From a virus: 64,000 nucleotides of DNA. Each line of letters starts with the position of its first letter. Positions within the stretch are counted from its first letter, which is position 1. The notes below the pieces were generated by a model. The model ran no database searches, had not been told where the DNA came from, and saw only the letters and a list, made by a program, of their open reading frames with translations. The stretch is taken from positions 9,143 to 73,142 of the IMG/VR virus record IMGVR_UViG_3300015607_002611. One strand, given 5' to 3'. A program made the position numbers and the translations under genes. Shown piece by piece: positions 1 through 64,000 of the stretch.

Positions 1-87
1 CATAAATTAAGTATAAAACAAATGCGAAGAGTTGCTTATGGCAAAATAGAAAACTATAATGGATGGATATGTAAATATGGAAAATAA
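1..87 (+). CDS. 3' end of an upstream gene (partial, reading frame 1 open from window start to TAA at 85-87)
   Basis: Frame-1 open from position 1 to the stop at 85-87. This fits the tight-packing pattern, since the next ATG (77) overlaps the stop. No function is inferable. Confidence 0.2.
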   Translation, partial: HKLSIKQMRRVAYGKIENYNGWICKYGK

Positions 88-281
88 TATATTAGGATTT
101 ATGGCTCGTGATGATTGGAGACGTCATGACTGGGAAGGTTTTAATCAACCTAAATAGAAAGAAATGACGGTCAAAGTAAAGGAACATACAGCGGAATTGA
201 ATTAGCAAAAAAAACATAATAAACCCTTTAAAATAATCGCAGTTTAGTTGAAACAAGTTTGACTAAACTAATATAAGACCT

Positions 282-1334
282 ATGGATTATAGTATTAAAA
301 GCCTTAGTGCAAAAAACGCTGCGGAAGCATATACAAAATTAACAGAATTAGTAAATACTCAAGGCGAATTCATTGAGTCGAGAAATGAAGCAACCCTTGA
401 AGTTTTAAACGTAGCTATTGAAATTGAAAATCCAAGAGATAGGATTATTAACATCAGTAATTTTAAATTACCATTTATATTACAAGAGACTTTCGATATT
501 TTAAATAATAATCAACCTAGAGCTATTCACTCTAAACAAATGCTTGAGAAAACGATGGGTAATTCAAGTGACCCAATGTTCTTTGGGAATGAATTAAGAC
601 AAGCATTATCTAGATGGTCATTAGTTAAAGTACGTGATAGATTTATAAAAGATAAGAATACTCGTAAAGCAGTATTAAGTCTAGGTAATAGAAGAAATGC
701 AAAACATACACCTTGTATGATTTATTCTCATTTTATTATTAGAGATAATAAGTTTTACATGACTGCAGAGACTAGAGGTACTGCAGTTTCAATGGGATTT
801 GTAAATGATGTTTTCGTATTAACATTAGTACAAGAAATAATTTATGGATGGTTACTTGAATATTATCCTGAATTAGAATTAGGAACATTCCTATATAAAA
901 CAGTTTCATTACACGAATATGTTGATGCTGTTAAGTCAATTGATGCTGTATCTACAGTTTCTAATATATTAACTAATGAACTTAAAGGTATTACACACGG
1001 TAATGAAACAGTATATAGTAAATCTTATATTCCAACATGGGACCAAACATTACAACCATATAATATTAATATAATTCCAATTAAATTAAATTATAAAGAA
1101 TATTTACAAGACATGGGTATTTTATATCATTATGTCGATGAATATATGAAGTCTACTGAGTATGAAGATTTAGATAAAGGTGATATCACATTAACTACTG
1201 ATTTACTTAAACCAGATAGAAAATTATTTAATAGTGAATATTTTTATAATTGGGCAAATGTTCTATATTATAAAGCATGTGGGTCAGCAACAGATGAACC
1301 AATTTATTTAAAGATATTTACGGAAGGAGTTTAA
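282..1334 (+). CDS. Thymidylate-synthase-fold pyrimidine C5-transferase, uracil-type (Asn at specificity position): divergent ThyA or dUMP hydroxymethylase
   Basis: TS-family motifs are present. 'RKAVLSLGNRR' aligns with RRxIxSAWNP. 'HTPCMIYSHF' aligns with PCH-QFYV and carries the catalytic Cys. 'TRGTAVSMGFVNDVF' aligns with QRSxDxxLGxPFN and carries Asn. 'TVSLHEY' is the C-terminal HxY. The protein is too divergent for a housekeeping ThyA. Confidence 0.6.
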   Translation: MDYSIKSLSAKNAAEAYTKLTELVNTQGEFIESRNEATLEVLNVAIEIENPRDRIINISNFKLPFILQETFDILNNNQPRAIHSKQMLEKTMGNSSDPMFFGNELRQALSRWSLVKVRDRFIKDKNTRKAVLSLGNRRNAKHTPCMIYSHFIIRDNKFYMTAETRGTAVSMGFVNDVFVLTLVQEIIYGWLLEYYPELELGTFLYKTVSLHEYVDAVKSIDAVSTVSNILTNELKGITHGNETVYSKSYIPTWDQTLQPYNINIIPIKLNYKEYLQDMGILYHYVDEYMKSTEYEDLDKGDITLTTDLLKPDRKLFNSEYFYNWANVLYYKACGSATDEPIYLKIFTEGV

Positions 1335-1335
1335 T

Positions 1336-2181
1336 ATGAGAGCAACAATGAGTAAAACCTATTTTAAAGAAGTAGGTGGTAAAGAAGTATTTTGTAAATT
1401 AAAACCATGTAATGATTTTGATACACGTACTGTAATGTTTCAGGCTAAAATAGCTGAAACTATTGGTGGTATTTTTTCGATTAATAAATTCAAAGGAATT
1501 AATTTAATACAGGCTGATAAGTCTAGTTATTACGAAATTCAATTTGAAAAATTAAGCCAAATGCCATGGGAACCAACTGAAGCTAATATGAAGCTCATTG
1601 GCACGTCTATGGCACATATTCACAATTATGCTCATTTTAATAAAGATTTAATAAATCTGTCTGTTAAATCCGAGACGTATTCTGATATGAATAAGTGGAT
1701 TACATTAAAGAAAGAATTTGAAACAGCCTATACAGTTAGAAACGATATATTTGAACAGATTAAACGTTTCAATTTAAAGCAACCTAGAATACCATTACAC
1801 AGAGATTTTAAACTTCATAATATTGTTTATGATGGCACGAAATATAGTTTAATTGACTTTGATTTTGCTGCAGCAGATTTCGTAAGTATCGAGATTATGG
1901 GGTTTATTGTTGATGTAATTCCTTATGGTATGGAGTTTGTTAAAACATTCTTTGAAGCATATCATAAAACTATTGATATCCCAGTTGACCAATCATCTTA
2001 TGTAACAGATTACTTAAATTATCTTTGTACTAATACATTTCCGTATTATTTAAAAGATAAACTTTCAGTTGAAAACATGACTGAATTAGTAGAGTATAGA
2101 AATAAATGTTTAAATACTATTTATTCTAATAAAGACGAACTTAATAAAATAATAGAAGAAACACAATATGTTAGCAATTAA
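1336..2181 (+). CDS. Protein-kinase-like fold kinase (APH/choline-kinase type), substrate unknown
   Basis: Catalytic loop 'HRDFKLHNIVYD' (HxDxxxxN) and metal-binding 'LIDFDFAA' (DFG-like). It sits between two TS-fold genes with ATGA/TAATG coupling. Confidence 0.55.
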   Translation: MRATMSKTYFKEVGGKEVFCKLKPCNDFDTRTVMFQAKIAETIGGIFSINKFKGINLIQADKSSYYEIQFEKLSQMPWEPTEANMKLIGTSMAHIHNYAHFNKDLINLSVKSETYSDMNKWITLKKEFETAYTVRNDIFEQIKRFNLKQPRIPLHRDFKLHNIVYDGTKYSLIDFDFAAADFVSIEIMGFIVDVIPYGMEFVKTFFEAYHKTIDIPVDQSSYVTDYLNYLCTNTFPYYLKDKLSVENMTELVEYRNKCLNTIYSNKDELNKIIEETQYVSN

Positions 2182-3037
2182 AGGAGAAACATTTTCAGAT
2201 GTTTATATTAGAAGTTTAGGATATTTAACAAAACATCCGCAATATATTAGTTCTCCTAGGGGAATGAAAGTTAAAGAAACATTAAATGTCGGATTAGTAA
2301 TTAAAGACCCTAGATTTTGTTTATATCATAATCCACGTAGAAGTTCACAATATAAATACATTGCTGCTGAATTACTTTGGTACTTTACTGGACGTTCAGA
2401 CTTAGGATTTATTGAAAATTATTCAAGCTTCTGGCGCCAAATAGCAAACGATGATAAAAGTATTAATTCAGCTTATGGTAATTTAATCTTTAAACAACAA
2501 AATGAACATGGTGTATCTCAATGGCAATGGGCTATGAGGTCATTGATTCAAGACAAAGATACTCGTCAAGCAGTAATGATGTTTAATAAGCCACAATATC
2601 AATATGGTAATAATAAAGATTTTATCTGTACATTAAGTGGAATATTTGCTATTAGAAATAATAGATTGAATTTAACTATCACTATGCGTTCTAATGATGT
2701 AGTTCTTGGGACACCAACTGACGTTGCATTCTTTTGCATGTTACTACAGCAAGCTCACAAATTACTTAAAGAATATTATCCTGATTTAAAATTAGGTAAA
2801 TATACCCACATTGCCAATTCATATCATTTATATGAAAGACATTTCGATTTAGTAGATGATATGCTTAAAACATATGCAGTATGTGAACGAATGCCAAGTA
2901 TCGGAATTGATTTAATTGATATCAATGGAAATCCATCAGCTGAGTTAATTCATTTAATGAATGTTGTTGAATTCGGTGGAGAATATGAGAGTACTGACCC
3001 ATTATTATCTTGGGTTTATGAAAAATTAACTAAATAA
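2168..3037 (+). CDS. Deoxycytidylate hydroxymethylase-like (TS fold, Asp at pyrimidine-specificity position)
   Basis: 'ELLWYFTGRSDL' aligns with ELLWFLxG. 'TRQAVMMFNKP' aligns with SRRxIxSAWNP. 'KDFICTLSG' carries the catalytic Cys. 'RSNDVVLGTPTDVAFF' aligns with RSxDxxLGxPFN but has Asp in place of Asn, as in T4 gp42. 'NSYHLYERH' is present. Confidence 0.7.
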   Translation: MLAIKGETFSDVYIRSLGYLTKHPQYISSPRGMKVKETLNVGLVIKDPRFCLYHNPRRSSQYKYIAAELLWYFTGRSDLGFIENYSSFWRQIANDDKSINSAYGNLIFKQQNEHGVSQWQWAMRSLIQDKDTRQAVMMFNKPQYQYGNNKDFICTLSGIFAIRNNRLNLTITMRSNDVVLGTPTDVAFFCMLLQQAHKLLKEYYPDLKLGKYTHIANSYHLYERHFDLVDDMLKTYAVCERMPSIGIDLIDINGNPSAELIHLMNVVEFGGEYESTDPLLSWVYEKLTK

Positions 3038-3038
3038 A

Positions 3039-3575
3039 ATGGAACCTAAAATTTTTATAACATCAGATACATTCTTCGGCAGAAGAAATATAATCGAAAT
3101 AGCAAATCGTCCATTCAAAGATTTAGATGAAATGCATGCTGTAATGGTTAATAACTGGAATAGTGTTGTTACTGATAATGATATAGTTTATCATTTAGGT
3201 AACTTTGCATGGACACCAACTGTTGCTGATGAAATGCTTAAAGTTTTAAATGGTAATATTAAATTCATTTTAGGAGAATATGATAATGCATTAGAAGAAG
3301 TATTTGAGTATTATGATGGAGTTGAGATTATGCCATATGATATCTTTAAAGACTATGATAACAAAATAGTTTTATCGCATTGGCCTTTAGACACATGGCC
3401 TGGAAAGGCAGAAGGTATATATCATTTTCATGGGAATACATTAAAAGAATTAAAAACAGATTTAACTAAAATGAAGCGTGTTAATATTTGTTGTGACAAT
3501 TGGAATTATGCACCTCAAGAAGCTAAAGTTCTTTTCGACATTTTCAAAGATTTTGAAGAAAAAACGCCTGCTTAA
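3039..3575 (+). CDS. Calcineurin-like metallophosphoesterase
   Basis: 'ITSDTFFG' (DxH-like), 'HLGNF' and 'HFHGNT' fit MPP-superfamily motifs. The call is weak. Confidence 0.4.
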   Translation: MEPKIFITSDTFFGRRNIIEIANRPFKDLDEMHAVMVNNWNSVVTDNDIVYHLGNFAWTPTVADEMLKVLNGNIKFILGEYDNALEEVFEYYDGVEIMPYDIFKDYDNKIVLSHWPLDTWPGKAEGIYHFHGNTLKELKTDLTKMKRVNICCDNWNYAPQEAKVLFDIFKDFEEKTPA

Positions 3576-3576
3576 C

Positions 3577-3607
3577 TTTTTTATATCAAAAAAATAAGTT
3601 ATATTTA
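3577..3607 (+). promoter_or_regulatory. Candidate promoter: degenerate -33 (TTTT) and perfect -7 TATATTTA, 4 nt before ATG of sigma-like gene
   Basis: TATATTTAC at 3600-3608 is identical to the -7 element of the recurring promoter motif. The upstream element is TTTT rather than TTTG. Confidence 0.35.
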
Positions 3608-3611
3608 CTAC

Positions 3612-4409
3612 ATGACAGGAAAAAATATGACAGAGAGTTACAATTCAATTGCCCTAGATTTTAAAAACACGAAATCTGACATTGCTTTTACAAAGCTATA
3701 CCAAAAAATGAGACCGAGCCTAAAGAATTACATTCGCAATATGACTAAAGATGCGGATGTTACTGAAGATTTATTAGCTCGTACATTTATTAAAATTTAT
3801 GAAAAAATTGACGGTTACGATACGACTTTTTCAATTACAACTTGGGCATATACAATTGCCAAACGCGAATGCTTACGATGGATTAAAAGAGAAAGAAATC
3901 CAAGAGTGTCATTATCTTACTTGTCAGAATTTGGTTCTGAAGTAACATCTGATGATGATACAAATAAAGTTTCTAAAAACGGTTTAAATTTTGAAGACGA
4001 AGATTATAAACCAGAAGAAAAGTTTTTAGAAGAAGATAATTTATTACAATATCGATATGATACTGCAACTGAATTAATCAAATCTTTAAAGCCAATGTAT
4101 CGTGATATTCTAGTTGATATCATGTTTAATAAAATGAAGTATAAAGACGTGGCTTTTAAATATGACGATGAGTTACAAAAAGCTAAACTTAAATATGATA
4201 GAGAAATTAGCAAGACTGATGACGAAGAAAAGCTTGAAAAAATACAAAAAGAATACAATGCAGTATTTAAAAAGTCATTACAACGTGTTAAAAATAGAGT
4301 AAGACGCGGTAAATCTTTAGTTGCAAGTGAATTAGAAGAACTTTTCCCAAACATTAAAATTGACATGGATATCAGAGAGGATTCTGAAAAAGAATCCGTT
4401 GATATATAA
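3612..4409 (+). CDS. RNA polymerase sigma factor-like protein (sigma-70 region 2 / region 4-like)
   Basis: 'FSITTWAYTIAKRECLRWIKRE' matches the sigma70_r2 signature (FxxWLxxIAxN). A C-terminal helix-rich segment is followed by a Lys/Glu-rich tail. Confidence 0.45.
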   Translation: MTGKNMTESYNSIALDFKNTKSDIAFTKLYQKMRPSLKNYIRNMTKDADVTEDLLARTFIKIYEKIDGYDTTFSITTWAYTIAKRECLRWIKRERNPRVSLSYLSEFGSEVTSDDDTNKVSKNGLNFEDEDYKPEEKFLEEDNLLQYRYDTATELIKSLKPMYRDILVDIMFNKMKYKDVAFKYDDELQKAKLKYDREISKTDDEEKLEKIQKEYNAVFKKSLQRVKNRVRRGKSLVASELEELFPNIKIDMDIREDSEKESVDI

Positions 4410-4412
4410 TAC

Positions 4413-4880
4413 ATGTCAAGAATACAATTAAACAGATATCCTATTTTAACTGACCCTCTGATAAATTCTAAGGGTCAGTTTCAGGGTCAATTAACTTTAG
4501 AAAATACCTTTGTTTTAAATTTTTTTAGAAATGAAAATTTTATTAAATATGATAAAAACGAGAACGCTTGGTTTTTAGAATTAGATGAACTTCTAATAAG
4601 TACTCCAGGTGCTGCTGGTCCACCTGGCCCACAAGGACCTATAGGTCCTGAAGGTCCTGAAGGTCCACAAGGTATTCCAGGCCCTGCAGGCGATGCATCT
4701 GTATTAAATGCTGTTGTGTATGAAACATTAGATGGTAATGAAACACCTGCAACTGCAACTGAACCATATGATTTATTAAGAAGAAATTTAGATAATGATG
4801 GTTATGATTTTGTAAATTTTTCACAAATGGTTGCAGATATACAAATATTCAATGATACTCATTGTTTTAATCAATTTTAA
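4413..4880 (+). CDS. Collagen-like repeat protein (putative fibre/structural)
   Basis: A run of 9-10 Gly-X-Y triplets, '[29 protein letters not shown]'. Confidence 0.6.
4608..4694 (+). repeat. G-X-Y collagen-like triplet repeat (coding)
   Basis: GGTxCT/CCAGGx periodicity, encoding G66-D94 of the ORF. Confidence 0.8.
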
Positions 4881-4883
4881 ATT

Positions 4884-5432
4884 ATGGCAAAAAATAGAAT
4901 AGCATATTATACACAAGAAGGAAAGATACATTCAGTAAATGTTAATTTTGTAAATTACTCAAATACATTTCCAGTAAATACACTTACTAATATATTTGAT
5001 AATGTTATAATAAATGCAGGGACAGAAGGTAGTAAATTATATGATATTAAATTAAATAATTCTATACCATTTACTTCAGGGACTATAAATGTCTCTGCAG
5101 GTTCTAGTTTTTATTTTAGTTTAAAACATACTTATACGAATCCATTAGGCGGTTCACCTATTATAACTTTATTAAATACGGTTGAATTTAATACTACAAA
5201 TGCATTAAGTGCACTTAATAAATTAATATCTACTTGGTCTGATTCAATATTAGCACAAAAAGACCAAAGAGGTAATGATTATATTAATTTACCCCCAGGT
5301 ACAGTATTGTCTTTATCATGTGATGTTGTAGCTACTACAACTCCTGCATCTACTACTAATTATAATCTTGGAAAGTTAAACGATTCAGACCCGAGAGCAA
5401 TTAAAATAATAGCATATACTGAAGAATATTAA
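4884..5432 (+). CDS. Hypothetical Asn/Ser/Thr-rich protein (possible fibre-associated)
   Basis: Composition only. Adjacent to the collagen-like gene. Confidence 0.3.
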   Translation: MAKNRIAYYTQEGKIHSVNVNFVNYSNTFPVNTLTNIFDNVIINAGTEGSKLYDIKLNNSIPFTSGTINVSAGSSFYFSLKHTYTNPLGGSPIITLLNTVEFNTTNALSALNKLISTWSDSILAQKDQRGNDYINLPPGTVLSLSCDVVATTTPASTTNYNLGKLNDSDPRAIKIIAYTEEY

Positions 5433-5434
5433 TT

Positions 5435-5788
5435 ATGGCAAAGAATACAACTAAATATATTACTAAGAGTTCTAATATTACATCTAATTTTTTCAGTAAT
5501 ACTAGTACTAAGATATACAGTGCTGGTAAAAATGGGACTAAAATTTTAAATATAACATCCTTATTTACAAGTACAGGTACATTAAATTTAAAAGTAAGCG
5601 ATGGTATAAGTGATTGGGTAATTATGTCAATGAATAGTCCAAGTAATAATCAAGATATATTAGCACTTACTCATTTTCCAGTAGATGAAAACGGTCAAAA
5701 ATATTTCTTACTGGAATCAGGTTGGAGTATAATGGCTTCAATAACTTCTGGAAGTGGTAGTTTATTAATTTACGGTGAAGATTTTTAA
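5435..5788 (+). CDS. Hypothetical Ser/Thr/Asn-rich protein
   Basis: Composition only. Confidence 0.3.
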   Translation: MAKNTTKYITKSSNITSNFFSNTSTKIYSAGKNGTKILNITSLFTSTGTLNLKVSDGISDWVIMSMNSPSNNQDILALTHFPVDENGQKYFLLESGWSIMASITSGSGSLLIYGEDF

Positions 5789-5841
5789 TTATCTCGTAAA
5801 CAATTATATATAATCTGATATAATATAAAATTCATGAATAT

Positions 5842-6300
5842 ATGTATTGGATTAAACTAATAAAAGACATTAGACTTTGGATGCGATTTGCTAAAGTCGC
5901 TAAACAAAATCGCGAATACTTAGAGAAACATAATCTAAGAGTTGATAAATTGGGTAGAATTTACACAGTTATCAATTTACCTGAAGAAATTCGTAAAACA
6001 AATGAATACATGCATGAAGCATGGGTACTTCAAAATCTTAAACCATTTACTCAAGTTTTATTAGAAATTGGCGTTGCTGACTATGCTTACCCTGAAGTAA
6101 GTAGAATTGAAGAAAATGATGCAGATGCTTATTTAGTGGTTATGTACCCAGAAGCAGAAGCTGTAAGTTTCCGTAAAATTATTTGGAATTTGTTTTTATG
6201 GACAGCCGGATTCTTTGTATTAAAAACTATCTACAAATTAATTGTAGCAAGTCCAGTAATTATGGAATATTTACATAAAGCAATAGATTTTATATTTTAA
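5842..6300 (+). CDS. Hypothetical protein with C-terminal transmembrane segment
   Basis: Hydrophobic 'IIWNLFLWTAGFFVLKTIYKLIVASPVIM'. Confidence 0.35.
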   Translation: MYWIKLIKDIRLWMRFAKVAKQNREYLEKHNLRVDKLGRIYTVINLPEEIRKTNEYMHEAWVLQNLKPFTQVLLEIGVADYAYPEVSRIEENDADAYLVVMYPEAEAVSFRKIIWNLFLWTAGFFVLKTIYKLIVASPVIMEYLHKAIDFIF

Positions 6301-6301
6301 T

Positions 6302-7057
6302 ATGAGCGTAACATTAGAACAAATAGAAAGAGTTCAAATTAACGGTAAACGTTGGTATCAAGTAAAGCAAGGTGAGGAAATAATTGGAACATTTCCTAGT
6401 GTTACTAGTGTACTTGGTTCAACTAAAGATAAAACAGCTTTAAATAATTGGGCACAAAGAATTGGTCAAGAAGCTGCAGATAAGGTTGGTAAAGACTCAA
6501 CGGATAGGGGAACTGTAATGCATAGATTATGTGAGTTATATTTAAACTTACCTATTGACCTTTCAAATAAAGATAGATTTAATGAAACATTAGAATTAGC
6601 AAGAACTGACGAAGAGATTATTAAGTTCGACCCAAGGGCTATAATAATGGGAGCTATCTTATTTAATAATTTCTATTCAACTGGTTGTTTTGATAGAGTA
6701 AAACAAGTAATAGCACAAGAACAATTCTTATGGTGTAAAGCAGGTGGTGGATTTGCTGGAACAGTTGATAATTTCTCTTTATTAGATGATGGTGCACGTA
6801 AAGTAGTCGATTTTAAAACTGCTAAGAAAGCTAAAGCTGAAGCGTGGATTGAAGACTATAAAATGCAAGCTTCAGCATATTGTATTGCTATTTGGGAAAG
6901 AACTGGTATTAAACCAGATGGTGCTGAAATTTGGATAAGTAATGAAGTCGATAGATTCCCACAATGCTTTATGTTAAATTGGAATGATGTAACTAAATAT
7001 TTTAAATTATTTACAGAGAGATTAAATGCATTCCATGCTGCAAATCCTTTAAAATAA
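6302..7057 (+). CDS. PD-(D/E)XK nuclease, RecB/Cas4/lambda-exonuclease-like
   Basis: 'GTVDNFSLLDDG' (motif II D), 'VVDFKTAK' (D-x-K) and 'QASAYCIA' (the QxxxY motif typical of the RecB family). Confidence 0.6.
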   Translation: MSVTLEQIERVQINGKRWYQVKQGEEIIGTFPSVTSVLGSTKDKTALNNWAQRIGQEAADKVGKDSTDRGTVMHRLCELYLNLPIDLSNKDRFNETLELARTDEEIIKFDPRAIIMGAILFNNFYSTGCFDRVKQVIAQEQFLWCKAGGGFAGTVDNFSLLDDGARKVVDFKTAKKAKAEAWIEDYKMQASAYCIAIWERTGIKPDGAEIWISNEVDRFPQCFMLNWNDVTKYFKLFTERLNAFHAANPLK

Positions 7058-7091
7058 TTAATCAATATATACTACAAATAACATTTGTAAT

Positions 7092-7325
7092 ATGAAACTT
7101 AAAGGTTTTAAGCAGTTTATAGCTGAAAAACAAACAGACCCTGATTTAGTCGATAAGATGAAAGAATATTCAGACGGTCAAGGTGATACTTGCCCAAGAT
7201 GTGGTAAATCACAAGGTGAATGTGTATGTCAAGACAGAGACTATGGTAGTACTGTTAATTTACATAGATTAGGAAAAGGAAAAGTAACAAAACAAGAAAG
7301 TAATTTTAAAAACGAAAACGAGTAA
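7092..7325 (+). CDS. Small zinc-ribbon protein
   Basis: 'CPRCGKSQGECVC'. Confidence 0.35.
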   Translation: MKLKGFKQFIAEKQTDPDLVDKMKEYSDGQGDTCPRCGKSQGECVCQDRDYGSTVNLHRLGKGKVTKQESNFKNENE

Positions 7326-7327
7326 AA

Positions 7328-7645
7328 ATGGAAAAGTTTATTACATTAATTAAAAAATGGCAAAATGTTATCTTAGTAGGTTTATTTGTATTTTTATTTT
7401 TAGGACAATGTTCTACGAATAGAACTATGGATAAAATGAGAAAAGATAATGTAAAATTAACTCAAAGTATTGATAGTCTTAAAACTACTATTGAGAATTA
7501 TAAGCCAATCACTAATGAAGATTTAAAAATCGAAGGACTTAAAGCTGAGAAGAGAATGATACAGTCTGTTGATAGAAAAATCTTAGACGTTAACAGACAG
7601 GCTGAAATCGATAAGGAAATAGAAAATTTATCAAAAAAGAAATAA
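7328..7645 (+). CDS. Membrane-anchored coiled-coil protein
   Basis: N-terminal TM 'VILVGLFVFLFLGQC' followed by heptad-like charged repeats. Confidence 0.35.
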   Translation: MEKFITLIKKWQNVILVGLFVFLFLGQCSTNRTMDKMRKDNVKLTQSIDSLKTTIENYKPITNEDLKIEGLKAEKRMIQSVDRKILDVNRQAEIDKEIENLSKKK

Positions 7646-7646
7646 G

Positions 7647-8525
7647 ATGGTATACTTAACAGCCATTTGGAATTTTATAAAAAACCCTAAAAACACGAGG
7701 TTACTTGTGTTTGCGGGGGTAGTGATATTAGCTCTTTTATTTTTTAGACAATGTAATAAAGCTAATGATTTAGAACGCCAATTAGAACAACAAAAAACTG
7801 AAACAGTTCGCTTATTAAATAATGAAGAAGCTAAGAATGCTGAATTAAAGAATTATAAATTAAGTGATTCTACTAATCGTGCAATAATTCAAGGTTATCA
7901 ATTAACACAAGAAGAACTTAAAAATGAATTCAAATCATTAACAGAAGGATTTGATGACCTTAAAAAGAAAACAGCACTTGCATTAGCTAAAGGGACTATT
8001 TATTCTAAAGAAACTGTTTATATTAATACAACAGTTAAAATAGATTCAGTAGGCGTAGAACATATTACAGGAACTGATACAATGAGAGTTGATGAAGATA
8101 ATTTTAGAAAAATAACATTCGACACTCCTATTACTACTAAATATTTTAATAAGAAAGACTCAACTGAATTTGATTTTAAGAAGAGTTCTTTATTTTCAGA
8201 AACATATCCTGGTAAAACTAAAGTTACACTTGAACAAAGTATAGGATTAAAAGTAGGTTTATTCCAAGATAAAAAAGATAAGAAAGTTTATATAGTTGCT
8301 CAGACTAAATATCCAGGTGTGACTTTTACTAAATTACAAGGTGCTGATATTATGGCTGACCCTGATTCTAGAAAAGTAACAAGAGAATTTAGAAAAACAT
8401 GGGGCATCGGATTTAACTTTGGATATGGAGCAGCACTTGATTTAAAAAATAATAATTTTGTTATAGGTCCTTATTTAGGTGTAGGTTTACATTATACTCC
8501 AAAATTCCTTCAATGGGGTAAATAA
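7647..8525 (+). CDS. Membrane-anchored protein with coiled-coil and beta-rich C-terminus
   Basis: N-terminal TM 'LLVFAGVVILALLFF'. The C-terminus has a glycine/aromatic beta pattern. Confidence 0.3.
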   Translation: MVYLTAIWNFIKNPKNTRLLVFAGVVILALLFFRQCNKANDLERQLEQQKTETVRLLNNEEAKNAELKNYKLSDSTNRAIIQGYQLTQEELKNEFKSLTEGFDDLKKKTALALAKGTIYSKETVYINTTVKIDSVGVEHITGTDTMRVDEDNFRKITFDTPITTKYFNKKDSTEFDFKKSSLFSETYPGKTKVTLEQSIGLKVGLFQDKKDKKVYIVAQTKYPGVTFTKLQGADIMADPDSRKVTREFRKTWGIGFNFGYGAALDLKNNNFVIGPYLGVGLHYTPKFLQWGK

Positions 8526-8536
8526 AATAAATAGAA

Positions 8537-9466
8537 ATGAACAAAGATAAAGTTGTAAGAATAAGTATAATTTCAATTTTCGTAGCATTGTATGCAATCG
8601 CTAGTATCGTGTCTACGATTCACGTTATTGACTTTTTTGCATTAACAAACCCAAGATGGTTGGCAATAAGTTTAGCTGTTGCTTTTGAAATAGGTGCAAT
8701 GGCTTCATTGGCAGCTATTATTATTTTAGATAAAACATCAAGAACATTAGTTTGGTTCTTATTTATATTATTAACATTAATGCAAATGATGGGTAATGCC
8801 TATTATGCTTATGATAATGCTAAAGATTATGAATCATGGATGGAACTTTTCGCTTTAAATGAAGAAGAACCAATTTATCAAAAAAGAATATTAGCTATTA
8901 TATCAGGAGCTATATTACCAATTGTAGCTTTAGGTTTTATTAAATCATTAATTGATTATATTAGACCTGCACAAAAAGAATCTAATTTAGTTATAGAAAA
9001 TGAAGGTAAAGTTGGTCTAGATGAATCTCAACCTACTGCTAAATTAGAAGTAGTAGAACCTGAAAGTAAAACTGTGGCGAATGAAATACTTGAAGTACAA
9101 GAGATGGAAAAACCAGACGGTACAGCTATTAAATCTTCATTAGATTATCTTGACGAAGAAGCTATTTATAATGAAGTAATGAATGCCCCTCAGGCAGAAT
9201 CGGATTCAATTGAGTCAGTTAAGAATGATAATATAAGTGATACAATAGAAGAAGTAGCTGAACTGTCTAAAACTGACGAAGATATTAAACTAGACGTACC
9301 ATTTGAAGATGCTAAATTACAAGCTATTAAAGAAGTTAGAAACGAAGAAGAAAGTAAAGTAGCAGAAATTAAAAAGCCAAGAACTCATGTTGTTGAGGAA
9401 CCTGGTACAGGTGGTGTAAGTAGAAACTTTGGACCGCCAGATATAAATAATGGAGTAATACAATAA
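8537..9466 (+). CDS. Polytopic membrane protein with acidic C-terminal tail
   Basis: At least four hydrophobic helices in the first ~150 aa, followed by a D/E-rich tail. Confidence 0.35.
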   Translation: MNKDKVVRISIISIFVALYAIASIVSTIHVIDFFALTNPRWLAISLAVAFEIGAMASLAAIIILDKTSRTLVWFLFILLTLMQMMGNAYYAYDNAKDYESWMELFALNEEEPIYQKRILAIISGAILPIVALGFIKSLIDYIRPAQKESNLVIENEGKVGLDESQPTAKLEVVEPESKTVANEILEVQEMEKPDGTAIKSSLDYLDEEAIYNEVMNAPQAESDSIESVKNDNISDTIEEVAELSKTDEDIKLDVPFEDAKLQAIKEVRNEEESKVAEIKKPRTHVVEEPGTGGVSRNFGPPDINNGVIQ

Positions 9467-9942
9467 TGAGTACTAATTCAAATCAACCAACAAGTTCATG
9501 TTATGGTATATCAGCATGTAATACACTTAGTGTTTTTATTGAGTGTTTAGCACAAATATACCAAGGTACAGATGCATCTATTGAAATGCTATTGTCTGAT
9601 GAAGAAGGTCAGCCAATTGATATTAATCAAATATTAGAAATGTACATAAGTTTATACGGTGACAAGTACAGATATCTTGAATACGTATATCCTGATACGA
9701 CTGGTTATTTACCAATAAATATTATACAGACGGTAGAAGACAATGAAGTAGTCGACCAAGGTATAATATCAATCGATATACCTGCATCAGAAACTGTTAA
9801 GTTTATGACAGGTGGTTTATTTGCAGAAATTAAAATTAAAATGATTGATACAAATTATCCAGGTGGATTTAGAACTAAAGTTATAGCTTGTCTTAACATT
9901 GGTACAATTAAATTATCAAATACAAAAGATATTCAATTATAA
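9466..9942 (+). CDS. Hypothetical protein
   Basis: ATGA-coupled ORF with no recognisable motif. Confidence 0.3.
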   Translation: MSTNSNQPTSSCYGISACNTLSVFIECLAQIYQGTDASIEMLLSDEEGQPIDINQILEMYISLYGDKYRYLEYVYPDTTGYLPINIIQTVEDNEVVDQGIISIDIPASETVKFMTGGLFAEIKIKMIDTNYPGGFRTKVIACLNIGTIKLSNTKDIQL

Positions 9943-9944
9943 AT

Positions 9945-10301
9945 ATGAGCGCAGCAAACGATTTTTTAGGAGAATTAAACAAAGTATTAATAGACCATCA
10001 GAATAAATTATATAAGTTTCATGAAAGATATTTTAATGATTATCATGAACTTTTAAATAATATCAATAAAAGGTCAACAGCTAAGAAGTTAGTTGAAATT
10101 AAAGACGGTGAAGATTATGATAAAACTGTATTCTTTGCTATACATTGTATTAAGACAAATGATGTTGAATGTGAAATAGAAACTGAATTCGGTCCTATGG
10201 TTTATCCACCATTCTCATTTGTACAAGGTGCAATTTATCCTATAAATGTACTTAGAATTAAAAATTCAGGAGGCGGAAGATTTATAGGATTATCTTCTTA
10301 A
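9945..10301 (+). CDS. Hypothetical protein
   Basis: ORF only. Confidence 0.3.
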   Translation: MSAANDFLGELNKVLIDHQNKLYKFHERYFNDYHELLNNINKRSTAKKLVEIKDGEDYDKTVFFAIHCIKTNDVECEIETEFGPMVYPPFSFVQGAIYPINVLRIKNSGGGRFIGLSS

Positions 10302-10364
10302 AAAATGAAACAAATATAAATACAACGTTATATAACATGAACGTTTAATTAAATTAATAATAAC

Positions 10365-10553
10365 ATGAACAACGAGTTAACTCAAGAACAAGCATTGTCA
10401 GTTTTAATACAAGGTGTTAGAATTGCACAAGGAAAAGGAGCATATTCAATTGAAGATGCAGAAATTATCGCAAAAGCAATTAAAGTCTTTGTTAAACAAC
10501 CTGAAGGTGAAGCACAAGCTACTGCAGAAGTAGCACCTACACAAGAAGGTTAA
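10365..10553 (+). CDS. Small hypothetical protein
   Basis: ORF followed by an intrinsic terminator. Confidence 0.3.
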   Translation: MNNELTQEQALSVLIQGVRIAQGKGAYSIEDAEIIAKAIKVFVKQPEGEAQATAEVAPTQEG

Positions 10554-10577
10554 TATTGACAAAAGCTCAATTTAAAA

Positions 10578-10601
10578 GGTGACTATACGTCACCTTTTTT
10601 T
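10578..10601 (+). terminator. Rho-independent terminator
   Basis: GGTGAC-tatac-GTCACC hairpin followed by a T7 run. Confidence 0.7.
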
Positions 10602-10690
10602 AGGTTTATATGTCAAATTTTCTTAACAAAAGTATTGGCATACTTTTGAAGCATAGTATACTATATTAACAAATAAAAATAAATAAAGCT

Positions 10691-11089
10691 ATGTTTAAAA
10701 TTTACACAGACGAAAAATTACAATCAACAATTAATGAACTTTTCAGAGATGTATTTTCTGAAACTTTTAAAAGTCCAATCTTTAACTCAGATGTTCGCTA
10801 TGAAGTTATAGAAAAGACAGATTCATATTTAATAGAAATGCTTTTACCTGGTTACAAAAAGGAAAACATTAAAATTGATTTAAATGATTCAGTGTTAAAA
10901 GTATCTTATGAGTCTAGTGAAGAAGATAAGTATAGTAAATACATCAAAGCTTTTTCTAAGTCCTTTAGAATAAGTGCAGACCTTAGCCAAGAAGACATCA
11001 CAGCTAAGATGGAAGATGGAGTTCTTAAAATTTCAGTTCCTAAATTAAAGGAAGAAGTTAAAGAATCCAGAACAATAGAAATACAATAA
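10691..11089 (+). CDS. Small heat-shock protein (Hsp20/alpha-crystallin family)
   Basis: 132 aa with an alpha-crystallin domain pattern and C-terminal 'GVLKISVPK'. Isolated between two terminators. Confidence 0.7.
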   Translation: MFKIYTDEKLQSTINELFRDVFSETFKSPIFNSDVRYEVIEKTDSYLIEMLLPGYKKENIKIDLNDSVLKVSYESSEEDKYSKYIKAFSKSFRISADLSQEDITAKMEDGVLKISVPKLKEEVKESRTIEIQ

Positions 11090-11109
11090 AAATTATTTCT
11101 TCTTTTAAA

Positions 11110-11132
11110 GGCAGTAAATTACTGCCTTTTTT
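11110..11132 (+). terminator. Rho-independent terminator
   Basis: GGCAGT-aaatt-ACTGCC followed by a T6 run. Confidence 0.7.
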
Positions 11133-11136
11133 ATGT

Positions 11137-11149
11137 GATATATAAAAAT
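11137..11149 (+). promoter_or_regulatory. Candidate 'GATATATAAAAAT' promoter-like motif immediately upstream of ATG 11150
   Basis: The same motif class occurs upstream of the homing-endonuclease genes. It resembles T4 late TATAAATA. Confidence 0.3.
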
Positions 11150-11728
11150 ATGAATTCATTAGAAAAGTTTTGTGAAAATAAAAGAATAGCAATTGTAGGT
11201 AATTCATCTAAAATATTAAGCCATAATTATGGTGATATTATAGATGCACATGATATAGTTGTAAGAATTAATCATGCTCCTAAATATATCTCTAAATACC
11301 CAAAGAATGTAGGGACTAAAACTACTATAATGTCTTATGGTCTAAGTAGATTAGATATTGCTAGAGATATTTCCAAAATTTGTAATCCTCAATATAATTT
11401 ATTTTTAATAAGATGTAATGGTGAAATAAAAGATTATTCCCAATATTCCTTATTTAAAAATCCTTTTCATGGAAGCATTGAAGAATATAAAAAACTTAAA
11501 TCTAAATTTGATGTATTTAAACCTTCGACAGGTTCAGTTACTATAAATTATTTTATTAACAATATTAATTTTAGTAAACTTAATTTATTTGGATTTGATT
11601 TCTTTACTAGTTCTTCACCTAATAGAAAAAATGAATTCCACTCGTATATTTATAGAGACCATAGCGCAGTATTAGAACAAAAGTATGTTCAGAGTGTTTT
11701 AAATGAAAATGTAGTTATATTTTACTGA
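11150..11728 (+). CDS. Sialyltransferase-like glycosyltransferase (GT29 L- and S-motifs)
   Basis: L-motif 'IAIVGNSSKILSHNYGDIIDAHDIVVRINHAP' and S-motif 'KPSTGSVTINYFINNINFSKLNLFGFDFF'. The track start at 11135 is a GTG, so the ATG at 11150 is preferred. Confidence 0.65.
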   Translation: MNSLEKFCENKRIAIVGNSSKILSHNYGDIIDAHDIVVRINHAPKYISKYPKNVGTKTTIMSYGLSRLDIARDISKICNPQYNLFLIRCNGEIKDYSQYSLFKNPFHGSIEEYKKLKSKFDVFKPSTGSVTINYFINNINFSKLNLFGFDFFTSSSPNRKNEFHSYIYRDHSAVLEQKYVQSVLNENVVIFY

Positions 11729-11777
11729 AACAATTTGCCAATGATAGATATAAAAACAATAAAGTGTTTAAATTATA

Positions 11778-13307
11778 ATGTCACAAAAGAAACGAATAAT
11801 AAAATATTTAAAACCTGATATAGTCAAAAGTGTCGCCAACATTAATAAGAATATGTCTAGACCAGCCGTTCCTAAAAAGACAGTATCTATACCTACAAAT
11901 TATACAGAAATTCCGTTACCTAATTTAATCAATAATTTTACGAATAAGCCTAAAAATAATAGAGTTTTTATTATAGGTGGAGGTTCTTCATTAAGTGGAT
12001 TTGATTTTTCAATATTAAAAGACGAAGATATTATTGCAGTTAATAAATCAATTGAATACGTTAATTATGCAAAATATTTTGTTACAATGGATTATACATT
12101 TTTTACAAATCACCACAAATTAACAAATGCTGACTTTAGTATAATTAATAATAAGGCAGAACATACATATTTCATTATAAATACTGAACATAGTTATATT
12201 AAAAATATAAATGGTGTATATACTGATACTAGATTTAATTTAAAATATACAGCGCTTGAAAAATTTGAAGGTGTAATTAGAAGTCCTAAGACATACGACT
12301 CAAGTAGAGGATTTGGAAGTGATATACATACATTTACACACGGTAATAATAGTGGTTATTGTGCTTTACAATTAGCAATTGCTTTAGGTTATGAAGAAAT
12401 ATATTTATTAGGATATGACCTAAATATAAGTTCAAGTAAAACACATTTCCATAATGGCTATAAACAAGATGTTTCTAGATTTTCTAGGAACTTAATTGAA
12501 TATAGAACTATATTTTCTAAATCATTACAATTATATAAAGGCCCTAGTAAAATATACAGTTGCTCAAACAATAGTTATCTTAATACTTTTATAAAATATG
12601 TAGATATTAAAACTGTATTAAATGTACCAGTACAACGGCAAATAATTAGACCTGAAAATATAATTGTACCTGATAGTATTCCACCTATTAAAACAAGTGA
12701 AATGAATGGAGATTTAAGAGACCTTATTGTTATTGGTTATTATACAATTAATACTCCTTATGAAGCTGAAGCTCAGGGATTAATTAAATCTTGTAGTAAA
12801 TTAAATTTAAGACAAGATATTATAGGTGTACCAACGTTTGGTAATTGGCAATCAAATACTAGATTTAAAGCTAAATTTATGCTAGAGATGTTAGAAAAAT
12901 ATCCTGGTTCTAAATTAGTATATGTAGATGTTGATGCTGTAATCCATTCAAGATTAAATTTATTTAAAGATTATGATTATGATATTTCTGTTAGGTATCA
13001 AGATTTTAGATGGCGTAAAAATGAGTGTTTAAGCGGTACTATATTTATAAAATCAAATGAGAAAACCATTAAATTATGTAAACGTTGGATGGAAATAAAT
13101 GATTCTGAGGGTTCTAATGCTAAAACATTAGAACAATGGAATTTAGATAAGGCAATACAAGAGGGTATTAAAGACTATGGTTTAACATTTAAAAATTTAC
13201 CACCTGAATATACATTCATTTTTGATTCAATGAAGGCAATATATCCAAATGTTAAACCTGTAATTGAACATTTCCAAGCTAGTAGAAGATTTAGAAATAA
13301 AGTATAA
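11778..13307 (+). CDS. Two-domain glycosyltransferase: N-terminal CstII/GT42-like (DUF115-like) sialyltransferase-fold domain plus C-terminal DxD GT-A domain
   Basis: N-terminal 'NRVFIIGGGSSLSGFDFSILKDEDIIAVNKSIEY' resembles CstII 'VIIAGNGPSLKEIDYS...DVFRCNQFY'. C-terminal 'LVYVDVDAV' is a DxD motif. Confidence 0.5.
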   Translation: MSQKKRIIKYLKPDIVKSVANINKNMSRPAVPKKTVSIPTNYTEIPLPNLINNFTNKPKNNRVFIIGGGSSLSGFDFSILKDEDIIAVNKSIEYVNYAKYFVTMDYTFFTNHHKLTNADFSIINNKAEHTYFIINTEHSYIKNINGVYTDTRFNLKYTALEKFEGVIRSPKTYDSSRGFGSDIHTFTHGNNSGYCALQLAIALGYEEIYLLGYDLNISSSKTHFHNGYKQDVSRFSRNLIEYRTIFSKSLQLYKGPSKIYSCSNNSYLNTFIKYVDIKTVLNVPVQRQIIRPENIIVPDSIPPIKTSEMNGDLRDLIVIGYYTINTPYEAEAQGLIKSCSKLNLRQDIIGVPTFGNWQSNTRFKAKFMLEMLEKYPGSKLVYVDVDAVIHSRLNLFKDYDYDISVRYQDFRWRKNECLSGTIFIKSNEKTIKLCKRWMEINDSEGSNAKTLEQWNLDKAIQEGIKDYGLTFKNLPPEYTFIFDSMKAIYPNVKPVIEHFQASRRFRNKV

Positions 13308-13308
13308 T

Positions 13309-14064
13309 ATGGATAAGAAAGTTAGTATATTAATACCGGCATATAATCGCCAAGACTTTATTAAGACTGCTCTTAAAAGTTGTACTAGTCAAACATATAA
13401 TAATTTTGAGGTTATTGTATATGATGATGGTTCTACTGATGAAACTTTAAATGAAATTAAAGATTTTATAAAAAATTGTTCTATTAAAAATAAAAATAAG
13501 ATAAGAATAATTGAAGGTGTTACTAATAAAGGAATTGGTGTTGCACGGAATATTTTATTAAATTCCTTCGATAGTGAATATGCATGTTGGCTTGATAGTG
13601 ATGATATGATGACGTCGAATAGATTACAAGATTGTATTAATTACATGGATGTTAATCCTGAAACTGATATCATATACAGTAATATACAATGGTTTACTGG
13701 AAATAATCCATATAAATACGGTACAATTATATCACCTAATATAACAAGATATTCAAAGGATAAATTTGAATCTATTTCAAATAATTCAAGTTGTGCAAGC
13801 GGTTTTTTTAAATCAGATTTTAAAAAATATAAGTTTTTAGAAGGTTTAAATTTAGGCGGTGAAGATTCTCTTTGGTTATGGGATATAATTAAAGATGATA
13901 GGGTAATAAGACATATTGATAGAGTTTTATATTATTATAGAAGCCATGGTAATAGAATAGGTATAATTAAAAGAAAAGAAGAATTTAAAGAATTAAAAGA
14001 TAAAGAAGGTTTAATTGTATATAATTATCTAAATAATATAAAGAAAAATGAATCCGATAAATAA
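13309..14064 (+). CDS. Glycosyltransferase family 2
   Basis: 'VSILIPAYNRQDFIKTALKSCTSQTYNNFEVIVYDDGSTDET' and 'WLDSDDMM' (DxD). The ATG at 13309 right after the upstream stop is preferred over the track start at 13264. Confidence 0.8.
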   Translation: MDKKVSILIPAYNRQDFIKTALKSCTSQTYNNFEVIVYDDGSTDETLNEIKDFIKNCSIKNKNKIRIIEGVTNKGIGVARNILLNSFDSEYACWLDSDDMMTSNRLQDCINYMDVNPETDIIYSNIQWFTGNNPYKYGTIISPNITRYSKDKFESISNNSSCASGFFKSDFKKYKFLEGLNLGGEDSLWLWDIIKDDRVIRHIDRVLYYYRSHGNRIGIIKRKEEFKELKDKEGLIVYNYLNNIKKNESDK

Positions 14065-14692
14065 TTACTTTAATAAAATATACTGTGTTAATTTAGATAG
14101 ACGTCAAGAAAGATGGAAAGAAGCTTCAGATGAATTTAAAAAATTCAGTTTAGATGTAGAAAGATTTTCAGCTGTTGATGGTAGTAAATTAGATTTATCT
14201 AATATTAAAATGCAAGTTCTTAAATCTGATTCTTTACCGGGCGCTGTTGGTTGTAGTATGAGCCATAGAAATATAATCATAGACGCTAAAGAAAAAGGCT
14301 ATGAGAAAATTTTAATATTAGAAGATGATGTAGTATTTACTGACAATTTAATCGAAAGATTTGAAAAAGAAATTAATTCTTTACCTGAAGATTGGGATTT
14401 ATTTTATTTAAGTGCTAACAATCTTAAACCAGAAGCTTTAACTAAAATAAATGAAAATATATGGAGGACAAGATTTTCATATACTACACATTGTTATGCA
14501 GTTCATTCTAGAGTATATGATGTAATAATTAAAGGATTGGAAAATCTTGATGTTCCGGTTGACCAATTTTATAAAAACGTATTACAACAAGAATATAATT
14601 GCTATGTTATTAGACCTCATTTATCATGGCAACGCGAGGGTTATAGTGATATAATGAAAGGTAATAGATTTTACAAAAATATAAAAGAGTAA
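14048..14692 (+). CDS. Glycosyltransferase family 25 (LOS/LPS beta-1,4-galactosyltransferase-like)
   Basis: 'KIYCVNLDRRQERW...FSAVDGSKL...GAVGCSMSHRNII' matches the GT25 N-terminal signature. Confidence 0.65.
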   Translation: MNPINNYFNKIYCVNLDRRQERWKEASDEFKKFSLDVERFSAVDGSKLDLSNIKMQVLKSDSLPGAVGCSMSHRNIIIDAKEKGYEKILILEDDVVFTDNLIERFEKEINSLPEDWDLFYLSANNLKPEALTKINENIWRTRFSYTTHCYAVHSRVYDVIIKGLENLDVPVDQFYKNVLQQEYNCYVIRPHLSWQREGYSDIMKGNRFYKNIKE

Positions 14693-15276
14693 TGCCATAT
14701 TCAGATAAACATAAATTAATATTTATACATATTCCTAAAAATGCAGGTACTGCTATTACTAATGCACTTGAAATGAATGATATTGGACATCATTCATGGA
14801 AATATTATAAAAATAAATATCCTGAAAAATGGAATACATATACAAAAATTGCAGTTATTAGAAACCCATGGGATCGTGTAGTATCTAATTATGCATATGC
14901 TAGAATGGAAGAAAGTCACTGGCATTCAGTTTCAGGAAAAACTAGATATTCAAAACACCCAGACTTAGAATTATTAAAAGATAAATCGTTTGAAGAGTGT
15001 ATATCTATTTTAAAAAATAATCCAAGTTCTTTAAAACATCAGGGCTGGTCTTTACAAAAAGATTATATTACAGATGACAATCATATAGTAATTGATATTG
15101 TAATATTACAAGAAGATATTAATACTGTAATAAATAGATTAACAAACGTTAATGTGAGTAAAATAAATACAAGTAAAAGAGATGATTATAAAACTTACTA
15201 TAATCAAGATTTAATTGAAACAGTAGGTGAAATATACAAGGAAGATATAAAATTATTTAATTTTAAATATGAGTGA
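14692..15276 (+). CDS. PAPS-dependent sulfotransferase (carbohydrate sulfotransferase-like)
   Basis: 5'-PSB motif 'IHIPKNAGTAI' (HIPKTGGT-like) and 3'-PB-like 'RNPWDRVVSNYAY'. Confidence 0.6.
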   Translation: MPYSDKHKLIFIHIPKNAGTAITNALEMNDIGHHSWKYYKNKYPEKWNTYTKIAVIRNPWDRVVSNYAYARMEESHWHSVSGKTRYSKHPDLELLKDKSFEECISILKNNPSSLKHQGWSLQKDYITDDNHIVIDIVILQEDINTVINRLTNVNVSKINTSKRDDYKTYYNQDLIETVGEIYKEDIKLFNFKYE

Positions 15277-15817
15277 TATAAATAAAATGCTAAATACAAA
15301 TAATTGGTTTAGCTTTAAGGGATTTTATGAAAATGTAGCTAATATAAGTGAATATAAAACTTATGTTGAGTTAGGTGTATGGAAAGGACATTCAGTTAGT
15401 TATTTAGCAAAATGCCTTAAAAAAAGAAATGATACTAAAGTATATGCTGTCGATATATTTGAGAAGTGGGATAAAAATGAAAATGTAAAAGATGAAGTTA
15501 AACATATTAATGAAATCTATAATACTAATTTAAAAAATATGGGTGTTAGGGATTCAATTACTGACATTAAATCTATTTCATGGGATGCTGCATCTAAATT
15601 TGAAGATAATAGTATTGATTTTGTTTTTATTGATGCTGACCATACATATGAATCAGTGGTAAAGGACATAAATTCATGGTTGCCTAAAATTAAAAAGGGT
15701 GGAATGATATCAGGTCATGATTATTTCACTTCAGATGGTGTTAAACGAGCTGTAGTTGAATTATTAGGTAATGTTGAATCAATTAAAAAAGAAAACGTTT
15801 GGTATAAAAAAGTATAA
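15269..15817 (+). CDS. Class I SAM-dependent O-methyltransferase (TylF/MycF / CmcI-like sugar O-MTase)
   Basis: 'YVELGVWKGHSVSYL' and 'FVFIDADHTYESVVKDI...KKGGMISGHDY'. Confidence 0.6.
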   Translation: MSDINKMLNTNNWFSFKGFYENVANISEYKTYVELGVWKGHSVSYLAKCLKKRNDTKVYAVDIFEKWDKNENVKDEVKHINEIYNTNLKNMGVRDSITDIKSISWDAASKFEDNSIDFVFIDADHTYESVVKDINSWLPKIKKGGMISGHDYFTSDGVKRAVVELLGNVESIKKENVWYKKV

Positions 15818-16671
15818 TGTCTTATATTACTCCTAGAATAATAAAATTTGGTAAACCTGAAAATCATAGAAGTTCAATTGGACATGCAATGTATAATTAT
15901 ATAACAGCACTTTTGCTAGCTAAAAAATATAATTTAACATTCTTACATTCTCCATTTATAGCTGATTGTGAAAGATTTGAGAATGTATTAGGTTTAAATA
16001 AATTCTTTCCTAATTTTAAGACAATTAGAATGCCTGAATATAAGCTTCTACCTTATTGTAATTTTGGTCATCCTAATTTAGATGAAAATAAATATAATAA
16101 TAGTTTAAGGAGACTTTCAATTGAAATAAATAAGAAGACTACTAAAACTATATTCTTTACAAATAATCCAGCTGAACAGTTTCCGGGATTATTAATAAGA
16201 GAATCTGAATATCTTTCAAATATATTATCTGAAGCTTATTGGTCAGTTAATGGAAAATCAAAATTATATGATTATTCTAAAACAAACGTAGCTATCCATA
16301 TAAGAAGGGGTGATATCACTGAAAAAGAAAACACTGATAGATGGAAGGATAATAATCATTATATTAATATTATTAATAGTATAAAATCTAAAATACCTGA
16401 TGCTAGATTCTATATATTTTCTGAAGGTGAAATTGGAGATTTTAAAGAATTTAGTAAAGATGTTAATTTAATTTTAAATGGTAGTGATATTGAAGCATTT
16501 AATAATTTAGCAAGTTCTGATATATTAGTAACAGGACAGAGTACATTCTCTACAATTATTTCATATATTAATACAGGAACTATTGTTTATACACCATGTT
16601 TGAGTTTTACATTATTTGATGGTTTCAGTAAAAGGTTTATAAGATACGATAAAATAGATGAACAATTATAA
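15817..16671 (+). CDS. Fucosyltransferase-fold glycosyltransferase (GT11/GT23-like)
   Basis: 'VAIHIRRGDI' fits GT11 motif I (HVRRGDY). N-terminal 'SIGHAMYNYITALLLAKKYN' fits the GxLGNQMFxYA pattern. Confidence 0.45.
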   Translation: MSYITPRIIKFGKPENHRSSIGHAMYNYITALLLAKKYNLTFLHSPFIADCERFENVLGLNKFFPNFKTIRMPEYKLLPYCNFGHPNLDENKYNNSLRRLSIEINKKTTKTIFFTNNPAEQFPGLLIRESEYLSNILSEAYWSVNGKSKLYDYSKTNVAIHIRRGDITEKENTDRWKDNNHYINIINSIKSKIPDARFYIFSEGEIGDFKEFSKDVNLILNGSDIEAFNNLASSDILVTGQSTFSTIISYINTGTIVYTPCLSFTLFDGFSKRFIRYDKIDEQL

Positions 16672-17497
16672 AATATATTTTACTACTAATTGGAGTATAA
16701 GACATGATGTTTTCATGGATTACCTAAAAAGACAAACCCCTGACTTTTCAGGTTCTTGGGATAATATCATAATGGTTAATAAACAAAGAGAAGCTGACTA
16801 TATTATAGTACAAGATGGTTCAGATGAAAAGATCGAAGATATGTCTAAGGTTATATTTTTTGGACGTGAACCTAAACATATTAAATATTATTGTTGGGAC
16901 GATAAATTATGTAATAAAGTATATCATCATGAAAATAATAATTGCTGGCTTCCGCAAACTTGGTGGGTTGGTTTAAATTATAATGAGTTAATTAACTTAA
17001 AATATTTAAAGAATAAAAAATTTAGTATAATTGACTCTGGTAAAATATCTAAAGATGGTCATAAGAATAGATTAAACTTCATCAAATTATTTATAAATCA
17101 ATATCCAAATGATGTAGACTTATATGGTAAAATAAATGGAAATATATTACCCGAAAGAGATAAAAGCCTTGCATTATTAAATTATAAATATACTTTATCA
17201 ATTGAAAATGGAGTAACTGATAATTACTTCTCTGAAAAATTTGTAGACCCGTTATTATGTTTAACATTACCAATATATCATGGATGTAGAAGAATAGATA
17301 AATACTTTCCTAAAGGTTCTTATTATAAAATTGATATAAATAAGTCAGGTACTATTCAAGAAATATATAATTTGATTAACAGTAATTATGCTGAAGAGAA
17401 TATAGAAAATATTAAAGAAGCTAGAGATTTAATATTAAAAAAGTACAATATTTGGCCAACAGTAAAATTAGCAATAGAAAATAATATTAAAATATAA
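16658..17497 (+). CDS. GT10-like alpha-1,3-fucosyltransferase-fold glycosyltransferase
   Basis: 'YKYTLSIENGVTDNYFSEKFVDPLLCLTLPIYHG' matches the FucT motif (FxLxFENS...YxTEKxxxxL...PVxxG). Confidence 0.5.
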   Translation: MNNYKIYFTTNWSIRHDVFMDYLKRQTPDFSGSWDNIIMVNKQREADYIIVQDGSDEKIEDMSKVIFFGREPKHIKYYCWDDKLCNKVYHHENNNCWLPQTWWVGLNYNELINLKYLKNKKFSIIDSGKISKDGHKNRLNFIKLFINQYPNDVDLYGKINGNILPERDKSLALLNYKYTLSIENGVTDNYFSEKFVDPLLCLTLPIYHGCRRIDKYFPKGSYYKIDINKSGTIQEIYNLINSNYAEENIENIKEARDLILKKYNIWPTVKLAIENNIKI

Positions 17498-17498
17498 A

Positions 17499-17909
17499 AT
17501 GGAAAAAATTTATTCTAAAGTACAACCTGATAAATTATTACATATAATAGTAAGAAAGTCTGATATGGTTCCAGGAAGAACTGATATTGTAGACCCTGAG
17601 CATTTCATACAATGTTCCATGTTAAATATGGAAAAAGGTAAAACATTTAAACCACATAAACATATTTGGAAAGAGAGAAAAAGAGATGTAATAGCACAAG
17701 AAAGTTGGGTTGTTATACAAGGAAGTGTTAAATGTATATTTTATGATATTGATGATACATTAATAGCCGAGCCTGTATTATATCCCGGTGATTCAAGTTA
17801 TACACTTGAAGGTGGTCATAATTATGAAATACAAGAAGATAATACTCTTGTGTATGAATATAAGACAGGGCCTTATGAAGGTCAAATATTTGATAAAACA
17901 TTTTTATAA
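17499..17909 (+). CDS. Cupin-fold protein, possible NDP-ketosugar isomerase/epimerase
   Basis: Cupin motif 'PHKHIWKERKRDVIAQESWVVIQG'. Context is between the GTs/MTases and Gmd. Confidence 0.35.
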   Translation: MEKIYSKVQPDKLLHIIVRKSDMVPGRTDIVDPEHFIQCSMLNMEKGKTFKPHKHIWKERKRDVIAQESWVVIQGSVKCIFYDIDDTLIAEPVLYPGDSSYTLEGGHNYEIQEDNTLVYEYKTGPYEGQIFDKTFL

Positions 17910-17910
17910 T

Positions 17911-18459
17911 ATGGAAAAAAATAAAATTAACTTAGGTTGCGGTTGGAGAAATTTTGGCAAAGAATGGCTTCATATTGATAATGGTGATTACGATCATTTA
18001 GATATTAAATGTGATGTAAAGAAATTAGATTTACCTGATAATTACGCAGATTTAATTTACGTATCACATGTTATCGCATATTTTGATAGAAATGAAATAT
18101 GTGATGTTTTAAAAGAATGGAATAGGGTTTTAAAACCAGGTGGTACTTTAAGAATAGCTACGCCAGATTTTGAAGCAATGAGTAAACTTTATGTACAAGG
18201 GAGGATAGAACTTAAACAGATGTTGGGTCCAATGTATGGTAAAATGCCAATGGATGATATTACAATTTATCATAAAACTACTTATGATTTTCATTCATTA
18301 GCTACAGTATTATTAGATAATGGATTCAGGTATGTAAAAACATATAACTGGAAACAAACTGAACATGCACAATTTGATGACCATTCACAGGCTTATATTC
18401 CTCATATGGATAAAGAGAATGGTACACTTATTAGCTTGAATGTCGAATGTATTAAATAA
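17911..18459 (+). CDS. Class I SAM-dependent methyltransferase
   Basis: 'INLGCGWRNFGKEWLHIDN' (motif I) and 'WNRVLKPGGTLRIATP'. The ATG at 17911 is preferred to the overlapping track start at 17788. Confidence 0.6.
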   Translation: MEKNKINLGCGWRNFGKEWLHIDNGDYDHLDIKCDVKKLDLPDNYADLIYVSHVIAYFDRNEICDVLKEWNRVLKPGGTLRIATPDFEAMSKLYVQGRIELKQMLGPMYGKMPMDDITIYHKTTYDFHSLATVLLDNGFRYVKTYNWKQTEHAQFDDHSQAYIPHMDKENGTLISLNVECIK

Positions 18460-18460
18460 A

Positions 18461-19078
18461 ATGACAGAAGTAAATATAAATCTACTTAAAGATTCTTTTG
18501 ATAAAAGAAAGATTGATACAATAAGATATATTGTAAACGAATATGTTTCCAAGGGAGATGGGATTATTAATAAGAAATATTTTCAAGAATTAGGTAGTTA
18601 TACAAAAAGAAATGATGATACTGTAGATATAAATCTTTCAAATTATTTTTCTAGATTATTATATGCTCCTAATTTTGCAATATTAGATTATGTTATTAAA
18701 AATATAAATCAATTAAAAGATTTAAAATTCATTGATAATGGCGCTGGATTAGGTATACTTTCTATATTCTTAAAAACATTAAATATTGATTGTTATAATT
18801 ACGATAATTTTTCACAAATTAAAGATGTTACTTTTCATGAGAATGTTTTAAATAAAATGAATATTAAAATTCATCCTGTTTCTAGTCAAATACCAAATGA
18901 CTGTGAGGTATTAGTATGCTCTGGCATTTGGATTGATAATCCAGAATTCTTAAAAAGAAATTTACAATATGTTCTTTTAGATAGAAACCATGAAGATAAG
19001 GGAATTGGTCCTGAATTAACATCAGAATTTACTTTACTTGATAAATATAATACAATTAATGTTTATGGAAGAAAATAA
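18461..19078 (+). CDS. Methyltransferase-like protein (weak)
   Basis: 'FIDNGAGLGILSIFL' resembles the SAM-binding motif I. The ATG at 18461 is preferred. Confidence 0.3.
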   Translation: MTEVNINLLKDSFDKRKIDTIRYIVNEYVSKGDGIINKKYFQELGSYTKRNDDTVDINLSNYFSRLLYAPNFAILDYVIKNINQLKDLKFIDNGAGLGILSIFLKTLNIDCYNYDNFSQIKDVTFHENVLNKMNIKIHPVSSQIPNDCEVLVCSGIWIDNPEFLKRNLQYVLLDRNHEDKGIGPELTSEFTLLDKYNTINVYGRK

Positions 19079-19718
19079 AATTAAACCAATAGATTTTAGT
19101 TCAGTAACTGAATTTGAAAATCAAGTAGCCTCATTCTTTGGTGCTAAATATGCGATTGCTGTTGATTCATGTACACATGGTATAGAATTATGTTTGAGGC
19201 ATGTTAAAGCTGATTATATGTTTTCACCTAAGCAAACATATATCTCAGTTCCATTTCTTGCTAATAAACTAGGAATAGACTTAGTATGGACTGATTATGT
19301 ATGGCAGGATTGGTATACAGTATGGGGGAAAGGTGATTCTGGATTACAAAGAGTGTTAGATAAAAGAATTATAGACGCAGCTGTACTTTGGAAAAAGGAT
19401 AGTTATTTACCAGGCACATTTATGTGTCTTAGTTTTCAATATCAAAAACATTTAAGTTTAGGTAGAGGCGGAATGATTTTATGTGATGATGAAGTTTCTG
19501 CATTAGAATTAAAAAAGATGTCATATGATGGTAGATTACCAAATATACCATGGCGTTCACAAAACATTGATATATTTGGATATCATTATTATATGACACC
19601 TGAAACAGCATCAGTGGGATTACAAAAATTACCAGAGGCTATAGCAACTAAACCAAAACAATGGGTCATGAGTGATTGGCCAGATTTAACAAAAATGAAA
19701 GTATTTAATAATGAGTAA
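19059..19718 (+). CDS. DegT/DnrJ/EryC1-type sugar aminotransferase-like, short form
   Basis: 'FENQVASFFGAKYAIAVDSCTHGIELCL' (N-terminal signature) and 'LSFQYQKHLSLGRGGMIL' (PLP-Lys motif SFhxxKxxxxGxGGxI). Only ~220 aa, against ~370 for typical members. Confidence 0.45.
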   Translation: MFMEENKIKPIDFSSVTEFENQVASFFGAKYAIAVDSCTHGIELCLRHVKADYMFSPKQTYISVPFLANKLGIDLVWTDYVWQDWYTVWGKGDSGLQRVLDKRIIDAAVLWKKDSYLPGTFMCLSFQYQKHLSLGRGGMILCDDEVSALELKKMSYDGRLPNIPWRSQNIDIFGYHYYMTPETASVGLQKLPEAIATKPKQWVMSDWPDLTKMKVFNNE

Positions 19719-20700
19719 GAAAGCATTTATCACAGGAATTAATGGACAGGATGGTAGTTATTTAGCTGAATATCTATTATCATTGGGTTACGATGTACAT
19801 GGAATGATGAGACGTAATTCAGTACCTGAAAATCAAACAATGAGAATTGAATCAATTGAAAAAAATATTCAAACCCATTATGGTGATTTATTAGACCAAA
19901 CTTCAATCGAAAGATTATTAACAGAAATTAAGCCAGACGAAATTTATAATCTTGCAGCTCAGTCTCATGTAAGAATTAGTTTTGATGTACCTCAATTTAC
20001 AGTACAAACTAATTCAGTAGGTGTAATTAATATGCTAGAAGCATATAAAAGAATTGTACCAGATGCTAGATTTTATCAAGCAAGTTCATCTGAAATGTTT
20101 GGATTATCAGTAGAAGAAGATAATTTCCAAAGAGAAAGTACTATAATGAATCCTGTATCTCCTTATGGATGTAGTAAAGTATTTGGGTATAACGTAGTAA
20201 GACATTATAGAAGAGCTTATAATATACATGCTAGTAATGGTATTTTATTTAATCATGAAAGTCCTCGTAGAGGTTCTAACTTTGTAACTAATAAAGTAGT
20301 TAAGGGTGCGTGTATGATTAAGTTGGGTTTAGATAATAAGTTAGAATTAGGTAACATGGATTCTTATAGGGATTGGGGTCACTCTAAAGATTATGTTAAA
20401 GGGATGCATATGATTTTAAATCATGACGTTGCTGATGATTTTATTCTTTCGACAATGGAAACACATTCTGTTAGGGAAATGTGTGAAGTTGTATTTAGTT
20501 ATTTGGGTTTAAATTATCAAGATTATGTAGTTCAAAATCCTAAATATTTAAGACCTGAAGAATTACCTTATCTTAAAGGTGATTCTACTAAAGCAAGGAC
20601 AATTTTAGGTTGGAAACCAGAATATACATTTGAAGCTTTAATGCATGAAATGTGTGACCATTGGTTAGATGTATTACAAGGTAAAAAATCTTATAGATAA
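19711..20700 (+). CDS. gmd: GDP-mannose 4,6-dehydratase
   Basis: Near-full-length similarity to Gmd: 'KKAFITGINGQDGSYLAEYLL', 'YNLAAQSHV', 'FYQASSSEMFG', 'NGILFNHESPRRG', 'LGNMDSYRDWGHSKDYV'. Confidence 0.92.
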   Translation: MSKKAFITGINGQDGSYLAEYLLSLGYDVHGMMRRNSVPENQTMRIESIEKNIQTHYGDLLDQTSIERLLTEIKPDEIYNLAAQSHVRISFDVPQFTVQTNSVGVINMLEAYKRIVPDARFYQASSSEMFGLSVEEDNFQRESTIMNPVSPYGCSKVFGYNVVRHYRRAYNIHASNGILFNHESPRRGSNFVTNKVVKGACMIKLGLDNKLELGNMDSYRDWGHSKDYVKGMHMILNHDVADDFILSTMETHSVREMCEVVFSYLGLNYQDYVVQNPKYLRPEELPYLKGDSTKARTILGWKPEYTFEALMHEMCDHWLDVLQGKKSYR

Positions 20701-20963
20701 TGAAATTTGAAATATGGTCAGTAGGTATAGATGAAGGCGTATATACGCCTATGTTTAAGGAATTAGAGTCAGATGACTTTTCATATATTTATGCAACATT
20801 TTTAAAATTATCAAAGAATGGTATGTATATGATTACTACTAAGACTTTATTGCCAGCAAACGAGCTTAAAAATCAAAAGTGGATTTATGAATCACCTGAC
20901 GGTGGTAAAACAATTTATAAAAGAAAACGTTTAACAAATGATAGAGAACAACATGAGGGATAG
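20700..20963 (+). CDS. Hypothetical protein
   Basis: ATGA-coupled to gmd. Confidence 0.3.
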   Translation: MKFEIWSVGIDEGVYTPMFKELESDDFSYIYATFLKLSKNGMYMITTKTLLPANELKNQKWIYESPDGGKTIYKRKRLTNDREQHEG

Positions 20964-21549
20964 AATAAAAAATCTAATACAACAAGAATTAGATGCTATC
21001 AAAAATATTCCTATAAATGATACATTTGAAGATGCAGTTGAATTAATATACAATCATGTACATTTAGGAAGAGGTAAAATAGTAGCAGCAGGCATTGGAA
21101 AAGCTGGCCATATTGCACATAATATTGCCATGACATTATCTTCGACAGGGACGAGAGCAGTATTCATTCATCCTACCGAGGCACAACATGGTGATTTAGG
21201 TATATTAGGAAGAAATGATATTTTATTACTTGCTTCTAATTCAGGTAAAACAAGAGAAGTTTTAGAATTTATACAATTAGCAAAAAACATTTTTCCAGAC
21301 ATCAAAGTTATTTCAATTACTGGAAATAAAGAAAGTGAATTAGCTAATAAATCAACTGTAAATTTATATACAGGCGGTGCTAAAGAAATAGATAAATTTC
21401 AATTAGTCCCAACTACATCAACAACACTTATGACAATTATTGGAGATATTTTAGTTGTCGAATTAATGGATAAAATTAATTTTACTAAAGAACAATACCA
21501 ATTATTACATCATTCTGGATATATTTCTGAACAGCTAAAAAACAAATAA
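20938..21549 (+). CDS. kdsD: Arabinose-5-phosphate isomerase, SIS-domain only (KdsD/KpsF-like)
   Basis: 'GKIVAAGIGKAGHIAHNIAMTLSSTGTRAVFIHPTEAQHGDLGIL...LLLASNSGKTREV' parallels KdsD 'GMGKSGHIGRKMAATFASTGT...HPGEAAHGDLGM'. Confidence 0.8.
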   Translation: MIENNMRDRIKNLIQQELDAIKNIPINDTFEDAVELIYNHVHLGRGKIVAAGIGKAGHIAHNIAMTLSSTGTRAVFIHPTEAQHGDLGILGRNDILLLASNSGKTREVLEFIQLAKNIFPDIKVISITGNKESELANKSTVNLYTGGAKEIDKFQLVPTTSTTLMTIIGDILVVELMDKINFTKEQYQLLHHSGYISEQLKNK

Positions 21550-21550
21550 T

Positions 21551-22330
21551 ATGGAAAAACATTTTAAATTAATAGCAGGACCCTGTTTAATTGAAGACGA
21601 AGAAGTAGCTTTAAGAATTGCTGCAGAATGTAAATATATTGCTGATAGACTAGGAATAGAATATTACTTTAAAGGTTCTTATAAAAAAGCAAATCGAACT
21701 AAGCTTTCTAGTGTATCTTCTGGAATGACAGAAGAACGAGCTTTACAAGTTTTACATAAAATTAAAACTGTATTAGGTATACCTGTCGTTACAGATGTTC
21801 ATGAAACACATGATTGTGAAAAAGCTGCAAAATACGTAGACGTATTACAGATACCAGCATTTCTTTGTAGACAGACTGAGCTGCTTATAGCAGCAGGTAA
21901 AACTGGTAAGATAGTTAACATTAAGAAAGGTCAATTTATGGCACCAGAGTCAATGATTCATGCTCAAGAGAAAGTATATTCAACAGGTAATAAAAACGTT
22001 TGGCTTACAGAACGTGGAACTACATTTGGATATGAATATCTTGTAGTTGATATGACTTCAATGCCTAAAATGAGAAAGTTTAATGATAATGTTATAATGG
22101 ATTGTACACATTCAGTCCAAAGACCAAATCAGAACGGCCAGACAGGTGGAGACCCTGAAATGATAGAAACTATTGCTTTAAGTTCTATTGCAGCTGGCGC
22201 AACAGGATTATTCTTAGAAGTACATCCTGAACCTTGGAAATCTGGAAGTGATTCAACTAACATATTACAGATTGATAAATTAGAAGGTATTTTAGAGAAA
22301 TGTATTAAGGTTAAACAAGCCTTAAAATAA
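21551..22330 (+). CDS. kdsA: 3-deoxy-8-phosphooctulonate (Kdo-8-P) synthase
   Basis: 'GPCLIE', 'YFKGSYKKANRT', 'VVTDVHE', 'VDVLQIPAFLCRQTEL', 'VNIKKGQF', 'ERGTTFGY', 'DCTHSVQ' and 'LFLEVHPEP' are all KdsA signatures. Confidence 0.9.
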   Translation: MEKHFKLIAGPCLIEDEEVALRIAAECKYIADRLGIEYYFKGSYKKANRTKLSSVSSGMTEERALQVLHKIKTVLGIPVVTDVHETHDCEKAAKYVDVLQIPAFLCRQTELLIAAGKTGKIVNIKKGQFMAPESMIHAQEKVYSTGNKNVWLTERGTTFGYEYLVVDMTSMPKMRKFNDNVIMDCTHSVQRPNQNGQTGGDPEMIETIALSSIAAGATGLFLEVHPEPWKSGSDSTNILQIDKLEGILEKCIKVKQALK

Positions 22331-22331
22331 T

Positions 22332-22868
22332 ATGGCCAAAGTTTTAGAAAACATTAAAGGTACTCATGAATATTCAATACTTGTTGAATACATGAAACAA
22401 TTACAATATGATAAGTTAGTACACTCATCATATGCACCTAAGAGATTAGAAAAATGGTTCGGTTATTCATCTAATCTCCAGTCTATTAAAGATGGTAGAC
22501 ATGAATTAAAATTCATTGAAACAATACCTTACGTTTTCAATAGAATTAAAAACGATTATTATCCAGAATCTGATTCAATTTTAATTTGTAAAGGTGAAAA
22601 ACCAGATTCTGATACTTCAATTTCAAACCATAGAGACCACGGATGCTTTTTAGCAAAAGCTGTTATGTTAAATATTGGAATTTCTACATATACTGAAACT
22701 GATTATAATGGCTTAGTTAAATTATACGAACTGAATGATGGTGATATAATTGAAATTGATACAAAGATAATTCATGCATCAAGTCAAATAAGTGACCTGA
22801 GATTAAATGCAACTTTAAGAAAAGTTAGACCTGAATTTTTACCACGAAAAACAAACAATTTATTTTAA
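22332..22868 (+). CDS. Hypothetical protein, possible Fe(II)/2-oxoglutarate dioxygenase fold
   Basis: 'HRDHG' (HxD) with downstream 'IIEIDTKIIHAS' (second His). There is no HAD DxDG motif, so it is not KdsC. Weak. Confidence 0.25.
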   Translation: MAKVLENIKGTHEYSILVEYMKQLQYDKLVHSSYAPKRLEKWFGYSSNLQSIKDGRHELKFIETIPYVFNRIKNDYYPESDSILICKGEKPDSDTSISNHRDHGCFLAKAVMLNIGISTYTETDYNGLVKLYELNDGDIIEIDTKIIHASSQISDLRLNATLRKVRPEFLPRKTNNLF

Positions 22869-23617
22869 TGAGAACATTAGGAGTTATACCAGCAAGATAC
22901 GCTTCGACTAGATTGCCAGCTAAACCATTAGCTAAAATTAATGGTAAAACAATGATTGAATGGGTTTATGATGCTGCAATACAATCTGATTTAGATGAAG
23001 TTGTAGTTGCAACAGAAGATATTAAAATTTTTGATTACTGTAGTACTGTAGATATTAGAGTAGTTATGACTAGCCCAAATCACGTTTCAGGGACTGAAAG
23101 AATAATTGAAGTAACTAAAATGGAAGGTTACGATGATTTCGATATTATCGTTAATATACAAGGTGATGAACCGATGATTACTCCAAAAGATATTAATGAA
23201 CTTATTAATTCGATGAAAAATTGGCAATCAGTTTATCCAAATACAATTGGAACATTAGTTACTCTAATACAACCTCACGAATATACACAAAGAAGTTGCG
23301 TTAAAGCTTATCAGAAAGAAAATACTTCAGAAATTATAATGTTTACTCGAAGTAGCTTTTACAACTTCGAGTTAAATGAAGTTAATCGTTTCAAAAAACA
23401 TATTGGCATATATGCTTTTCCATCTAAGATTCTTGAAAACATTTCTGAACTTAAGGATAGAACTACAAATGAGATAGCTGAAAGTTTAGAACAACTTAGA
23501 TGGCTTGATAACGGAATGAGCATAGCAGGAGTTTTCACGTCAAATCAAACTATTTCAATTGATACACCAGAGGATTTAGAAAGAGTCCGTTTAAAATTAA
23601 AACATGAGCATATTTAA
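22868..23617 (+). CDS. kdsB: 3-deoxy-manno-octulosonate cytidylyltransferase (CMP-Kdo synthetase)
   Basis: 'LGVIPARYASTRLPAKPL', 'VVATED', 'SGTERI', 'IVNIQGDEPMI', 'IGIYAF' and 'IDTPEDLERVR' parallel E. coli KdsB throughout. Confidence 0.9.
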   Translation: MRTLGVIPARYASTRLPAKPLAKINGKTMIEWVYDAAIQSDLDEVVVATEDIKIFDYCSTVDIRVVMTSPNHVSGTERIIEVTKMEGYDDFDIIVNIQGDEPMITPKDINELINSMKNWQSVYPNTIGTLVTLIQPHEYTQRSCVKAYQKENTSEIIMFTRSSFYNFELNEVNRFKKHIGIYAFPSKILENISELKDRTTNEIAESLEQLRWLDNGMSIAGVFTSNQTISIDTPEDLERVRLKLKHEHI

Positions 23618-24110
23618 AAAAGTAAGAGAGTTAATTCCAACAATCGATAAATTACGACATGTGATTAAATCAATTAGTTATCGATTTTATTCAACGTGTA
23701 TTACAATTACAATAGCTAGCTTTGTAACAGGTAGTACCAAAACAGCATTTGCTATAGGCAGCGCAGATTTTTTTATAAAGATTTTCACTTATTATATTCA
23801 TGAAAGAATTTGGTTTTATATTCCATTTGGTTTACAAAAGCCAAGAAAAATTCATGCTGAAATTAGTTGGGAACCAAGTATAGAAGTTGGTGCACATGAA
23901 CAAATTGAATTTTTAGAATTTGAAGATAAAGATGTTCGTAAAAGAGTTAAAGTTACTAAATCTATGGAAGGTGTACACCCTATAGTATATAGAGCTTTAT
24001 TATCAACGAAAGATAAAAATACAAATAAGAGATATTCAGATGTTGTTCATGGTAGCAAAGAAGATATCGAAAAATTATTAAATGTTAAAATAAAAGAAGA
24101 TGGAAAATAA
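23604..24110 (+). CDS. Hypothetical membrane protein
   Basis: Two or three hydrophobic helices in the N-terminal half. Confidence 0.3.
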   Translation: MSIFKKVRELIPTIDKLRHVIKSISYRFYSTCITITIASFVTGSTKTAFAIGSADFFIKIFTYYIHERIWFYIPFGLQKPRKIHAEISWEPSIEVGAHEQIEFLEFEDKDVRKRVKVTKSMEGVHPIVYRALLSTKDKNTNKRYSDVVHGSKEDIEKLLNVKIKEDGK

Positions 24111-24315
24111 CATTCCTATAAAATTTAAAGATACTATAATTGGCTATGCTGATTCAGAAGGTAAAATTATCGAAATAATTAATAAAAAATTATGGGATAA
24201 ATTATTTACCAATAATCAAAATGTTTATATTTCAAGTAGGGGTTTAGGTGAAGTTAATAATGAAGGTACAATAATAAATGATAAGAGAATATCATTTGAT
24301 ATTTATGAAAAATAA
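24100..24315 (+). CDS. Small hypothetical protein
   Basis: ORF only. Confidence 0.25.
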   Translation: MENNIPIKFKDTIIGYADSEGKIIEIINKKLWDKLFTNNQNVYISSRGLGEVNNEGTIINDKRISFDIYEK

Positions 24316-24350
24316 TATTCTGGTTTATAGGTATTTCCGGCAATGAATCA

Positions 24351-24359
24351 ATATATAAT
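24351..24359 (+). promoter_or_regulatory. 'ATATATAAT' motif 18 nt upstream of homing-endonuclease-like gene
   Basis: Same motif class as upstream of the other HE genes. Confidence 0.25.
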
Positions 24360-24376
24360 TAAAATAATTTGATTAT

Positions 24377-25231
24377 ATGTACATAAGAAAGTGCCCAACT
24401 TGTCCACGTGAAACTAAATTTAAAAGTAAGAAAGCTTATAATAGAGCAATTGAATCAAACAGAAGCTGTAAACAATGTAGTATAAGAAATAATCTTTCTG
24501 GGTATAGAAATGATGTTTCAAATGGTTTAAAGCCTAATGGATTTTTAAATAAAACACATACAGAAGAATTTAAAAACAGGCTAAGAATAGAAAGAATAGG
24601 TAAAAAAGTTCATAATAGTAAATCTAAATCTAAAATTAGTAAAGCTTTATCCGGTGAAAACAATCCAATGTTTGGTAAATCTTTCTATGATATTTGGGTT
24701 GAAAAATATGGAAAAGAAGTTGCAGATAAAAAGTTAAAAAAATTTAAGTTTAAAATTAGTAAAGCAACTGAAGGTAAAAACAACCCAATGTTCGGTAAAC
24801 CTTCGCCCCAAGGAAGTGGTAACGGTTGGAAAGGTTGGTACAAAGGAACGTTCTTTAGAAGTTTACACGAGCTATCTTTCTTGATTAATTATATAGAAAG
24901 ATTTAAAATGCCATTTGAATCAGGTGAACAAGCTAAATGGGCAATTGAATATAGAAAACCTACAGGTGAAATTGGTACATATTTTTCAGACTATGTTATC
25001 AATGGGAAATATATGGTCGAAATAAAACCTGAAAAACTTAAAAGTAGCCCAACTAATAAAGCTAAACGCAAAGCAGCTGAAAAGTTTTGTAAAGCTAAAG
25101 GTTTAAAATATAAAATGATATCGCCGATATTATTAACTGAAACAAATATCCTATTTTTACATAAAAAGAATATAATTAAATTTACAGACATATATGAAAA
25201 ACGATTCAGAAAGCAATATACATTTTCATAA
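24377..25231 (+). CDS. Homing-endonuclease-like protein: N-terminal zinc finger, NUMOD3-type repeats, C-terminal PD-(D/E)XK-like motif
   Basis: 'CPTCPRE...CKQC', repeated 'ENNPMFGKS' and 'KNNPMFGKP' (NUMOD3-like), and 'FSDYVINGKYMVEIKPEK' (D...ExK). Confidence 0.45.
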   Translation: MYIRKCPTCPRETKFKSKKAYNRAIESNRSCKQCSIRNNLSGYRNDVSNGLKPNGFLNKTHTEEFKNRLRIERIGKKVHNSKSKSKISKALSGENNPMFGKSFYDIWVEKYGKEVADKKLKKFKFKISKATEGKNNPMFGKPSPQGSGNGWKGWYKGTFFRSLHELSFLINYIERFKMPFESGEQAKWAIEYRKPTGEIGTYFSDYVINGKYMVEIKPEKLKSSPTNKAKRKAAEKFCKAKGLKYKMISPILLTETNILFLHKKNIIKFTDIYEKRFRKQYTFS

Positions 25232-25853
25232 TTTAAGTGTTACCCGCGAGATGCGAGAAAAATTAAATGGTCATAAACCGTGTATAATTTGGTTCACTGG
25301 GTACAGCGGAAGTGGAAAATCCACAATAGCTAATATTTTAGATACTTATCTACATAAAGGTGGCTATCACACTTATATCTTAGACGGCGATAATATTCGC
25401 TCAGGTTTAAACAAGAATTTAGGTTTCAGTGACGATGACCGTAAAGAAAACATTCGCCGTATTAGTGAAGTAGCTAAATTATTTGCTGATTCTGGTACAA
25501 TTGTATTAACAGCATTCATTTCACCTTTTATTGAAGATAGACAAATTGCACGTGATATTCTTTCAAAAGATTTCAATTTTATTGAAGTTTATGTTGAAGC
25601 AGATTTAGAAACATGTGAGGCGCGTGACCCTAAAGGTCTTTACAAAAAAGCAAGAGCTGGTCAAATCAAAAACTTTACTGGAATTGATAGTCCTTATGAA
25701 GCTCCTATAAATCCAGAAATAACATTAAAAACTTCCCAGTATAGTCCAGACTTAAGCGCATATACAGTTCTTCATTATTTATACGATAATAATATTTTAC
25801 CTTTAGGACTAAAGCAAGATGCTGTTAATAATTCTAAAACATTAAGTCACTAA
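25194..25853 (+). CDS. cysC: Adenylyl-sulfate (APS) kinase
   Basis: 'IIWFTGYSGSGKSTIA', 'LDGDNIRSGLNKNLGFSDDDRKENIRR', 'VLTAFISP' and 'CEARDPKGLYKKARAGQIKNFTGIDSPYEAP' are near-identical in pattern to E. coli CysC. Confidence 0.93.
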   Translation: MKNDSESNIHFHNLSVTREMREKLNGHKPCIIWFTGYSGSGKSTIANILDTYLHKGGYHTYILDGDNIRSGLNKNLGFSDDDRKENIRRISEVAKLFADSGTIVLTAFISPFIEDRQIARDILSKDFNFIEVYVEADLETCEARDPKGLYKKARAGQIKNFTGIDSPYEAPINPEITLKTSQYSPDLSAYTVLHYLYDNNILPLGLKQDAVNNSKTLSH

Positions 25854-25855
25854 TT

Positions 25856-26077
25856 ATGGCAAAAACACCAAGCACATCAGAACATTTAAACGAAGTTTTA
25901 AGTGATACTCAACAATTAAATGATATTAATTCTAGTATTTTACATGCTGAAAAAACATTAGAGTATTTGAATAATATGTATAAAGAAAAGCCTCAGAATC
26001 CTGTAGGTTCAGCTATTAATGTAGTTGAATTATTAATAATGAATTTAAAAAAATTAAAACCAGTAGCAAAAGATTAA
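25856..26077 (+). CDS. Small hypothetical protein
   Basis: ORF only. Confidence 0.25.
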   Translation: MAKTPSTSEHLNEVLSDTQQLNDINSSILHAEKTLEYLNNMYKEKPQNPVGSAINVVELLIMNLKKLKPVAKD

Positions 26078-26078
26078 T

Positions 26079-26561
26079 ATGAATAATTGGAGTAAAACAA
26101 ATCACGGTGGCCAAAAATTAGCCAAAGTAGAAGATAAGAAGCAATATGCTATCTTTGTAGGAAGATTTCAACCATATCATTATGGTCATATCTCTTTAAT
26201 TGAACAAAAGATTAATGATGGAATCCCTGCTTTAATTATGGTAAGAGATTTACCTGCAGATGAAAAAAATCCATTCACAACTGAACAAACTGTACAGATG
26301 ATTGAAAAATATCATAGTGCAAAAGGTCATGATGTAAAGGTAATGATTATACCTGATATCGAAAGTGTAAATTATGGTAGAGGTGTTGGATATGAAGTAA
26401 ATGAATTTACACCACCTGAGAATATTAGATTTATCTCTGCAACAAAAATCAGAGAGTCTATTAAAACTGGAAATACTGAATGGCATCAAATGGTCCATGA
26501 AAGTATACAAGACGATGTAATAAATTACTTAAAAGAAAACGATCTATTACTTTCTAAATAA
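26079..26561 (+). CDS. nadM: HxGH nucleotidyltransferase, archaeal/NadM-type NMN adenylyltransferase-like
   Basis: 'AIFVGRFQPYHYGHISLIE' matches the archaeal NMNAT signature GRFQPFHKGH. 160 aa. Confidence 0.5.
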   Translation: MNNWSKTNHGGQKLAKVEDKKQYAIFVGRFQPYHYGHISLIEQKINDGIPALIMVRDLPADEKNPFTTEQTVQMIEKYHSAKGHDVKVMIIPDIESVNYGRGVGYEVNEFTPPENIRFISATKIRESIKTGNTEWHQMVHESIQDDVINYLKENDLLLSK

Positions 26562-26565
26562 TTTA

Positions 26566-26588
26566 AAGCCGGTTTATCCGGCTTTTTT
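26566..26588 (+). terminator. Rho-independent terminator
   Basis: AAGCCGG-tttat-CCGGCTT followed by a T-run. Confidence 0.7.
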
Positions 26589-26647
26589 ATTCATAAACAA
26601 AACTAAATTAGTGCATATATAATCTATAACACGTTTATTAAAATATT

Positions 26648-27016
26648 ATGATTATTAGCATGTTAAAAATGGAATGGGAATATGTTGAAGATTTTATGGA
26701 CTATCAGTCTTTAAAAGTATATGACCTTTACTCAAAGGACGATATTCAAACATTCTATAAGAATTACAAAGAAGAAATAACTAACGAAATTTACGATGCT
26801 ATTGTAGTAATGATGAAAGAAAATCTGCTACAAATTCCTGTGTTTAAATTTAATATAGGTGGCAGAATAGCTAGGATTAGTGTTACTCGCGATAATATAG
26901 ATATTATTCTTAAAGAATGTATCGCAACATATGAAGAAACTGAGAATTACGAAAGATGTTCTCAAGCTTTAAAGCTTATTAATAATCAAATCGAAGATAC
27001 TGGATTAATCCATTAA
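26648..27016 (+). CDS. Hypothetical protein
   Basis: ORF only. Confidence 0.3.
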   Translation: MIISMLKMEWEYVEDFMDYQSLKVYDLYSKDDIQTFYKNYKEEITNEIYDAIVVMMKENLLQIPVFKFNIGGRIARISVTRDNIDIILKECIATYEETENYERCSQALKLINNQIEDTGLIH

Positions 27017-27057
27017 ACAATATCTTATTTTCACATATAAGTTCTAAACTAAATACT

Positions 27058-27270
27058 ATGGAAAATAATGTATATAATCATTTAGCAACGTGGGCTAAAC
27101 TTATTAAAGAACAGAATGAAAATCCTAAAAAATCTAATTCAGTTGAATTTGACTTTTTACCAGGTAAAATTTTTCATGGTGTACAAATACTTAATGCTAG
27201 TGATGATTTTAATAAAAACGAACTTAATTTTAAATTAATATACGATCATTGGGAAAATAAATTAGATTGA
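27058..27270 (+). CDS. Small hypothetical protein
   Basis: ORF only. It converges on the antisense HE gene. Confidence 0.25.
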   Translation: MENNVYNHLATWAKLIKEQNENPKKSNSVEFDFLPGKIFHGVQILNASDDFNKNELNFKLIYDHWENKLD

Positions 27271-27861
27271 TTTATTCAATTCAGATTTAATAAATCTATT
27301 AACTGGACCTCTAGGTAAATTTAATGATTTATATATTTTAGCAACATGATATCCTTTTTTATGAAGTTTCCTAATTTCATTTTTATTTTCATTAGATAAT
27401 ACTTCTATTGAACCAGATATTTTCACATGGGGAATATTATTCTTATTGCAATATCTTCTTATATTATGTTTTTTGATTTTTAAAATTCTCCCTATTTCAT
27501 TTATATGAATTCCTTCATTAGCTAATTTTAAAATTTCTATTTCTTTATCTTCAGCAATTGAAGGTTTAGGACCACACTCTCCACCTATTGTACTATTATA
27601 TCCATTATGAAATGAATTATATTTGATTATTTCTATAGTTTCTATTCTTTTAGATTCATCCCACGTCAAATTATCTAATATAATATCCCATTTAAAATTA
27701 TCCTGACCATACTTTCTAATGGCATTATAAAATTTATTTTTAATCTTTTTGACTAAAGCTTTACGTAAATGTCTAGATTTTCTATAATCTAATGAGTGTT
27801 TAGTTCTACCAATATAAACATCTGATGTAATAATATTTGTTACTTTATATACTAATCCCAT
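27262..27861 (-). CDS. GIY-YIG homing endonuclease (free-standing, only antisense gene in window)
   Basis: 'LVYKVTNIITSDVYIGRTKHSLDYRKSRH...YNAIRKYG' is a GIY-YIG signature. The C-terminal DNA-binding region is 'NIRRYCNKNNIPHVK'. An ATATATAAT-like motif sits upstream on the minus strand (27862-27885). Confidence 0.85.
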   Translation of the reverse strand: MGLVYKVTNIITSDVYIGRTKHSLDYRKSRHLRKALVKKIKNKFYNAIRKYGQDNFKWDIILDNLTWDESKRIETIEIIKYNSFHNGYNSTIGGECGPKPSIAEDKEIEILKLANEGIHINEIGRILKIKKHNIRRYCNKNNIPHVKISGSIEVLSNENKNEIRKLHKKGYHVAKIYKSLNLPRGPVNRFIKSELNKSI

Positions 27862-27949
27862 AATATATTATATATTGCGTATGGCTTCACATTAAACCCT
27901 ATAATGAAACTTTTACATATTTAACAATATAATAATTTAAACTACTAAT

Positions 27950-29233
27950 ATGGAATTTAAAAGTAATTATAAAAGAATTGCGACATACGAAGGTGTACCT
28001 TCTGAAAATGAAAATGTTTTACTATTATACAGTGGAGGTTTAGATACTTCTGTAATGTTAAAATGGATTCAAGATGTATATAAAGTTAACGTTTATGCAC
28101 TATGTGTTAATATTGGTCAACGTGAAAATTTTGAACCAATTATTGATAAGGCTATAAAAATAGGTGCTAAAGTTTGTGAAGTAGTAGATGCTACTGAAAG
28201 ATACGCTAAAGATGTTTGTCAAGAGGCTATTACATTTAATGCTGATTATGAAGATGGATATCATTTATTTTGTCCATTAGGTCGTATTATGATTTCTCAA
28301 ATTGCAGTTGAATATGCTAATAAATGGAATTGTAAATATATTTGCCACGGTGCAACCGGGAAAGGTAATGACCAGATTCGTTTTGATAATTATATTACAA
28401 CATTAAATCCAAAACTTAAAATTTTAGCTCCTGTTCGTGAATGGGCAATGGGAAGAGAAGAAGAAATTGCATACGCTAAAGAACATAACATTCCAGTTAC
28501 AGCTTCATTAGAAAAGATTTATAGTTATGACGAAAATCTTTGGGGCTGTAGTGCAGAAGGTGGAGAAATTGAAGACTTTAAAAAGATACCACCATTAGAT
28601 AGAATTTTAAAATTTACAGAATTACCTGAAGATAATACTCCTGATGTACCAGATTACGTTACATTAGTTTATCGTATGGGTGAATTAATTAGTATTAATT
28701 ATGGCGGTAAAACGCAAGACTCAAATGAATCTATCAAAGATATGATTACTAGTGCCAATGAAATTGGTAAAAAACATGGAATTGGTATTACACATTTAGT
28801 TGAAGATAGAGTTCTTGGTTTAAAAGTAAGAGGTATTTATGAAGAACCAGGTGCTGAGATATTAATTAAAGCACATAAAGGTTTAGAGAAAGCTGTTTCG
28901 ACAAGAGAAGAAATTCAATTCAAAGAATTAGTTGATAGACAATGGTCACAATTAGTTTATGAAGGTCGCTATTTCCACCCACTTGTTAATTCACTAAGAG
29001 CTTTTGCTAGACAAATGAATTCAAAAGTATCTGGTAAAGTTACCGTTAAATTATTTAAAGGTAGAGCTGAAGTAGTTGCAATTGATTCAAGATATTGTTT
29101 AAACAGTGAAGCATCATCATTCATGAAAGAAAATAGCTTTAATCAGAATGCTTCACCTGGTTTTATTGAACATTTTGGATATTCAGCAAGAACTGCATAC
29201 AATTTAAAGAAACCTGTTAACGAAATTATATAA
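27950..29233 (+). CDS. argG: Argininosuccinate synthase (type I)
   Basis: PP-loop 'LLLYSGGLDTSV', 'HGATGKGNDQIRF', 'DENLWGCSAEGG', 'RGIYEEPGAEIL' and 'GKVTVKLFKG' are collinear with human/bacterial ASS. Confidence 0.9.
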   Translation: MEFKSNYKRIATYEGVPSENENVLLLYSGGLDTSVMLKWIQDVYKVNVYALCVNIGQRENFEPIIDKAIKIGAKVCEVVDATERYAKDVCQEAITFNADYEDGYHLFCPLGRIMISQIAVEYANKWNCKYICHGATGKGNDQIRFDNYITTLNPKLKILAPVREWAMGREEEIAYAKEHNIPVTASLEKIYSYDENLWGCSAEGGEIEDFKKIPPLDRILKFTELPEDNTPDVPDYVTLVYRMGELISINYGGKTQDSNESIKDMITSANEIGKKHGIGITHLVEDRVLGLKVRGIYEEPGAEILIKAHKGLEKAVSTREEIQFKELVDRQWSQLVYEGRYFHPLVNSLRAFARQMNSKVSGKVTVKLFKGRAEVVAIDSRYCLNSEASSFMKENSFNQNASPGFIEHFGYSARTAYNLKKPVNEII

Positions 29234-30489
29234 TGAGTAAAATTTGGGCTAAAGATAATAAAGAAATGAGCAATACTGCAAAGTTCTTTAATTCATTTAC
29301 AACTGGTAATGATTATATTATAGATAGGGATAACTTTCTTTATTTTGATTTAGTTGCTAGTAAAGCCCATGCCTTAACTTTACAAGAAGCTGGTATTTAT
29401 AGTAAAGAAGATTTATTTAAAATAAACAATTTACTAGATATGGCAATGATTACACCAGGTTTAATTGAAGTAACCAAAGAAGATGAAGATTGTCATACTG
29501 CTATAGAAAAGTATTTAACTAAACTTGCTGGAGATTTAGGTAAAAAAATTCATACAGGTCGTAGCAGAAACGACCAATCTTTAACAATGATTAGATTATA
29601 CATGACTACGAAGTTAGGTCAAGTCATGGATTTAGATTGTAATTTAATCGAAACATTAGATAATCTTTCAAAAAGATATAAGGACCAATTGTTTATAGGT
29701 TATTCTCATACTCAACAGGCTATGATTACAACACTAGGACATTATTACAATGCCTTCTGTGAACAAGTTTCAGATGATTGGGATTTATTAGAAAATATTA
29801 AATTCTTAATCGATAAAAGTCCACTAGGCTCAGGCGCTGGATTTGGCTCTCCTGTTAAACTTAATAGAAAATTAAGTGCAAAGAAAATGGGATTTAGAGG
29901 TGTTCAGAATAATAGCCTCTACTGCCAAAATAGTAGAGGTAAGTTTGAACTTCTTTATGTTCAGGGTCTAGGACATGTAATGGAAACATTACAAAAACTT
30001 GCAACTGATATGATACTTTATACAACTAGAGAATTTTCATTCTTTGATGTAAGTGATGATTTATCACAAGGTAGTAGTATGATGCCACAGAAAAAGAATT
30101 TAGATGTATTTGAATTAATAAGAGCTAAAGCTGCAGAGGTAATAAGTTTAGAAGCAAGATTACATTTAATAAATAAGGGTTTACCTTCAGGTTATAATAG
30201 AGATTTACAATTAGTAAAAAATGCTATTGTTGAAGCTACTGAAACAACTTCTGATTGTTTAAGAGCAATGGATTTAGCTTTAAGGAATATTACACCTAAT
30301 GATGCGAATATTAGAAAAGAAATTCGCGAAGATATTTATTCTGCTGATTTAGCGACAATCAAATGTATGGATAATCCTGCTCTTAATTTTCGAGATGTAT
30401 ATAAAGAAATATTAAATGATAAGACTATTTATACACCAGAAGAGATATTAAAACGTCGTGTAAGTGCTGGTTCACCTGGAAATTATTAA
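29233..30489 (+). CDS. argH: Argininosuccinate lyase
   Basis: 'LGKKIHTGRSRNDQ', 'GYSHTQQA', 'SPLGSGAGFG' and fumarate-lyase signature 'GSSMMPQKKNLD'. This is the ArgH-type GSSxMPQKKN, not the PurB-type motif. Confidence 0.9.
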   Translation: MSKIWAKDNKEMSNTAKFFNSFTTGNDYIIDRDNFLYFDLVASKAHALTLQEAGIYSKEDLFKINNLLDMAMITPGLIEVTKEDEDCHTAIEKYLTKLAGDLGKKIHTGRSRNDQSLTMIRLYMTTKLGQVMDLDCNLIETLDNLSKRYKDQLFIGYSHTQQAMITTLGHYYNAFCEQVSDDWDLLENIKFLIDKSPLGSGAGFGSPVKLNRKLSAKKMGFRGVQNNSLYCQNSRGKFELLYVQGLGHVMETLQKLATDMILYTTREFSFFDVSDDLSQGSSMMPQKKNLDVFELIRAKAAEVISLEARLHLINKGLPSGYNRDLQLVKNAIVEATETTSDCLRAMDLALRNITPNDANIRKEIREDIYSADLATIKCMDNPALNFRDVYKEILNDKTIYTPEEILKRRVSAGSPGNY

Positions 30490-30492
30490 TTC

Positions 30493-30523
30493 TTTGGGTG
30501 TACATAACTATTTGTTAGTTTTA
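30493..30523 (+). promoter_or_regulatory. Bacteroidetes-type promoter (TTTG-N19-TAGTTTTA) upstream of NfeD-flotillin operon
   Basis: TTTG at 30493-30496 and TAgtTTTA at 30516-30523 with exact 19-nt spacing. Confidence 0.5.
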
Positions 30524-30552
30524 TCATATAAATTAAAAATAAGATAAAGACA

Positions 30553-31131
30553 ATGGATATTACACAATTCTTTGAGGCAATGCCTACACCACAGCGAATC
30601 TTATGGTACATCGCAATACCATCTACAATCGTTTTCGCTTTCATGATGTTTATGACGTTTTTAGGCCTAGATGGTACTGATGGCGTTGATACAGATTTAG
30701 ATACTGATGTTGTTGATGCATCAGACGCATTTCAAATTTGGACTTTTCGAAATTTAATTATATTCCTATCAATCTTTTCATGGAGTGCAATATCATTTTT
30801 AAATAACAACGTATCATTTACATGGACAGCAATTTATTCTTTAGTATTAGCCACTGCTGTAGTAATATTACTCACATCGTTGTTTTTCTTTATGCACAAA
30901 TTACAACAAGACAATACTCCTCAAATTAGTGAAATTTTAAATAAACCAGCATTAGTTTATCTTACTGTACCTGAAAGAGGAAAAGGAATGGGTAAGATTA
31001 ATGTAACATATGGTGGAGCATTACGAGAAGTAAATGCTGTATCAATGAATAGAAATTTTAAAACAGGTGAACAAGTAAAAATAGTAGATTTACAAGGTGA
31101 CCTTGCATTTATAGACGAATTAAATAAATAA
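30553..31131 (+). CDS. nfeD: NfeD-like membrane protein (short YuaF-type, partner of SPFH/flotillin)
   Basis: N-terminal TM helices plus C-terminal OB/beta-barrel 'PERGKGMGKINVTYGGALREVNAVSMN...GEQVKIVDLQGDLAFIDE'. Confidence 0.7.
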   Translation: MDITQFFEAMPTPQRILWYIAIPSTIVFAFMMFMTFLGLDGTDGVDTDLDTDVVDASDAFQIWTFRNLIIFLSIFSWSAISFLNNNVSFTWTAIYSLVLATAVVILLTSLFFFMHKLQQDNTPQISEILNKPALVYLTVPERGKGMGKINVTYGGALREVNAVSMNRNFKTGEQVKIVDLQGDLAFIDELNK

Positions 31132-31163
31132 GAATCAATAACAATTAAAAACAAAAAAGAAAA

Positions 31164-32855
31164 ATGGTATCAACAATAGTTACAATTTCAATTATCGCAG
31201 TAGCGGTATTCGCAACAATTGCAGCCTTAGTTTCTAGGTACAAGCGTTGCCCATCTGACAAGGTGTTAGTCGTGTATGGTAAAGTAGGTAAAAATGCAAA
31301 TGGTCAATCGACAGCAAAATGTATTCACGGTGGTGCATCATTTATTTGGCCAGTAATTCAAGATTTCGCTTTCATGGATTTAAAACCAATGGCGTTAGAT
31401 GTGAACTTACAGAATGCATTATCGAAACAAAACATTCGTTTAAATGTTCCATCGACTTATACAGTAGCTATTAATACTGAAGCAAGTTATGTAAACAATG
31501 CAGCAGAACGTTTATTAGGTTTAGATAGAACAGAGATTGGCCAATTAGCAAAAGATATTATCTTAGGTCAAATGCGTTTAGTAATTGCCACAATGGGTAT
31601 CGAGGAAATCAATACTGACCGTGACCAATTCTTATCTAAAATTCAAGAATGTGTTGAAGGTGAATTACAAAAGATTGGTTTAAAATTAATTAACGCGAAC
31701 ATCGTCGATATTCAAGATGAATCTGGTTATATCGAAGCTTTAGGTAAAGAAGCTGCAGCGAAAGCTATTAACGATGCGAAAGTATCAGTATCTGAAAAGA
31801 ATCGTGATGGTGCTATTGGTGAAGCAAACGCTAATCAAGATAAACGTACAAGAGTAGCTGAACTTACTACTAAAGCCGAAATTGGTGAAGCAAACGCAAT
31901 ACAAGAAAAACGTATTAAGTTAGCTGAAAACGACGCAGCAGCATTAGCCGGTGAAGCTGAAGCAAACGCAAAAGCATATGTTGCACAAGCCGAAGCAAAT
32001 GCTAAAGCTGAAGCAGCTAAAGCCGAAGCAAATGCTAAATTAGAAGGTGCGAAAGCATTAGCAACAGCAAATGCTGAAATCTCTAAAGCAGAAGCAGAAT
32101 CTAATTCACGTCAAAGAAAAGCAGAACTTAATGCAACCGCAATTAAAGGTGAAAATAGTTCACAAATTCAAATTGCTGAATCAGCTGCAGAACGTCAAGT
32201 AAAAGAAGCAGAAGCTAATCGTAAAGCAGTAACAGCTCAGAAAGTAAAAGAAGCTGAAGCTTTAAAAGAATCATATAAAGCACAAGAAGAAGCCGAAAAA
32301 GCACGTGCTGATAAAGATAAAGCATCACAATTCGCTGACGTAATCGTTAAAGCTGAAATTGAAAAAAATCGTATTGAGTTATCTGCAGAAGCTGAAGCTG
32401 AAAAAGAAAGAAGAATTGCAAAAGGTAAAGCTGATGCTAAATTTGCCGAAATGGAAGCAGAAGCTAAAGGTAACTATGAGCGTCTTGCAAAACAAGCCGA
32501 AGGTATTCAGAAGTTAGTACAAGCTGCAGGAGGTGATCCTGATAAAGCTATCCAATTAATGCTTGCTGATAAAATCGAAACATTATACTCAATTCAAGTT
32601 GATGCTATTAAAAATGTTAAGATTGATAAAATCACTGTTTGGGACCAAGGTTCTGGAAACGGAGCTGGAACAGGAAGTTCAACTTCTGACTTCTTAAGAA
32701 GCATGTTAAACATCGTACCTGGTTTCGATGAAGTATACAAAATGGCTGGTAAAGAATTGCCATCAATGTTACAAGGTGCAGGTGAAAAAACCAAAGCAGC
32801 TGCATTAGGTGAAAATGAAGCCAAAGCTGAAATCTCTGATAAAAAGCAAAAGTAA
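31164..32855 (+). CDS. floT: Flotillin-like SPFH/band-7 protein (FloT/YuaG-like)
   Basis: N-terminal membrane anchor, SPFH domain, then a long Ala/Glu-rich flotillin-type coiled coil ('AEANAKAEAAKAEANAKLEGAKA'). Immediately downstream of the nfeD-like gene, as in yuaF-floT operons. Confidence 0.85.
   Translation: MVSTIVTISIIAVAVFATIAALVSRYKRCPSDKVLVVYGKVGKNANGQSTAKCIHGGASFIWPVIQDFAFMDLKPMALDVNLQNALSKQNIRLNVPSTYTVAINTEASYVNNAAERLLGLDRTEIGQLAKDIILGQMRLVIATMGIEEINTDRDQFLSKIQECVEGELQKIGLKLINANIVDIQDESGYIEALGKEAAAKAINDAKVSVSEKNRDGAIGEANANQDKRTRVAELTTKAEIGEANAIQEKRIKLAENDAAALAGEAEANAKAYVAQAEANAKAEAAKAEANAKLEGAKALATANAEISKAEAESNSRQRKAELNATAIKGENSSQIQIAESAAERQVKEAEANRKAVTAQKVKEAEALKESYKAQEEAEKARADKDKASQFADVIVKAEIEKNRIELSAEAEAEKERRIAKGKADAKFAEMEAEAKGNYERLAKQAEGIQKLVQAAGGDPDKAIQLMLADKIETLYSIQVDAIKNVKIDKITVWDQGSGNGAGTGSSTSDFLRSMLNIVPGFDEVYKMAGKELPSMLQGAGEKTKAAALGENEAKAEISDKKQK
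31790..32430 (+). repeat. Coding low-complexity EA/EANA repeat region of flotillin
   Basis: Repeated GAAGCAAA(C/T)GC(T/A)AA units encoding 'GEANANQDKRT'/'GEANAIQEKRI'/'AEANAKA'. Boundaries are approximate. Confidence 0.6.
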
Positions 32856-32880
32856 GCTAATCTCTAATATATAAATGCCA

Positions 32881-32910
32881 AAAGCCTGAGTTATTGACTC
32901 AGGCTTTTTT
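32881..32910 (+). terminator. Rho-independent terminator
   Basis: AAAGCCTGAGT-tattg-ACTCAGGCTTT followed by a T-run. Confidence 0.8.
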
Positions 32911-32967
32911 ATGTTTAAACTTTTCCATAATTTCGTAAATAAATACTATAAATAAGCATATTGTTTT

Positions 32968-33297
32968 ATGGGCTCTATAATTAAAAGAATAGAATATTTT
33001 AAATTAATATTCGATGGTATTGACTTAAATGTACGAAGTAAAATATCAGATGAAATTGAAGAAATGTTTATGCCTAAAGATGAATATGAAAATATTTATA
33101 GGGAACCTTCAACTAATGATTTATTAATAGAATTAAAAATACTTGAGGAAGCACTTAAAGATGCTAAGAAAGAATTGAAGGATGCTAAGAGAGATGTGAA
33201 GAAGGGGGTAATGAGTGAAGATGATTTATATAATTATAAATGTGCAGTGGATGAATTATTACAACAAATAAAAGACATTAAGTCTAATTTGAAATAG
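32968..33297 (+). CDS. Hypothetical coiled-coil protein
   Basis: Charged heptad-like sequence. Confidence 0.3.
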   Translation: MGSIIKRIEYFKLIFDGIDLNVRSKISDEIEEMFMPKDEYENIYREPSTNDLLIELKILEEALKDAKKELKDAKRDVKKGVMSEDDLYNYKCAVDELLQQIKDIKSNLK

Positions 33298-33316
33298 TGG
33301 TTTAACGTAAGTTCAT

Positions 33317-33327
33317 GATATATAAAT
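33317..33327 (+). promoter_or_regulatory. 'GATATATAAAT' motif immediately upstream of HE gene
   Basis: Recurrent motif (see 11137, 36891, 52396). Confidence 0.3.
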
Positions 33328-33328
33328 C

Positions 33329-34075
33329 ATGAAAAGAATTAAAAATCCAGCAATCTATAAAATAGAAAATGCTATAGATGGTAAAATCTATATTGGTTCG
33401 GCTATTGATTATAAAGATAGGTGGGCTAATCATAAATCTACTTTAAATAAAGGAACTCATCATAATAATCATTTACAAAATGCATATCATAAAGATGGTA
33501 TCAATTCATTTAATTATTCTATATTAGAATTCATAAAAATAAAAGATAATTATGATATTAATATAATTAAAAAGATTCTAATTGAAAGAGAGCAATATTA
33601 TTTAGATAATATATTATATGCAAACCAAGACAATAATTTATTTTATGAATTAGGTTATAATAAACGTCGAATTGCAGAAAATAATTTAGGTATAAAAGTA
33701 TCTGAAGAAGGTAGAATTAATATAAGTAAAGCTCATATTGGAATTAAACATAGTATTGAAACAAGAATTAAAATGAGTAAATCACAAAAAATAGCTAAAT
33801 CTAAAAGCACATATAAAATTAGTAAAGAAACTAGAGATAAAATAAGTAAATCACATACGGGTAAAAAACTTACTGAATCTCATAAAAATTTAATTAGTAA
33901 AAATAATGCAAATAATAGAGAATGTAATCAGTATAATAAAGATGGTAAATTTATTAAAAGATGGAACTCTTTAGCATTAGCTGCAAATGAATTAAATATA
34001 ATACAGCAGCATATTTCAGCTGTCTGTAGAGGTAAAAGATCATATGCTGGAAATTATAAATGGGAATATGTATAA
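33329..34075 (+). CDS. GIY-YIG homing endonuclease with NUMOD-like repeats
   Basis: 'PAIYKIENAIDGKIYIGSAIDYKDRWANH'. Repeated 'ISKAHIGIKHSIETRIKMSKSQK' modules. C-terminal HTH-like 'LAANELNI'. Confidence 0.85.
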   Translation: MKRIKNPAIYKIENAIDGKIYIGSAIDYKDRWANHKSTLNKGTHHNNHLQNAYHKDGINSFNYSILEFIKIKDNYDINIIKKILIEREQYYLDNILYANQDNNLFYELGYNKRRIAENNLGIKVSEEGRINISKAHIGIKHSIETRIKMSKSQKIAKSKSTYKISKETRDKISKSHTGKKLTESHKNLISKNNANNRECNQYNKDGKFIKRWNSLALAANELNIIQQHISAVCRGKRSYAGNYKWEYV

Positions 34076-34769
34076 GCAATTAAATCCTGATTGGTTTTTT
34101 TCACCGGGTCCAATTGATTTTGAATACAAATCATATATTCTTTTAGATTATCTACAAGATGTTGATAAAATGTTTGAGATGAATATGTTATATCCTGTAT
34201 TTAGTGATATTGAATTTCATCTTAAAAATTTAGAATCATTTAGAACTACAAGAGAACTTATAGTTAATAGGACTAAATCAATAAGAAAAGTAGACTTTGA
34301 TAAAATGACTATCTTATATGATATGCCCGATGATACAGTTGATTTCATGAACGTAAATAAGACTGTCTTTTTTGCTGAAGCTAAATTCCAAGAATATTAT
34401 AATAAAGGTAAGAAAATTTATCAAGAGATTGATAATAATATTCACATGAAGTTTATAGGAATTGTTCCTAACTACAGAGATCATGGATTTTTAATAATTA
34501 ATATGCTAGATGATGCTCGAATTTATAAATATGAAATAGGTAAAGTATATCTCGAAAACCAAAATTATATAATTCTAGATGAAATAGATATACAAAGAAT
34601 AAGTCTAATGAACACATACGAGAACATTAAACAGGGCTTATTAAAGAAATATACTAATTATTCAAATCCAGCTGTTTTAGCAGCAGAGATTTACAAAACA
34701 TATCCTATTAAAGAAGGTATAATACCTGTAACTAGGCGTAAACTAGCAGCTTATATAAATAAAATTTAA
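34068..34769 (+). CDS. Hypothetical protein
   Basis: The ATG at 34068 overlapping the upstream stop (ATGTATAA) is preferred over the track start at 34044. Confidence 0.3.
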   Translation: MYKQLNPDWFFSPGPIDFEYKSYILLDYLQDVDKMFEMNMLYPVFSDIEFHLKNLESFRTTRELIVNRTKSIRKVDFDKMTILYDMPDDTVDFMNVNKTVFFAEAKFQEYYNKGKKIYQEIDNNIHMKFIGIVPNYRDHGFLIINMLDDARIYKYEIGKVYLENQNYIILDEIDIQRISLMNTYENIKQGLLKKYTNYSNPAVLAAEIYKTYPIKEGIIPVTRRKLAAYINKI

Positions 34770-34772
34770 TAA

Positions 34773-35750
34773 ATGAAGCCAATTAACTTAAAATATAATA
34801 AATCGTACGGTGCTTTTCTTTTAGAAAAGAAAATGAATGAAAATGAAGATACTGATTTATTTAAAATTTATTTAGCAGTAAGACGTTCTAGTGGCCATAG
34901 ATGGTGGACTTATAAAGGATTCGCAGCAGATAATTATTTTATTCAAATTACTGAAGAAAATATCGATAAAATTAAAGTTGATGATAGTCTTCCAATTTTA
35001 ACATATTCAACTGATATTATTAATAGATTACTTGATGCAGGTAAAATTAAAAAGAGTAATATTATTAACAATCCAAAATATGTTAAATTATCAGGTTCTA
35101 AAAAAGACTTTCATGAATTTATAGGTGAAGATGAAAATTTACCTAAAACAGTATTCACTCAAAAAGAAGCAATGAATTTAAACTTCCCTGTCATTGCAAA
35201 ACCTACAGCAGGTCATTCAGGATTAGGTATTCAAGTTTTTCAAAATGCTGATGAATTAAAAGAATCAGATGAAAATAAATTTGATTTATATTCTGAATTC
35301 GTAGATAAGAAAGAAGAACATAGATTTATTAATTATAAAGGTAAACCTATCTTTTGGATGGAAAGAGTTCCAATGAATGATAAGGCTAAAAATGGGAAAG
35401 GTAAAGCTGAAGAAAAAACAATGTTCCAATATATTAAAAGAAATGTAGACGATATCCCTGAAGATATGTTAAACGTTCTTAAAAAATATTGTGATAAATT
35501 AAAAGATCTTCCTTATATTTGTTTTGATATTATGAGAGACCAAGATGATAATATTTTTATTATAGAATCAAACTCTCAGCCGGGTGTTCCTTTTGATTCT
35601 ACTATTGAAATCTATAAAGTATTATTTGAGGATTTTTATGGTAGACCTGTAGATGAAAAGACTTCAAAAGTTTTAGATGAATACGCTAAGAAACTTATAA
35701 AGAAAACTGTATCTAAGGATGATGGTAGATTTAAAGATGAATCGAAATAA
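34773..35750 (+). CDS. ATP-grasp ligase (RimK/glutathione-synthetase-like)
   Basis: 'FPVIAKPTAGHSGLGIQVF' and C-terminal 'ICFDIMRDQDDNIFIIESNSQPGV'. Confidence 0.5.
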   Translation: MKPINLKYNKSYGAFLLEKKMNENEDTDLFKIYLAVRRSSGHRWWTYKGFAADNYFIQITEENIDKIKVDDSLPILTYSTDIINRLLDAGKIKKSNIINNPKYVKLSGSKKDFHEFIGEDENLPKTVFTQKEAMNLNFPVIAKPTAGHSGLGIQVFQNADELKESDENKFDLYSEFVDKKEEHRFINYKGKPIFWMERVPMNDKAKNGKGKAEEKTMFQYIKRNVDDIPEDMLNVLKKYCDKLKDLPYICFDIMRDQDDNIFIIESNSQPGVPFDSTIEIYKVLFEDFYGRPVDEKTSKVLDEYAKKLIKKTVSKDDGRFKDESK

Positions 35751-35752
35751 TT

Positions 35753-36280
35753 ATGAAACTAAAAAGCTTTAAAGAATTTATATCAGAAAGTAAAGTTAAT
35801 ATTGCACCTGAACTTGATACAGAGATTACAAGTTTAGTAGATAAACTTTGTCAAAATCCTAAATGTAAACAAGTTGATTTAGGATATATTGAGATGGAAA
35901 TAGATTGGGAAGTTAATCCTAATTCACAGAATCCGGATTGGAAGAATAAAATAGGTATGGTTTTCTATCCTGACTTATTATCATATGGTGATCCTGATAG
36001 AAGTAATAAAATACAAAGAGTTCCATGGATTGCATGTAGATTTAGTTTAGATAAAGAATCATCTGCATATGTAAATGGTCAAGAAGATCAAGACGTAACA
36101 TGTGAAATTCTTAAAAGAGTTTTAGATATTATTAAAACAACTGGTCTTAAACCATTTATGGACGAAGATTCTTTTTGGAATCATTGGAAAAGAGAACAAA
36201 AGAAAGATTATACTGAATATACTTGTTATGTTAATCCAAGTTATCCAGATGGGTTTTGGGAAAATCATGTAATACAATAA
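35753..36280 (+). CDS. Hypothetical protein
   Basis: ORF only. Confidence 0.3.
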   Translation: MKLKSFKEFISESKVNIAPELDTEITSLVDKLCQNPKCKQVDLGYIEMEIDWEVNPNSQNPDWKNKIGMVFYPDLLSYGDPDRSNKIQRVPWIACRFSLDKESSAYVNGQEDQDVTCEILKRVLDIIKTTGLKPFMDEDSFWNHWKREQKKDYTEYTCYVNPSYPDGFWENHVIQ

Positions 36281-36283
36281 TTA

Positions 36284-36886
36284 ATGGGTGCTTTTAAAGT
36301 AAAAGGATATAAGGAATTTTTAAATGAAAAATGGTCAGGCGATCATATATCTATATTTGATATAGATGATACATTAGTTGTGACTGCAGCAAAGATTAAA
36401 GTATATGATATGCAAGATGATACTGAATATTCTTTAACACCTGCTGAGTTTAATAAATATGAAAGGCAATCACATCACCATGTTGATTATAGTGAATTTG
36501 ATGACCCTAATTTATTATTACAAGGTAAACCAATTAAATGGGTATTAAATATACTTAAGAAAACAATGAATAAAGAAAAAGCTGTAGGTATAATTACAGC
36601 TAGACAAGATAAACAACTTATTATTGATTTTCTTAAAAAGCATGATGTTAAAATAAATCCAGATTTTGTATTTGCAGTTAATGACCCTAAAACTAAATAT
36701 AAGGGTAGTAATGCTGAAAGAAAGAAACAGGCATTTAAAGATTTAATTGATATGGGCTTTAGAGATTTCAGATTCTTTGATGATAATCTTGATAACTTAG
36801 AATATGCAAAACAATTAGAACATGAATATGATGATGTTACAGTTGAGACTAAACACATTATAGATAAATGGATCCCGCGCATCTAA
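36284..36886 (+). CDS. HAD-superfamily phosphatase (DxDxT type)
   Basis: Motif I 'ISIFDIDDTLVV', motif II 'VGIITARQD' and motif IV 'RFFDDN'. Confidence 0.6.
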   Translation: MGAFKVKGYKEFLNEKWSGDHISIFDIDDTLVVTAAKIKVYDMQDDTEYSLTPAEFNKYERQSHHHVDYSEFDDPNLLLQGKPIKWVLNILKKTMNKEKAVGIITARQDKQLIIDFLKKHDVKINPDFVFAVNDPKTKYKGSNAERKKQAFKDLIDMGFRDFRFFDDNLDNLEYAKQLEHEYDDVTVETKHIIDKWIPRI

Positions 36887-36890
36887 CTGT

Positions 36891-36901
36891 GATATATAAA
36901 T
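36891..36901 (+). promoter_or_regulatory. 'GATATATAAAT' motif upstream of HE gene
   Basis: Recurrent motif. Confidence 0.3.
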
Positions 36902-36913
36902 AAAACATTTTAT

Positions 36914-37633
36914 ATGATTATTTATAAAATAACTAATACTATTAATAATAAAATTTATATAGGACAAAGTAGCTTAACATTAAAACAGAGAATTAATAGA
37001 CATTTACATCAATCAAGTAAGGATAATCCTAAAATGAAAATTTGTAGAGCTATTAAAAAATATGGATTTTCTAACTTTAAATTTGAAACAATAGAAGATA
37101 ATATAACAAATTTAGATTTATTAAATGAAAGGGAAATGTATTGGATTTCTTTATTAAAAAGTAATAATAAAGAAATAGGTTATAATACTTTACCAGGCGG
37201 CAGATTTAATCATATAATTAAATATAATCCGGGTATGAGTAATAAAAATCATAGTGAAGAATCTAAAGATAAAATTAGAAAAGCATTTAAAGGTAAGAAG
37301 CGACCGCAATCACATATTGATGCAATGAAAAAATATTATTTAGATAATCCTAATAGACCTAAAAGAATTGTTAGTAAAGAAAGTAGAATAAAAATGAGTT
37401 TAAGTAAATCAGGTTCTAATAATCCGTGGTTTGGTAAACAAGGTCATAGATATGGTAAAGGTACTAATATTTATCAATATAATTTAGAAGGTATTTTAAT
37501 TAAAAAATGGGATAATTCAAATATAGCATCTAAGGAACTTAATATTGATAGATTAGCTATTGATAGAAGATGCAAAAAAAAATCAAATAAACCATATATG
37601 GGTTATTTGTGGTCTTATAATAAAAATATATGA
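36914..37633 (+). CDS. GIY-YIG homing endonuclease
   Basis: 'MIIYKITNTINNKIYIGQSS...RINRH', NUMOD-like 'SEESKDKIRKAFKGKKRP' and a C-terminal HTH-like region. Confidence 0.85.
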   Translation: MIIYKITNTINNKIYIGQSSLTLKQRINRHLHQSSKDNPKMKICRAIKKYGFSNFKFETIEDNITNLDLLNEREMYWISLLKSNNKEIGYNTLPGGRFNHIIKYNPGMSNKNHSEESKDKIRKAFKGKKRPQSHIDAMKKYYLDNPNRPKRIVSKESRIKMSLSKSGSNNPWFGKQGHRYGKGTNIYQYNLEGILIKKWDNSNIASKELNIDRLAIDRRCKKKSNKPYMGYLWSYNKNI

Positions 37634-38121
37634 AAGAAAAAAAAGAATCTTCGGCTGGTATAGTTTTTATTTATAATAATAAACTTTTACTTGTACATCA
37701 TACTAACAGTAAGTGGTTGGGGTCTTTTGGGTTTCCTAAGGGTAGAATTGACAAAGGTGAAACACCTTTACAAACTGCTATAAGAGAAGCATACGAGGAA
37801 GTAGGTATTAAAGTAACACCTGGTATGCTAGATAAGACACAATATGAATTAAACTACAATTTTAAAAAGAAAGAAACAAAGATATATAAAACGGCATACT
37901 ATTTCATATGTAATGTTCAGAATTTATCTGACATTGGATTAGAAAAAGAAGTCGTTCCTAAATCTCAATTACAGTTAGAAGAAGTTGATTGGGCTGGATT
38001 TGTTGATTATAACGAAGCTAAAAAGAGATTAGGAAAAGTATTTAAACCTTTATTAAAACATTATAAAGTTAATGAAAGTTTAATGCTTAAAACATTTGAA
38101 GAATTTATAAATAACAAATGA
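37630..38121 (+). CDS. Nudix hydrolase
   Basis: Nudix box 'GFPKGRIDKGETPLQTAIREAYEEVGI'. Confidence 0.85.
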   Translation: MKEKKESSAGIVFIYNNKLLLVHHTNSKWLGSFGFPKGRIDKGETPLQTAIREAYEEVGIKVTPGMLDKTQYELNYNFKKKETKIYKTAYYFICNVQNLSDIGLEKEVVPKSQLQLEEVDWAGFVDYNEAKKRLGKVFKPLLKHYKVNESLMLKTFEEFINNK

Positions 38122-38125
38122 TAAA

Positions 38126-39520
38126 ATGAAAAAGTTTCCAAGCTTTACAGAAGTTAGTAAATTACATACTAATAATTTAGAAGTTATTAACTTCATGAAT
38201 AGAGATGCTCATAAGGAAATATTAGAGGCTATACTTTCTAGTGGTTACTATAAAGAAGATGGTTATACTAATTTCTTAATTGAAACAGTATTATATAATA
38301 ATTACCAAGACCAAATTTTCGAAGGTACATTAGAAAATGATATTTTATATGCTGCAGTATTAGAGCAATTAACTATTAGTGATGTAAATGAGGGTAAATT
38401 AAAAGACTGGTTTGATAATAAAGTAGAAACAGTTAAGAAATGGGCTGAAGAAGGAAAAGAAAAAGCTAAAGAAAAAGGATATCAGTTTATTGAAAAGCTT
38501 AAAGGCTTTGGTGATATTGTTAACTTAATTGTTAAGTCAATTCAAGGATTTCTTAAAGCAGCATGGGACTATTTTAAGAAAGCAGCGACCTCTTCGATGG
38601 GTCAATTTAAAGATGAATTAGTTAGTAAGTGGAAACACTGGACTGAAGGTCATGAAAATGACGTAGTCGATGAAGTAAAATCATTTGGGACTATGAGTAA
38701 ACATGCAGTTAATTGGGCAACAACTGGTTTCCCAAAAGATTCTGCAGGTGCTTTACAAAAAGCAGGTAATGAAGAAGTTGAAGGTGGTGATGGTAGTGAA
38801 AAGAAAGCTGCACAACATGAGAGTTATAAATTTTATGATGTAATGGAAAAAAGCTTCTTAATATCATTAGCTGAATTAATTAAAGAAGATGCTAGTATCA
38901 TAGATGAGATTGAACAATTCAATGAATGGTCTAAAAATCCAGATGAAACTGTAGTAAATGAATTAAATGAAAAGTTAGTAAATATTATTAATGAAGATGG
39001 TCATGGTCATGGTGGAGATAGTAAAACACTTGAAATTCCATTCTTAGGTAAAATTGCTCATAAAGTTGGTCACTTATCTCCATTCAAATATTTACATAAC
39101 ATTGAAAGTATTGTAAAAGAAAAAACAAATAACTTCTTCCATAAAATTTCAATATGGTTAAATAAAGTAGCTGGCGGTCCAGCACCATTTGAGTATTTTT
39201 ATATGGGTGCAAGTTTAGGATTAACAGCAGGTGCTTTAATTAAAAGTGGGGTTACCGAATTAGTTAAAGCAATTGGTAGTGCAGCAATCGGAGTAGCAAT
39301 TGCTACTGCAGTACCTGGTATAGGATTTATATTAACAATTTTAAAATACATGGCTAAAGGTATTTGGATTGTTGAAATAGCTCAAGTAGGTATAACTGCA
39401 GCAAGTGAAGTTGCAGCTAAAAAGATTAAAAAAGCTAAAGAAGAACCTGATGGTGCATCTGAAGCTCCTAGTGATAAAGAAGGTGAACAGGAACAAAAGA
39501 AACCTGAACAACAACAATAA
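38126..39520 (+). CDS. Hypothetical protein with C-terminal membrane hairpins and acidic tail
   Basis: Gly/Ala-rich hydrophobic segments near the C-terminus. Confidence 0.35.
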   Translation: MKKFPSFTEVSKLHTNNLEVINFMNRDAHKEILEAILSSGYYKEDGYTNFLIETVLYNNYQDQIFEGTLENDILYAAVLEQLTISDVNEGKLKDWFDNKVETVKKWAEEGKEKAKEKGYQFIEKLKGFGDIVNLIVKSIQGFLKAAWDYFKKAATSSMGQFKDELVSKWKHWTEGHENDVVDEVKSFGTMSKHAVNWATTGFPKDSAGALQKAGNEEVEGGDGSEKKAAQHESYKFYDVMEKSFLISLAELIKEDASIIDEIEQFNEWSKNPDETVVNELNEKLVNIINEDGHGHGGDSKTLEIPFLGKIAHKVGHLSPFKYLHNIESIVKEKTNNFFHKISIWLNKVAGGPAPFEYFYMGASLGLTAGALIKSGVTELVKAIGSAAIGVAIATAVPGIGFILTILKYMAKGIWIVEIAQVGITAASEVAAKKIKKAKEEPDGASEAPSDKEGEQEQKKPEQQQ

Positions 39521-39550
39521 AGGTCTTTAAATAAAAAATAACAGACTACA

Positions 39551-39721
39551 ATGAAAAATAAAAATTGGGCATGTCCCTTAATTGCAACAGCAATGGCTAG
39601 TATATTAATAATGTACGGCCATTGGATTCCAGCCAATATAATGATAGCTATTGGTTTAAGAAGGTTTATAAACCTTATGGAAGAAAATGTCATAGTCGAC
39701 AAACTGTTGCGAGAAAAGTAG
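39551..39721 (+). CDS. Small membrane protein (56 aa; below ORF-track cutoff)
   Basis: ATG 30 nt after the upstream stop. Hydrophobic 'ACPLIATAMASILIMYGHWIPANIMIAIGL'. It explains an otherwise empty 290-bp gap. Confidence 0.4.
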   Translation: MKNKNWACPLIATAMASILIMYGHWIPANIMIAIGLRRFINLMEENVIVDKLLREK

Positions 39722-39742
39722 ACTTACATTGCGTGGAACTAA

Positions 39743-39764
39743 AGCCTTAGAGAAATCTAAGGCT
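39743..39764 (+). promoter_or_regulatory. Stem-loop (AGCCTTAGA-gaaa-TCTAAGGCT) abutting promoter -33 element; no U-run
   Basis: 9-bp perfect stem. The 3' arm runs into CTTTGGGG. Confidence 0.4.
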
Positions 39765-39794
39765 TTGGGGTGTCGATAAGTTAAGTTATATTTA
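39764..39794 (+). promoter_or_regulatory. Bacteroidetes-type promoter CTTTGGGG-N-TTATATTTA
   Basis: TTTG at 39764-67, 19 nt, then TATATTTA at 39787-94. The ATG is at 39813. Confidence 0.55.
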
Positions 39795-39812
39795 TACTAT
39801 AACAATCACAAC

Positions 39813-41024
39813 ATGGAAAAGACAATAGAATTTAAAGGTGACTTTTACGCAAAATCACCAGAAGAATTTAAACAAATTAAAATCGCAGCTTTAAAGGCTG
39901 GATATAAAGGAATAGAAATGTCGAATGGCCCTCGTGAGAAATCATCTGGTCGTGGTCAATTCTTAACACTTGAAGCACCTCGATATGAGCGTAAAGGTAA
40001 ATGCGGATATTGTGGTTCTTTAATCGATATTTGTGGTATTTATGCGCATGGTAGAAAATGCGAATGCTGTGGTAAAACTATTTATCAAAAATACGAAAAG
40101 GGAGGTTTAATCACATTCTTCTTTCGTGATTTTGAAGATGGTAATAAAGTCGATATATTCGGTGATATCACGTTGCGCATTCATAGTTTTGAAACTGATA
40201 AAAATATTTTAAGATTTGAAATGAATATCCCACGTGATGGCAAATATGGGAAACAAAAACGTTCAAGAGTTTTAGAAATTCTTAAAAACAACCGTTCAGC
40301 ATATAACATTATTGAAATTGGTAAAAAGAAAGTTTACACATTCTATTACCCATTTAATGGTATGATGAATGATTTAACTCGAATTAATACAAGTGAAGTT
40401 AGAAATCGCAAAGGCGGTCATCCAAGTGGACCTCGTAATTGTTCAGTAGTTCAAATTTTGGATGGTAAAGAATATTCTGAACATGCATCATTCAGTGGTA
40501 TATTTGCTGAATTACCAATGCCTACTTCATTCCATATTTACCGCGATTGGAAAATTGAAAAAACAATGTCGACAATGTGTAGTCGTTCAGGTATTAATTT
40601 ACGTCCTGAATATTATTCTGGTCGTTCAGCTGGTGATATCACTTCTGACCATTTATTTAAACTTTATAATCAAATAAAAGATAATAAGGGTGAAAATGCA
40701 AGTAAAGCCTTCTTAAAATTAATTGAAGGTACTTATGATTTGTCTGCTACTAATTTAACAAGAAAGTTCATAAAACTTGAAAGAAATAATTATGAATGGT
40801 CTGATTCAGAAAATACTGAAAAAGAAACTAATGTTGAATTAGATGGTAGTTCAGTAAATGCATTTGCAACTATCGTAAGTGTAATGAGTGGCCCATATGG
40901 ACGCGCATTTACTAATCGTGTTTTCGGTGATGAACTTGGCGATATGATTGATGGAATGAAGAGAAAACATAAAGATTATCAATCTGCAATGATTAAAAGT
41001 GAATTCTTATCAAAATTAAAATAA
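39813..41024 (+). CDS. Hypothetical protein with zinc-ribbon
   Basis: 'CGYCGSLIDICG...CECCGK'. Confidence 0.35.
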   Translation: MEKTIEFKGDFYAKSPEEFKQIKIAALKAGYKGIEMSNGPREKSSGRGQFLTLEAPRYERKGKCGYCGSLIDICGIYAHGRKCECCGKTIYQKYEKGGLITFFFRDFEDGNKVDIFGDITLRIHSFETDKNILRFEMNIPRDGKYGKQKRSRVLEILKNNRSAYNIIEIGKKKVYTFYYPFNGMMNDLTRINTSEVRNRKGGHPSGPRNCSVVQILDGKEYSEHASFSGIFAELPMPTSFHIYRDWKIEKTMSTMCSRSGINLRPEYYSGRSAGDITSDHLFKLYNQIKDNKGENASKAFLKLIEGTYDLSATNLTRKFIKLERNNYEWSDSENTEKETNVELDGSSVNAFATIVSVMSGPYGRAFTNRVFGDELGDMIDGMKRKHKDYQSAMIKSEFLSKLK

Positions 41025-41025
41025 A

Positions 41026-41340
41026 ATGAAAAAGATTGCAATATTATTTTTATCAACTATTTTGTTTTCATGTAATGTTACTGAGACACGTAGAGTTGAT
41101 ACGCAAATAACTATAGAAGTTACATATACAAATGGTGAAATTGATACGTTAACTCCAATATGGAATTCAGACGTTGGTGATTTGCCTCAATGTTATTTAG
41201 AAAGTAATAGAGGTGATGCTTGTGTATGTATTACAAGTCATGGTGAATTAGGCTTACAAAGACTAGCTTGTGGTGTAAGAAAAATAAAAGAGCTTTCAAG
41301 AAAAGAAGTTAATTCAAATGAATCAACAAGTAATAAATAA
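41026..41340 (+). CDS. Putative lipoprotein
   Basis: Signal peptide with lipobox 'ILFLSTILFSC'. Confidence 0.5.
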   Translation: MKKIAILFLSTILFSCNVTETRRVDTQITIEVTYTNGEIDTLTPIWNSDVGDLPQCYLESNRGDACVCITSHGELGLQRLACGVRKIKELSRKEVNSNESTSNK

Positions 41341-42178
41341 AGAAAAATTAGAGTATTTAAAGACTTATATAACTACTTTCGCTAGGGCTTATATGTTGGC
41401 GACTGGTAAAAAACTTACCACTGTTGACCAAATATTAGAACTTATCGAAAGTGGTGAGTTTACATTTGAAGATATGTTTGATGTTTACTTAGGTGAGGCT
41501 TTTAAATATGGTGATTTATCTGAAGAAGCTGAAAAGTTTTGGGATTATAATATGGAAGCATTTAATGTTGAAAATTATTTTCCAGATGATAGTAAACAAG
41601 TTGGAAGTGGTTCTTGGATAAAAATAAGAACTGAGAATGGTTACGAAGTTCATTTTGCTAAAGTATCAAATCGTAAAAGAAGATTTGCTGAAGAGTATAC
41701 TTCATATCAAAAACAAATAACTTCTTTATATAAAGGCTTAATTAAAGATTACGAAGATTATACTAAAAAAATCGATGAAATACTTACTCCTGCAAAAGAA
41801 GCTAAGAAAAAATATTTAGATGCAAAATTAAGAGAAAGTGAGATACGTTTAGCTATAAACTTAAAGCCTTATGAGGTTAGAATAAATAGAACTAAAAGTA
41901 AAGTTGAGTATCTTTTACCATATCAATATGAAATTGTGAATGATATTCAAGAACATGTTGATGCTTATATTGCAAATACACCAGGTGTTAACACTAAAAC
42001 TTTATTTACATCACTTAATAAAGATGCAATATTCTATTTACAAAGTAGAGGTATAAGTAAAAAAGTAGCTGAAATGATGTCAGCATTGCAACAAGTTTAT
42101 TTTACTGTAGATATGGTAGTTGCCACGAATGCATATAATGAACATATAAAAAGAAAAGTTAAAATAGTAAGCGCATAA
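41318..42178 (+). CDS. Hypothetical protein
   Basis: ORF only. Confidence 0.3.
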   Translation: MNQQVINKEKLEYLKTYITTFARAYMLATGKKLTTVDQILELIESGEFTFEDMFDVYLGEAFKYGDLSEEAEKFWDYNMEAFNVENYFPDDSKQVGSGSWIKIRTENGYEVHFAKVSNRKRRFAEEYTSYQKQITSLYKGLIKDYEDYTKKIDEILTPAKEAKKKYLDAKLRESEIRLAINLKPYEVRINRTKSKVEYLLPYQYEIVNDIQEHVDAYIANTPGVNTKTLFTSLNKDAIFYLQSRGISKKVAEMMSALQQVYFTVDMVVATNAYNEHIKRKVKIVSA

Positions 42179-42180
42179 TT

Positions 42181-43035
42181 ATGAAAATGCATACACTTAA
42201 ACAATCGTATAGTAACTGTAAAATATATCACCCTTCTGGAAAACTAATGTGCGTTAATTCTGAAAAGAAAGGGCGTTGGTATGTAGAGAAAACTGGTGCA
42301 ACAATATTAAGTAAAAATCCAGATGGAAGTTTAGCTGAAATACAATTAACATTTGAGCCGAAGGGCCATGGTTACGATGAAGATGATTTATTTGGTTTAA
42401 GTGTACAAGAAGCAAGATGTGTAGTTTCCGGTGAAAGTGATATTTCAAAATTAACAAAACACCATATTGTGCCAATATCATATAGAAGGCATTTACCTCT
42501 TGAATATAAAAGTCGTAACCACCATGATGTCGTTTATATTACTGAAGATTTACATGAACATTATGAGAGAATTGCTGATGAATTCCGTAATGAATTAGCT
42601 AAGAAATATAATGCAATGTCATATAGTGATACTAGAGTACATTTAGCAAATGCCATGTCTAGTGAACGTGTCAGACTTATAAAAAGAGTAAAAGGTTATG
42701 CTAACTCATTAATAATTTCTAGTCAGATTCCTTCAGATAAGGAACAGTTAATGAAAGATACAGTGTTATCATTTATCAAAGATAATTATACAGCTATAAG
42801 TCTAGAAAACTGTTTAAGTGAAGAGTTTTTAACATTACTTATTTATGATATCCAGAAAGAGATTGATGAAGTTTTAGAAGCTAATCGAATTGATGCTTAT
42901 AAAGATTTAATTGACAAGGTTGGCGATTATGATGAATTCGTTAAAATCTGGCGTCAGCATTTCGTAGATACCATGAAACCTCAGTTTTTACCAATAGGCT
43001 GGAGTGTTGATTATAAAACTAAAACCAGAATATAA
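42181..43035 (+). CDS. Hypothetical protein (weak HNH-like His cluster)
   Basis: 'HHIVPISYRR...NHHDVV...DLHEHY'. Not convincing. Confidence 0.25.
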   Translation: MKMHTLKQSYSNCKIYHPSGKLMCVNSEKKGRWYVEKTGATILSKNPDGSLAEIQLTFEPKGHGYDEDDLFGLSVQEARCVVSGESDISKLTKHHIVPISYRRHLPLEYKSRNHHDVVYITEDLHEHYERIADEFRNELAKKYNAMSYSDTRVHLANAMSSERVRLIKRVKGYANSLIISSQIPSDKEQLMKDTVLSFIKDNYTAISLENCLSEEFLTLLIYDIQKEIDEVLEANRIDAYKDLIDKVGDYDEFVKIWRQHFVDTMKPQFLPIGWSVDYKTKTRI

Positions 43036-43052
43036 CCTCGCAAATATAATAC

Positions 43053-43083
43053 TTTGGGGGCTCGACAATAATTATTATATTTA
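43053..43083 (+). promoter_or_regulatory. Bacteroidetes-type promoter CTTTGGGGG-N14-TTATATTTACT
   Basis: TTTG at 43053-56, 19 nt, then TATATTTA at 43076-83. The ATG is at 43098. Confidence 0.55.
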
Positions 43084-43097
43084 CTTAAATAAACAAA

Positions 43098-43562
43098 ATG
43101 AAAAAAGTATTAGTAATAAGTAAACGCGAGTTTGATAAAGTAATGCGCGATAATAAAATCACTGCAGAAAATATCGAAAATAGAAGTAAAGTCGCATTTA
43201 TTTCTATTAATGATACTTTCGGCACAACTGAAACACCTTTCTTTAAAGAAGACAAGGAAAATTTGCGCATCTTGTTTTTTGATGATGTTACTGAAGATAC
43301 CAAGTTAAATTGGGGCACAGCAAAAGCATTTAACAAAGAACAAGGTAAAATTGTTTTAGAATTCTTAAACAAAATCAAGGATCGCGATACATTAATAGTA
43401 CACTGTCACGCTGGAATTTCTAGGAGTGGTGCAGTAGGTCAATTCGCTGCTGATTACTTTGGTTTAGATTACAAAGAATTCAGAAACTTAAACCCACACA
43501 TTCACCCTAATTCTACCGTTACAAGAATATTAAGAGAATTAGCTCGTGAACAAGAAGACTAA
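43098..43562 (+). CDS. Cys-based (CX5R) phosphatase, dual-specificity/polynucleotide-phosphatase-like
   Basis: P-loop 'VHCHAGISRSG'. Confidence 0.75.
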   Translation: MKKVLVISKREFDKVMRDNKITAENIENRSKVAFISINDTFGTTETPFFKEDKENLRILFFDDVTEDTKLNWGTAKAFNKEQGKIVLEFLNKIKDRDTLIVHCHAGISRSGAVGQFAADYFGLDYKEFRNLNPHIHPNSTVTRILRELAREQED

Positions 43563-44577
43563 CATATTATTATCAAGGGACGAATTCAGAGAAGGTGTTT
43601 TTGAGAGAGATGGGCATAAATGCGTTGTTTGTAAAGAGCAAGGCAAAGATGCCCATCACATTCTCGAAAGAAGATTATTCAATGACGGTGGTTATTATTT
43701 AGATAACGGAGCAACGTTATGTGAAAAACATCATATTGAAGCTGAACAGACAACATTAAGTTGTGATACTATCAGAGAGCTTTGTGGTATTGAAAACTTA
43801 ATCATACCTGAACATTTTTACTCTGACTATGATTATGATAAATGGGGTAATATTATTCAGCCTAATGGATTGAGATTAAAGGGTGAATTGTTTTATGATG
43901 AATCAGTTCAGAAGATATTAAATCAAGGTAATGTTTTGAATTTATTTCAAAAATATGTAAAATATCCAAGAACTTATCATTTACCATGGAGCAATTTACT
44001 TAAAGACGATAGAAAATTAAGTGACGATTCATTCTTTCATGGAAAGAGAGTTATAATGACACTTAAAATGGATGGTGAAAATACAACAATGTATAATGAT
44101 TATATTCATGCACGTTCTTTAGAATCTAAGTCACATGAAACTAGAAATTGGGTCAAAGGCCTTTGGTCTAGAATCTCATATCTTTTAGATGAGAATATGA
44201 GATTATGTGGAGAGAATTTATATGCTGTTCATTCAATTGAATATAATGATTTACCTTCATATTTCATGCCATTCTCATTATGGATGGACAATAAGTGTTT
44301 AAGTTGGGATGAAAGTGTAGAGTACTTTAAAATTTTAGGTTTAGAACATGTTCCAGTTATCTATGATGGAATTTATGATAAAGATAAAATCATTGAAACA
44401 TTTTCTAAATATGAAAAAGAACACGAAGGCTTCGTAATTAGAATTGCAGATGAATTCAATTATGGTGAATTTAGAAGATGTGTCGCTAAATTCGTTAGAC
44501 CTGAGTTTAGACAAATAGTTAATAATTCACATGGTCACTGGATATCAAAGAAAGTGACTGTAAATAAATTAAAATAA
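43546..44577 (+). CDS. HNH/zinc-finger domain fused to ATP-dependent nucleotidyltransferase ligase (RNA-ligase-like)
   Basis: N-terminal 'CVVCKEQGKDAHHILERRLF...NGATLCEKHH' is HNH-like. Ligase motifs are I 'LKMDGEN', III 'LCGENLYAVHS', IV 'HEGFVIRIA' and V 'AKFVRPEF'. Confidence 0.6.
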   Translation: MNKKTNILLSRDEFREGVFERDGHKCVVCKEQGKDAHHILERRLFNDGGYYLDNGATLCEKHHIEAEQTTLSCDTIRELCGIENLIIPEHFYSDYDYDKWGNIIQPNGLRLKGELFYDESVQKILNQGNVLNLFQKYVKYPRTYHLPWSNLLKDDRKLSDDSFFHGKRVIMTLKMDGENTTMYNDYIHARSLESKSHETRNWVKGLWSRISYLLDENMRLCGENLYAVHSIEYNDLPSYFMPFSLWMDNKCLSWDESVEYFKILGLEHVPVIYDGIYDKDKIIETFSKYEKEHEGFVIRIADEFNYGEFRRCVAKFVRPEFRQIVNNSHGHWISKKVTVNKLK

Positions 44578-44578
44578 A

Positions 44579-44974
44579 ATGAAAACTTCATTTGATATGG
44601 ATAATACACTTGGCGAATCATGGGTGCAATTAATTGCTAAAGCCATGATTGCAGGTGGTCATGAAGTTTGGATTATAACTGCGAGATGTGATGATAGATT
44701 ACATAATCCGAATATTGCAAAAATTAATTCATGTAATAGAGACCTTTTCGCAATTGCTGAAAGGTTAGGAATTCCTGATGAAAGAATTGTAATGACTGAA
44801 GGTTCATTTAAACATAAAACTATTAAAAGGCTTGGAATTGAATTACATTTCGATGATGTACCAGAAGAAGTTGAGTTAATTAATCGAAATACAGACTGTA
44901 AAGCTCTTTTAATTTGGGACGAATTTTGTTCAGCGTCAATAAAACATGAACAATTTGCAAAAGGAATATTTTAA
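44579..44974 (+). CDS. Small HAD-like phosphatase
   Basis: Motif I 'SFDMDNTLG', 'WIITAR' and 'HFDD'. Confidence 0.45.
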   Translation: MKTSFDMDNTLGESWVQLIAKAMIAGGHEVWIITARCDDRLHNPNIAKINSCNRDLFAIAERLGIPDERIVMTEGSFKHKTIKRLGIELHFDDVPEEVELINRNTDCKALLIWDEFCSASIKHEQFAKGIF

Positions 44975-45003
44975 GAGAGTATATAATAAAATAATTTATT
45001 AAA

Positions 45004-45252
45004 ATGTGGCCTTTTAGTAAACCCACTATAGAAGTTGAATGTCGTCTTCCTGATATGTTAAGAGAAGACCAGGACTATTTATGTCAGGGTATACTTGAAG
45101 ACCTAGATGACGAATTTGGATTTTGTTATAATATACGACTTAAGTCGAGTGATATAAACAAAGTCACAATTGTAGATGGCAGAAAAAGCAAACAATTAGA
45201 AGAACGAGCGATTCGGATAGAAATTTATCGAAGGATAAACAACCTTAAGTAA
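45004..45252 (+). CDS. Small hypothetical protein
   Basis: ORF only. Confidence 0.25.
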   Translation: MWPFSKPTIEVECRLPDMLREDQDYLCQGILEDLDDEFGFCYNIRLKSSDINKVTIVDGRKSKQLEERAIRIEIYRRINNLK

Positions 45253-45256
45253 TCCG

Positions 45257-45279
45257 AAGCCTCGATATAATCGAGGCTT
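45257..45279 (+). promoter_or_regulatory. Stem-loop (AAGCCTCGAT-ata-ATCGAGGCTT) abutting promoter -33; no U-run
   Basis: 10-bp perfect stem whose 3' arm supplies the CTTTGGGGG element. Confidence 0.4.
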
Positions 45280-45308
45280 TGGGGGCTTAAGAAAAATAAT
45301 TATATTTA
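45278..45308 (+). promoter_or_regulatory. Bacteroidetes-type promoter
   Basis: TTTG at 45278-81, 19 nt, then TATATTTA at 45301-08. This string is identical to the 43053 promoter over 'TTATATTTACTTAAA'. Confidence 0.55.
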
Positions 45309-45325
45309 CTTAAAATCATAAAACC

Positions 45326-45445
45326 ATGGCAACACTAAGAAAAATAGGGAAGTTCTTAGCGAACTTATTTAAAATTAAAGGAACACCAAGAAATATGGAC
45401 GGTAGCACTGACCTGTATTTCCCTGAAGACCACTTAGGAATTTAA
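45326..45445 (+). CDS. Small ORF (39 aa) directly downstream of promoter
   Basis: ATG 17 nt after the -7 element, the same spacing as other promoter-gene pairs. Sequence 'MATLRKIGKFLANLFKIKGTPRNMDGSTDLYFPEDHLGI'. Confidence 0.35.
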   Translation: MATLRKIGKFLANLFKIKGTPRNMDGSTDLYFPEDHLGI

Positions 45446-45456
45446 AAAATTAAAAA

Positions 45457-46623
45457 ATGGAACTAGCATTAATAAATGAAATAAAAAGATTTGGACTAGA
45501 AAAGACTGCAGAAACTTACAAACTTTCTGTGAAGGATTATGGTCATAAAGTACTTATTAAGTACGACCAAATTGAATCTGACATGTCTGAACTTCCTGTA
45601 CAAGACGCAAGAGGTATAATCCTTGAGAAAGGTACTTGGAAAGTTATGTCTTTAGCTTTTAGAAAATTTTTCAACTCAGCCGAAACACAAGCCGCTAAGA
45701 TAGATTGGGATTCAGCTTTGATTTTAGAAAAGTTAGATGGAACATTAATTCAATTATACTGGGACTGGGTTTTAAAAGAATGGTGCGTAGGTACTACAGG
45801 TACTGCCGATGGTTCAGGTGAAGTGAATAACAAATTTGGGACTACATTTGCAGACTTGTTCTGGTCTACTATTGGAAAATATCCTGGTAAATTCCACGGT
45901 GTTGATAAAATGTCAAAAAATGAACGTAACGAACGTTTAAATGAATTTTTAAACGATAACTTTTGTCATGTTTTTGAATTAACTACACCTTATAATATTG
46001 TGGTTGCACCCCATGCTACATCTAACGCTACTTTGTTGGCTGCAAGAAATGTTATTACTCTTGAAGAACTTTCATTTGATAATCTAGCAGGGACTGCAAT
46101 TGAGTTAGATGTTCCTTTAGTAAAAGTGTTTGATATAAATGCTTCGAACACAGGTCATGTAATAGCTACATTGGAAGGTATGCCTTTCTCTGAAGAGGGA
46201 TATGTAGTAGTTGATAATAAATTTAATCGTATCAAGATTAAGAACCCTACATATGTTCAAGTACATCACTTGAAGTCAAAGACTTCTGAGCATGCTATAA
46301 TGGAAATTGTTAAGACTAATGAAGTTGAAGAATTTGCGGCGACATTTCCTGAAAGACGTGAAGAAATCTTTAAGCTTAAAGATGGGTTTGATAAATTAAA
46401 AGAATCATTAAAGGAAACTTGGAATGAATTAGAACCATTTAAGCCTCGTATTATCACTAAAGAAGAGAATAAGAGATTTGCAATGGCAGTTTTTGATATT
46501 ACAGGAAAGAAAGGTTGTAAAAATCATACAGGTTTATTTTTCTCTTTAAAAGATGGTAAAGTAGGAAGTGTAGAAGAATACCTTAAAGATTACGACAATA
46601 AAAAATTATATACAGAACTATAA
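45457..46623 (+). CDS. ATP-dependent RNA ligase (Rnl1-like nucleotidyltransferase)
   Basis: Motif I 'LILEKLDGTLIQ' (KxDG), motif IV 'EEGYVVVDN' and motif V 'RIKIKNP'. 388 aa. Confidence 0.65.
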   Translation: MELALINEIKRFGLEKTAETYKLSVKDYGHKVLIKYDQIESDMSELPVQDARGIILEKGTWKVMSLAFRKFFNSAETQAAKIDWDSALILEKLDGTLIQLYWDWVLKEWCVGTTGTADGSGEVNNKFGTTFADLFWSTIGKYPGKFHGVDKMSKNERNERLNEFLNDNFCHVFELTTPYNIVVAPHATSNATLLAARNVITLEELSFDNLAGTAIELDVPLVKVFDINASNTGHVIATLEGMPFSEEGYVVVDNKFNRIKIKNPTYVQVHHLKSKTSEHAIMEIVKTNEVEEFAATFPERREEIFKLKDGFDKLKESLKETWNELEPFKPRIITKEENKRFAMAVFDITGKKGCKNHTGLFFSLKDGKVGSVEEYLKDYDNKKLYTEL

Positions 46624-46952
46624 TGGATAAGATTAAACAGACATTTTTAAATAAAGGTTTAGTGACTGGTAGAGTATTAACTACCAGTCTTAAATCTTTT
46701 TATTGGGAGAAATTCCCCAATCATGAAGTACACTTCAATGCCAATCTCTTAACAGAGAGTAAAGGCAAAATCTGGTGGGGAGATATAGACTTAAATCTAG
46801 ATGGACCCAAGATTTTTGAAATAGCACGAGAAATAAATGAGGATATCTACTTAGTAAAACAAACTGATGGTCACTTTGAAAATGAAAAACCATCAATTGA
46901 GGAATTAAAAAGATGTCTATTTGGTCAACTAAAATATTTAACTAATGTTTAG
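46623..46952 (+). CDS. Hypothetical protein
   Basis: ORF only. Confidence 0.3.
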   Translation: MDKIKQTFLNKGLVTGRVLTTSLKSFYWEKFPNHEVHFNANLLTESKGKIWWGDIDLNLDGPKIFEIAREINEDIYLVKQTDGHFENEKPSIEELKRCLFGQLKYLTNV

Positions 46953-47190
46953 ATTTTTAAAAAAGAAAAGAAGATACTTTATGGTATTTTATACAGGTAA
47001 TGCACCTGTTGGTACAACTGGTCAATCAATAGGATATGCTTCTTTATATAAAGAAGGTTTTTTAAACCAGGAAAGTTTAATAAAAGATATAGAAAAAATT
47101 TCAGGAATTAATAGTCCTGTATTGACTAATTTTATTGAAATTACCGAAAGTGATTATAATGAATGGTTAAGAAAAGAAAAAACTAAATAA
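46945..47190 (+). CDS. Small hypothetical protein
   Basis: ORF only. Confidence 0.25.
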   Translation: MFRFLKKKRRYFMVFYTGNAPVGTTGQSIGYASLYKEGFLNQESLIKDIEKISGINSPVLTNFIEITESDYNEWLRKEKTK

Positions 47191-47191
47191 A

Positions 47192-48223
47192 ATGGAATTT
47201 AAAAAATATAATGAAATAGAAAACTCTTACAGGGATGCTTTCATGAATAGGATTAATACTATGATTGCAGAAGGTCATGTTGAGAATGACTTTGTCGTTC
47301 TTGAAAAAGTACATGGTTCTAACTTCTCTTTCTGGTATGACGGTGAAACATTAAAGACAGGTAAGAAATCTGGATTCGTAGGAGGTGAAGGTGAGGACTT
47401 CTTTAATTCTCATATTATTAAAGCTAAATACGCTAATAATATTAAAAATTTATATGAACACTTTAATTTGAAATTTGGTAAAATTACCAATATGACAGTT
47501 TACGGTGAATTATGTGGTGGTTATTACCCAGGTGTAAAAAGTGATGACCCTTCTATTAAGAAAGTACAAAGTGGAGTTTGGTACTCTCCTAATTTAGAAT
47601 TTTATGCTTTTGATATTACAGTAGATGGGAAATACTTAAATGCAGATGATGTATCTATGTTATGTAGAGCATTTGACATTTTCCATGCTAAGATATTATT
47701 CAGAGGTAAATTAGAAGATTGTATGAAATATCCAAATGAATACAACTCTTTAATTTCTGGATGGTTAGGTTTACCTGAAGTTGAAGGTGGTAATATCTGT
47801 GAAGGTAATATCATTAAACCTAACAAAGCTGTATTCTTCCATAATGGCTCTAGAGTTATTATCAAGAACAAAAATGATAAGTGGTCTGAAAAAGAAAAGC
47901 CTGCAGGAAATAAAGAAAAGAAAGAAAGACCAAATTTATCTGAAGCCGGTAATAAAGTATTAGAAGAAGCTTTAACTTATGTAACTGATAATAGATTAAA
48001 GAACGTTCTTTCTAAATGGGAAGGTCCAGTTACAAGTAAAGACTTTGGTCGTTTAATGCAATTAATGAATGTTGATGCATTAGAAGATTTACATAAAGAC
48101 TTTGGCCCTGAATTATTAGCTTTAGAAAAGGAAGAAATTAAGTTAATTAACAAATCTATTGGTAATAAGGCTTCTATTTTAATAAGGAAAAACTTTTTAA
48201 ATATAATCGATAATAATTTCTGA
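47192..48223 (+). CDS. RNA ligase 2 family (Rnl2-like)
   Basis: Motif I 'VLEKVHGSNFSF' (compare T4 Rnl2 EKIHGTNFS), motif III 'VYGELCGG', motif IV 'EGNIIKP' and motif V 'VIIKNK'. 343 aa. Confidence 0.75.
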   Translation: MEFKKYNEIENSYRDAFMNRINTMIAEGHVENDFVVLEKVHGSNFSFWYDGETLKTGKKSGFVGGEGEDFFNSHIIKAKYANNIKNLYEHFNLKFGKITNMTVYGELCGGYYPGVKSDDPSIKKVQSGVWYSPNLEFYAFDITVDGKYLNADDVSMLCRAFDIFHAKILFRGKLEDCMKYPNEYNSLISGWLGLPEVEGGNICEGNIIKPNKAVFFHNGSRVIIKNKNDKWSEKEKPAGNKEKKERPNLSEAGNKVLEEALTYVTDNRLKNVLSKWEGPVTSKDFGRLMQLMNVDALEDLHKDFGPELLALEKEEIKLINKSIGNKASILIRKNFLNIIDNNF

Positions 48224-48248
48224 ATATTAACTATGTAATGCAAACATA

Positions 48249-48527
48249 ATGATTATAATTGTATCAAAATCAAATCTTAAAATTCCAGTAAAGGATAAAG
48301 AAATTAAAGATTGTGATTGGGTTGATTTTAATATTGAGCCTAAAACATATTCTTTAGCAACATCTGTATTTGCACTAGATATAAAAAATAATATTGTAAA
48401 AGTTCTCAAAGACAGATACGATTTATTTGGCAAATATGAAAGATATTCAGATTTTAATAGATTAATCGAAAGTGTATATCATATGGAGAATACACATTTA
48501 GGTAAAGGAACACGTAAACTTAGATAA
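48249..48527 (+). CDS. Hypothetical protein
   Basis: ORF only. Confidence 0.25.
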   Translation: MIIIVSKSNLKIPVKDKEIKDCDWVDFNIEPKTYSLATSVFALDIKNNIVKVLKDRYDLFGKYERYSDFNRLIESVYHMENTHLGKGTRKLR

Positions 48528-48528
48528 C

Positions 48529-48735
48529 ATGGCAATAAATTTTTGGGTTCATAAACATGATTTGGACCATTTAAACAAGCTTTTGAAAAAGCCATTACCA
48601 GATATAAATGACGATGATTATATTCTTGAAGTTTATATGCAAAGTAAGAACGGATGGCTCCAAAACAATTACTTCCAGGTGGGTATAAGCTATGAAGACT
48701 TCATGAGAATTGAAGGATATTTAGATTTCGTATAA
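48529..48735 (+). CDS. Small hypothetical protein
   Basis: ORF only. Confidence 0.25.
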   Translation: MAINFWVHKHDLDHLNKLLKKPLPDINDDDYILEVYMQSKNGWLQNNYFQVGISYEDFMRIEGYLDFV

Positions 48736-49127
48736 TGGCTGAAACCGATTTTCTATATATGAATAAGAAAACCCTAGGTTATATCTTAGATTGGTGCGTA
48801 AATGAATACGGTCATTCTAAACATGTTACACATGGTTTACTTAAATATAAAATAAATTATCGGTGCATACCTAAAGGTTGGTTTAAATCAGCTGAAGTTA
48901 TGATTGAAGTTAATCCGAAAAATCATACGAGTTTAATTGATTTTGTACATACTGCAATACATGAGTATACACATTATATGCAAGACCAAGACTTATATGA
49001 TAAGTACTCTGAAGAACATGATGATGATACTAATCCATTGGAAATTGAAGCTGATATGGTAGCAATGAGAGATAAGAAAAGATGTTTAAGAAAAATTAAA
49101 AAGTTAATAGAAGAAGATGAAAGATAA
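48735..49127 (+). CDS. Putative HExxH zinc metallopeptidase-like protein
   Basis: 'VHTAIHEYTHYMQD'. Confidence 0.35.
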   Translation: MAETDFLYMNKKTLGYILDWCVNEYGHSKHVTHGLLKYKINYRCIPKGWFKSAEVMIEVNPKNHTSLIDFVHTAIHEYTHYMQDQDLYDKYSEEHDDDTNPLEIEADMVAMRDKKRCLRKIKKLIEEDER

Positions 49128-49896
49128 TTTGGGCGACCGTATAAAAAACAACTACGAAGATAGAACGAGATTTTCTTTACCTCGTAGAACATATACAATT
49201 ATTAGATTAGATGGTAAAGCATTCCACACTTATACAAGAGGATTGGAAAAACCATTTGATATGGATTTAATCAATGATATGGCGGAAGCTACTAAATATC
49301 TTTGTGAAAATATCCAAGGTTGTATTTTAGGTTATACACAGAGTGATGAGATTTCACTTTTATTAACTGACTTTGAGAAGCCAGGGACAAGTGCATGGTT
49401 TGATGGTAATATTCAAAAGATGGCAAGTATTTCAGCTTCAATGGTTACAGCTAAGTTTAATGATATTAGAAGAGGGCGTGAGGCTCACAAGAATATTGCA
49501 TTATTTGATAGTAGAGTATTTACAATATCTGATAGAATTGAAGTAATGAACTATTTTATTTGGAGACAGAAAGATGCTACACGTAACTCAATAAGTATGG
49601 CAGCACATGCATTATGTGGCCACAAGGCTTGTATGGGTAAATCAAGCTCTGATAAGCAAGAAATGATTTTCCAAAAAGGTGTTAATTGGAATGATTATCC
49701 AACATCTTGTAAAAATGGAACAATGATTACAAAAAAGACTGGTGTTATGAAGAATCTTAATCCTAAACCAGGGCAACCTGAGATGTATGAAAGAAGCTTC
49801 TGGCAAATTGAAGGTGCTAAAAACTTTAGAACATTTTTGCCTAAATTTTTACCTACAATGAAAGTTGAATTAGAAGACAATGATGTTTTATCTTAA
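49117..49896 (+). CDS. Thg1-like protein (tRNA-His guanylyltransferase family, 3'-5' nucleotidyltransferase)
   Basis: 'IIRLDGKAFHTYT' (Thg1 VRLDGRNFH), 'GYTQSDEISLLL' (AYGQSDEYSFVF) and 'MNYFIWRQKDATRNSISMAAHAL' ([23 protein letters not shown]). Confidence 0.8.
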   Translation: MKDNLGDRIKNNYEDRTRFSLPRRTYTIIRLDGKAFHTYTRGLEKPFDMDLINDMAEATKYLCENIQGCILGYTQSDEISLLLTDFEKPGTSAWFDGNIQKMASISASMVTAKFNDIRRGREAHKNIALFDSRVFTISDRIEVMNYFIWRQKDATRNSISMAAHALCGHKACMGKSSSDKQEMIFQKGVNWNDYPTSCKNGTMITKKTGVMKNLNPKPGQPEMYERSFWQIEGAKNFRTFLPKFLPTMKVELEDNDVLS

Positions 49897-49905
49897 ATAA
49901 ATAAT

Positions 49906-50661
49906 ATGTATACTAAAAATGAACTAGCAAATTTTATAGCATTTGACTTAGAAACAGCAAGTGGTTATAAAGACCTTGATACTCTTAATGAAGAAAACCC
50001 TCGTTTAGGTGAATTATGGAATAAACGTTGTGAATATCTTCGTACAAAACATGATGATAATAAGCCTTTAACAAATGCTGAGATATATGAACAGAAAACA
50101 GGTTTACAAGCGGAATATGGCAAGATTGTATGTATTAGCATCGCATATGTTAGATATAATAAGGATAATCAGCCCGTAATTAAATCTAAAAGCTTTAAAA
50201 GCCATGATGAAAAAGAATTATTAGAAGCTTTCTTTAATTTTTTAACATCAGCTAAAGACAAATTACCAAATGCAGTATTCTGTGGCCATAATATTAAAAG
50301 ATTTGATATTCCATTTTTATGTAAGCGTGCATTAATTAATGGTTTAAAAGTACCAGCTCAATTTAATACTATTGGAAAGAAACCATGGGAATTAAGTATT
50401 GTTGATACTGCTGAACTTTGGTCGTTTGGTGCATGGCAAGAATCTTTCACTTCTTTAGACACTTTAACAGCAGTATTAAATATTCCATCACCTAAAAGTG
50501 ATATTGATGGAAGTAAAGTATCAGAAGTGTTCTGGCAAGAAGGTGATTTAGATAGAATCGCTAAGTATTGTGAACAAGATGTTGCAGCTACTATTAATGT
50601 ACTTATAGCATTATCTGGATTTGAAATAGCAGAGCCTAGCAACATTACATCTGTTGAATAA
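49906..50661 (+). CDS. DnaQ-like 3'-5' exonuclease (DEDDy)
   Basis: Exo I 'IAFDLETAS', Exo II 'CGHNIKRFDIPFL' and Exo III 'YCEQDVAAT'. Confidence 0.75.
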   Translation: MYTKNELANFIAFDLETASGYKDLDTLNEENPRLGELWNKRCEYLRTKHDDNKPLTNAEIYEQKTGLQAEYGKIVCISIAYVRYNKDNQPVIKSKSFKSHDEKELLEAFFNFLTSAKDKLPNAVFCGHNIKRFDIPFLCKRALINGLKVPAQFNTIGKKPWELSIVDTAELWSFGAWQESFTSLDTLTAVLNIPSPKSDIDGSKVSEVFWQEGDLDRIAKYCEQDVAATINVLIALSGFEIAEPSNITSVE

Positions 50662-51011
50662 TGGAAATACATTACGCTGAAACATTTACAGCTACGATTT
50701 ACTGTGGCTTTAAACCAGGATATGATGGAATGGAAGACTATGAATCAATGAGTCTTGCTGAAGTTGTATGCCAGGAGTATTGTAATAAATATGGCGCTGG
50801 TTTTACAATTGAACCAACTAAATTCATTTATACTAATGGTAGAGAAAATGGAGTTAAAATAGGTTTAATTAATTATCCTCGATTTCCTAAAAGACCTATT
50901 GAAATTAAGAATATCGCAATTCAGATTGCAGCTGAACTAAAGGAAGTATTTAAACAACATCGAGTTTCAATTGTATGTAGCGATGAAACTATAATGATTG
51001 GTGAAAAATAA
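50661..51011 (+). CDS. Hypothetical protein
   Basis: ORF only. Confidence 0.3.
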   Translation: MEIHYAETFTATIYCGFKPGYDGMEDYESMSLAEVVCQEYCNKYGAGFTIEPTKFIYTNGRENGVKIGLINYPRFPKRPIEIKNIAIQIAAELKEVFKQHRVSIVCSDETIMIGEK

Positions 51012-51012
51012 C

Positions 51013-51043
51013 TTTGGGAAATCGATATAAATTAGTACTTTAA
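51013..51043 (+). promoter_or_regulatory. Degenerate promoter-like motif (CTTTGGG...TACTTTAA)
   Basis: TTTG at 51013-16, 19 nt, then TAcTTTAA. The ATG is 2 nt downstream. Weaker match. Confidence 0.3.
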
Positions 51044-51045
51044 TA

Positions 51046-51228
51046 ATGAATAAAGAAAAATACCTCAAGAAGTTAAGGGATGACATTGATAAAATGCCAA
51101 TAGAACAATTGAGAGAATATTGCTGGCGATTAGATAGGAATGCCCAAACCTATTTTGAAAACTGGCAATTGGCGGAAGAAAAAATAATAGAATTAGAAAT
51201 TAAATTATCCTTGAAAAATGACGATTGA
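51046..51228 (+). CDS. Small hypothetical protein
   Basis: ORF only. Confidence 0.25.
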   Translation: MNKEKYLKKLRDDIDKMPIEQLREYCWRLDRNAQTYFENWQLAEEKIIELEIKLSLKNDD

Positions 51229-52390
51229 AGATTTAAAAAGCAAGAATTTAATTATATTTGAATGTATTACCGGTTCAACCGCCTACGGTACGAATTTACC
51301 TACTTCAGATATAGACATTAAGGGTGTATTCATCCAACCTCTAGAAGATATTCTAGGAATGGGATATGTTGAACAAGTAAATGACGCGAAAAACGATATT
51401 ACTTATTACGAAATTCGTAGGTTCATTGAACTCATTTCAAGTAACAATCCAAACTTACTTGAAATGTTAAATGTGCCTGAAGATTGCATTAAATATAAAC
51501 ATCCAGTATTTGATGAAATTATAAACAATTCTGATAAGTTTATTACAAAAATTTGTCGCGATTCATTTGCAGGTTATGCAGTATCACAAATTAAAAAGGC
51601 AAGAGGTTTAAACAAGAAAATTGTGAACCCTGTTGCTAAGGAAAGAAAATCTCCACTTGACTTCTGTAAAGTTATTAATGGTTATAACAGTAAGGCAATG
51701 GATAAATTTTTAGCAGAAGGTGGATACGAACAGAGATTTTGTGGAGTATCTGCTGTGCCAAATGCACGTGATACTTATGCTTTATTTTACGACTTAGATG
51801 CACATATGTGCTTTTCAGAAAATGTACCTTTAGAAGATAGAGAAGCTAGGAAAGCTCATCGAAAAGAAAATGGTTTACCTATGGGATTTGGATTCAAAGG
51901 TATTTTATTAGAAATTGAAGGTGGCGATGGTTTCGCATCAAATGAAATTAGAATGTCTTCTATACCTAAGGGAATTGAACCAATTGCAACATTTAGTTAT
52001 AACAAAGATGGTTATACTAAATATTGTAAAGATTATAGAGAATACTGGCATTGGGTTGAAAATAGAAACGATGCACGTTATAATGATAATGCTAACCATG
52101 GTAAAGGATATGATGGGAAAAATCTTTCACATTGTCATAGGTTATTAGATATGGCTATAGAAATAGCTGAAGGTAAAGGTATTTTAGTTAAAAGACCTAA
52201 TAGAGATGAACTTTTATCAATTAGAAGAGGTGAAATGGATTACGATGAATTAGTTATAAGTGCAGAATCTAAAATTAAATTAATAGATGAACTTTACGAA
52301 AAATCTAATTTACCTAATAAAGTCGATATTTCTATTTCTAATGATATTTTAATTAATATACGTAAACAATTCTATGGGTTACAAGGGTAA
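51218..52390 (+). CDS. Pol-beta superfamily nucleotidyltransferase (RNA-repair-associated type)
   Basis: 'IIFECITGSTAYGTNLPTSDIDIKGVF' fits the GSx(9-13)DxD minimal-NTase motif. Confidence 0.55.
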   Translation: MTIEDLKSKNLIIFECITGSTAYGTNLPTSDIDIKGVFIQPLEDILGMGYVEQVNDAKNDITYYEIRRFIELISSNNPNLLEMLNVPEDCIKYKHPVFDEIINNSDKFITKICRDSFAGYAVSQIKKARGLNKKIVNPVAKERKSPLDFCKVINGYNSKAMDKFLAEGGYEQRFCGVSAVPNARDTYALFYDLDAHMCFSENVPLEDREARKAHRKENGLPMGFGFKGILLEIEGGDGFASNEIRMSSIPKGIEPIATFSYNKDGYTKYCKDYREYWHWVENRNDARYNDNANHGKGYDGKNLSHCHRLLDMAIEIAEGKGILVKRPNRDELLSIRRGEMDYDELVISAESKIKLIDELYEKSNLPNKVDISISNDILINIRKQFYGLQG

Positions 52391-52395
52391 GAACA

Positions 52396-52407
52396 GATAT
52401 ATATAAT
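52396..52407 (+). promoter_or_regulatory. 'GATATATATAAT' motif upstream of HE gene
   Basis: Recurrent motif. Confidence 0.3.
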
Positions 52408-52420
52408 TTAAAAATAAATT

Positions 52421-53125
52421 ATGTACATTTATAAAATTACGTGTTTGATTAATAATAAAATTTATATTGGAAAAACTGAAAAGAATATAGATGAAAGATT
52501 AATTAATCATTTTAATAAGGCAAAAAGTGGAAAATCTAAAATGTTAATTTCTAAAGCTATATTAAAGTATGGTTTTGAAAATTTTAAAATAGAAGTAATT
52601 GAAAAATGTTTAGATATTTCATCATTAAATCAAAGAGAAATTTATTGGATTAAAGAATTTAATTCTATTAATAAATTAATAGGATATAATTGTACATTAG
52701 GTGGTACTGGTGGAGATACTTATACAAATAATCCTAATTATGATTTAATATGTGAAAAACATAAAATTATCATGTTAAATGAAAGTTCTGAAATGAAAGA
52801 AAAAAGAACTAAAAAATTAAAAGGATTAATTAGAAAAAAATCAACATGTAAAGCAATTTCTAAAGCTAGAAAAGGAATGATGTTTACAGAAACACATAAA
52901 AATAATATAAGTATTAAAACTAAAGAAGCTATGCGAAGTTTAAATATTTATAATATAAAACCTGTAGATTGTTATGATTTAGATAATAATTATGTTAAAA
53001 CATTTAAAAGTTTAGCTGAAGCTTCAAGGGAATTAAATATTGGTAAAATGTCAATTTTTAAAAATTGCAATGGTAAAAGAAATAAAGCCGGTAATTTTAT
53101 TTTTAAATATTCAAATGACATTTAA
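52421..53125 (+). CDS. GIY-YIG homing endonuclease
   Basis: 'MYIYKITCLINNKIYIGKTEKNIDERLINH', NUMOD-like 'AISKARKGMMFTETHKNNIS' and a C-terminal HTH-like region. Confidence 0.85.
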   Translation: MYIYKITCLINNKIYIGKTEKNIDERLINHFNKAKSGKSKMLISKAILKYGFENFKIEVIEKCLDISSLNQREIYWIKEFNSINKLIGYNCTLGGTGGDTYTNNPNYDLICEKHKIIMLNESSEMKEKRTKKLKGLIRKKSTCKAISKARKGMMFTETHKNNISIKTKEAMRSLNIYNIKPVDCYDLDNNYVKTFKSLAEASRELNIGKMSIFKNCNGKRNKAGNFIFKYSNDI

Positions 53126-53312
53126 ACATGGCATAACAGGTAATTATTATGTAACCAGTTTGGAGAAATCTGAACTGGTTATTGTTTGTAGAGCTATTGG
53201 TAAATCTGAAGCTTCAATTAAATGGCACGAAAAGTATAATTGTTGGGTTTTTAGAGTTAAAGAAAAAGCAATGAAGAAAAAACTTAAAGAATACTTTGGG
53301 AGTATATCATAA
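53115..53312 (+). CDS. Small hypothetical protein (66 aa from internal ATG of track ORF 53040..53312)
   Basis: The ATG at 53115 overlaps the HE stop by 11 nt. The upstream part of the track ORF lies inside the HE gene in another frame. Confidence 0.3.
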   Translation: MTFKHGITGNYYVTSLEKSELVIVCRAIGKSEASIKWHEKYNCWVFRVKEKAMKKKLKEYFGSIS

Positions 53313-53339
53313 TTTGTTAGATTTATCAAAAGAATAAAT

Positions 53340-53651
53340 ATGAAAAAATTAATAGCATTATTAATGCTTATATTCGTATTAAATACGACATACGCGCAAA
53401 AACGACAAGGGTACAGTGAACGAGATAAATCGACAAGTGTTGGATTAGTAGTAGGTGGTGTTGCATTTACAACGGCAGCATTCTTAGAAGGTCCACAAAA
53501 CTATGGAACTTGGAAACATAATCCTAATAGTACGAGCCAATATAATATGACTTATGTTACACCTTCATTTTGGCAACAAACGCCTAGAAATATAATGTTT
53601 GTAGTAGGTATAACAGTTACAATAACAGGATTAATAACATTAAAAAAATGA
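53340..53651 (+). CDS. Secreted/membrane protein
   Basis: Signal peptide 'MKKLIALLMLIFVLNTTYA' and C-terminal TM 'IMFVVGITVTITGLITL'. Confidence 0.45.
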   Translation: MKKLIALLMLIFVLNTTYAQKRQGYSERDKSTSVGLVVGGVAFTTAAFLEGPQNYGTWKHNPNSTSQYNMTYVTPSFWQQTPRNIMFVVGITVTITGLITLKK

Positions 53652-54397
53652 AAAATAATAAAATGAACTTTGCTGTCATAGGGGACGTGCACGGAAATTG
53701 GAATTCCATGTATAGACTTATTGAACATAAAAATATTAAAAATGCCTTATTAATACAATTAGGTGACTTTGGTGTGGGTTTTATAAGTAAACATCAAGAT
53801 AGAAAAAATCTCGAATTTTTAAACGAAAAGCTTGCTAAAAGAAATATTATCATGTATGCAATACGTGGTAATCATGATGACCCTTCTATGTTTAAGGGTG
53901 ATTATGTATTTAGTAATTTAAAACTTGTCGATGACTATACAGTTATTGAAGCTCCTAATGGGGATAAAATAGCAATGTTTGGTGGAGCTTTGTCAATTGA
54001 TAGAAAACCACGTATTGCTGAAATGACTGAGTATTCTAAATATAATCTTGATAGAGAGACTTATTGGTATGATGAGAATTTTGTATTGAATGAAGAGTTG
54101 GCTAAAAAGATAACAGGATGTAAATATGTAATTACACATACATCTCCAGATTTTTGCTGGCCTGATAATAAAAATGGATTTGGACCTTTAGTCGAGCATT
54201 TTATTATGTTAGGTGATAAAAAATTAAAAGAAGAATTACCACATGAACGTGCACAATTAACTAAACTTTATAATATACTTAAAGAAAATAATCCTATTGA
54301 AAAATGGTTTTATGGTCATTTTCACAGAACTGAATTAACAGTGCATAATGGAATTGAGTTTCATTTATTAGATATTAACGAAATAAAAGAAGTATAA
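53648..54397 (+). CDS. Calcineurin-like metallophosphatase (Ser/Thr- or polynucleotide-phosphatase-like)
   Basis: 'FAVIGDVHGNW' (GDxHG), 'LGDFGVGF' and 'RGNHDDP' (GNHD/E). Confidence 0.75.
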   Translation: MKNNKMNFAVIGDVHGNWNSMYRLIEHKNIKNALLIQLGDFGVGFISKHQDRKNLEFLNEKLAKRNIIMYAIRGNHDDPSMFKGDYVFSNLKLVDDYTVIEAPNGDKIAMFGGALSIDRKPRIAEMTEYSKYNLDRETYWYDENFVLNEELAKKITGCKYVITHTSPDFCWPDNKNGFGPLVEHFIMLGDKKLKEELPHERAQLTKLYNILKENNPIEKWFYGHFHRTELTVHNGIEFHLLDINEIKEV

Positions 54398-54398
54398 A

Positions 54399-54524
54399 AT
54401 GATAAGAAATTTTTTAGAAAGCCTTTGGGATAATTTATTTAGACCTGTTTTAACATCAACATTTTTCTGGGCAGCTACTGTTGCTGCAGGATTAACTTAT
54501 TTAATAACTCATTCTAATGGATAA
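54399..54524 (+). CDS. Small hydrophobic ORF (41 aa; below track cutoff)
   Basis: The ATG follows the upstream stop by 1 nt. The ORF ends overlapping the next ATG (ATGGATAA). Hydrophobic 'FFWAATVAAGLTYLI'. Confidence 0.35.
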   Translation: MIRNFLESLWDNLFRPVLTSTFFWAATVAAGLTYLITHSNG

Positions 54525-54846
54525 AAATATAGAAAGAATTATCTGTGCTGCAAATCATTATGATGATGGTGAAGAACATGTACATATGCCTCGTAATATT
54601 AAAACAGGATTTGTAATATGTGGCCGAAGACACCATAATTGTATTTCAATATTTGCATTAATGGTTGGATTCCCTTATGATGAAAAAGGGATAGCTTTAA
54701 TGAATACTGAAGAGCAGGGTTTTTTAACAAGTAAAGATAGATTTGTAAATAGAACTGAAGCTTTAGAAATAGCAAGAAAGGCTAATCAAATCTTAGACGA
54801 AAAAGAAGTTAGAGGCGATAAATTATACAGTGAAGATTTATATTAA
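54517..54846 (+). CDS. Hypothetical protein
   Basis: ORF only. Confidence 0.3.
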   Translation: MDKNIERIICAANHYDDGEEHVHMPRNIKTGFVICGRRHHNCISIFALMVGFPYDEKGIALMNTEEQGFLTSKDRFVNRTEALEIARKANQILDEKEVRGDKLYSEDLY

Positions 54847-55025
54847 TGAAACGAATAAATCGTAAAAAATTAATAATTGAATTGGAATTCCTAAGACAAG
54901 GATTTGCGGATGCAATAATGGAAGCTAAACGTAATAAAGATGAAGTTGCTGAAATAACTTTTAAAGCACATCATTGGAATGCTAATCGATTAATTGTAGA
55001 ATTAGGTGGTGAAAGTGTATTATGA
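54846..55025 (+). CDS. Small ORF (59 aa; below track cutoff)
   Basis: TAATG overlap upstream and ATGA overlap downstream. It fills a 175-bp apparent gap. Confidence 0.4.
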   Translation: MKRINRKKLIIELEFLRQGFADAIMEAKRNKDEVAEITFKAHHWNANRLIVELGGESVL

Positions 55026-55495
55026 TAACAAAAGTAATATTTTTAGATATTGATGGGGTATTAAATGTATATCCACAAGGCCATGATGAGTATGGTGCAA
55101 TTTGGCATGACCACTTTGTAAACAATCTAAAAAGAATTATTGATGCAACTGATGCTAAAATTGTTATTAGTACATGGAGAATGTCAGGTCTTTTAGTTAT
55201 GAAAGAAATGTGGGCTAAACGTGGTTTACCTGGTCGTGTAGTTGATATTACACCTAACCACATGGTAAGAACTGGAAGTACTTTACAAAGAGGTAAAGAA
55301 ATTGACGAATATTTATCATATAATCCTGAAATTACACATTACGTAATTTTAGATGATGATGAAGATATGGAACCCCATCAAATGGATAATTTTGTCAAAA
55401 CATCAGGTAACGTAGACCACCCTGATTGTGTTGATGTGGGTTATGGATTAACAGATATATGTACTGATAGGGTTATAGCTATTTTAAATAAATGA
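55022..55495 (+). CDS. NT5C-like HAD 5'-(deoxy)nucleotidase
   Basis: Motif I 'VIFLDIDGVLNV' (DxDGV as in NT5C 'VDMDGVL'), 'VISTWR' and 'ILDDDED'. Confidence 0.55.
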   Translation: MITKVIFLDIDGVLNVYPQGHDEYGAIWHDHFVNNLKRIIDATDAKIVISTWRMSGLLVMKEMWAKRGLPGRVVDITPNHMVRTGSTLQRGKEIDEYLSYNPEITHYVILDDDEDMEPHQMDNFVKTSGNVDHPDCVDVGYGLTDICTDRVIAILNK

Positions 55496-55758
55496 AAATT
55501 CCTAGAAAAAAGAAAAAGCAAATACCAGAAGGTAGTTATTGTTATACAATGGTTTCTGGCATGATTTACCCATCTGATGGTAGTTTGCCTTATTATAAAA
55601 TAAAAAAGTGCCCATATTTTGAATGGGTGAAAGGTGAACCCCAAGACCTTTCACCTAATTCAAATATGTTTGGTAGATGTCGCCTTTTAAAAATCGAGGA
55701 TGACATGTGCTTAAATGACCAATGTAAGGTTTGCGACATTAAATTAGGTCGCCCATAA
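55492..55758 (+). CDS. Small Cys-rich protein
   Basis: 'CPYFEW...C...CKVC'. Confidence 0.3.
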   Translation: MKIPRKKKKQIPEGSYCYTMVSGMIYPSDGSLPYYKIKKCPYFEWVKGEPQDLSPNSNMFGRCRLLKIEDDMCLNDQCKVCDIKLGRP

Positions 55759-55761
55759 TAC

Positions 55762-55792
55762 TTTGACGATTCAAATCTTTTGGTTATATTTA
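55762..55792 (+). promoter_or_regulatory. Bacteroidetes-type promoter
   Basis: TTTG at 55762-65, 19 nt, then TATATTTA at 55785-92. The ATG is at 55797. Confidence 0.5.
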
Positions 55793-55796
55793 ACCA

Positions 55797-56318
55797 ATGA
55801 TAAACGTTAAAGGTATTATACACTTCGATCCCCTCCCATTAACTACGAAGCATAAAAAGCAAGCGAAATGGAAGAATCATGCTAATGTCCAATTAAATTG
55901 CGAATTAGATAAGTATTATGCTTGGTTTGTTAAAACTCGATATAACGTAAAATTAAATCCTCCTCAGCGCGGACCTCATGTCAGCTTTATTGCAGATATA
56001 GTTTCAAATCCAGAACTTTATAAAAAAGTAATGGAGAAGTGGAATAAAAAAGAAATTGAATTTACGTATGATACTAATGTTCGCACTAATGGTGAAGATT
56101 GGTGGTTAAGAGTTTATTCTAAAGATTTATTAGATATTCGAGAAGAAGCTGGTTTACCACGTAATCCATTTTTTAATTTACATTTAACAATTGGATACGC
56201 TGCACCTCGATTAGATAAAGATGGTAATGAAATGGGTGGTTCTAATCTTGAACATTCAAGATATATCCATGAAATAATTAAGCGTTATGAATTTGATACC
56301 CCAAGGAAATTAACATAG
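55797..56318 (+). CDS. 2H-phosphoesterase family protein (LigT / 2',3'-cyclic phosphodiesterase-like)
   Basis: Two HxS/Tx motifs: 'GPHVSFIA' and 'NLHLTIGY'. Confidence 0.55.
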   Translation: MINVKGIIHFDPLPLTTKHKKQAKWKNHANVQLNCELDKYYAWFVKTRYNVKLNPPQRGPHVSFIADIVSNPELYKKVMEKWNKKEIEFTYDTNVRTNGEDWWLRVYSKDLLDIREEAGLPRNPFFNLHLTIGYAAPRLDKDGNEMGGSNLEHSRYIHEIIKRYEFDTPRKLT

Positions 56319-56319
56319 T

Positions 56320-56350
56320 CTTTGGGGTTCAAATCAAATTTTATAAATTT
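56320..56350 (+). promoter_or_regulatory. Bacteroidetes-type promoter
   Basis: TTTG at 56320-23, 19 nt, then TAAATTTA at 56343-50. The ATG is at 56369. Confidence 0.5.
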
Positions 56351-56368
56351 ACATAATAAACTAATAAC

Positions 56369-56749
56369 ATGATAAACTTTGAACAATTTAAAAATTACGT
56401 CGATGCTTTGTCAATAGATGAGCAATCCAAAAAGGATTTGATTGTTCTGGTGACTCCTTGTTTTGACTTTAGAGACTTTCTAAAAAAGAAGTATGGTTTA
56501 GAAGATGACCAAATCGAAAACTTAATTCAGTTGAAGATTGCAGCAGGTCGTGATTATATTTATAAAGACTTAGAACTTTTAGATGTTGCCGACTATACTC
56601 ATGCTCTTATTGCTAGAATGTCGAAAGTTGTTACTGAATTCGCTAAAGAAGAAAAATATGAACACGCAGAATCTCTTGAAATTGCGCTAAAGAAGGTTAT
56701 GTTAATCGGTGTACAAAATCACACACAAATTCGAGAAGCCCTGAATTAA
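56369..56749 (+). CDS. Hypothetical protein
   Basis: ORF only. Confidence 0.3.
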   Translation: MINFEQFKNYVDALSIDEQSKKDLIVLVTPCFDFRDFLKKKYGLEDDQIENLIQLKIAAGRDYIYKDLELLDVADYTHALIARMSKVVTEFAKEEKYEHAESLEIALKKVMLIGVQNHTQIREALN

Positions 56750-56750
56750 C

Positions 56751-56781
56751 TTTGGGGGATATCGAAATCTTGTTATATTTA
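56751..56781 (+). promoter_or_regulatory. Bacteroidetes-type promoter
   Basis: TTTG at 56751-54, 19 nt, then TATATTTA at 56774-81. The ATG is at 56801. Confidence 0.55.
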
Positions 56782-56800
56782 ACTAATCAATAAAATCAAC

Positions 56801-57256
56801 ATGAAAGTAAATTTAGATACCGAATTATTCGCAGTAGTAAATACTAAAACCAATGAATTAGTTCCAAGATATACAGGTGGCTTTTTCTGGACAAGAAGAG
56901 GTGATGCGGAAAGAAAATTTGATGAAATGCTCAGGAAAGCATCGCATTATAGTTTAATGGTTTGTAAATTAAATGTGACTGAAATGCTATCAGGCCCACA
57001 AATCATGGAAGAAAGACGAATCGCTGCAGAAAAGGCCGCAGAGATTGCAAGACAAAAAAGAGAAGCTGAACAGCTTAGAAATCAAAGAATCGAAGAACTT
57101 AAAAATGAACTTAAAGAATTGACAGGTCAAAGAGAACTGGATATTCCAACTATTAAAACATTCTTAGTCAGTAACTTAATTGTACCTGACTATAAAGTTA
57201 AAATTGAAAACGTTCTTAACGAACTAAGCACTTTAAATTATTCAAAAGTACGATAA
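56801..57256 (+). CDS. Hypothetical coiled-coil protein
   Basis: Charged helical middle region. Confidence 0.3.
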   Translation: MKVNLDTELFAVVNTKTNELVPRYTGGFFWTRRGDAERKFDEMLRKASHYSLMVCKLNVTEMLSGPQIMEERRIAAEKAAEIARQKREAEQLRNQRIEELKNELKELTGQRELDIPTIKTFLVSNLIVPDYKVKIENVLNELSTLNYSKVR

Positions 57257-57681
57257 TGAAAAAAGCACTATTTTTATTAAGAGGTTTGCCTGGAAATGGT
57301 AAGACAACCGCTGCAGAAATTCTTTCTGAAGCCCCTGGCATCATGCCTTACCCTGTATATTCTGCTGATGACTATTTTTACGAAAATGGTCCAAATCCTG
57401 GTCAATATGACTTTAACAGGGAAAAACTAGGTGCTGCACATAAACAATGTCAAGACAGGACTGAATTAGCAATGAAGTCTGGTGTAGAAAAAGTATTTGT
57501 GGCCAACACATTTACTACTGATAAAGAAATTAAGCCTTATAAAGAGCTTGCAGAAAGATACGGTTATATGTTGATGTCAATAATTGTTGAAAACCGTCAT
57601 GGCAACAAATCAATACATGGTGTTCCTGAGGAAACGATGGAAGCTATGGAAAAACGTTTTACTGTTAAGTTAAGAGGTTAA
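57256..57681 (+). CDS. P-loop kinase, polynucleotide-kinase-like
   Basis: Walker A 'LLRGLPGNGKTTAA' (compare T4 Pnk GCPGSGKST). 141 aa, kinase domain only. Confidence 0.55.
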   Translation: MKKALFLLRGLPGNGKTTAAEILSEAPGIMPYPVYSADDYFYENGPNPGQYDFNREKLGAAHKQCQDRTELAMKSGVEKVFVANTFTTDKEIKPYKELAERYGYMLMSIIVENRHGNKSIHGVPEETMEAMEKRFTVKLRG

Positions 57682-57693
57682 AATAAAAAAATT

Positions 57694-58035
57694 ATGATTA
57701 AAGCTACTTACGAAGAATATCAAGATACTGTAACAGGTTTATTTTTTGATTTACCTGTTTATAGCCTAGAAGGTTATAGAACATTAGATGATTTTTATTA
57801 TGAAAATCGAATAGAAATTTATAATATAATATTCAGTGCAATTGAGTTTGGTATTTTATCTAAAGTTAAACAAGTCCCATGTATAATTCTTGGTGAAAAT
57901 GTAATGACTATCACTGAAGATTTATACATGGAAAAACTTGATGATTGCTTAAGATGTTATGAATGCGATGAGATGTACGAACAATGCGCACAGGTCGTTA
58001 AATTAAAACAAGCATATGAAAATTCACGCAACTGA
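57694..58035 (+). CDS. Hypothetical protein with CxxC pair
   Basis: 'CLRCYECDEMYEQC'. Confidence 0.3.
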   Translation: MIKATYEEYQDTVTGLFFDLPVYSLEGYRTLDDFYYENRIEIYNIIFSAIEFGILSKVKQVPCIILGENVMTITEDLYMEKLDDCLRCYECDEMYEQCAQVVKLKQAYENSRN

Positions 58036-58252
58036 GTATTTATTCATGGCCGCAATATTGCTAATTATCGCAATGTGGTTATATGTAAGTATATTAAACA
58101 TCGCAAATTATCATAAGTATAAAGATAAAAATGCGAGCTCTCAAAAAAATGAGACTAAAGCTTCGGGTTTCAAAAGAATTTGGTTATATTTACTATGTAA
58201 ACTTAATCAAATAAAGAATGGAAAATCTAGAAGAAATCAAGGTAAAACTTAA
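58016..58252 (+). CDS. Small membrane protein
   Basis: TM 'FMAAILLIIAMWLYVSIL'. Confidence 0.3.
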   Translation: MKIHATEYLFMAAILLIIAMWLYVSILNIANYHKYKDKNASSQKNETKASGFKRIWLYLLCKLNQIKNGKSRRNQGKT

Positions 58253-59081
58253 AAAACTAATAGACCACGCAGAATCAGCTAAACAAATTGGTAATTTGGC
58301 CGAAGCTGAGTTATTCGCAAGTAAAGTTCAAGACTTACTTCTAAAATATAACCTTTCTAAAAAAGAAATTATCGAGCACCAAGAAGAGCTCGAGGTATCA
58401 GGCATAGATACTGATACTGAAGTTAAAAAAGCACATGGTAATTGGATGGCAATCCTTTTAAATACTTTATGTGAATATAACTTCTGTAAAGCCATTTTCA
58501 CTTCTAGCAAAATGGATAAACAATATCAAATTACAATTATTGGAAGTTATGAAAACGTTGAAGTCGTTTCATATCTTTACGATGTTCTTAAAAATCAATT
58601 ACAACGTTTATCAACAAAAGCTTTCAGTGAGAGAGTTAAAGAATTTCAAAAGAACAGTGTTTATCAATTGTCTGAGTTACTAAACATGGGAATTCCAATG
58701 GGTGATATTAAGAAATTGAAAAATGGAATGTGTACAGTTAAACGCCCATGGAAATATTCTAAAAGTTTTCCTAATCGTAGTAAATTCTTAAAGTCTTTTT
58801 ACATGGGTGCAAACTCAGGAATTTTAAAGAAACTAGAAGCAGATAAAGTTAAATCTAAACAATCAGAATTTGCAAATCAAATTAATGCCCTTGTATTAGT
58901 ACATAAAAATGCAGTTGATAAATATATGGCTGAAAATCATGATGGTATAGGAACAACTAAAGTTAGGACTAGAAAAGTTGACGGTAAAGCATATTATGAA
59001 GGTCAGAAAGCTGGAGAAAATTCTTCAATGGCAAAAGGTTTATCAAATGGTGATTCAGTAGCAACTCAAATGTTAAATTAA
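58218..59081 (+). CDS. Hypothetical protein
   Basis: ORF only. Confidence 0.3.
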   Translation: MENLEEIKVKLKKLIDHAESAKQIGNLAEAELFASKVQDLLLKYNLSKKEIIEHQEELEVSGIDTDTEVKKAHGNWMAILLNTLCEYNFCKAIFTSSKMDKQYQITIIGSYENVEVVSYLYDVLKNQLQRLSTKAFSERVKEFQKNSVYQLSELLNMGIPMGDIKKLKNGMCTVKRPWKYSKSFPNRSKFLKSFYMGANSGILKKLEADKVKSKQSEFANQINALVLVHKNAVDKYMAENHDGIGTTKVRTRKVDGKAYYEGQKAGENSSMAKGLSNGDSVATQMLN

Positions 59082-59082
59082 T

Positions 59083-59334
59083 ATGGAAGGTGAAAGTAGA
59101 AAAAAGATTGACGAATGTAAGAATGTTTACAGGGCAATCAATAAAGCAATAAGGGAAAATGATGATAATTATTTAGTTAATCTAATCAAAGAATATACAG
59201 CATCTGACGACTTTCATATTTTAAGAATGACACTAGTTGCGATTAAACCTATCAGAGATGAAGAATTGATTGCACCATTACATCAAGAGATTTTAGATAA
59301 AATACAAAACAAATTAGGTAAAATATTATACTAA
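59083..59334 (+). CDS. Hypothetical protein
   Basis: ORF only. Confidence 0.25.
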   Translation: MEGESRKKIDECKNVYRAINKAIRENDDNYLVNLIKEYTASDDFHILRMTLVAIKPIRDEELIAPLHQEILDKIQNKLGKILY

Positions 59335-59335
59335 A

Positions 59336-59677
59336 ATGGCAACAACTAAAACATATCAAATTCCATTTAATAAGAATGATGAATTATTAAGCTACGATTA
59401 TTCTTATGGTCACATGGAAATTAATTGGAAAGATAATTTTATTTTCGAAGGTAGAATGAAATATGATGGGTTTGGTAGAGGACGTTCTGCTGCAACTATT
59501 TATATGAAAGATTTGGAAACAGGTAAAAGATATCCAATGTTTTTAAAAACATTTGATGATTTAATGAAAAGCACTGGACGCTTTGCCTTTGATGGTGGAA
59601 CTGGTTCTTTAATATTCACAGGTACTTGGACTTTTTGTAAGAAAGGTACAAATTACGCAATGATGCCATCTAAATAA
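59336..59677 (+). CDS. Hypothetical protein
   Basis: ORF only. Confidence 0.25.
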   Translation: MATTKTYQIPFNKNDELLSYDYSYGHMEINWKDNFIFEGRMKYDGFGRGRSAATIYMKDLETGKRYPMFLKTFDDLMKSTGRFAFDGGTGSLIFTGTWTFCKKGTNYAMMPSK

Positions 59678-59678
59678 A

Positions 59679-60017
59679 ATGAAAACGTATACAATCGAAC
59701 AAATTAGAAAATACTTATTGAGTCAAGACTCAATGGGTGATATACTTCATAATCTTTCTGAAGCTAACATTGATAAAGCTAATGAAGTTGTTGAACTTGA
59801 AGAAGGTGAAATGTATATCTTAAATGATAGACTTTCAGTATTTAAGCTAGGTTCACATTGTAGTAAAATGGTAACACTTAGACCAGGTGATGATGTCGTT
59901 TACAAAGGTGAAGATTATGATAATTTTGATGGAGCTATGGTGTTGTTTACTATTGATGATAGTGAAGATTTGTGGTTCTGTGATGAATTAGATTTTTTAA
60001 ATGCAATAAAAGATTAA
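59679..60017 (+). CDS. Hypothetical protein
   Basis: ORF only. Confidence 0.25.
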   Translation: MKTYTIEQIRKYLLSQDSMGDILHNLSEANIDKANEVVELEEGEMYILNDRLSVFKLGSHCSKMVTLRPGDDVVYKGEDYDNFDGAMVLFTIDDSEDLWFCDELDFLNAIKD

Positions 60018-60018
60018 A

Positions 60019-60375
60019 ATGGCAATAATTAATTGGGATAAACCAAAGAAAATTCTATCAACCGAAGAGCATAATAATTACTATTCTTCTGATAGTGGCG
60101 TAGCAGGAACTTACGTTAGTAATATGTCTGATGAAGATAAAATGAAATGGAAAGGTAAGAAGTTTATTAAAACTGATATGCCTAGAATAGAGTTACGTAA
60201 AACTTTTATGACTACTGGATATGCTCAAGTTTTAGTAATTGTTTCCATGAATGAGCCGAGATTTACTATTTCAACTAATGGCAAAATTCAAATGAGTTAT
60301 GGCGAGATGGAAGAGTTTAAAGCTGTAATAGATGAGGCTTATCAAATACTTGTAAATGAAACTAATAAAAAATAA
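60019..60375 (+). CDS. Hypothetical protein
   Basis: ORF only. Confidence 0.25.
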   Translation: MAIINWDKPKKILSTEEHNNYYSSDSGVAGTYVSNMSDEDKMKWKGKKFIKTDMPRIELRKTFMTTGYAQVLVIVSMNEPRFTISTNGKIQMSYGEMEEFKAVIDEAYQILVNETNKK

Positions 60376-60377
60376 AA

Positions 60378-60656
60378 ATGAAAGAAGAAATAACAAGATA
60401 CGGAATTGAAATGGAATTTGATTACGCTGTAATCGACGAGTTAGATAAACTTTGTAAAAAATATCATACTAAAGAATTTAAGCAAGAACCTGAAGAAATG
60501 GATTTAGGTGAAACGATGTGCTTTTATGGTGTACAAGAAGATGGGTTTGAAAATGTTATAAAAGCAATGAGTGAAATGTACTCAATTGATTTAAGTGATA
60601 TTACTTATAGCACACATCAACATGGAACGATGTTGAAATTGAAGAATTCGAATTAA
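60378..60656 (+). CDS. Hypothetical protein
   Basis: ORF only. Confidence 0.25.
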   Translation: MKEEITRYGIEMEFDYAVIDELDKLCKKYHTKEFKQEPEEMDLGETMCFYGVQEDGFENVIKAMSEMYSIDLSDITYSTHQHGTMLKLKNSN

Positions 60657-60718
60657 CAAACGATATAATTGAAGGATTAGGAATTAAATTAGCACCAAAA
60701 GTAGCAAGAAAATAAATT

Positions 60719-61318
60719 ATGGAAAAAGAAAAAATCTACGAGAAAATCGAAAGCCTTTACACTAAAGATGAAAAGTCAAAGAACTTTGTATTACATTTAG
60801 TACGTTCTTATTTACCAGTAAATAAGGCAGAGAAAGTTTGGGAAAAACCAACAGACTTGAAAAAGTTTAAATGCGCTATAACTGGCGATAAATTAATTTC
60901 AGTTGCTGAAGTTTATGAAGGAATTCATTCTGAAGAATTCAAAGCAAACTTTTCAACTAAGTTAAAGGAGTCTTTTGAGACTGGAGTACCTGTAGTAAAT
61001 GAAATTACTAAAGGTAGAATTATGGGATGGCAAGGTAAAGATACTAACACTTATATGTGCTCTGAGGCTATAAGTCAGTTATACAATTGGGTTTCAACTA
61101 AAATTTTACAAGGTGATGGTAAAATTAATTGGACTGTTCGTAACATGCAAGCTAAAGAATTTTTAGGTAAATTCGATAAGTTTGGCGACGATGAGACTAA
61201 GAAGCAAGTTAATCGTATAAAACAAGTAGTTAATAAACCTGCGACTGCTAAGTTAGGAGATAATGATGTTCTACAAGCACTTAAGGATAAATTATCTGCA
61301 TCAGAAAATAATAAATAA
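60719..61318 (+). CDS. Hypothetical protein
   Basis: ORF only. Confidence 0.3.
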   Translation: MEKEKIYEKIESLYTKDEKSKNFVLHLVRSYLPVNKAEKVWEKPTDLKKFKCAITGDKLISVAEVYEGIHSEEFKANFSTKLKESFETGVPVVNEITKGRIMGWQGKDTNTYMCSEAISQLYNWVSTKILQGDGKINWTVRNMQAKEFLGKFDKFGDDETKKQVNRIKQVVNKPATAKLGDNDVLQALKDKLSASENNK

Positions 61319-61530
61319 TGGGATTTTGGTATAGACTATCATCGGTTGTGAATTTATTTGGATTACAAATCATAAGGTTTGTTTTCGAAATATTCCGTTT
61401 AATATTTCTTTTAATATTATTCATACCGATGCTATGTTCATCTAAAGCATATGAAGAGTTAAATCAATTATTCTGGAAAGATTATTCAGAATATGAAAAA
61501 GATAATGAAAATGGAAAAACCGAAATTTGA
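61318..61530 (+). CDS. Small membrane protein
   Basis: TM 'LIFLLILFIPMLCSS'. Confidence 0.3.
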   Translation: MGFWYRLSSVVNLFGLQIIRFVFEIFRLIFLLILFIPMLCSSKAYEELNQLFWKDYSEYEKDNENGKTEI

Positions 61531-61711
61531 CATATTTGAAGTTGGTAATGGTTTCAGAACTAATCCACTTAGTAAAACTCCAGGTGGTTCTACTGTAATT
61601 GTAGAAATGAAAAATGGCCAAAAATTATCATATAATAACATTAAGAATACTGAAGCTTATATAAAACGTGTAACTAAAAGTGATGACGTTCTTAGAGCCT
61701 ATGTGAAGTAA
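61493..61711 (+). CDS. Small hypothetical protein
   Basis: ORF followed by a terminator. Confidence 0.25.
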   Translation: MKKIMKMEKPKFDIFEVGNGFRTNPLSKTPGGSTVIVEMKNGQKLSYNNIKNTEAYIKRVTKSDDVLRAYVK

Positions 61712-61722
61712 ACAATAACAGG

Positions 61723-61755
61723 AATCAGGGTATAAAAATAAACCCTGATTTTTTT
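61723..61755 (+). terminator. Rho-independent terminator
   Basis: AATCAGGGT with a 10-nt loop, then ACCCTGATT and a T-run. The next ATG follows immediately. Confidence 0.7.
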
Positions 61756-61950
61756 ATGTTAGATATAATCAAGCAGATAAACGCTAAAGCTACCGCAATT
61801 CGATATATCGAAAGCTGTGAGGGCATCGACCATTTTAACGTAATGGACAACTACATTGAAATTTATAGAAATAAATTTGAAGATTTTTTAGGTTATACTG
61901 AATTGAGAAGTCTAATCGAAGAAAAGAAAAGGGAATTATATAAAATTTAA
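61756..61950 (+). CDS. Small hypothetical protein
   Basis: ORF only. Confidence 0.25.
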   Translation: MLDIIKQINAKATAIRYIESCEGIDHFNVMDNYIEIYRNKFEDFLGYTELRSLIEEKKRELYKI

Positions 61951-61958
61951 TTAAAAAA

Positions 61959-62372
61959 ATGAGTAAAGGAAAAACAGCAGCAATTGATTTTGATGGCGTA
62001 ATCCATTTCTATGGGAATGGTTGGCAAGGCGGACAGATTTATGATAAAGTTGTCCCAGGTGCAAAAGAAGGAATTCAATCCTTAAAAGATGCAGGGTTTC
62101 GTATTATGATTTATACGACTCGTACAAATCCTATGTATAGAAAAAAAGGAGAACCTGAACAATATCCACAATTAATCGAATATTTAGATAAGAATGGAAT
62201 TGTTTATGACCAAGTTTATGTTGGTTCTGGTAAGCCAATGGCAGATTTATATCTCGATGACAGAGGTATTAATTTTAATGGTGATTGGAATAAAGCTGTA
62301 GATGATATATTAAAATTCAAAGTTTGGAACCGTCCAGATGCTAAGTCAAGCGCTGAATTGAATTCTAAATAA
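61959..62372 (+). CDS. NT5C-like HAD 5'-(deoxy)nucleotidase
   Basis: Motif I 'AAIDFDGVIHF', 'IMIYTTRT' and 'LYLDDR'. Confidence 0.55.
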   Translation: MSKGKTAAIDFDGVIHFYGNGWQGGQIYDKVVPGAKEGIQSLKDAGFRIMIYTTRTNPMYRKKGEPEQYPQLIEYLDKNGIVYDQVYVGSGKPMADLYLDDRGINFNGDWNKAVDDILKFKVWNRPDAKSSAELNSK

Positions 62373-62395
62373 AGATAAATATCTCAAATAATGGT

Positions 62396-63118
62396 TTGTC
62401 AATGGCCCTTTCGACTCATGAACAAGAAATCCTTATTGCCTTTGCGGAGGAACACTTTAAGGATTTACCGAAAAACTGTATACAATTATACAAGGAAGAG
62501 CCTAGACTACCAGGTTACGGCAGAGTAAATGAGGGCGACGATATGCTTACTATGAAAGTAAGTTTATCGTTATCTCTTCTTACTACATACGAGAAACACA
62601 CGGAAAATAAAGATGAAGATTTCTCTATTCAATTAGCTGATTTATTCGCCCAAGAATATACAATGCATCTGGCTGATGTATTATTTGATACAATAGCAAC
62701 TGAAGAAGAATTAATAAACACTTCTGTACCGAAACTTGTACGTTATTGTAAAATGGAACGTAATCCAATTGTGATATGTAGTCCAATCGTAGCTGAAGAA
62801 TTTGCAAAAGAAAGAGGATTTCAACCATCTGATATTACAATGGTTGACATGGAATCTGGGTATTTATACGAAGCTGGTAAAATAAGAAATCTTACAATCG
62901 TAGTTGACCCTTTGCAAAATAATGTGAAGTATGCTTATTTAATAACTGGAAATATTCTACAATACAATTTAATAAATGTTGATGATGAAAGTTTTGTCAC
63001 ATACCAATTGACTGAAGATGGTAATGATTTACTTGCTATATTTAAACCAGTTGTTATGTTATATCAAGTAGATTCTTCTGGAATGTATCACAAGTTTTTC
63101 AACATAGTTGACGAATGA
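62396..63118 (+). CDS. Hypothetical protein
   Basis: ORF only. Confidence 0.3.
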   Translation: MSMALSTHEQEILIAFAEEHFKDLPKNCIQLYKEEPRLPGYGRVNEGDDMLTMKVSLSLSLLTTYEKHTENKDEDFSIQLADLFAQEYTMHLADVLFDTIATEEELINTSVPKLVRYCKMERNPIVICSPIVAEEFAKERGFQPSDITMVDMESGYLYEAGKIRNLTIVVDPLQNNVKYAYLITGNILQYNLINVDDESFVTYQLTEDGNDLLAIFKPVVMLYQVDSSGMYHKFFNIVDE

Positions 63119-63136
63119 CACAATTAATCAAATCAT

Positions 63137-63436
63137 ATGAGTAAAACTAAATTAATTAATATTAAATCTGGAGAACCATATGACGTCTATATTGGACGAG
63201 GTTCAATTTGGGGCAACCCATACACTCATATTAAAGATAGAGAAACTAAAGCTCTTTATATAGTTGGCACTAGAAAAGAAGCTATATCGAAATATAAGGA
63301 ATACCTTTTAAATAACCCTATGCTCATGGAGAAAATTGAAGAATTAAGAGGTAAAACACTTGCATGTTATTGTCACCCTAAATCATGCCACGGTGATATT
63401 ATTATTGAAGTCCTAAATAGGAATCCACTTTTTTAA
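63137..63436 (+). CDS. Small Cys/His protein, DUF4326-like
   Basis: 'VYIGRGSIWGNPY...GKTLACYCHPKSCHGDII'. Confidence 0.35.
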   Translation: MSKTKLINIKSGEPYDVYIGRGSIWGNPYTHIKDRETKALYIVGTRKEAISKYKEYLLNNPMLMEKIEELRGKTLACYCHPKSCHGDIIIEVLNRNPLF

Positions 63437-63508
63437 TAATCTCCAGTAAACCAAACGTTTTAAGAGCATATAATACTAAACAGTAAGTATTTATTTAAAA
63501 CGAACAAT

Positions 63509-64000
63509 ATGAATCCAATCATATTTCTATCAATTGATGGTGTTATCTCAACTAACGATGGTATTGATGACGCAATTAAAACTAAAGGTGAAACACATGA
63601 CAAACAAGGATTTGTTTATTTTTGCCCAAAAGCATGTGAACATGTTTCCAAATTAGTTGAGCATTATAAAGCAGATGTAGTAATTTACTCACCATGGTCA
63701 GATGATTTTAAAACAGTTGCTGACTTCAATAAATTTCTAAAACAAAGAAATATAAATTGGCCAGTAGTTGATAAAACATCTGGCTTAATTACAAAGTGGT
63801 TTACTAAAAATGGTACACCTGAAAAGTTCGTTATAATAACATCTGATGATACTTTACTTGATTTATTTCCAAACAACATTGCACTAACAGAAGACATTCA
63901 TGGATTTGCAGACCGTAAAATCTATCGTAAAGCTATGAATACACTTAAGAAGCCTGCAGAAGTTATTAAAGTTAAAACAAACGAAAAAGAACAAAAATTA
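63509..64000 (+). CDS. NT5C-like HAD-fold protein, 5' part (runs off window end); nucleophile Asp replaced by Ser
   Basis: 'IIFLSIDGVIS' aligns with DxDGV of the paralogs at 55022 and 61959 but reads S-I-D-G-V. No stop codon before position 64000. Confidence 0.4.
   Translation, partial: MNPIIFLSIDGVISTNDGIDDAIKTKGETHDKQGFVYFCPKACEHVSKLVEHYKADVVIYSPWSDDFKTVADFNKFLKQRNINWPVVDKTSGLITKWFTKNGTPEKFVIITSDDTLLDLFPNNIALTEDIHGFADRKIYRKAMNTLKKPAEVIKVKTNEKEQKL

Follow-up and report, generated by a model that had tools for sequence, protein, structure and literature searches.

A putative RNA ligase gene with an N-terminal HNH module, apparently inserted within an older phosphatase gene pair of a phage

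HNH-fused RNA ligases and the protein of the window

Ligases of the Rnl2 family that carry N-terminal HNH domains have been described (Iyer et al., 2021; PMC7824862). In the part of that paper that deals with these proteins, Burroughs and Aravind (2016) is cited for them. The literature search found no biochemical study of any member of the family. A gene for such a protein is present in the window, a stretch of 64,000 nucleotides from one virus record (IMGVR_UViG_3300015607_002611). Three ORFs are packed together there on the + strand. The first (43098-43562) encodes a CX5R phosphatase of the dual-specificity type with 154 aa. The second (43546-44577) has a GTG start and encodes a protein of 343 aa with an HNH module and a nucleotidyltransferase ligase domain. 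The third (44579-44974) encodes a small, capless HAD-type protein of 131 aa. The phosphatase and ligase ORFs overlap by 17 nt, and a gap of 1 nt lies between the ligase stop and the HAD start, which confirms the ORFs and spacing given in an earlier note on this DNA. The GTG is the sole in-frame start that keeps the N-terminus of the ligase protein.

Residues 8-343 of the HNH-ligase protein match positions 3-341 of the 342 in the profile phrog_24030, "RNA ligase" (E 1.4e-125), and 7,522 homologues were found in the databases. The ORF is therefore not a chance one. By tblastn, identity over residues 8-343 is 46-56% in RsoM2USA, CcrSC/CcrBL9, SCTP-2, and ME3. In the records of RsoM2USA and SCTP-2, this gene and those around it are annotated as coding for hypothetical proteins. 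With the N-terminal module alone as the query, 375 cluster representatives were retrieved at E<=1e-10. Some of these representatives are 127-138 aa long and are either stand-alone genes or fragments. Judged by sequence, the protein is a member of a known jumbo-phage family of RNA ligases with N-terminal HNH modules. The earlier note had called this fusion a non-standard architecture, a view that cannot be kept for a family of this size that has already been described.

The AlphaFold2 model of the protein is compact and has two domains (pLDDT 88.8, pTM 0.81). When solved structures were searched by sequence, with either the protein or its family profile as the query, weak matches to the HNH of IscB were obtained and no ligase. 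Some relatives contain an intein that sits exactly inside ligase motif I (KMDGE/C...HN/C, with slashes at the junctions). These inteins carry LAGLIDADG endonucleases. Their exact position suggests that the ligase active site is important.

The preferred reading, to which a probability of about 0.7 is given, is that the protein is an RNA ligase of this known family with an optional, intact HNH module, and that its gene is an accessory cassette inside an older phosphatase gene pair.

The HNH module and the ligase domain

Residues 8-80 (43567..43785, + strand) form the HNH nuclease core with its zinc site. They are followed by a conserved middle region, residues 81-137 (43786..43956, + strand), with the motifs YDKWGN and RxKGELFYDESVQKIL. 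Matches to the N-terminal query cover residues 8-137 as a single block and the middle region always accompanies the core; across 79 homologues it is on average 64% identical to the window sequence. The core has the beta-beta-alpha-metal arrangement with a catalytic His, a structural Asn, and a metal-ligand His. In the zinc site, C26, C29, and C59 are invariant, whereas the fourth position is occupied by H (64 sequences) or C (13). Apart from this H/C position, all catalytic and zinc residues of the HNH module and all motif residues of the ligase are invariant in 80 homologues. The HNH nuclease is thus probably active. The HNH metal-binding geometry, on which the earlier note had made its call depend, is present with both the metal and the zinc site intact. 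An inactive zinc finger was considered for the module and rejected, since every catalytic residue is invariant. The N-terminal 137 residues would then make up an HNH nuclease whose catalytic and zinc sites are intact.

In the fold comparison, the closest structural relatives of the domain are DNA-cutting enzymes, namely IscB, McrA, Cap5, and the GVE2 HNH. These relatives and the intact catalytic residues would suit an offensive DNase directed against host or superinfecting phage DNA and independent of the fused RNA-repair ligase, a role that has been proposed in print (Iyer et al., 2021; PMC7824862). This role is nevertheless unlikely. It does not explain why the two domains are stably fused in frame through a conserved linker, and no immunity or self-protection factor is evident.

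The ligase domain covers residues 138-343 (43957..44574, + strand). It matches Pfam PF09414 RNA_ligase at 103.3 bits (cut-off 27). Motif I, K174-M-D-G-E-N, is invariant in the homologues, and K174 is the adenylation lysine that had been placed earlier in "LKMDGEN". Also present and invariant are E223 (motif III), F240/F243 (motif IIIa, placed by alignment to "FYAFDI" of the Rnl2 of the window), and E294-G295...R299 (motif IV). Motif V, K315-F-V317, has a single lysine and is atypical. A Pfam search found no C-terminal OB or T4_Rnl2_C domain, TIGR02307 did not match the protein, and BLASTP and hhalign detected no significant similarity between the domain and the window's own Rnl2. The top structural neighbours in the fold comparison are RNA ligases. 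RNA is preferred over DNA as the substrate by inference from the Pfam family and these neighbours, since there is no pairwise similarity to the Rnl2 of the window or to solved ligases. ATP is the presumed cofactor. On the preferred reading, the C-terminal 205 residues would be an autonomous ATP-type nucleotidyltransferase. It would most likely adenylate K174 and seal RNA whose broken ends are 3'-OH and 5'-phosphate, such as tRNAs that defence nucleases of the host have cleaved.

The phosphatase pair, the insertion, and the RNA-repair island

The cysteine phosphatase has the P-loop HCHAGISRSG with C103 and R109, and D63 as the acid. The window protein is under the cut-off of Pfam DSPc (25 bits, cut-off 33.5), and DSPc is matched by 41 of its 41 homologues, the best at 8e-9. 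It is also matched by phrog_5614 (2e-19), and its profile matches DUSP structures at 1e-8. D63, C103, R109, and S110 are invariant in the 41 homologues. The PTP-SAK model scores 18 bits (cut-off 27, E 0.003) and is matched by 4 of the 41. In two other phage lineages (L135 and L136), homologues of the phosphatase adjoin Rnl1 or another PF09414 ligase. The HAD protein has the motifs FDMDNT...IITAR...K...HFDD (D6xD8xT10, T34, K78, and D92D93), which align with the phosphatase domain of T4 Pnkp. The HAD_SAK models (PF18143 and PF10307, among the set with PF22784) did not match it, and its family profile gave noise alone against solved structures. The earlier CX5R phosphatase and HAD-like calls are supported. 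The pair recurs beside RNA ligases, and the coupled cysteine phosphatase and HAD genes are thus a candidate RNA end-healing module.

A promoter-like motif, CTTTGGGG-N17-TTATATTTAC, lies at 43052..43084 on the + strand, 13 nt upstream of the phosphatase ATG. Eight + strand copies are present in the window, at 39763, 43052, 45277, 53294, 55761, 56320, 56750, and 58161, each just upstream of an ORF start. Four related contigs (L009, L011, L012, and L013) have kept the motif, in alignment, upstream of their phosphatase gene. A scan of 43053-43083 for the sigma-70 consensus found no promoter. The promoter claimed for this position can therefore stand as a recurring, conserved element and not as a sigma-70 one. 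It is presumably similar to the Bacteroidota TTTG / TAnnTTTG promoter type. It was borne out that the three genes are tightly packed and have one promoter-like element in front of them, from which they may be co-transcribed. A conserved ORF of 82 aa (45004..45252, + strand) follows. Its syntenic counterparts in L009-L013 are 40-72% identical to it, and it gave no match in Pfam and PHROG searches. The next promoter-like motif after it is at 45277-45309, and this ORF is probably the last gene of the transcription unit. Scans of the whole window for Rfam families and tRNAs gave no hits, so the locus is not explained by an RNA element or intron. The PADLOC defence models did not match the phosphatase, HNH-ligase, or HAD proteins.

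Related contigs indicate how the ligase gene came to its position. L009-L013 are five contigs from three to four lineages. In all of them, one phosphatase gene follows directly on the other, and the space between them holds no ligase. The backbone genes of these contigs are 40-84% identical to those of the window, the cysteine phosphatase 65-78%, and the HNH-ligase gene is absent. In four of them (L009-L012), the end of the phosphatase gene and the start of the HAD gene overlap by 17 nt, and the ligase GTG of the window lies at exactly this site. The junction in L013 resembles an in-frame deletion of 1,021 nt of the ligase. The composition profile has no anomaly over the ligase gene. Parsimony at the junction points to insertion here rather than deletion elsewhere, and in this phage the HNH-ligase gene appears to have been inserted within an older phosphatase gene pair. 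The ligase start has the position, relative to the phosphatase stop, of the HAD start of the relatives. This start site was probably re-used, and the inserted cassette would be transcribed from the promoter of the translationally coupled pair.

The trio is thus not a fixed repair machine. No operon of phosphatase, HNH-ligase, and HAD genes is conserved across the relatives, and neither phosphatase is found within 6 kb in any of 80 other HNH-ligase loci. The earlier note had regarded the triplet as a self-contained unit. This is not supported, as the pair exists without the ligase, the 82-aa ORF is probably co-transcribed, and a 5' kinase is missing from the three genes. A Pnk-like kinase is found 12.7 kb away. 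It is a stand-alone P-loop kinase (57256..57681, + strand; PF13671 AAA_33, 1.4e-8) that is similar to residues 2-141 of T4 PseT (BLASTP, E 1e-5). It resembles the kinase half of T4 Pnkp and is probably the 5' kinase missing from the triplet.

Other genes for RNA repair are located nearby on the + strand. An Rnl1-type RNA ligase of 388 aa (45457..46623) matches PF09511 (8.7e-14) and phrog_562 (2e-40). A canonical Rnl2-type RNA ligase of 343 aa (47192..48223) scores 197.1 bits against TIGR02307, where the cut-off is 197.15 (E 5e-58). An identical gene in L003 is annotated with PF09414 and T4_Rnl2_C. A Thg1-like 3'-5' nucleotidyltransferase of 259 aa (49117..49896) is assigned through PF04446 Thg1 on an identical L003 gene. 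Going by these predicted functions, the phosphatase pair lies in a phage RNA-repair island, whose other members are Rnl1, Rnl2, the Thg1-like gene, and, as a gene of its own, the Pnk-like kinase. The general theme of RNA end healing and sealing is supported by these neighbours and by the phosphatase homologues beside RNA ligases in two lineages.

The gene neighbourhoods of the 80 loci are diverse. The commonest shared neighbour occurs in 9 of them, and 9 of 80 have an ATP-dependent DNA ligase gene just upstream. These nine may be a single phage clade. The upstream DNA ligase and the missing C-terminal RNA-specific domain could suggest an enzyme that seals DNA or DNA/RNA hybrid nicks in phage DNA metabolism, with the HNH as the nicking enzyme. 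Such a role is very unlikely, since the domain matches Pfam RNA_ligase best, RNA ligases head its structural neighbours, the window gene sits in an RNA-repair island, and the nine loci may count as one clade.

Downstream of the orthologous DNA ligase, at one and the same locus, the gene can be full length, ligase-only, or absent. The ligase-only orthologues there start at residue 139, and their ligase domain is 77-80% identical. One example is L100 5833-6462, which has an HNH-bearing orthologue in L099. Ligase-only relatives overall begin at residue 131-139. This DNA-ligase-linked lineage provided the second presence/absence comparison. A second such lineage had been sought through relatives of the acetyltransferase beside a close homologue in L016, and none were found. 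It appears that the HNH module is optional, being gained or lost within phage lineages, and that the ligase can work as a separate gene without it. The suggestion that the HNH makes the ends that the ligase reseals is weakened, as an obligatory mechanism, by these orthologues that have no HNH.

These observations bear on the larger model of the earlier note, an integrated unit in which the HNH breaks or trims, the phosphatases clean the termini, and the ligase reseals. The 3'-OH and 5'-phosphate ends left by HNH nucleases can be sealed by a ligase directly. Such ends would suit the ligase, and they would require no phosphatase. The fusion is ancient with invariant catalytic residues in both domains, the model is compact (pTM as given above), and the three genes are tightly packed behind one promoter-like motif. 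An HNH nuclease, PtuB of Retron-Eco7, degrades tRNAs according to a citation in PMC12409363. Against these points, the triplet is found in this lineage alone, ligase-only orthologues exist, the phosphatase pair is kept in relatives that have no ligase beside it, and the unit has no kinase. The integrated unit is thus improbable. Cooperation of the two domains as such would fit the conserved HNH and the confident two-domain model.

A further possibility is that the HNH is a homing-type DNA endonuclease. It would cut the empty phosphatase/HAD junction in co-infecting relatives, and the HNH-ligase gene would be copied into the break during repair. Once the gene was fixed, its HNH could be lost, which would leave ligase-only genes. 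That close relatives differ in having the gene at one exact junction, where both gain and loss have left signs, is consistent with this, as are the three states of the gene at the DNA-ligase-linked locus. The closest homologues (79% identity) sit in unrelated gene contexts, and the 80 loci have no conserved neighbourhood. The region is also a hotspot of homing endonuclease genes, as GIY-YIG genes adjoin Rnl1 in L012 and L003 and another is present at 36914-37633 of the window; the LAGLIDADG inteins of the relatives add to this. Free-standing homing endonucleases usually diverge fast. The HNH module, in contrast, has a higher mean identity to the window sequence than the ligase domain (66% and 56%, 80 homologues), and its catalytic residues are invariant across very different phages. 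The N-terminal query matches at the N-terminus, ahead of the ligase in near-complete proteins and with a conserved linker, and the gene shows no compositional anomaly. Homing is accordingly offered as a tentative alternative. Equally tentative is the most novel version, a self-mobilising cargo gene in which a conserved HNH homing nuclease, joined in frame to a useful RNA-repair ligase, would carry this ligase between giant phages that co-infect, through cycles of invasion (as at the phosphatase junction), fixation, and HNH loss (as in the ligase-only orthologues). More radical would be an HNH that trims damaged RNA to 3'-OH/5'-phosphate ends and so allows the fused ligase to repair tRNA without kinase or phosphatase. 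An optional HNH on an accessory RNA ligase remains the preferred reading.

The family is abundant in giant phages; it has thousands of database homologues, and its active site is a target of inteins. The target of the invariant HNH would reveal either a phage answer to host tRNA-cleaving defences or a means by which useful genes move between phages. The contigs provide a natural experiment for this. One backbone is shared by contigs that have the gene and contigs that lack it, and each junction can be placed to the nucleotide, which gives defined substrates for homing tests.

Comparison with known systems

The T4 Pnkp and Rnl1 pathway has counterparts in the window, namely Rnl1, the HAD protein with motifs that align to the Pnkp phosphatase domain, and the P-loop protein that resembles the Pnkp kinase. 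Unlike in T4 Pnkp, kinase and phosphatase are separate genes, with the 12.7 kb noted above between them. The window also adds a cysteine phosphatase coupled to the HAD gene, and it has three ligases.

The "Swiss Army Knife" proteins (PTP-SAK, HAD_SAK_1/2) are similar in that DSP-type and HAD phosphatases occur near an RNA ligase. In the locus of one relative, HAD_SAK_2 is 3.5 kb from the HNH-ligase. In the window, however, the domains are separate proteins and not one polypeptide, and none of PF22784, PF18143, and PF10307 reaches its cut-off, with a weak match to PTP-SAK and none to HAD_SAK.

T4 Rnl2 and the Naegleria/Deinococcus Rnl5-type ligases are nick-sealing enzymes. The HNH-ligase protein differs from these in having an HNH nuclease as its N-terminal module and not an OB-like domain, and its motif V is K-x-V and not K-x-K. 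Without the Rnl2 C-terminal domain or a TIGR02307 match, it falls outside the Rnl2 family in the strict sense. Free-standing HNH homing genes of T4-like phages, such as mobE, resemble the locus as HNH genes between conserved genes that are present or absent among relatives. In the window, the HNH is instead part of one reading frame with a large conserved enzyme, and its own conservation is high.

The closest system is PHROG 24030, the jumbo-phage HNH-fused Rnl2-family ligases of Burroughs and Aravind (2016), as cited in PMC7824862. Architecture, length, and motifs are the same. Nothing architectural differs, and the genomic setting, the insertion within a phosphatase pair, does. The fusion is already known; what is new here is this insertion and the evidence for an optional HNH module.

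The three genes and the family of the fusion protein

Three genes on the + strand were found in the window exactly as the earlier note had drawn them, including a 17-nt overlap and a 1-nt gap. The first (43098-43562) encodes a cysteine phosphatase of 154 aa that contains HCHAGISRSG. The second (43546-44577), which starts with GTG and overlaps the first by 17 nt, encodes the HNH-ligase of 343 aa, and the third (44579-44974) encodes a HAD protein of 131 aa and begins one base past the ligase stop. The GTG is the sole in-frame start that retains the N-terminus, and it was chosen by gene callers on identical contigs. The domain calls made earlier were also supported. Pfam RNA_ligase (PF09414) matches residues 168-317 of the HNH-ligase with 103 bits (cut-off 27), residues 13-76 match several HNH PHROGs, and PHROG 24030, "RNA ligase", spans the protein end to end (residues 8-343 = profile 3-341/342, E 1.4e-125).

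The fusion had been regarded as a non-standard architecture. It is a known and widespread one, collected in PHROG 24030 and already described by Iyer et al. (2021). Homologues in a large protein database number 7,522. The N-terminal 137 residues as query returned 375 cluster representatives (E<=1e-10), with matches at the protein N-terminus and, in near-complete proteins, before the ligase domain. Full-length homologues are present in Ralstonia phage RsoM2USA, Caulobacter phages CcrSC, CcrBL9, and J4, Salicola phage SCTP-2, and Acinetobacter phage ME3, and a more distant one in Halogranum virus HGTV-1. Relatives in XacN1, Atu_ph07, and the Lak phages have the ligase domain only. A literature search found no biochemical study of the family.

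An AlphaFold2 model of the HNH-ligase, built from 45 homologues, has a pLDDT of 88.8 and a pTM of 0.81; sequence searches found no solved ligase relative. The ligase domain is a distinct branch of PF09414, because the protein did not match the strict Rnl2 model TIGR02307 and has no significant pairwise similarity to the window's Rnl2 (47192-48223), which itself reaches about the cut-off of that model (197.1 vs 197.15 bits, E 5e-58). It also differs from strict Rnl2 in motif V, which is K-F-V and not K-x-K, and in having no C-terminal domain. The tail NNSHGHWISKK (residues 326-336, window 44521-44553) is nearly invariant in close homologues, with H331 and W332 present in 75-78 of 81 sequences. 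This tail, a possible binding or metal site, is a low-confidence part of the model (pLDDT about 55).

Conservation and role of the HNH module

The window protein was aligned with another 80 homologues, taken from viral contigs and 51-79% identical to it. The HNH catalytic and zinc residues C26, C29, H37, H38, N54, C59, and H63 are invariant, and at the fourth zinc position 64 sequences have H and 13 have C; a loss of metal-binding geometry, which would have told against the HNH call, was not seen. Since these residues are invariant, the HNH is probably an active nuclease. Invariant ligase residues are K174, D176, G177, E223, E294, G295, R299, and K315. Mean identity to the window sequence is higher in the HNH core (66%) and the middle region (64%) than in the ligase domain (56%). 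Five homologues possess an intein inside ligase motif I (KMDGE/C...HN/CTTMY). Four of these (P0179, P0190, P0237, and P0258) are about 700 aa, and their inteins combine a Hint domain with a LAGLIDADG endonuclease; P0236 is 530 aa.

The presence of the HNH was traced in one lineage, among the genes downstream of an orthologous ATP-dependent DNA ligase. At that locus, contigs L099, L059, L048, L123, L050, and L128 have a full-length HNH-ligase, contigs L100, L101, L104-L108, L114, and L116-L119 have a ligase-only gene of 208-219 aa (L100 5833-6462, L104 5874-6500), and twelve loci have neither form. The ligase-only genes begin with KYPRTYHLPWS, residue 139 of the HNH-ligase. Over the ligase domain, ligase-only L100 and L101 are 77-80% identical to HNH-bearing L059 and L099; HNH-ligases from other lineages are more distant from both pairs. 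Because of this identity, the ligase domain is taken to function as an autonomous gene, and the HNH module has been lost or gained within one lineage. Between the DNA ligase and the ligase-only gene, L100 and L104 have a 157-aa ORF whose N-terminus is hydrophobic and resembles a signal peptide. The 377-kb phage contig L006 has two extra ligase-only PF09414 paralogues (1044-1739 and 5354-6001), one of them directly upstream of its HNH-ligase.

It had been suggested that the HNH could make the ends that the ligase reseals; the ligase-only orthologues argue against this as an obligatory mechanism. Cooperation could still occur where both domains are present, and there is a small probability that the HNH generates or trims ends for the ligase. 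The HNH of the fusion has been proposed to attack host or competitor DNA (Iyer et al., 2021; PMC7824862), and such a role against foreign DNA has a low probability here. Homing-type mobility by the HNH is possible, as a tentative reading.

Origin of the triplet

The three genes had been read as a self-contained heal-and-seal unit. The triplet is instead lineage-specific, most probably an accident of insertion into an older phosphatase pair inside an RNA-repair island. Contigs L004 and L005, from the same strain as the window, have the same arrangement. Five related contigs (L009, L010, L011, L012, and L013) share a backbone with the window at 40-84% protein identity. It consists of homologues of ORFs 39813 and 42181, the cysteine phosphatase, the HAD gene, an 82-aa ORF (45004-45252), Rnl1, Rnl2, and the Thg1-like and PolB-exonuclease-like genes. 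The HNH-ligase is missing in all five, and the two phosphatase genes directly adjoin. Among these, L009-L012 have a 17-nt overlap between the end of the phosphatase gene and the HAD start, and the window's ligase GTG lies at exactly the position of that start. The HAD gene of the window uses a new start, TAA A ATG AAA ACT, and is 3-5 codons shorter. This derived start is shared by the closest relative, L013, whose phosphatase gene terminates with ...TTA AAT AAA GAA TAA A ATG. The junction reads as the window phosphatase fused to the last codons of the window's ligase, as if about 1,021 nt had been deleted in frame. The most economical course, with its inferred direction, is that the ligase gene was inserted into a coupled phosphatase pair and later lost in the L013 line.

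The closest HNH-ligase homologues (79% identity) lie in unrelated gene contexts. Neither the cysteine phosphatase nor the HAD profile had a match within 6 kb of the 80 other HNH-ligase genes, and the commonest real neighbour is an ATP-dependent DNA ligase (9 of 80 loci).

Contig L003, also of the same strain, has a variant of window 44579-46623 (L003 7034-9104). Its HAD gene ends after residue 109, it lacks the 82-aa ORF and has a 239-aa GIY-YIG gene, and Rnl1 survives only as residues 1-87 (84% identical) and 233-388 (100%). Chimeric assembly could account for this, as could co-conversion driven by a homing endonuclease, with an L012-like donor.

Transcription and the dispersed RNA-repair genes

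The window (1-64000) is 29% G+C, and almost all of its genes are on the + strand. The triplet had been placed behind a promoter of its own (43053-43083). A sigma-70 consensus scan was negative at that site, but a promoter-like motif, CTTTGGGG-N17-TTATATTTAC, is present at 43052-43084 (+) and is conserved in four relatives. Eight + strand copies lie just upstream of ORF starts (39763, 43052, 45277, 53294, 55761, 56320, 56750, and 58161). They recur as CTTTGGGG-N17-TTATATTTA(C/A), 3-24 nt 5' of the start, and no comparable set was found on the window's - strand. The motif is probably this phage's promoter type, and it seems to resemble the Bacteroidota -33 TTTG / -7 TAnnTTTG promoter. Because the next copy is at 45277, a four-gene transcription unit of phosphatase, HNH-ligase, HAD gene, and 82-aa ORF is suggested.

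Several other genes were noted in the window. The conserved 284-aa backbone protein at 42181-43035 has an HNH-like string (KHHIVP...NHHD...HEH) and no significant family match in Pfam, PHROGs, NCBIfam, or PADLOC. A GIY-YIG/NUMOD3 homing-endonuclease-type gene (36914-37633) overlaps a NUDIX hydrolase gene (37630-38121) by 4 nt. Besides the HAD gene, the ORF at 36284-36886 also contains a DxDxT string (IFDIDDT); it has no family match and lies near an ATP-grasp-like protein (34773-35750). The adenylylsulfate (APS) kinase at 25194-25853 (PF01583, 4.9e-71) is probably an auxiliary metabolic gene.

In the cysteine phosphatase family, 41 of 41 aligned members match Pfam DSPc, the catalytic Cys, Arg, and Asp are invariant, and the family profile matches solved structures of dual-specificity phosphatases (1e-8). 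In contig L135 a more distant homologue is separated by 1.1 kb from an Rnl1 gene, and in contig L136 (region 5001-6251) one is directly followed, after a 7-nt gap, by another PF09414 RNA ligase. This proximity to RNA ligases favours a function in the processing of RNA ends. In L135 (5001-5751) the phosphatase homologue again overlaps the next ORF by 17 nt.

An Rnl1-type ligase (45457-46623), the canonical Rnl2 (47192-48223), a Thg1-like 3'-5' nucleotidyltransferase (49117-49896), and a PolB-exonuclease-like protein (49906-50661) follow in a row, so that three RNA ligases, the HNH-ligase included, lie in 5 kb. Despite this heavy investment in RNA repair, no tRNA genes or Rfam matches were found in the 64-kb window. 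The phosphatase/HNH-ligase/HAD unit contains no 5' kinase. An AAA_33 P-loop protein of 141 aa, similar to the kinase domain of T4 Pnkp (BLASTP 1e-5), is encoded at 57256-57681; thus, the RNA-repair toolkit is dispersed and not self-contained. This kinase-like gene and the HAD gene (44579) look like the two parts of a split Pnkp.

What the first reader, a model, noticed from the sequence alone, without database searches (positions are those of the whole stretch)
49117..49896. Thg1-like 3'-5' nucleotidyltransferase encoded by a phage
The ORF shares the RLDG(K/R)xFH, GY(T/G)QSDE(I/Y)S and YFxWRQ blocks with eukaryotic Thg1 and bacterial TLPs. These enzymes add nucleotides to RNA 5' ends and are known for tRNA-His maturation and 5'-end repair. 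A phage copy next to an exonuclease and a nucleotidyltransferase implies template-dependent 5'-end repair of tRNAs during infection. It may counter a host nuclease that trims the tRNA acceptor stem.
Basis: partly seen in the sequence, partly recalled or inferred. Interest (0 to 1): 0.7.

Follow-up and report, generated by a model that had tools for sequence, protein, structure and literature searches.

The report
Phage Thg1-like reverse RNA polymerase gene
A large uncultivated phage carries an intact copy of a Thg1-like enzyme that adds nucleotides to RNA 5' ends, sitting among RNA-repair genes. This kind of phage gene is already widely annotated and its repair role already predicted, so the finding is real but ordinary.

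Summary
ORF 49117-49896 (+, 259 aa) is a Thg1-family protein: Pfam Thg1 E=1.9e-28, PHROG 4717 E=4.8e-86, and Bacillus thuringiensis TLP (PDB 4kgk) E=4.8e-60. The three quoted motifs are present. All catalytic and activation residues are conserved (D32, D77, E78, R30, K45, S76, K101, R133). The HINNLYN motif of true tRNA-His guanylyltransferases is absent, so it is a bacterial-type TLP.

It lies in a promoter-bracketed block Rnl1-Rnl2-TLP-exonuclease-RlaP, inside a wider island of phosphatases, a kinase and a third ligase. The element is probably a huge phage of Bacteroidota.

Template-dependent repair of tRNA 5' ends is the best reading, but it is inferred, not shown. It is also not new. Phage Thg1 genes were noted in 2010, 2013 and 2021. 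Homologues occur in 164 GenBank phage records and at least 584 IMG/VR contigs.

The adjacency to the exonuclease is lineage-specific. That exonuclease family sits in DNA replication modules in other phages. Linkage to RNA ligases is general: about 4-fold enrichment within 2 kb.

No host nuclease that trims tRNA 5' ends turned up in one literature search. Verdict: new member of a known kind, with modest interest.

The parts
49117..49896 (+). Thg1-like protein (TLP), 259 aa. Catalytic D32, D77, E78. Activation residues K45, S76. Transfer residues R30, K101, R133.
45278..45308 (+). Promoter-like motif TTTGGGG-N16-TATATTTA, preceded by a hairpin. Proposed start of the transcription unit that holds the TLP.
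   Evidence: Five exact matches in the window against 0.01 expected. The same motif lies before Rnl1 in relative L007.
45457..46623 (+). T4 Rnl1-type RNA ligase, 388 aa.
   Evidence: PF09511 E=8.7e-14; TIGR02308 56.9 bits, below its cut-off.
47192..48223 (+). T4 Rnl2-type RNA ligase, 343 aa.
   Evidence: PF09414 plus PF18043; TIGR02307 197.1 bits against a cut-off of 197.15.
48735..49127 (+). 130-aa protein with an HEYTH (HExxH) motif. It overlaps the TLP start by 11 nt. Conserved only in the close lineage.
   Evidence: sequence. No Pfam or PHROG hit. tblastn hits in 8 of 8 close loci only.
49906..50661 (+). DEDDy-type 3'-5' exonuclease related to the PolB exonuclease domain. Motifs FDLET, HNIKRFD and YCEQD are visible.
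   Evidence: PF10108 E=1.1e-20; phrog_25228 E=2.2e-38 and phrog_403 'DNA polymerase exonuclease subunit' E=2.2e-16; weak match to the Pfu PolB exonuclease domain.
50661..51011 (+). 116-aa protein of unknown function, conserved with the operon.
   Evidence: phrog_4848 E=1.3e-22. Present in 8 of 8 close loci.
51218..52390 (+). RlaP-family Pol-beta nucleotidyltransferase, 390 aa.
   Evidence: PF10127 E=6.5e-19. Best phage relatives are uncultured huge phages, Tenacibaculum PTm1 and Prevotella Lak phages.
53151..53182 (+). Terminator-like hairpin. The next promoter-like motif follows at 53295-53325. Proposed end of the unit.
43098..43562 (+). DSP/PTP-like phosphatase, 154 aa (below the Pfam cut-off). 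First gene after the promoter-like motif at 43053.
   Evidence: PF00782 E=1.8e-5, 25 bits against a cut-off of 33.5; motif.
43546..44577 (+). HNH domain fused to an RNA ligase (third ligase), 343 aa.
   Evidence: PF09414 E=2.1e-29; phrog_24030 full length, E=1.4e-125.
44579..44974 (+). Small HAD-like protein with a DMDNT (DxDxT) motif. Putative phosphatase.
   Evidence: Sequence. No Pfam hit. Inference only.
53648..54397 (+). Calcineurin-like metallophosphoesterase, 249 aa.
   Evidence: PF00149 E=5.1e-13.
55022..55495 (+). HAD_SAK_2 phosphatase ('Swiss Army Knife' RNA-repair HAD domain).
   Evidence: PF18143 E=1.7e-24.
57256..57681 (+). P-loop kinase of AAA_33 type. Candidate 5'-kinase; function not tested.
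   Evidence: PF13671 E=1.4e-8.

Best explanation
The ORF encodes a catalytically competent bacterial-type Thg1-like protein (TLP). TLPs are reverse (3'->5') template-dependent RNA polymerases.

Proposed mechanism, taken from BtTLP and MaTLP:
1. The enzyme activates a 5'-monophosphate RNA end with ATP or GTP, or uses a 5'-triphosphate end directly.
2. It adds the Watson-Crick-templated nucleotide(s), reading the opposite strand of the tRNA acceptor stem. This rebuilds missing 5'-terminal nucleotides.

In this large, uncultivated, probably Bacteroidota-infecting phage it appears to be co-transcribed with Rnl1, Rnl2, a DEDDy exonuclease and RlaP. Phosphatases, a kinase and a third ligase lie nearby. 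Its most likely job is one step in the phage's RNA (chiefly tRNA) end-healing toolkit, which keeps translation running when host ribotoxins damage RNA.

Shown here: family membership, intact active site, fold, operon-like context, and a general genomic linkage of TLPs to RNA ligases.
Inferred: enzymatic activity, tRNA as the substrate, timing during infection, and the existence of a host activity that produces 5'-truncated tRNAs.
For: Identity:
- Pfam Thg1 E=1.9e-28; PHROG 4717 E=4.8e-86.
- BtTLP 4kgk E=4.8e-60, against 3e-14 to 5e-8 for eukaryotic Thg1.
- AF2 pLDDT 89.6, with all top PDB fold hits Thg1/TLP.

Active site:
- D32/D77/E78 correspond to BtTLP D30/D75/E76.
- K45, S76, R30 and M161 correspond to BtTLP K43, S74, R28 and M158.
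- K101 and R133 correspond to ScThg1 K96 and R133.
- Nearly all of these are invariant across 34 homologues, and position 45 is K or R.

TLP type: TRNSISM replaces HINNLYN.

Context:
- Genes run head to tail from Rnl2 through o116 with gaps of 26 nt or less, or overlaps.
- The Rnl1...RlaP block is bracketed by a promoter-like motif (5 exact sites against 0.01 expected). It is bracketed the same way in a relative whose TLP is 77% identical.

General linkage:
- In 160 other TLP loci, RNA ligase genes are 2.7% of genes within 2 kb against 0.7% at 2-6 kb (Fisher p=1e-4).
- RlaP, CCA-adding enzyme, RtcB, HAD_SAK_2, Macro-like and NADAR genes recur nearby.

The same role was predicted in PMC2904730 and PMC7824862.
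Against: - No activity assay exists for any phage TLP in the literature searched.
- The physiological substrate of bacterial TLPs is itself unknown (PMC3061083).
- One literature search found no bacterial defence nuclease that removes tRNA 5' nucleotides. The two effectors read from it cut the CCA tail or the T-loop.
- Only 30 of 80 viral and 21 of 80 genomic TLP loci have any recognised RNA-repair gene within 6 kb. Several cultured phages carry the TLP among unrelated genes.
- Co-transcription is inferred from a sequence motif, not measured.
- Loci used for the statistics are not phylogenetically independent.
Confidence: 0.6

Rival explanations
1. tRNA-His upkeep. The enzyme adds or restores G-1 on host or phage tRNA-His (templated by C73). 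This would ensure histidylation when RNase P or damage removes G-1, as the database label 'tRNA-His guanylyltransferase' suggests.
For: - BtTLP can add templated N-1 to tRNA-His and weakly complements yeast thg1-delta (PMC3061083).
- tRNA-His genes lie within a few kb of TLP homologues in 10 of 168 loci (11 genes in all). These include a conserved TLP-RNA ligase...tRNA-His arrangement in Bacteroidota contigs L095 and L097-L099.
Against: - HINNLYN, the motif of dedicated Thg1 enzymes, is absent.
- BtTLP prefers +1 repair over -1 addition by 5-160 fold.
- 10 of 11 tRNA-His genes near TLP homologues encode G at -1 and C73, so no post-transcriptional addition is required.
- tRNA-His is not over-represented among neighbouring tRNAs.
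- No tRNA-His was seen in the ~95 kb of this phage that could be read.
Confidence: 0.15
2. Non-tRNA 5'-end chemistry. The TLP activates or extends 5' ends of other RNAs, such as cleaved mRNAs, rRNA fragments or ligase substrates. For example, it could make 5'-App or 5'-ppp ends that feed the adjacent ligases or protect RNA from 5'-dependent decay.
For: - It appears co-transcribed with two 5'-phosphate RNA ligases.
- TLPs are tightly linked to ligases in general.
- Anantharaman et al. 2010 raised ligation via a 5'-App intermediate.
Against: - All characterised TLP substrates are tRNA-like acceptor stems.
- The ligases adenylylate 5'-phosphate ends themselves (established knowledge of Rnl1/Rnl2).
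- No sequence feature here points to a different substrate.
Confidence: 0.12
3. Coincidental neighbourhood. The TLP is a mobile accessory gene that landed in a region rich in homing endonucleases. The exonuclease next to it is a DNA replication or recombination enzyme. The pair has no joint function.
For: - Exonuclease within 6 kb of a TLP in only 1 of 80 viral and 0 of 80 genome loci outside the close lineage.
- Exonuclease homologues in Cellulophaga and Flavobacterium phages lie beside helicase, VirE, DnaQ-like and PD-(D/E)XK genes.
- It also matches phrog_403 'DNA polymerase exonuclease subunit'.
- Homing endonucleases are inserted within the block in relatives.
Against: - The TLP-exonuclease pair and the flanking ligases and RlaP remain together in relatives whose TLP has diverged to 77% identity.
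- The block shares one promoter-like motif.
- TLP linkage to RNA-repair genes is statistically general.
Confidence: 0.13

Closest known systems
Bacillus thuringiensis TLP (BtTLP; PDB 4kgk/4kgm)
   Same: - About half of residues identical over aa 3-207, E=4.8e-60.
- Same fold.
- Same catalytic, activation and transfer residues, including Met at the position of yeast N161.
   Different: - Encoded by a phage rather than a bacterium.
- The C-terminal ~50 aa align poorly to BtTLP. They are confidently modelled up to about residue 250, and a sequence alignment to MaTLP (5axk) extends to residue 226.
- Activity is not measured.
Phage 'tRNA-His guanylyltransferase' genes (PHROG 4717). Examples: Bacillus phages Bc431v3, Bcp1 and Goe8, Staphylococcus phage PMBT8, Xanthomonas jumbo phages XacN1 and Xoo-sp13, Prevotella (Lak) phages.
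   Same: - Same family: 43-55% identity, in 164 GenBank phage records.
- Already interpreted as tRNA modification or repair genes.
   Different: - This copy forms its own small clade with metagenomic relatives.
- It sits in a denser RNA-repair block than the cultured examples inspected.
Eukaryotic Thg1 (yeast, human, C. albicans)
   Same: Palm-domain fold and two-metal carboxylates.
   Different: - Lacks HINNLYN.
- Only E=3e-14 to 5e-8 by sequence.
- Predicted to be template-dependent rather than to add G-1 opposite A73.
T4-type RNA healing and sealing (Pnkp + Rnl1, Rnl2) and the jumbo-phage RNA-repair guild described by Iyer et al. 2021
   Same: Rnl1, Rnl2, RlaP, phosphatases, a kinase and PTH2 (upstream) are all present. 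Thg1 is listed by that paper as a sporadic member.
   Different: - No fused Pnkp was recognised; kinase and phosphatase functions are on separate small proteins.
- Adds a third ligase (HNH fusion) and the TLP.

Membership tests
Thg1/TLP superfamily (PF04446) | Thg1 catalytic palm domain detected above the curated threshold. | tested here: met
   99.5 bits against a cut-off of 29.2, aa 11-137. The Thg1C C-terminal domain scores only 23.3 bits against a cut-off of 26.3. The fold model nonetheless aligns with solved Thg1/TLP chains over most of its length.
Thg1/TLP superfamily (PF04446) | Three conserved carboxylates (hTHG1 D29/D76/E77; BtTLP D30/D75/E76). | tested here: met
   D32, D77 and E78 align to them (numbering from PMC3701042). 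Invariant in 34 homologues.
Thg1/TLP superfamily (PF04446) | Activation-step residues (ScThg1 K44, S76) and transfer-step residues (R27, K96, R133). | tested here: met
   K45, S76, R30, K101 and R133 align in the 5xox and 4kgk alignments. S76, R30, K101 and R133 are invariant in alignment A1; position 45 is K or R.
Thg1 sensu stricto (tRNA-His G-1 guanylyltransferase) | HINNLYN motif (ScThg1 155-161). Its role as a Thg1-specific marker rests on my own knowledge of the family. | tested here: not met
   The aligned segment is TRNSISM, as in BtTLP (SKNSISM).
Bacterial/archaeal TLP (5'-end repair type) | Closer to characterised TLPs than to eukaryotic Thg1. | tested here: met
   BtTLP E=4.8e-60 and MaTLP E=8.6e-16, against Thg1 at 3.3e-14 to 4.7e-8.
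Bacterial/archaeal TLP (5'-end repair type) | Template-dependent 3'-5' addition to 5'-truncated tRNA, preferred over -1 addition. | not testable with these tools
   Needs an enzyme assay. Inferred from BtTLP (PMC3061083).
Bacterial/archaeal TLP (5'-end repair type) | Homotetramer (dimer of dimers). | not tested
   Only a monomer was modelled.
Phage RNA-repair (healing and sealing) guild | Genomic linkage to RNA ligase(s) and end-healing enzymes. | tested here: met
   Rnl1, Rnl2, HNH-ligase, RlaP, HAD_SAK_2, metallophosphatase and AAA_33 kinase within 8 kb. General TLP-ligase linkage p=1e-4.
Phage RNA-repair (healing and sealing) guild | A cognate host ribotoxin whose damage is reversed. | not testable with these tools
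   The host is unknown. One literature search found no 5'-trimming effector.
Bacteriophage origin of the window | Viral hallmark genes (capsid, terminase, portal). | tested here: inconclusive
   None seen in the ~95 kb read.

Phage origin is inferred from:
- PHROG and T4-type accessory genes (Rnl1, Rnl2, T4_Y16D)
- at least 6 homing endonucleases
- one-strand dense coding
- suppressor tRNAs
- best matches of RlaP and the exonuclease to huge or Bacteroidota phages

The most novel reading that the evidence does not exclude
In this lineage of huge Bacteroidota phages, the co-transcribed TLP, DEDDy exonuclease and RlaP form a dedicated module that rebuilds both strands of the tRNA acceptor end. 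The TLP would rebuild the 5' strand against the 3' strand. The exonuclease would trim damaged 3' tails, and RlaP would re-add them. Rnl1/Rnl2 would seal breaks.

Such a module would counter a host immune effector that attacks the acceptor end. Known effectors of that kind include CCA-tail cleavage by Cas12a3. Toxins that modify the tRNA 3' end are a further possibility; that rests on my own knowledge and was not checked here. A still unknown 5'-trimming nuclease is another.

If true, this would give prokaryotic TLPs their first physiological substrate and their first role in a virus-host conflict.
Probability: 0.15. Interest if true: 0.65.

Novelty: new member of a known kind. Interest (0 to 1): 0.3.

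Why it matters
Reverse (3'-5') polymerases of the TLP type have had no established physiological substrate in bacteria since their repair activity was found in vitro in 2010. Phage copies embedded in RNA-repair operons are a plausible place to find one, because a phage knockout gives a clean phenotype.

This window adds a well-preserved example with an unusually complete repair context. It also suggests that huge Bacteroidota phages invest heavily in RNA end repair. It does not add a new kind of gene or a new idea. Cultured Bacillus, Staphylococcus or Xanthomonas phages with the same gene are more tractable systems for the decisive experiments.

Tried and rejected
1. Conserved TLP-exonuclease pairing. 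tblastn and profile searches of 160 other TLP loci found the exonuclease near a TLP once. Rejected as a general association.

2. 5'-editing of mismatched phage tRNAs, as in amoebal mitochondria. The three tRNAs found upstream of the window have fully paired acceptor stems. No support.

3. G-1 addition to tRNA-His. Neighbouring tRNA-His genes encode G-1. Demoted to a rival.

4. Donor lineage. A rough NJ tree without bootstrap places the window clade inside a mostly viral group. The nearest cellular sequences are Bacteroidota at 56-66% identity. No specific donor could be named.

5. Sigma-70 promoter scan. It found fewer sites than shuffled sequence, so it was uninformative. A lineage-specific motif was found instead.

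6. Search for structural hallmark genes. Walking about 10 kb upstream and 10 kb downstream found none. Further walking was blocked because only window proteins may be looked up, and one look-up had no record.

7. Near-identical DNA in GenBank phages: none.

8. Burroughs & Aravind 2016, the source of the RlaP definition, was not available in the library.

9. A novel C-terminal extension. The tail is confidently modelled up to about residue 250, and a sequence alignment to MaTLP extends to residue 226. No evidence of a separate added domain.
Full report
OBSERVATION

The ORF is real and lies exactly where stated: 49117-49896, + strand, ATG start, 259 aa. Its N-terminus (MKDNLGDRIK) matches the family consensus, so the start is correct.

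- RLDGKAFH at aa 30-37
- GYTQSDEIS at aa 72-80
- YFIWRQ at aa 146-151

The similarity is not marginal:
- Pfam Thg1 PF04446: E=1.9e-28, 99.5 bits against a gathering score of 29.2
- PHROG 4717 'tRNA-His guanylyltransferase': E=4.8e-86
- Bacillus thuringiensis Thg1-like protein, PDB 4kgk: E=4.8e-60 over residues 3-207
- An AlphaFold2 model built on 34 homologues has mean pLDDT 89.6. All 32 Foldseek hits in the PDB with E<=0.001 are Thg1 or TLP chains, with BtTLP first.

WHAT KIND OF THG1-FAMILY PROTEIN

I used the residue numbering in Hyde et al. 2013 (PMC3701042) and the printed alignments.
- The metal-binding carboxylates BtTLP D30/D75 and the third carboxylate E76 correspond to D32, D77 and E78.
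- The activation-step lysine and serine (BtTLP K43, S74) correspond to K45 and S76.
- BtTLP R28 corresponds to R30.
- The transfer-step residues ScThg1 K96 and R133 correspond to K101 and R133.
- Nearly all of these are invariant in an alignment of 34 homologues at 53-77% identity; position 45 is K or R.

At the position of the HINNLYN motif of eukaryotic Thg1 (ScThg1 155-161) the protein reads TRNSISM, like BtTLP (SKNSISM). Eukaryotic Thg1 proteins match only at E=3e-14 to 5e-8.

It is therefore a bacterial-type TLP, not a dedicated tRNA-His guanylyltransferase. The database label 'tRNA-His guanylyltransferase' carried by its phage homologues probably misdescribes the function.

BtTLP prefers to add the missing, Watson-Crick-templated +1 nucleotide to 5'-truncated tRNAs. 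The preference over -1 addition is 5-160 fold, it holds for all four nucleotides, and it also applies to tRNA-Phe (PMC3061083).

THE ELEMENT

Evidence on composition and coding:
- The window is 26-33% G+C, and almost every gene is on the + strand.
- It has no tRNA gene.
- It has no near-identical DNA among 50,697 GenBank phage records.

Gene content:
- T4-type accessory genes: Rnl1, Rnl2 and T4_Y16D
- at least six homing endonucleases
- many auxiliary metabolic genes

Flanking regions:
- Ten kb upstream of the window, on contigs that encode an identical copy of the window's first protein, lie PTH2, a sigma-70 region-2 protein and thymidylate synthase. Two amber-suppressor tRNAs (anticodon CUA) and a tRNA-Cys lie there too.
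- Ten kb downstream lie a second HAD_SAK_2, UvdE and an HD_4 hydrolase.

Host and relatives:
- Only 5 of 101 genes have a Shine-Dalgarno-like 4-mer upstream, against 9.7% at random positions. The upstream regions are A-rich and G-poor. I read this as the pattern of Bacteroidota; that attribution rests on my own knowledge.
- The closest phage relatives of the RlaP gene are uncultured huge phages (49% identity), Tenacibaculum jumbo phage PTm1 and Prevotella Lak phages.
- The closest phage relatives of the exonuclease are Cellulophaga and Flavobacterium phages.

No capsid or terminase gene was seen in the ~95 kb that could be read. Phage origin is therefore a strong inference, not a demonstration. 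Contigs carrying relatives reach 98-198 kb.

CONTEXT OF THE TLP

From Rnl2 (47192-48223) through the 116-aa ORF (50661-51011), genes follow each other with gaps of 26 nt or less, or with overlaps. The TLP start overlaps the preceding 130-aa HExxH protein by 11 nt. The exonuclease starts 10 nt after the TLP stop.

A motif TTTGGGG-N16-TA(T/A)ATTTA occurs five times exactly (0.01 expected), and eight times with up to two mismatches (1.1 expected). Every site is on the + strand, intergenic, just upstream of a gene start, and within 39.7-58.2 kb.

One copy (45278) precedes Rnl1. The next (53295) follows a terminator-like hairpin (53151-53182) after RlaP and a GIY-YIG gene. In relative L007, whose TLP is 77% identical, the motif again brackets Rnl1...RlaP.

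I therefore propose one transcription unit: Rnl1, Rnl2, HExxH protein, TLP, exonuclease, RlaP. This is inferred, not measured.

Around this unit lie:
- a DSP-like phosphatase
- an HNH-RNA ligase fusion
- a small HAD-like protein
- a metallophosphatase
- a HAD_SAK_2 phosphatase
- an AAA_33 kinase

RlaP enzymes add one or two nucleotides to RNA 3'-OH ends, and restore function to over-damaged tRNAs before ligation (PMC12776372).

HOW GENERAL IS THE CONTEXT

The family is very common:
- at least 584 IMG/VR viral contigs
- 164 GenBank phage records
- 207 stretches in the one-genome-per-species GTDB collection

I called ORFs around the TLP in 80 viral and 80 genomic loci, clustered them, and annotated the recurrent clusters. 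No single neighbour is universal.

Recurrent neighbours are RNA ligases (often directly adjacent), HAD_SAK_2, metallophosphatases, RlaP, CCA-adding enzyme, RtcB, Macro-like and NADAR proteins, NAMPT with a PRPP-type enzyme, and YqeY.

RNA ligase genes make up 26 of 977 genes within 2 kb of the TLP, against 10 of 1448 at 2-6 kb (odds ratio 3.9, p=1e-4). The loci are not independent, and the profiles were trained within 6 kb. This reproduces the association reported in 2010 (PMC2904730).

By contrast, the exonuclease lies near a TLP only in the close lineage and in one other viral locus. In the two cultured Bacteroidota phages examined, its homologues sit next to helicase, VirE, DnaQ-like and PD-(D/E)XK genes. 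It also matches a PHROG named 'DNA polymerase exonuclease subunit'.

MECHANISM AND RIVALS

Best explanation (confidence 0.6 for function; identity is near certain). The TLP rebuilds missing 5'-terminal nucleotides of tRNA acceptor stems. It activates the 5' phosphate and then adds templated nucleotides. It acts as one tool of the phage's RNA-repair kit.

Rivals:
- tRNA-His G-1 upkeep. This is weakened by the absence of HINNLYN. It is also weakened because 10 of 11 tRNA-His genes near TLP homologues encode G-1 and C73.
- Action on other RNA 5' ends. Nothing specific supports this.
- Coincidental neighbourhood of mobile accessory genes.

I also asked whether the phage's own tRNAs need 5' editing. 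The three tRNAs found have fully paired acceptor stems, so nothing points that way.

On the proposed host nuclease: the papers found by one search describe bacterial effectors that cut the tRNA CCA tail (Cas12a3, PMC12851939) or the T-loop (Cash, PMC13462974). None removes 5' nucleotides. That part of the interpretation remains a guess.

PHYLOGENY

In a rough neighbour-joining tree of 156 TLPs (no bootstrap), the window protein groups with three metagenomic relatives at 71-77% identity. That group sits inside a clade of which 15 of 18 members come from viral contigs.

The nearest cellular sequences are from Bacteroidota at 56-66% identity. This looks like a long-resident viral lineage. No donor can be named.

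COMPARISON WITH THE KNOWN, AND NOVELTY

Prior reports:
- Thg1-family genes in caudoviruses and a mimivirus, with a proposed RNA-repair role and linkage to polynucleotide kinase, Macro and RNA ligase, were described in 2010 (PMC2904730).
- A phage copy was highlighted as an unusual gene in 2013 (PMC3601020).
- Thg1 was listed among jumbo-phage RNA-repair enzymes in 2021 (PMC7824862).
- PHROGs holds the family.

I found no experimental study of any phage TLP in the searchable library.

The finding is therefore a new member of a known kind, in a notably rich repair context. Interest 0.3.

The most novel reading still open is that the TLP, exonuclease and RlaP form a dedicated two-strand acceptor-end rebuilding module against an acceptor-end-targeting host effector. 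I give it a probability of 0.15 and an interest of 0.65 if true.

Noticed in passing
L172 1182-1407 (about 9 kb upstream of the window start, on a contig that encodes an identical copy of the window's first protein): Two amber-suppressor tRNAs (anticodon CUA) flank a tRNA-Cys, all with fully paired acceptor stems. TAG is the rarest stop codon in the window (4 of 101 genes). This suggests TAG recoding in another, probably late, part of the genome, as reported for Lak and crAss-like phages; that comparison rests on my own knowledge.
   Followed up: partly
window 39764, 43053, 45278, 53295, 55762, 56321, 56751, 58162 (all + strand): A promoter-like motif TTTGGGG-N16-TA(T/A)ATTTA. There are 5 exact sites (0.01 expected) and 8 sites with up to 2 mismatches (1.1 expected). 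All are intergenic and just upstream of genes. They occur only in the 39.7-58.2 kb RNA-repair region, and otherwise only in close relatives L001-L003, L007 and L008.
   Followed up: partly
window 27950-30489; L172 8093-9034: Argininosuccinate synthase (PF00764 plus PF20979, E about 1e-54 to 1e-58) and a Lyase_1 enzyme (argininosuccinate lyase/fumarase type) lie side by side. An arginine deiminase-family gene lies upstream of the window. Together these are an arginine/citrulline pathway set, unusual for a phage.
   Followed up: no
L001 5434-7507, compared with window 44579-46623: Population variant with an identical TLP. A GIY-YIG homing endonuclease has replaced the end of the HAD-like gene, the 82-aa ORF and the promoter-like motif. 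Rnl1 survives only as residues 1-87 (84% identity) and 233-388. Rnl1 appears dispensable or decaying in that variant.
   Followed up: partly
window 43546-44577: An HNH nuclease domain (aa 13-70) is fused to a PF09414 RNA ligase. It matches phrog_24030 'RNA ligase' end to end (E=1.4e-125), so the fusion recurs in phages. It is absent from relative L007.
   Followed up: partly
whole window, 101 + strand genes: No Shine-Dalgarno signal: 5 of 101 genes have an SD-like 4-mer, against 9.7% background. Upstream regions are A-rich and G-poor. With the best phage matches being Cellulophaga, Flavobacterium, Tenacibaculum and Prevotella phages, this points to a Bacteroidota host.
   Followed up: partly
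window 11778-13307, 19711-20700, 25194-25853, 31164-32855, 34773-35750, 37630-38121: A dense set of auxiliary genes: a sialyltransferase-like protein, a nucleotide-sugar epimerase, APS kinase (E=4.9e-71; a faint sulfotransferase-like hit lies upstream in L172), a 563-aa Band_7/SPFH protein, an ATP-grasp protein and a NUDIX hydrolase.
   Followed up: no
L095 12796-12868; L097, L098 and L099 at about 13000-13100: In Bacteroidota MAG contigs, a TLP is directly followed by an OB-fold RNA ligase (PF21189 plus PF09414). A tRNA-His gene with encoded G-1 and C73 lies about 2.4 kb downstream, and in L097-L099 RtcB lies upstream. The arrangement is conserved in L097-L099, and L095 shares the tRNA-His position. 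The L098 contig is labelled as a gammaproteobacterium.
   Followed up: no
L174 11551-12048, 13663-14565, 16118-16693 (downstream of the window): A second HAD_SAK_2 phosphatase, a UvdE endonuclease and an HD_4 (RelA/SpoT-type hydrolase) gene. The HD_4 gene could be a small alarmone hydrolase aimed at toxic alarmone synthetases.
   Followed up: no
GenBank LR745206.1 (uncultured huge phage, 634,780 bp): This record holds homologues of all three genes: TLP at about 369.4 kb, exonuclease at about 381.0 kb, and RlaP at about 494.5 kb (49% identity class). The genes are not adjacent there.
   Followed up: no
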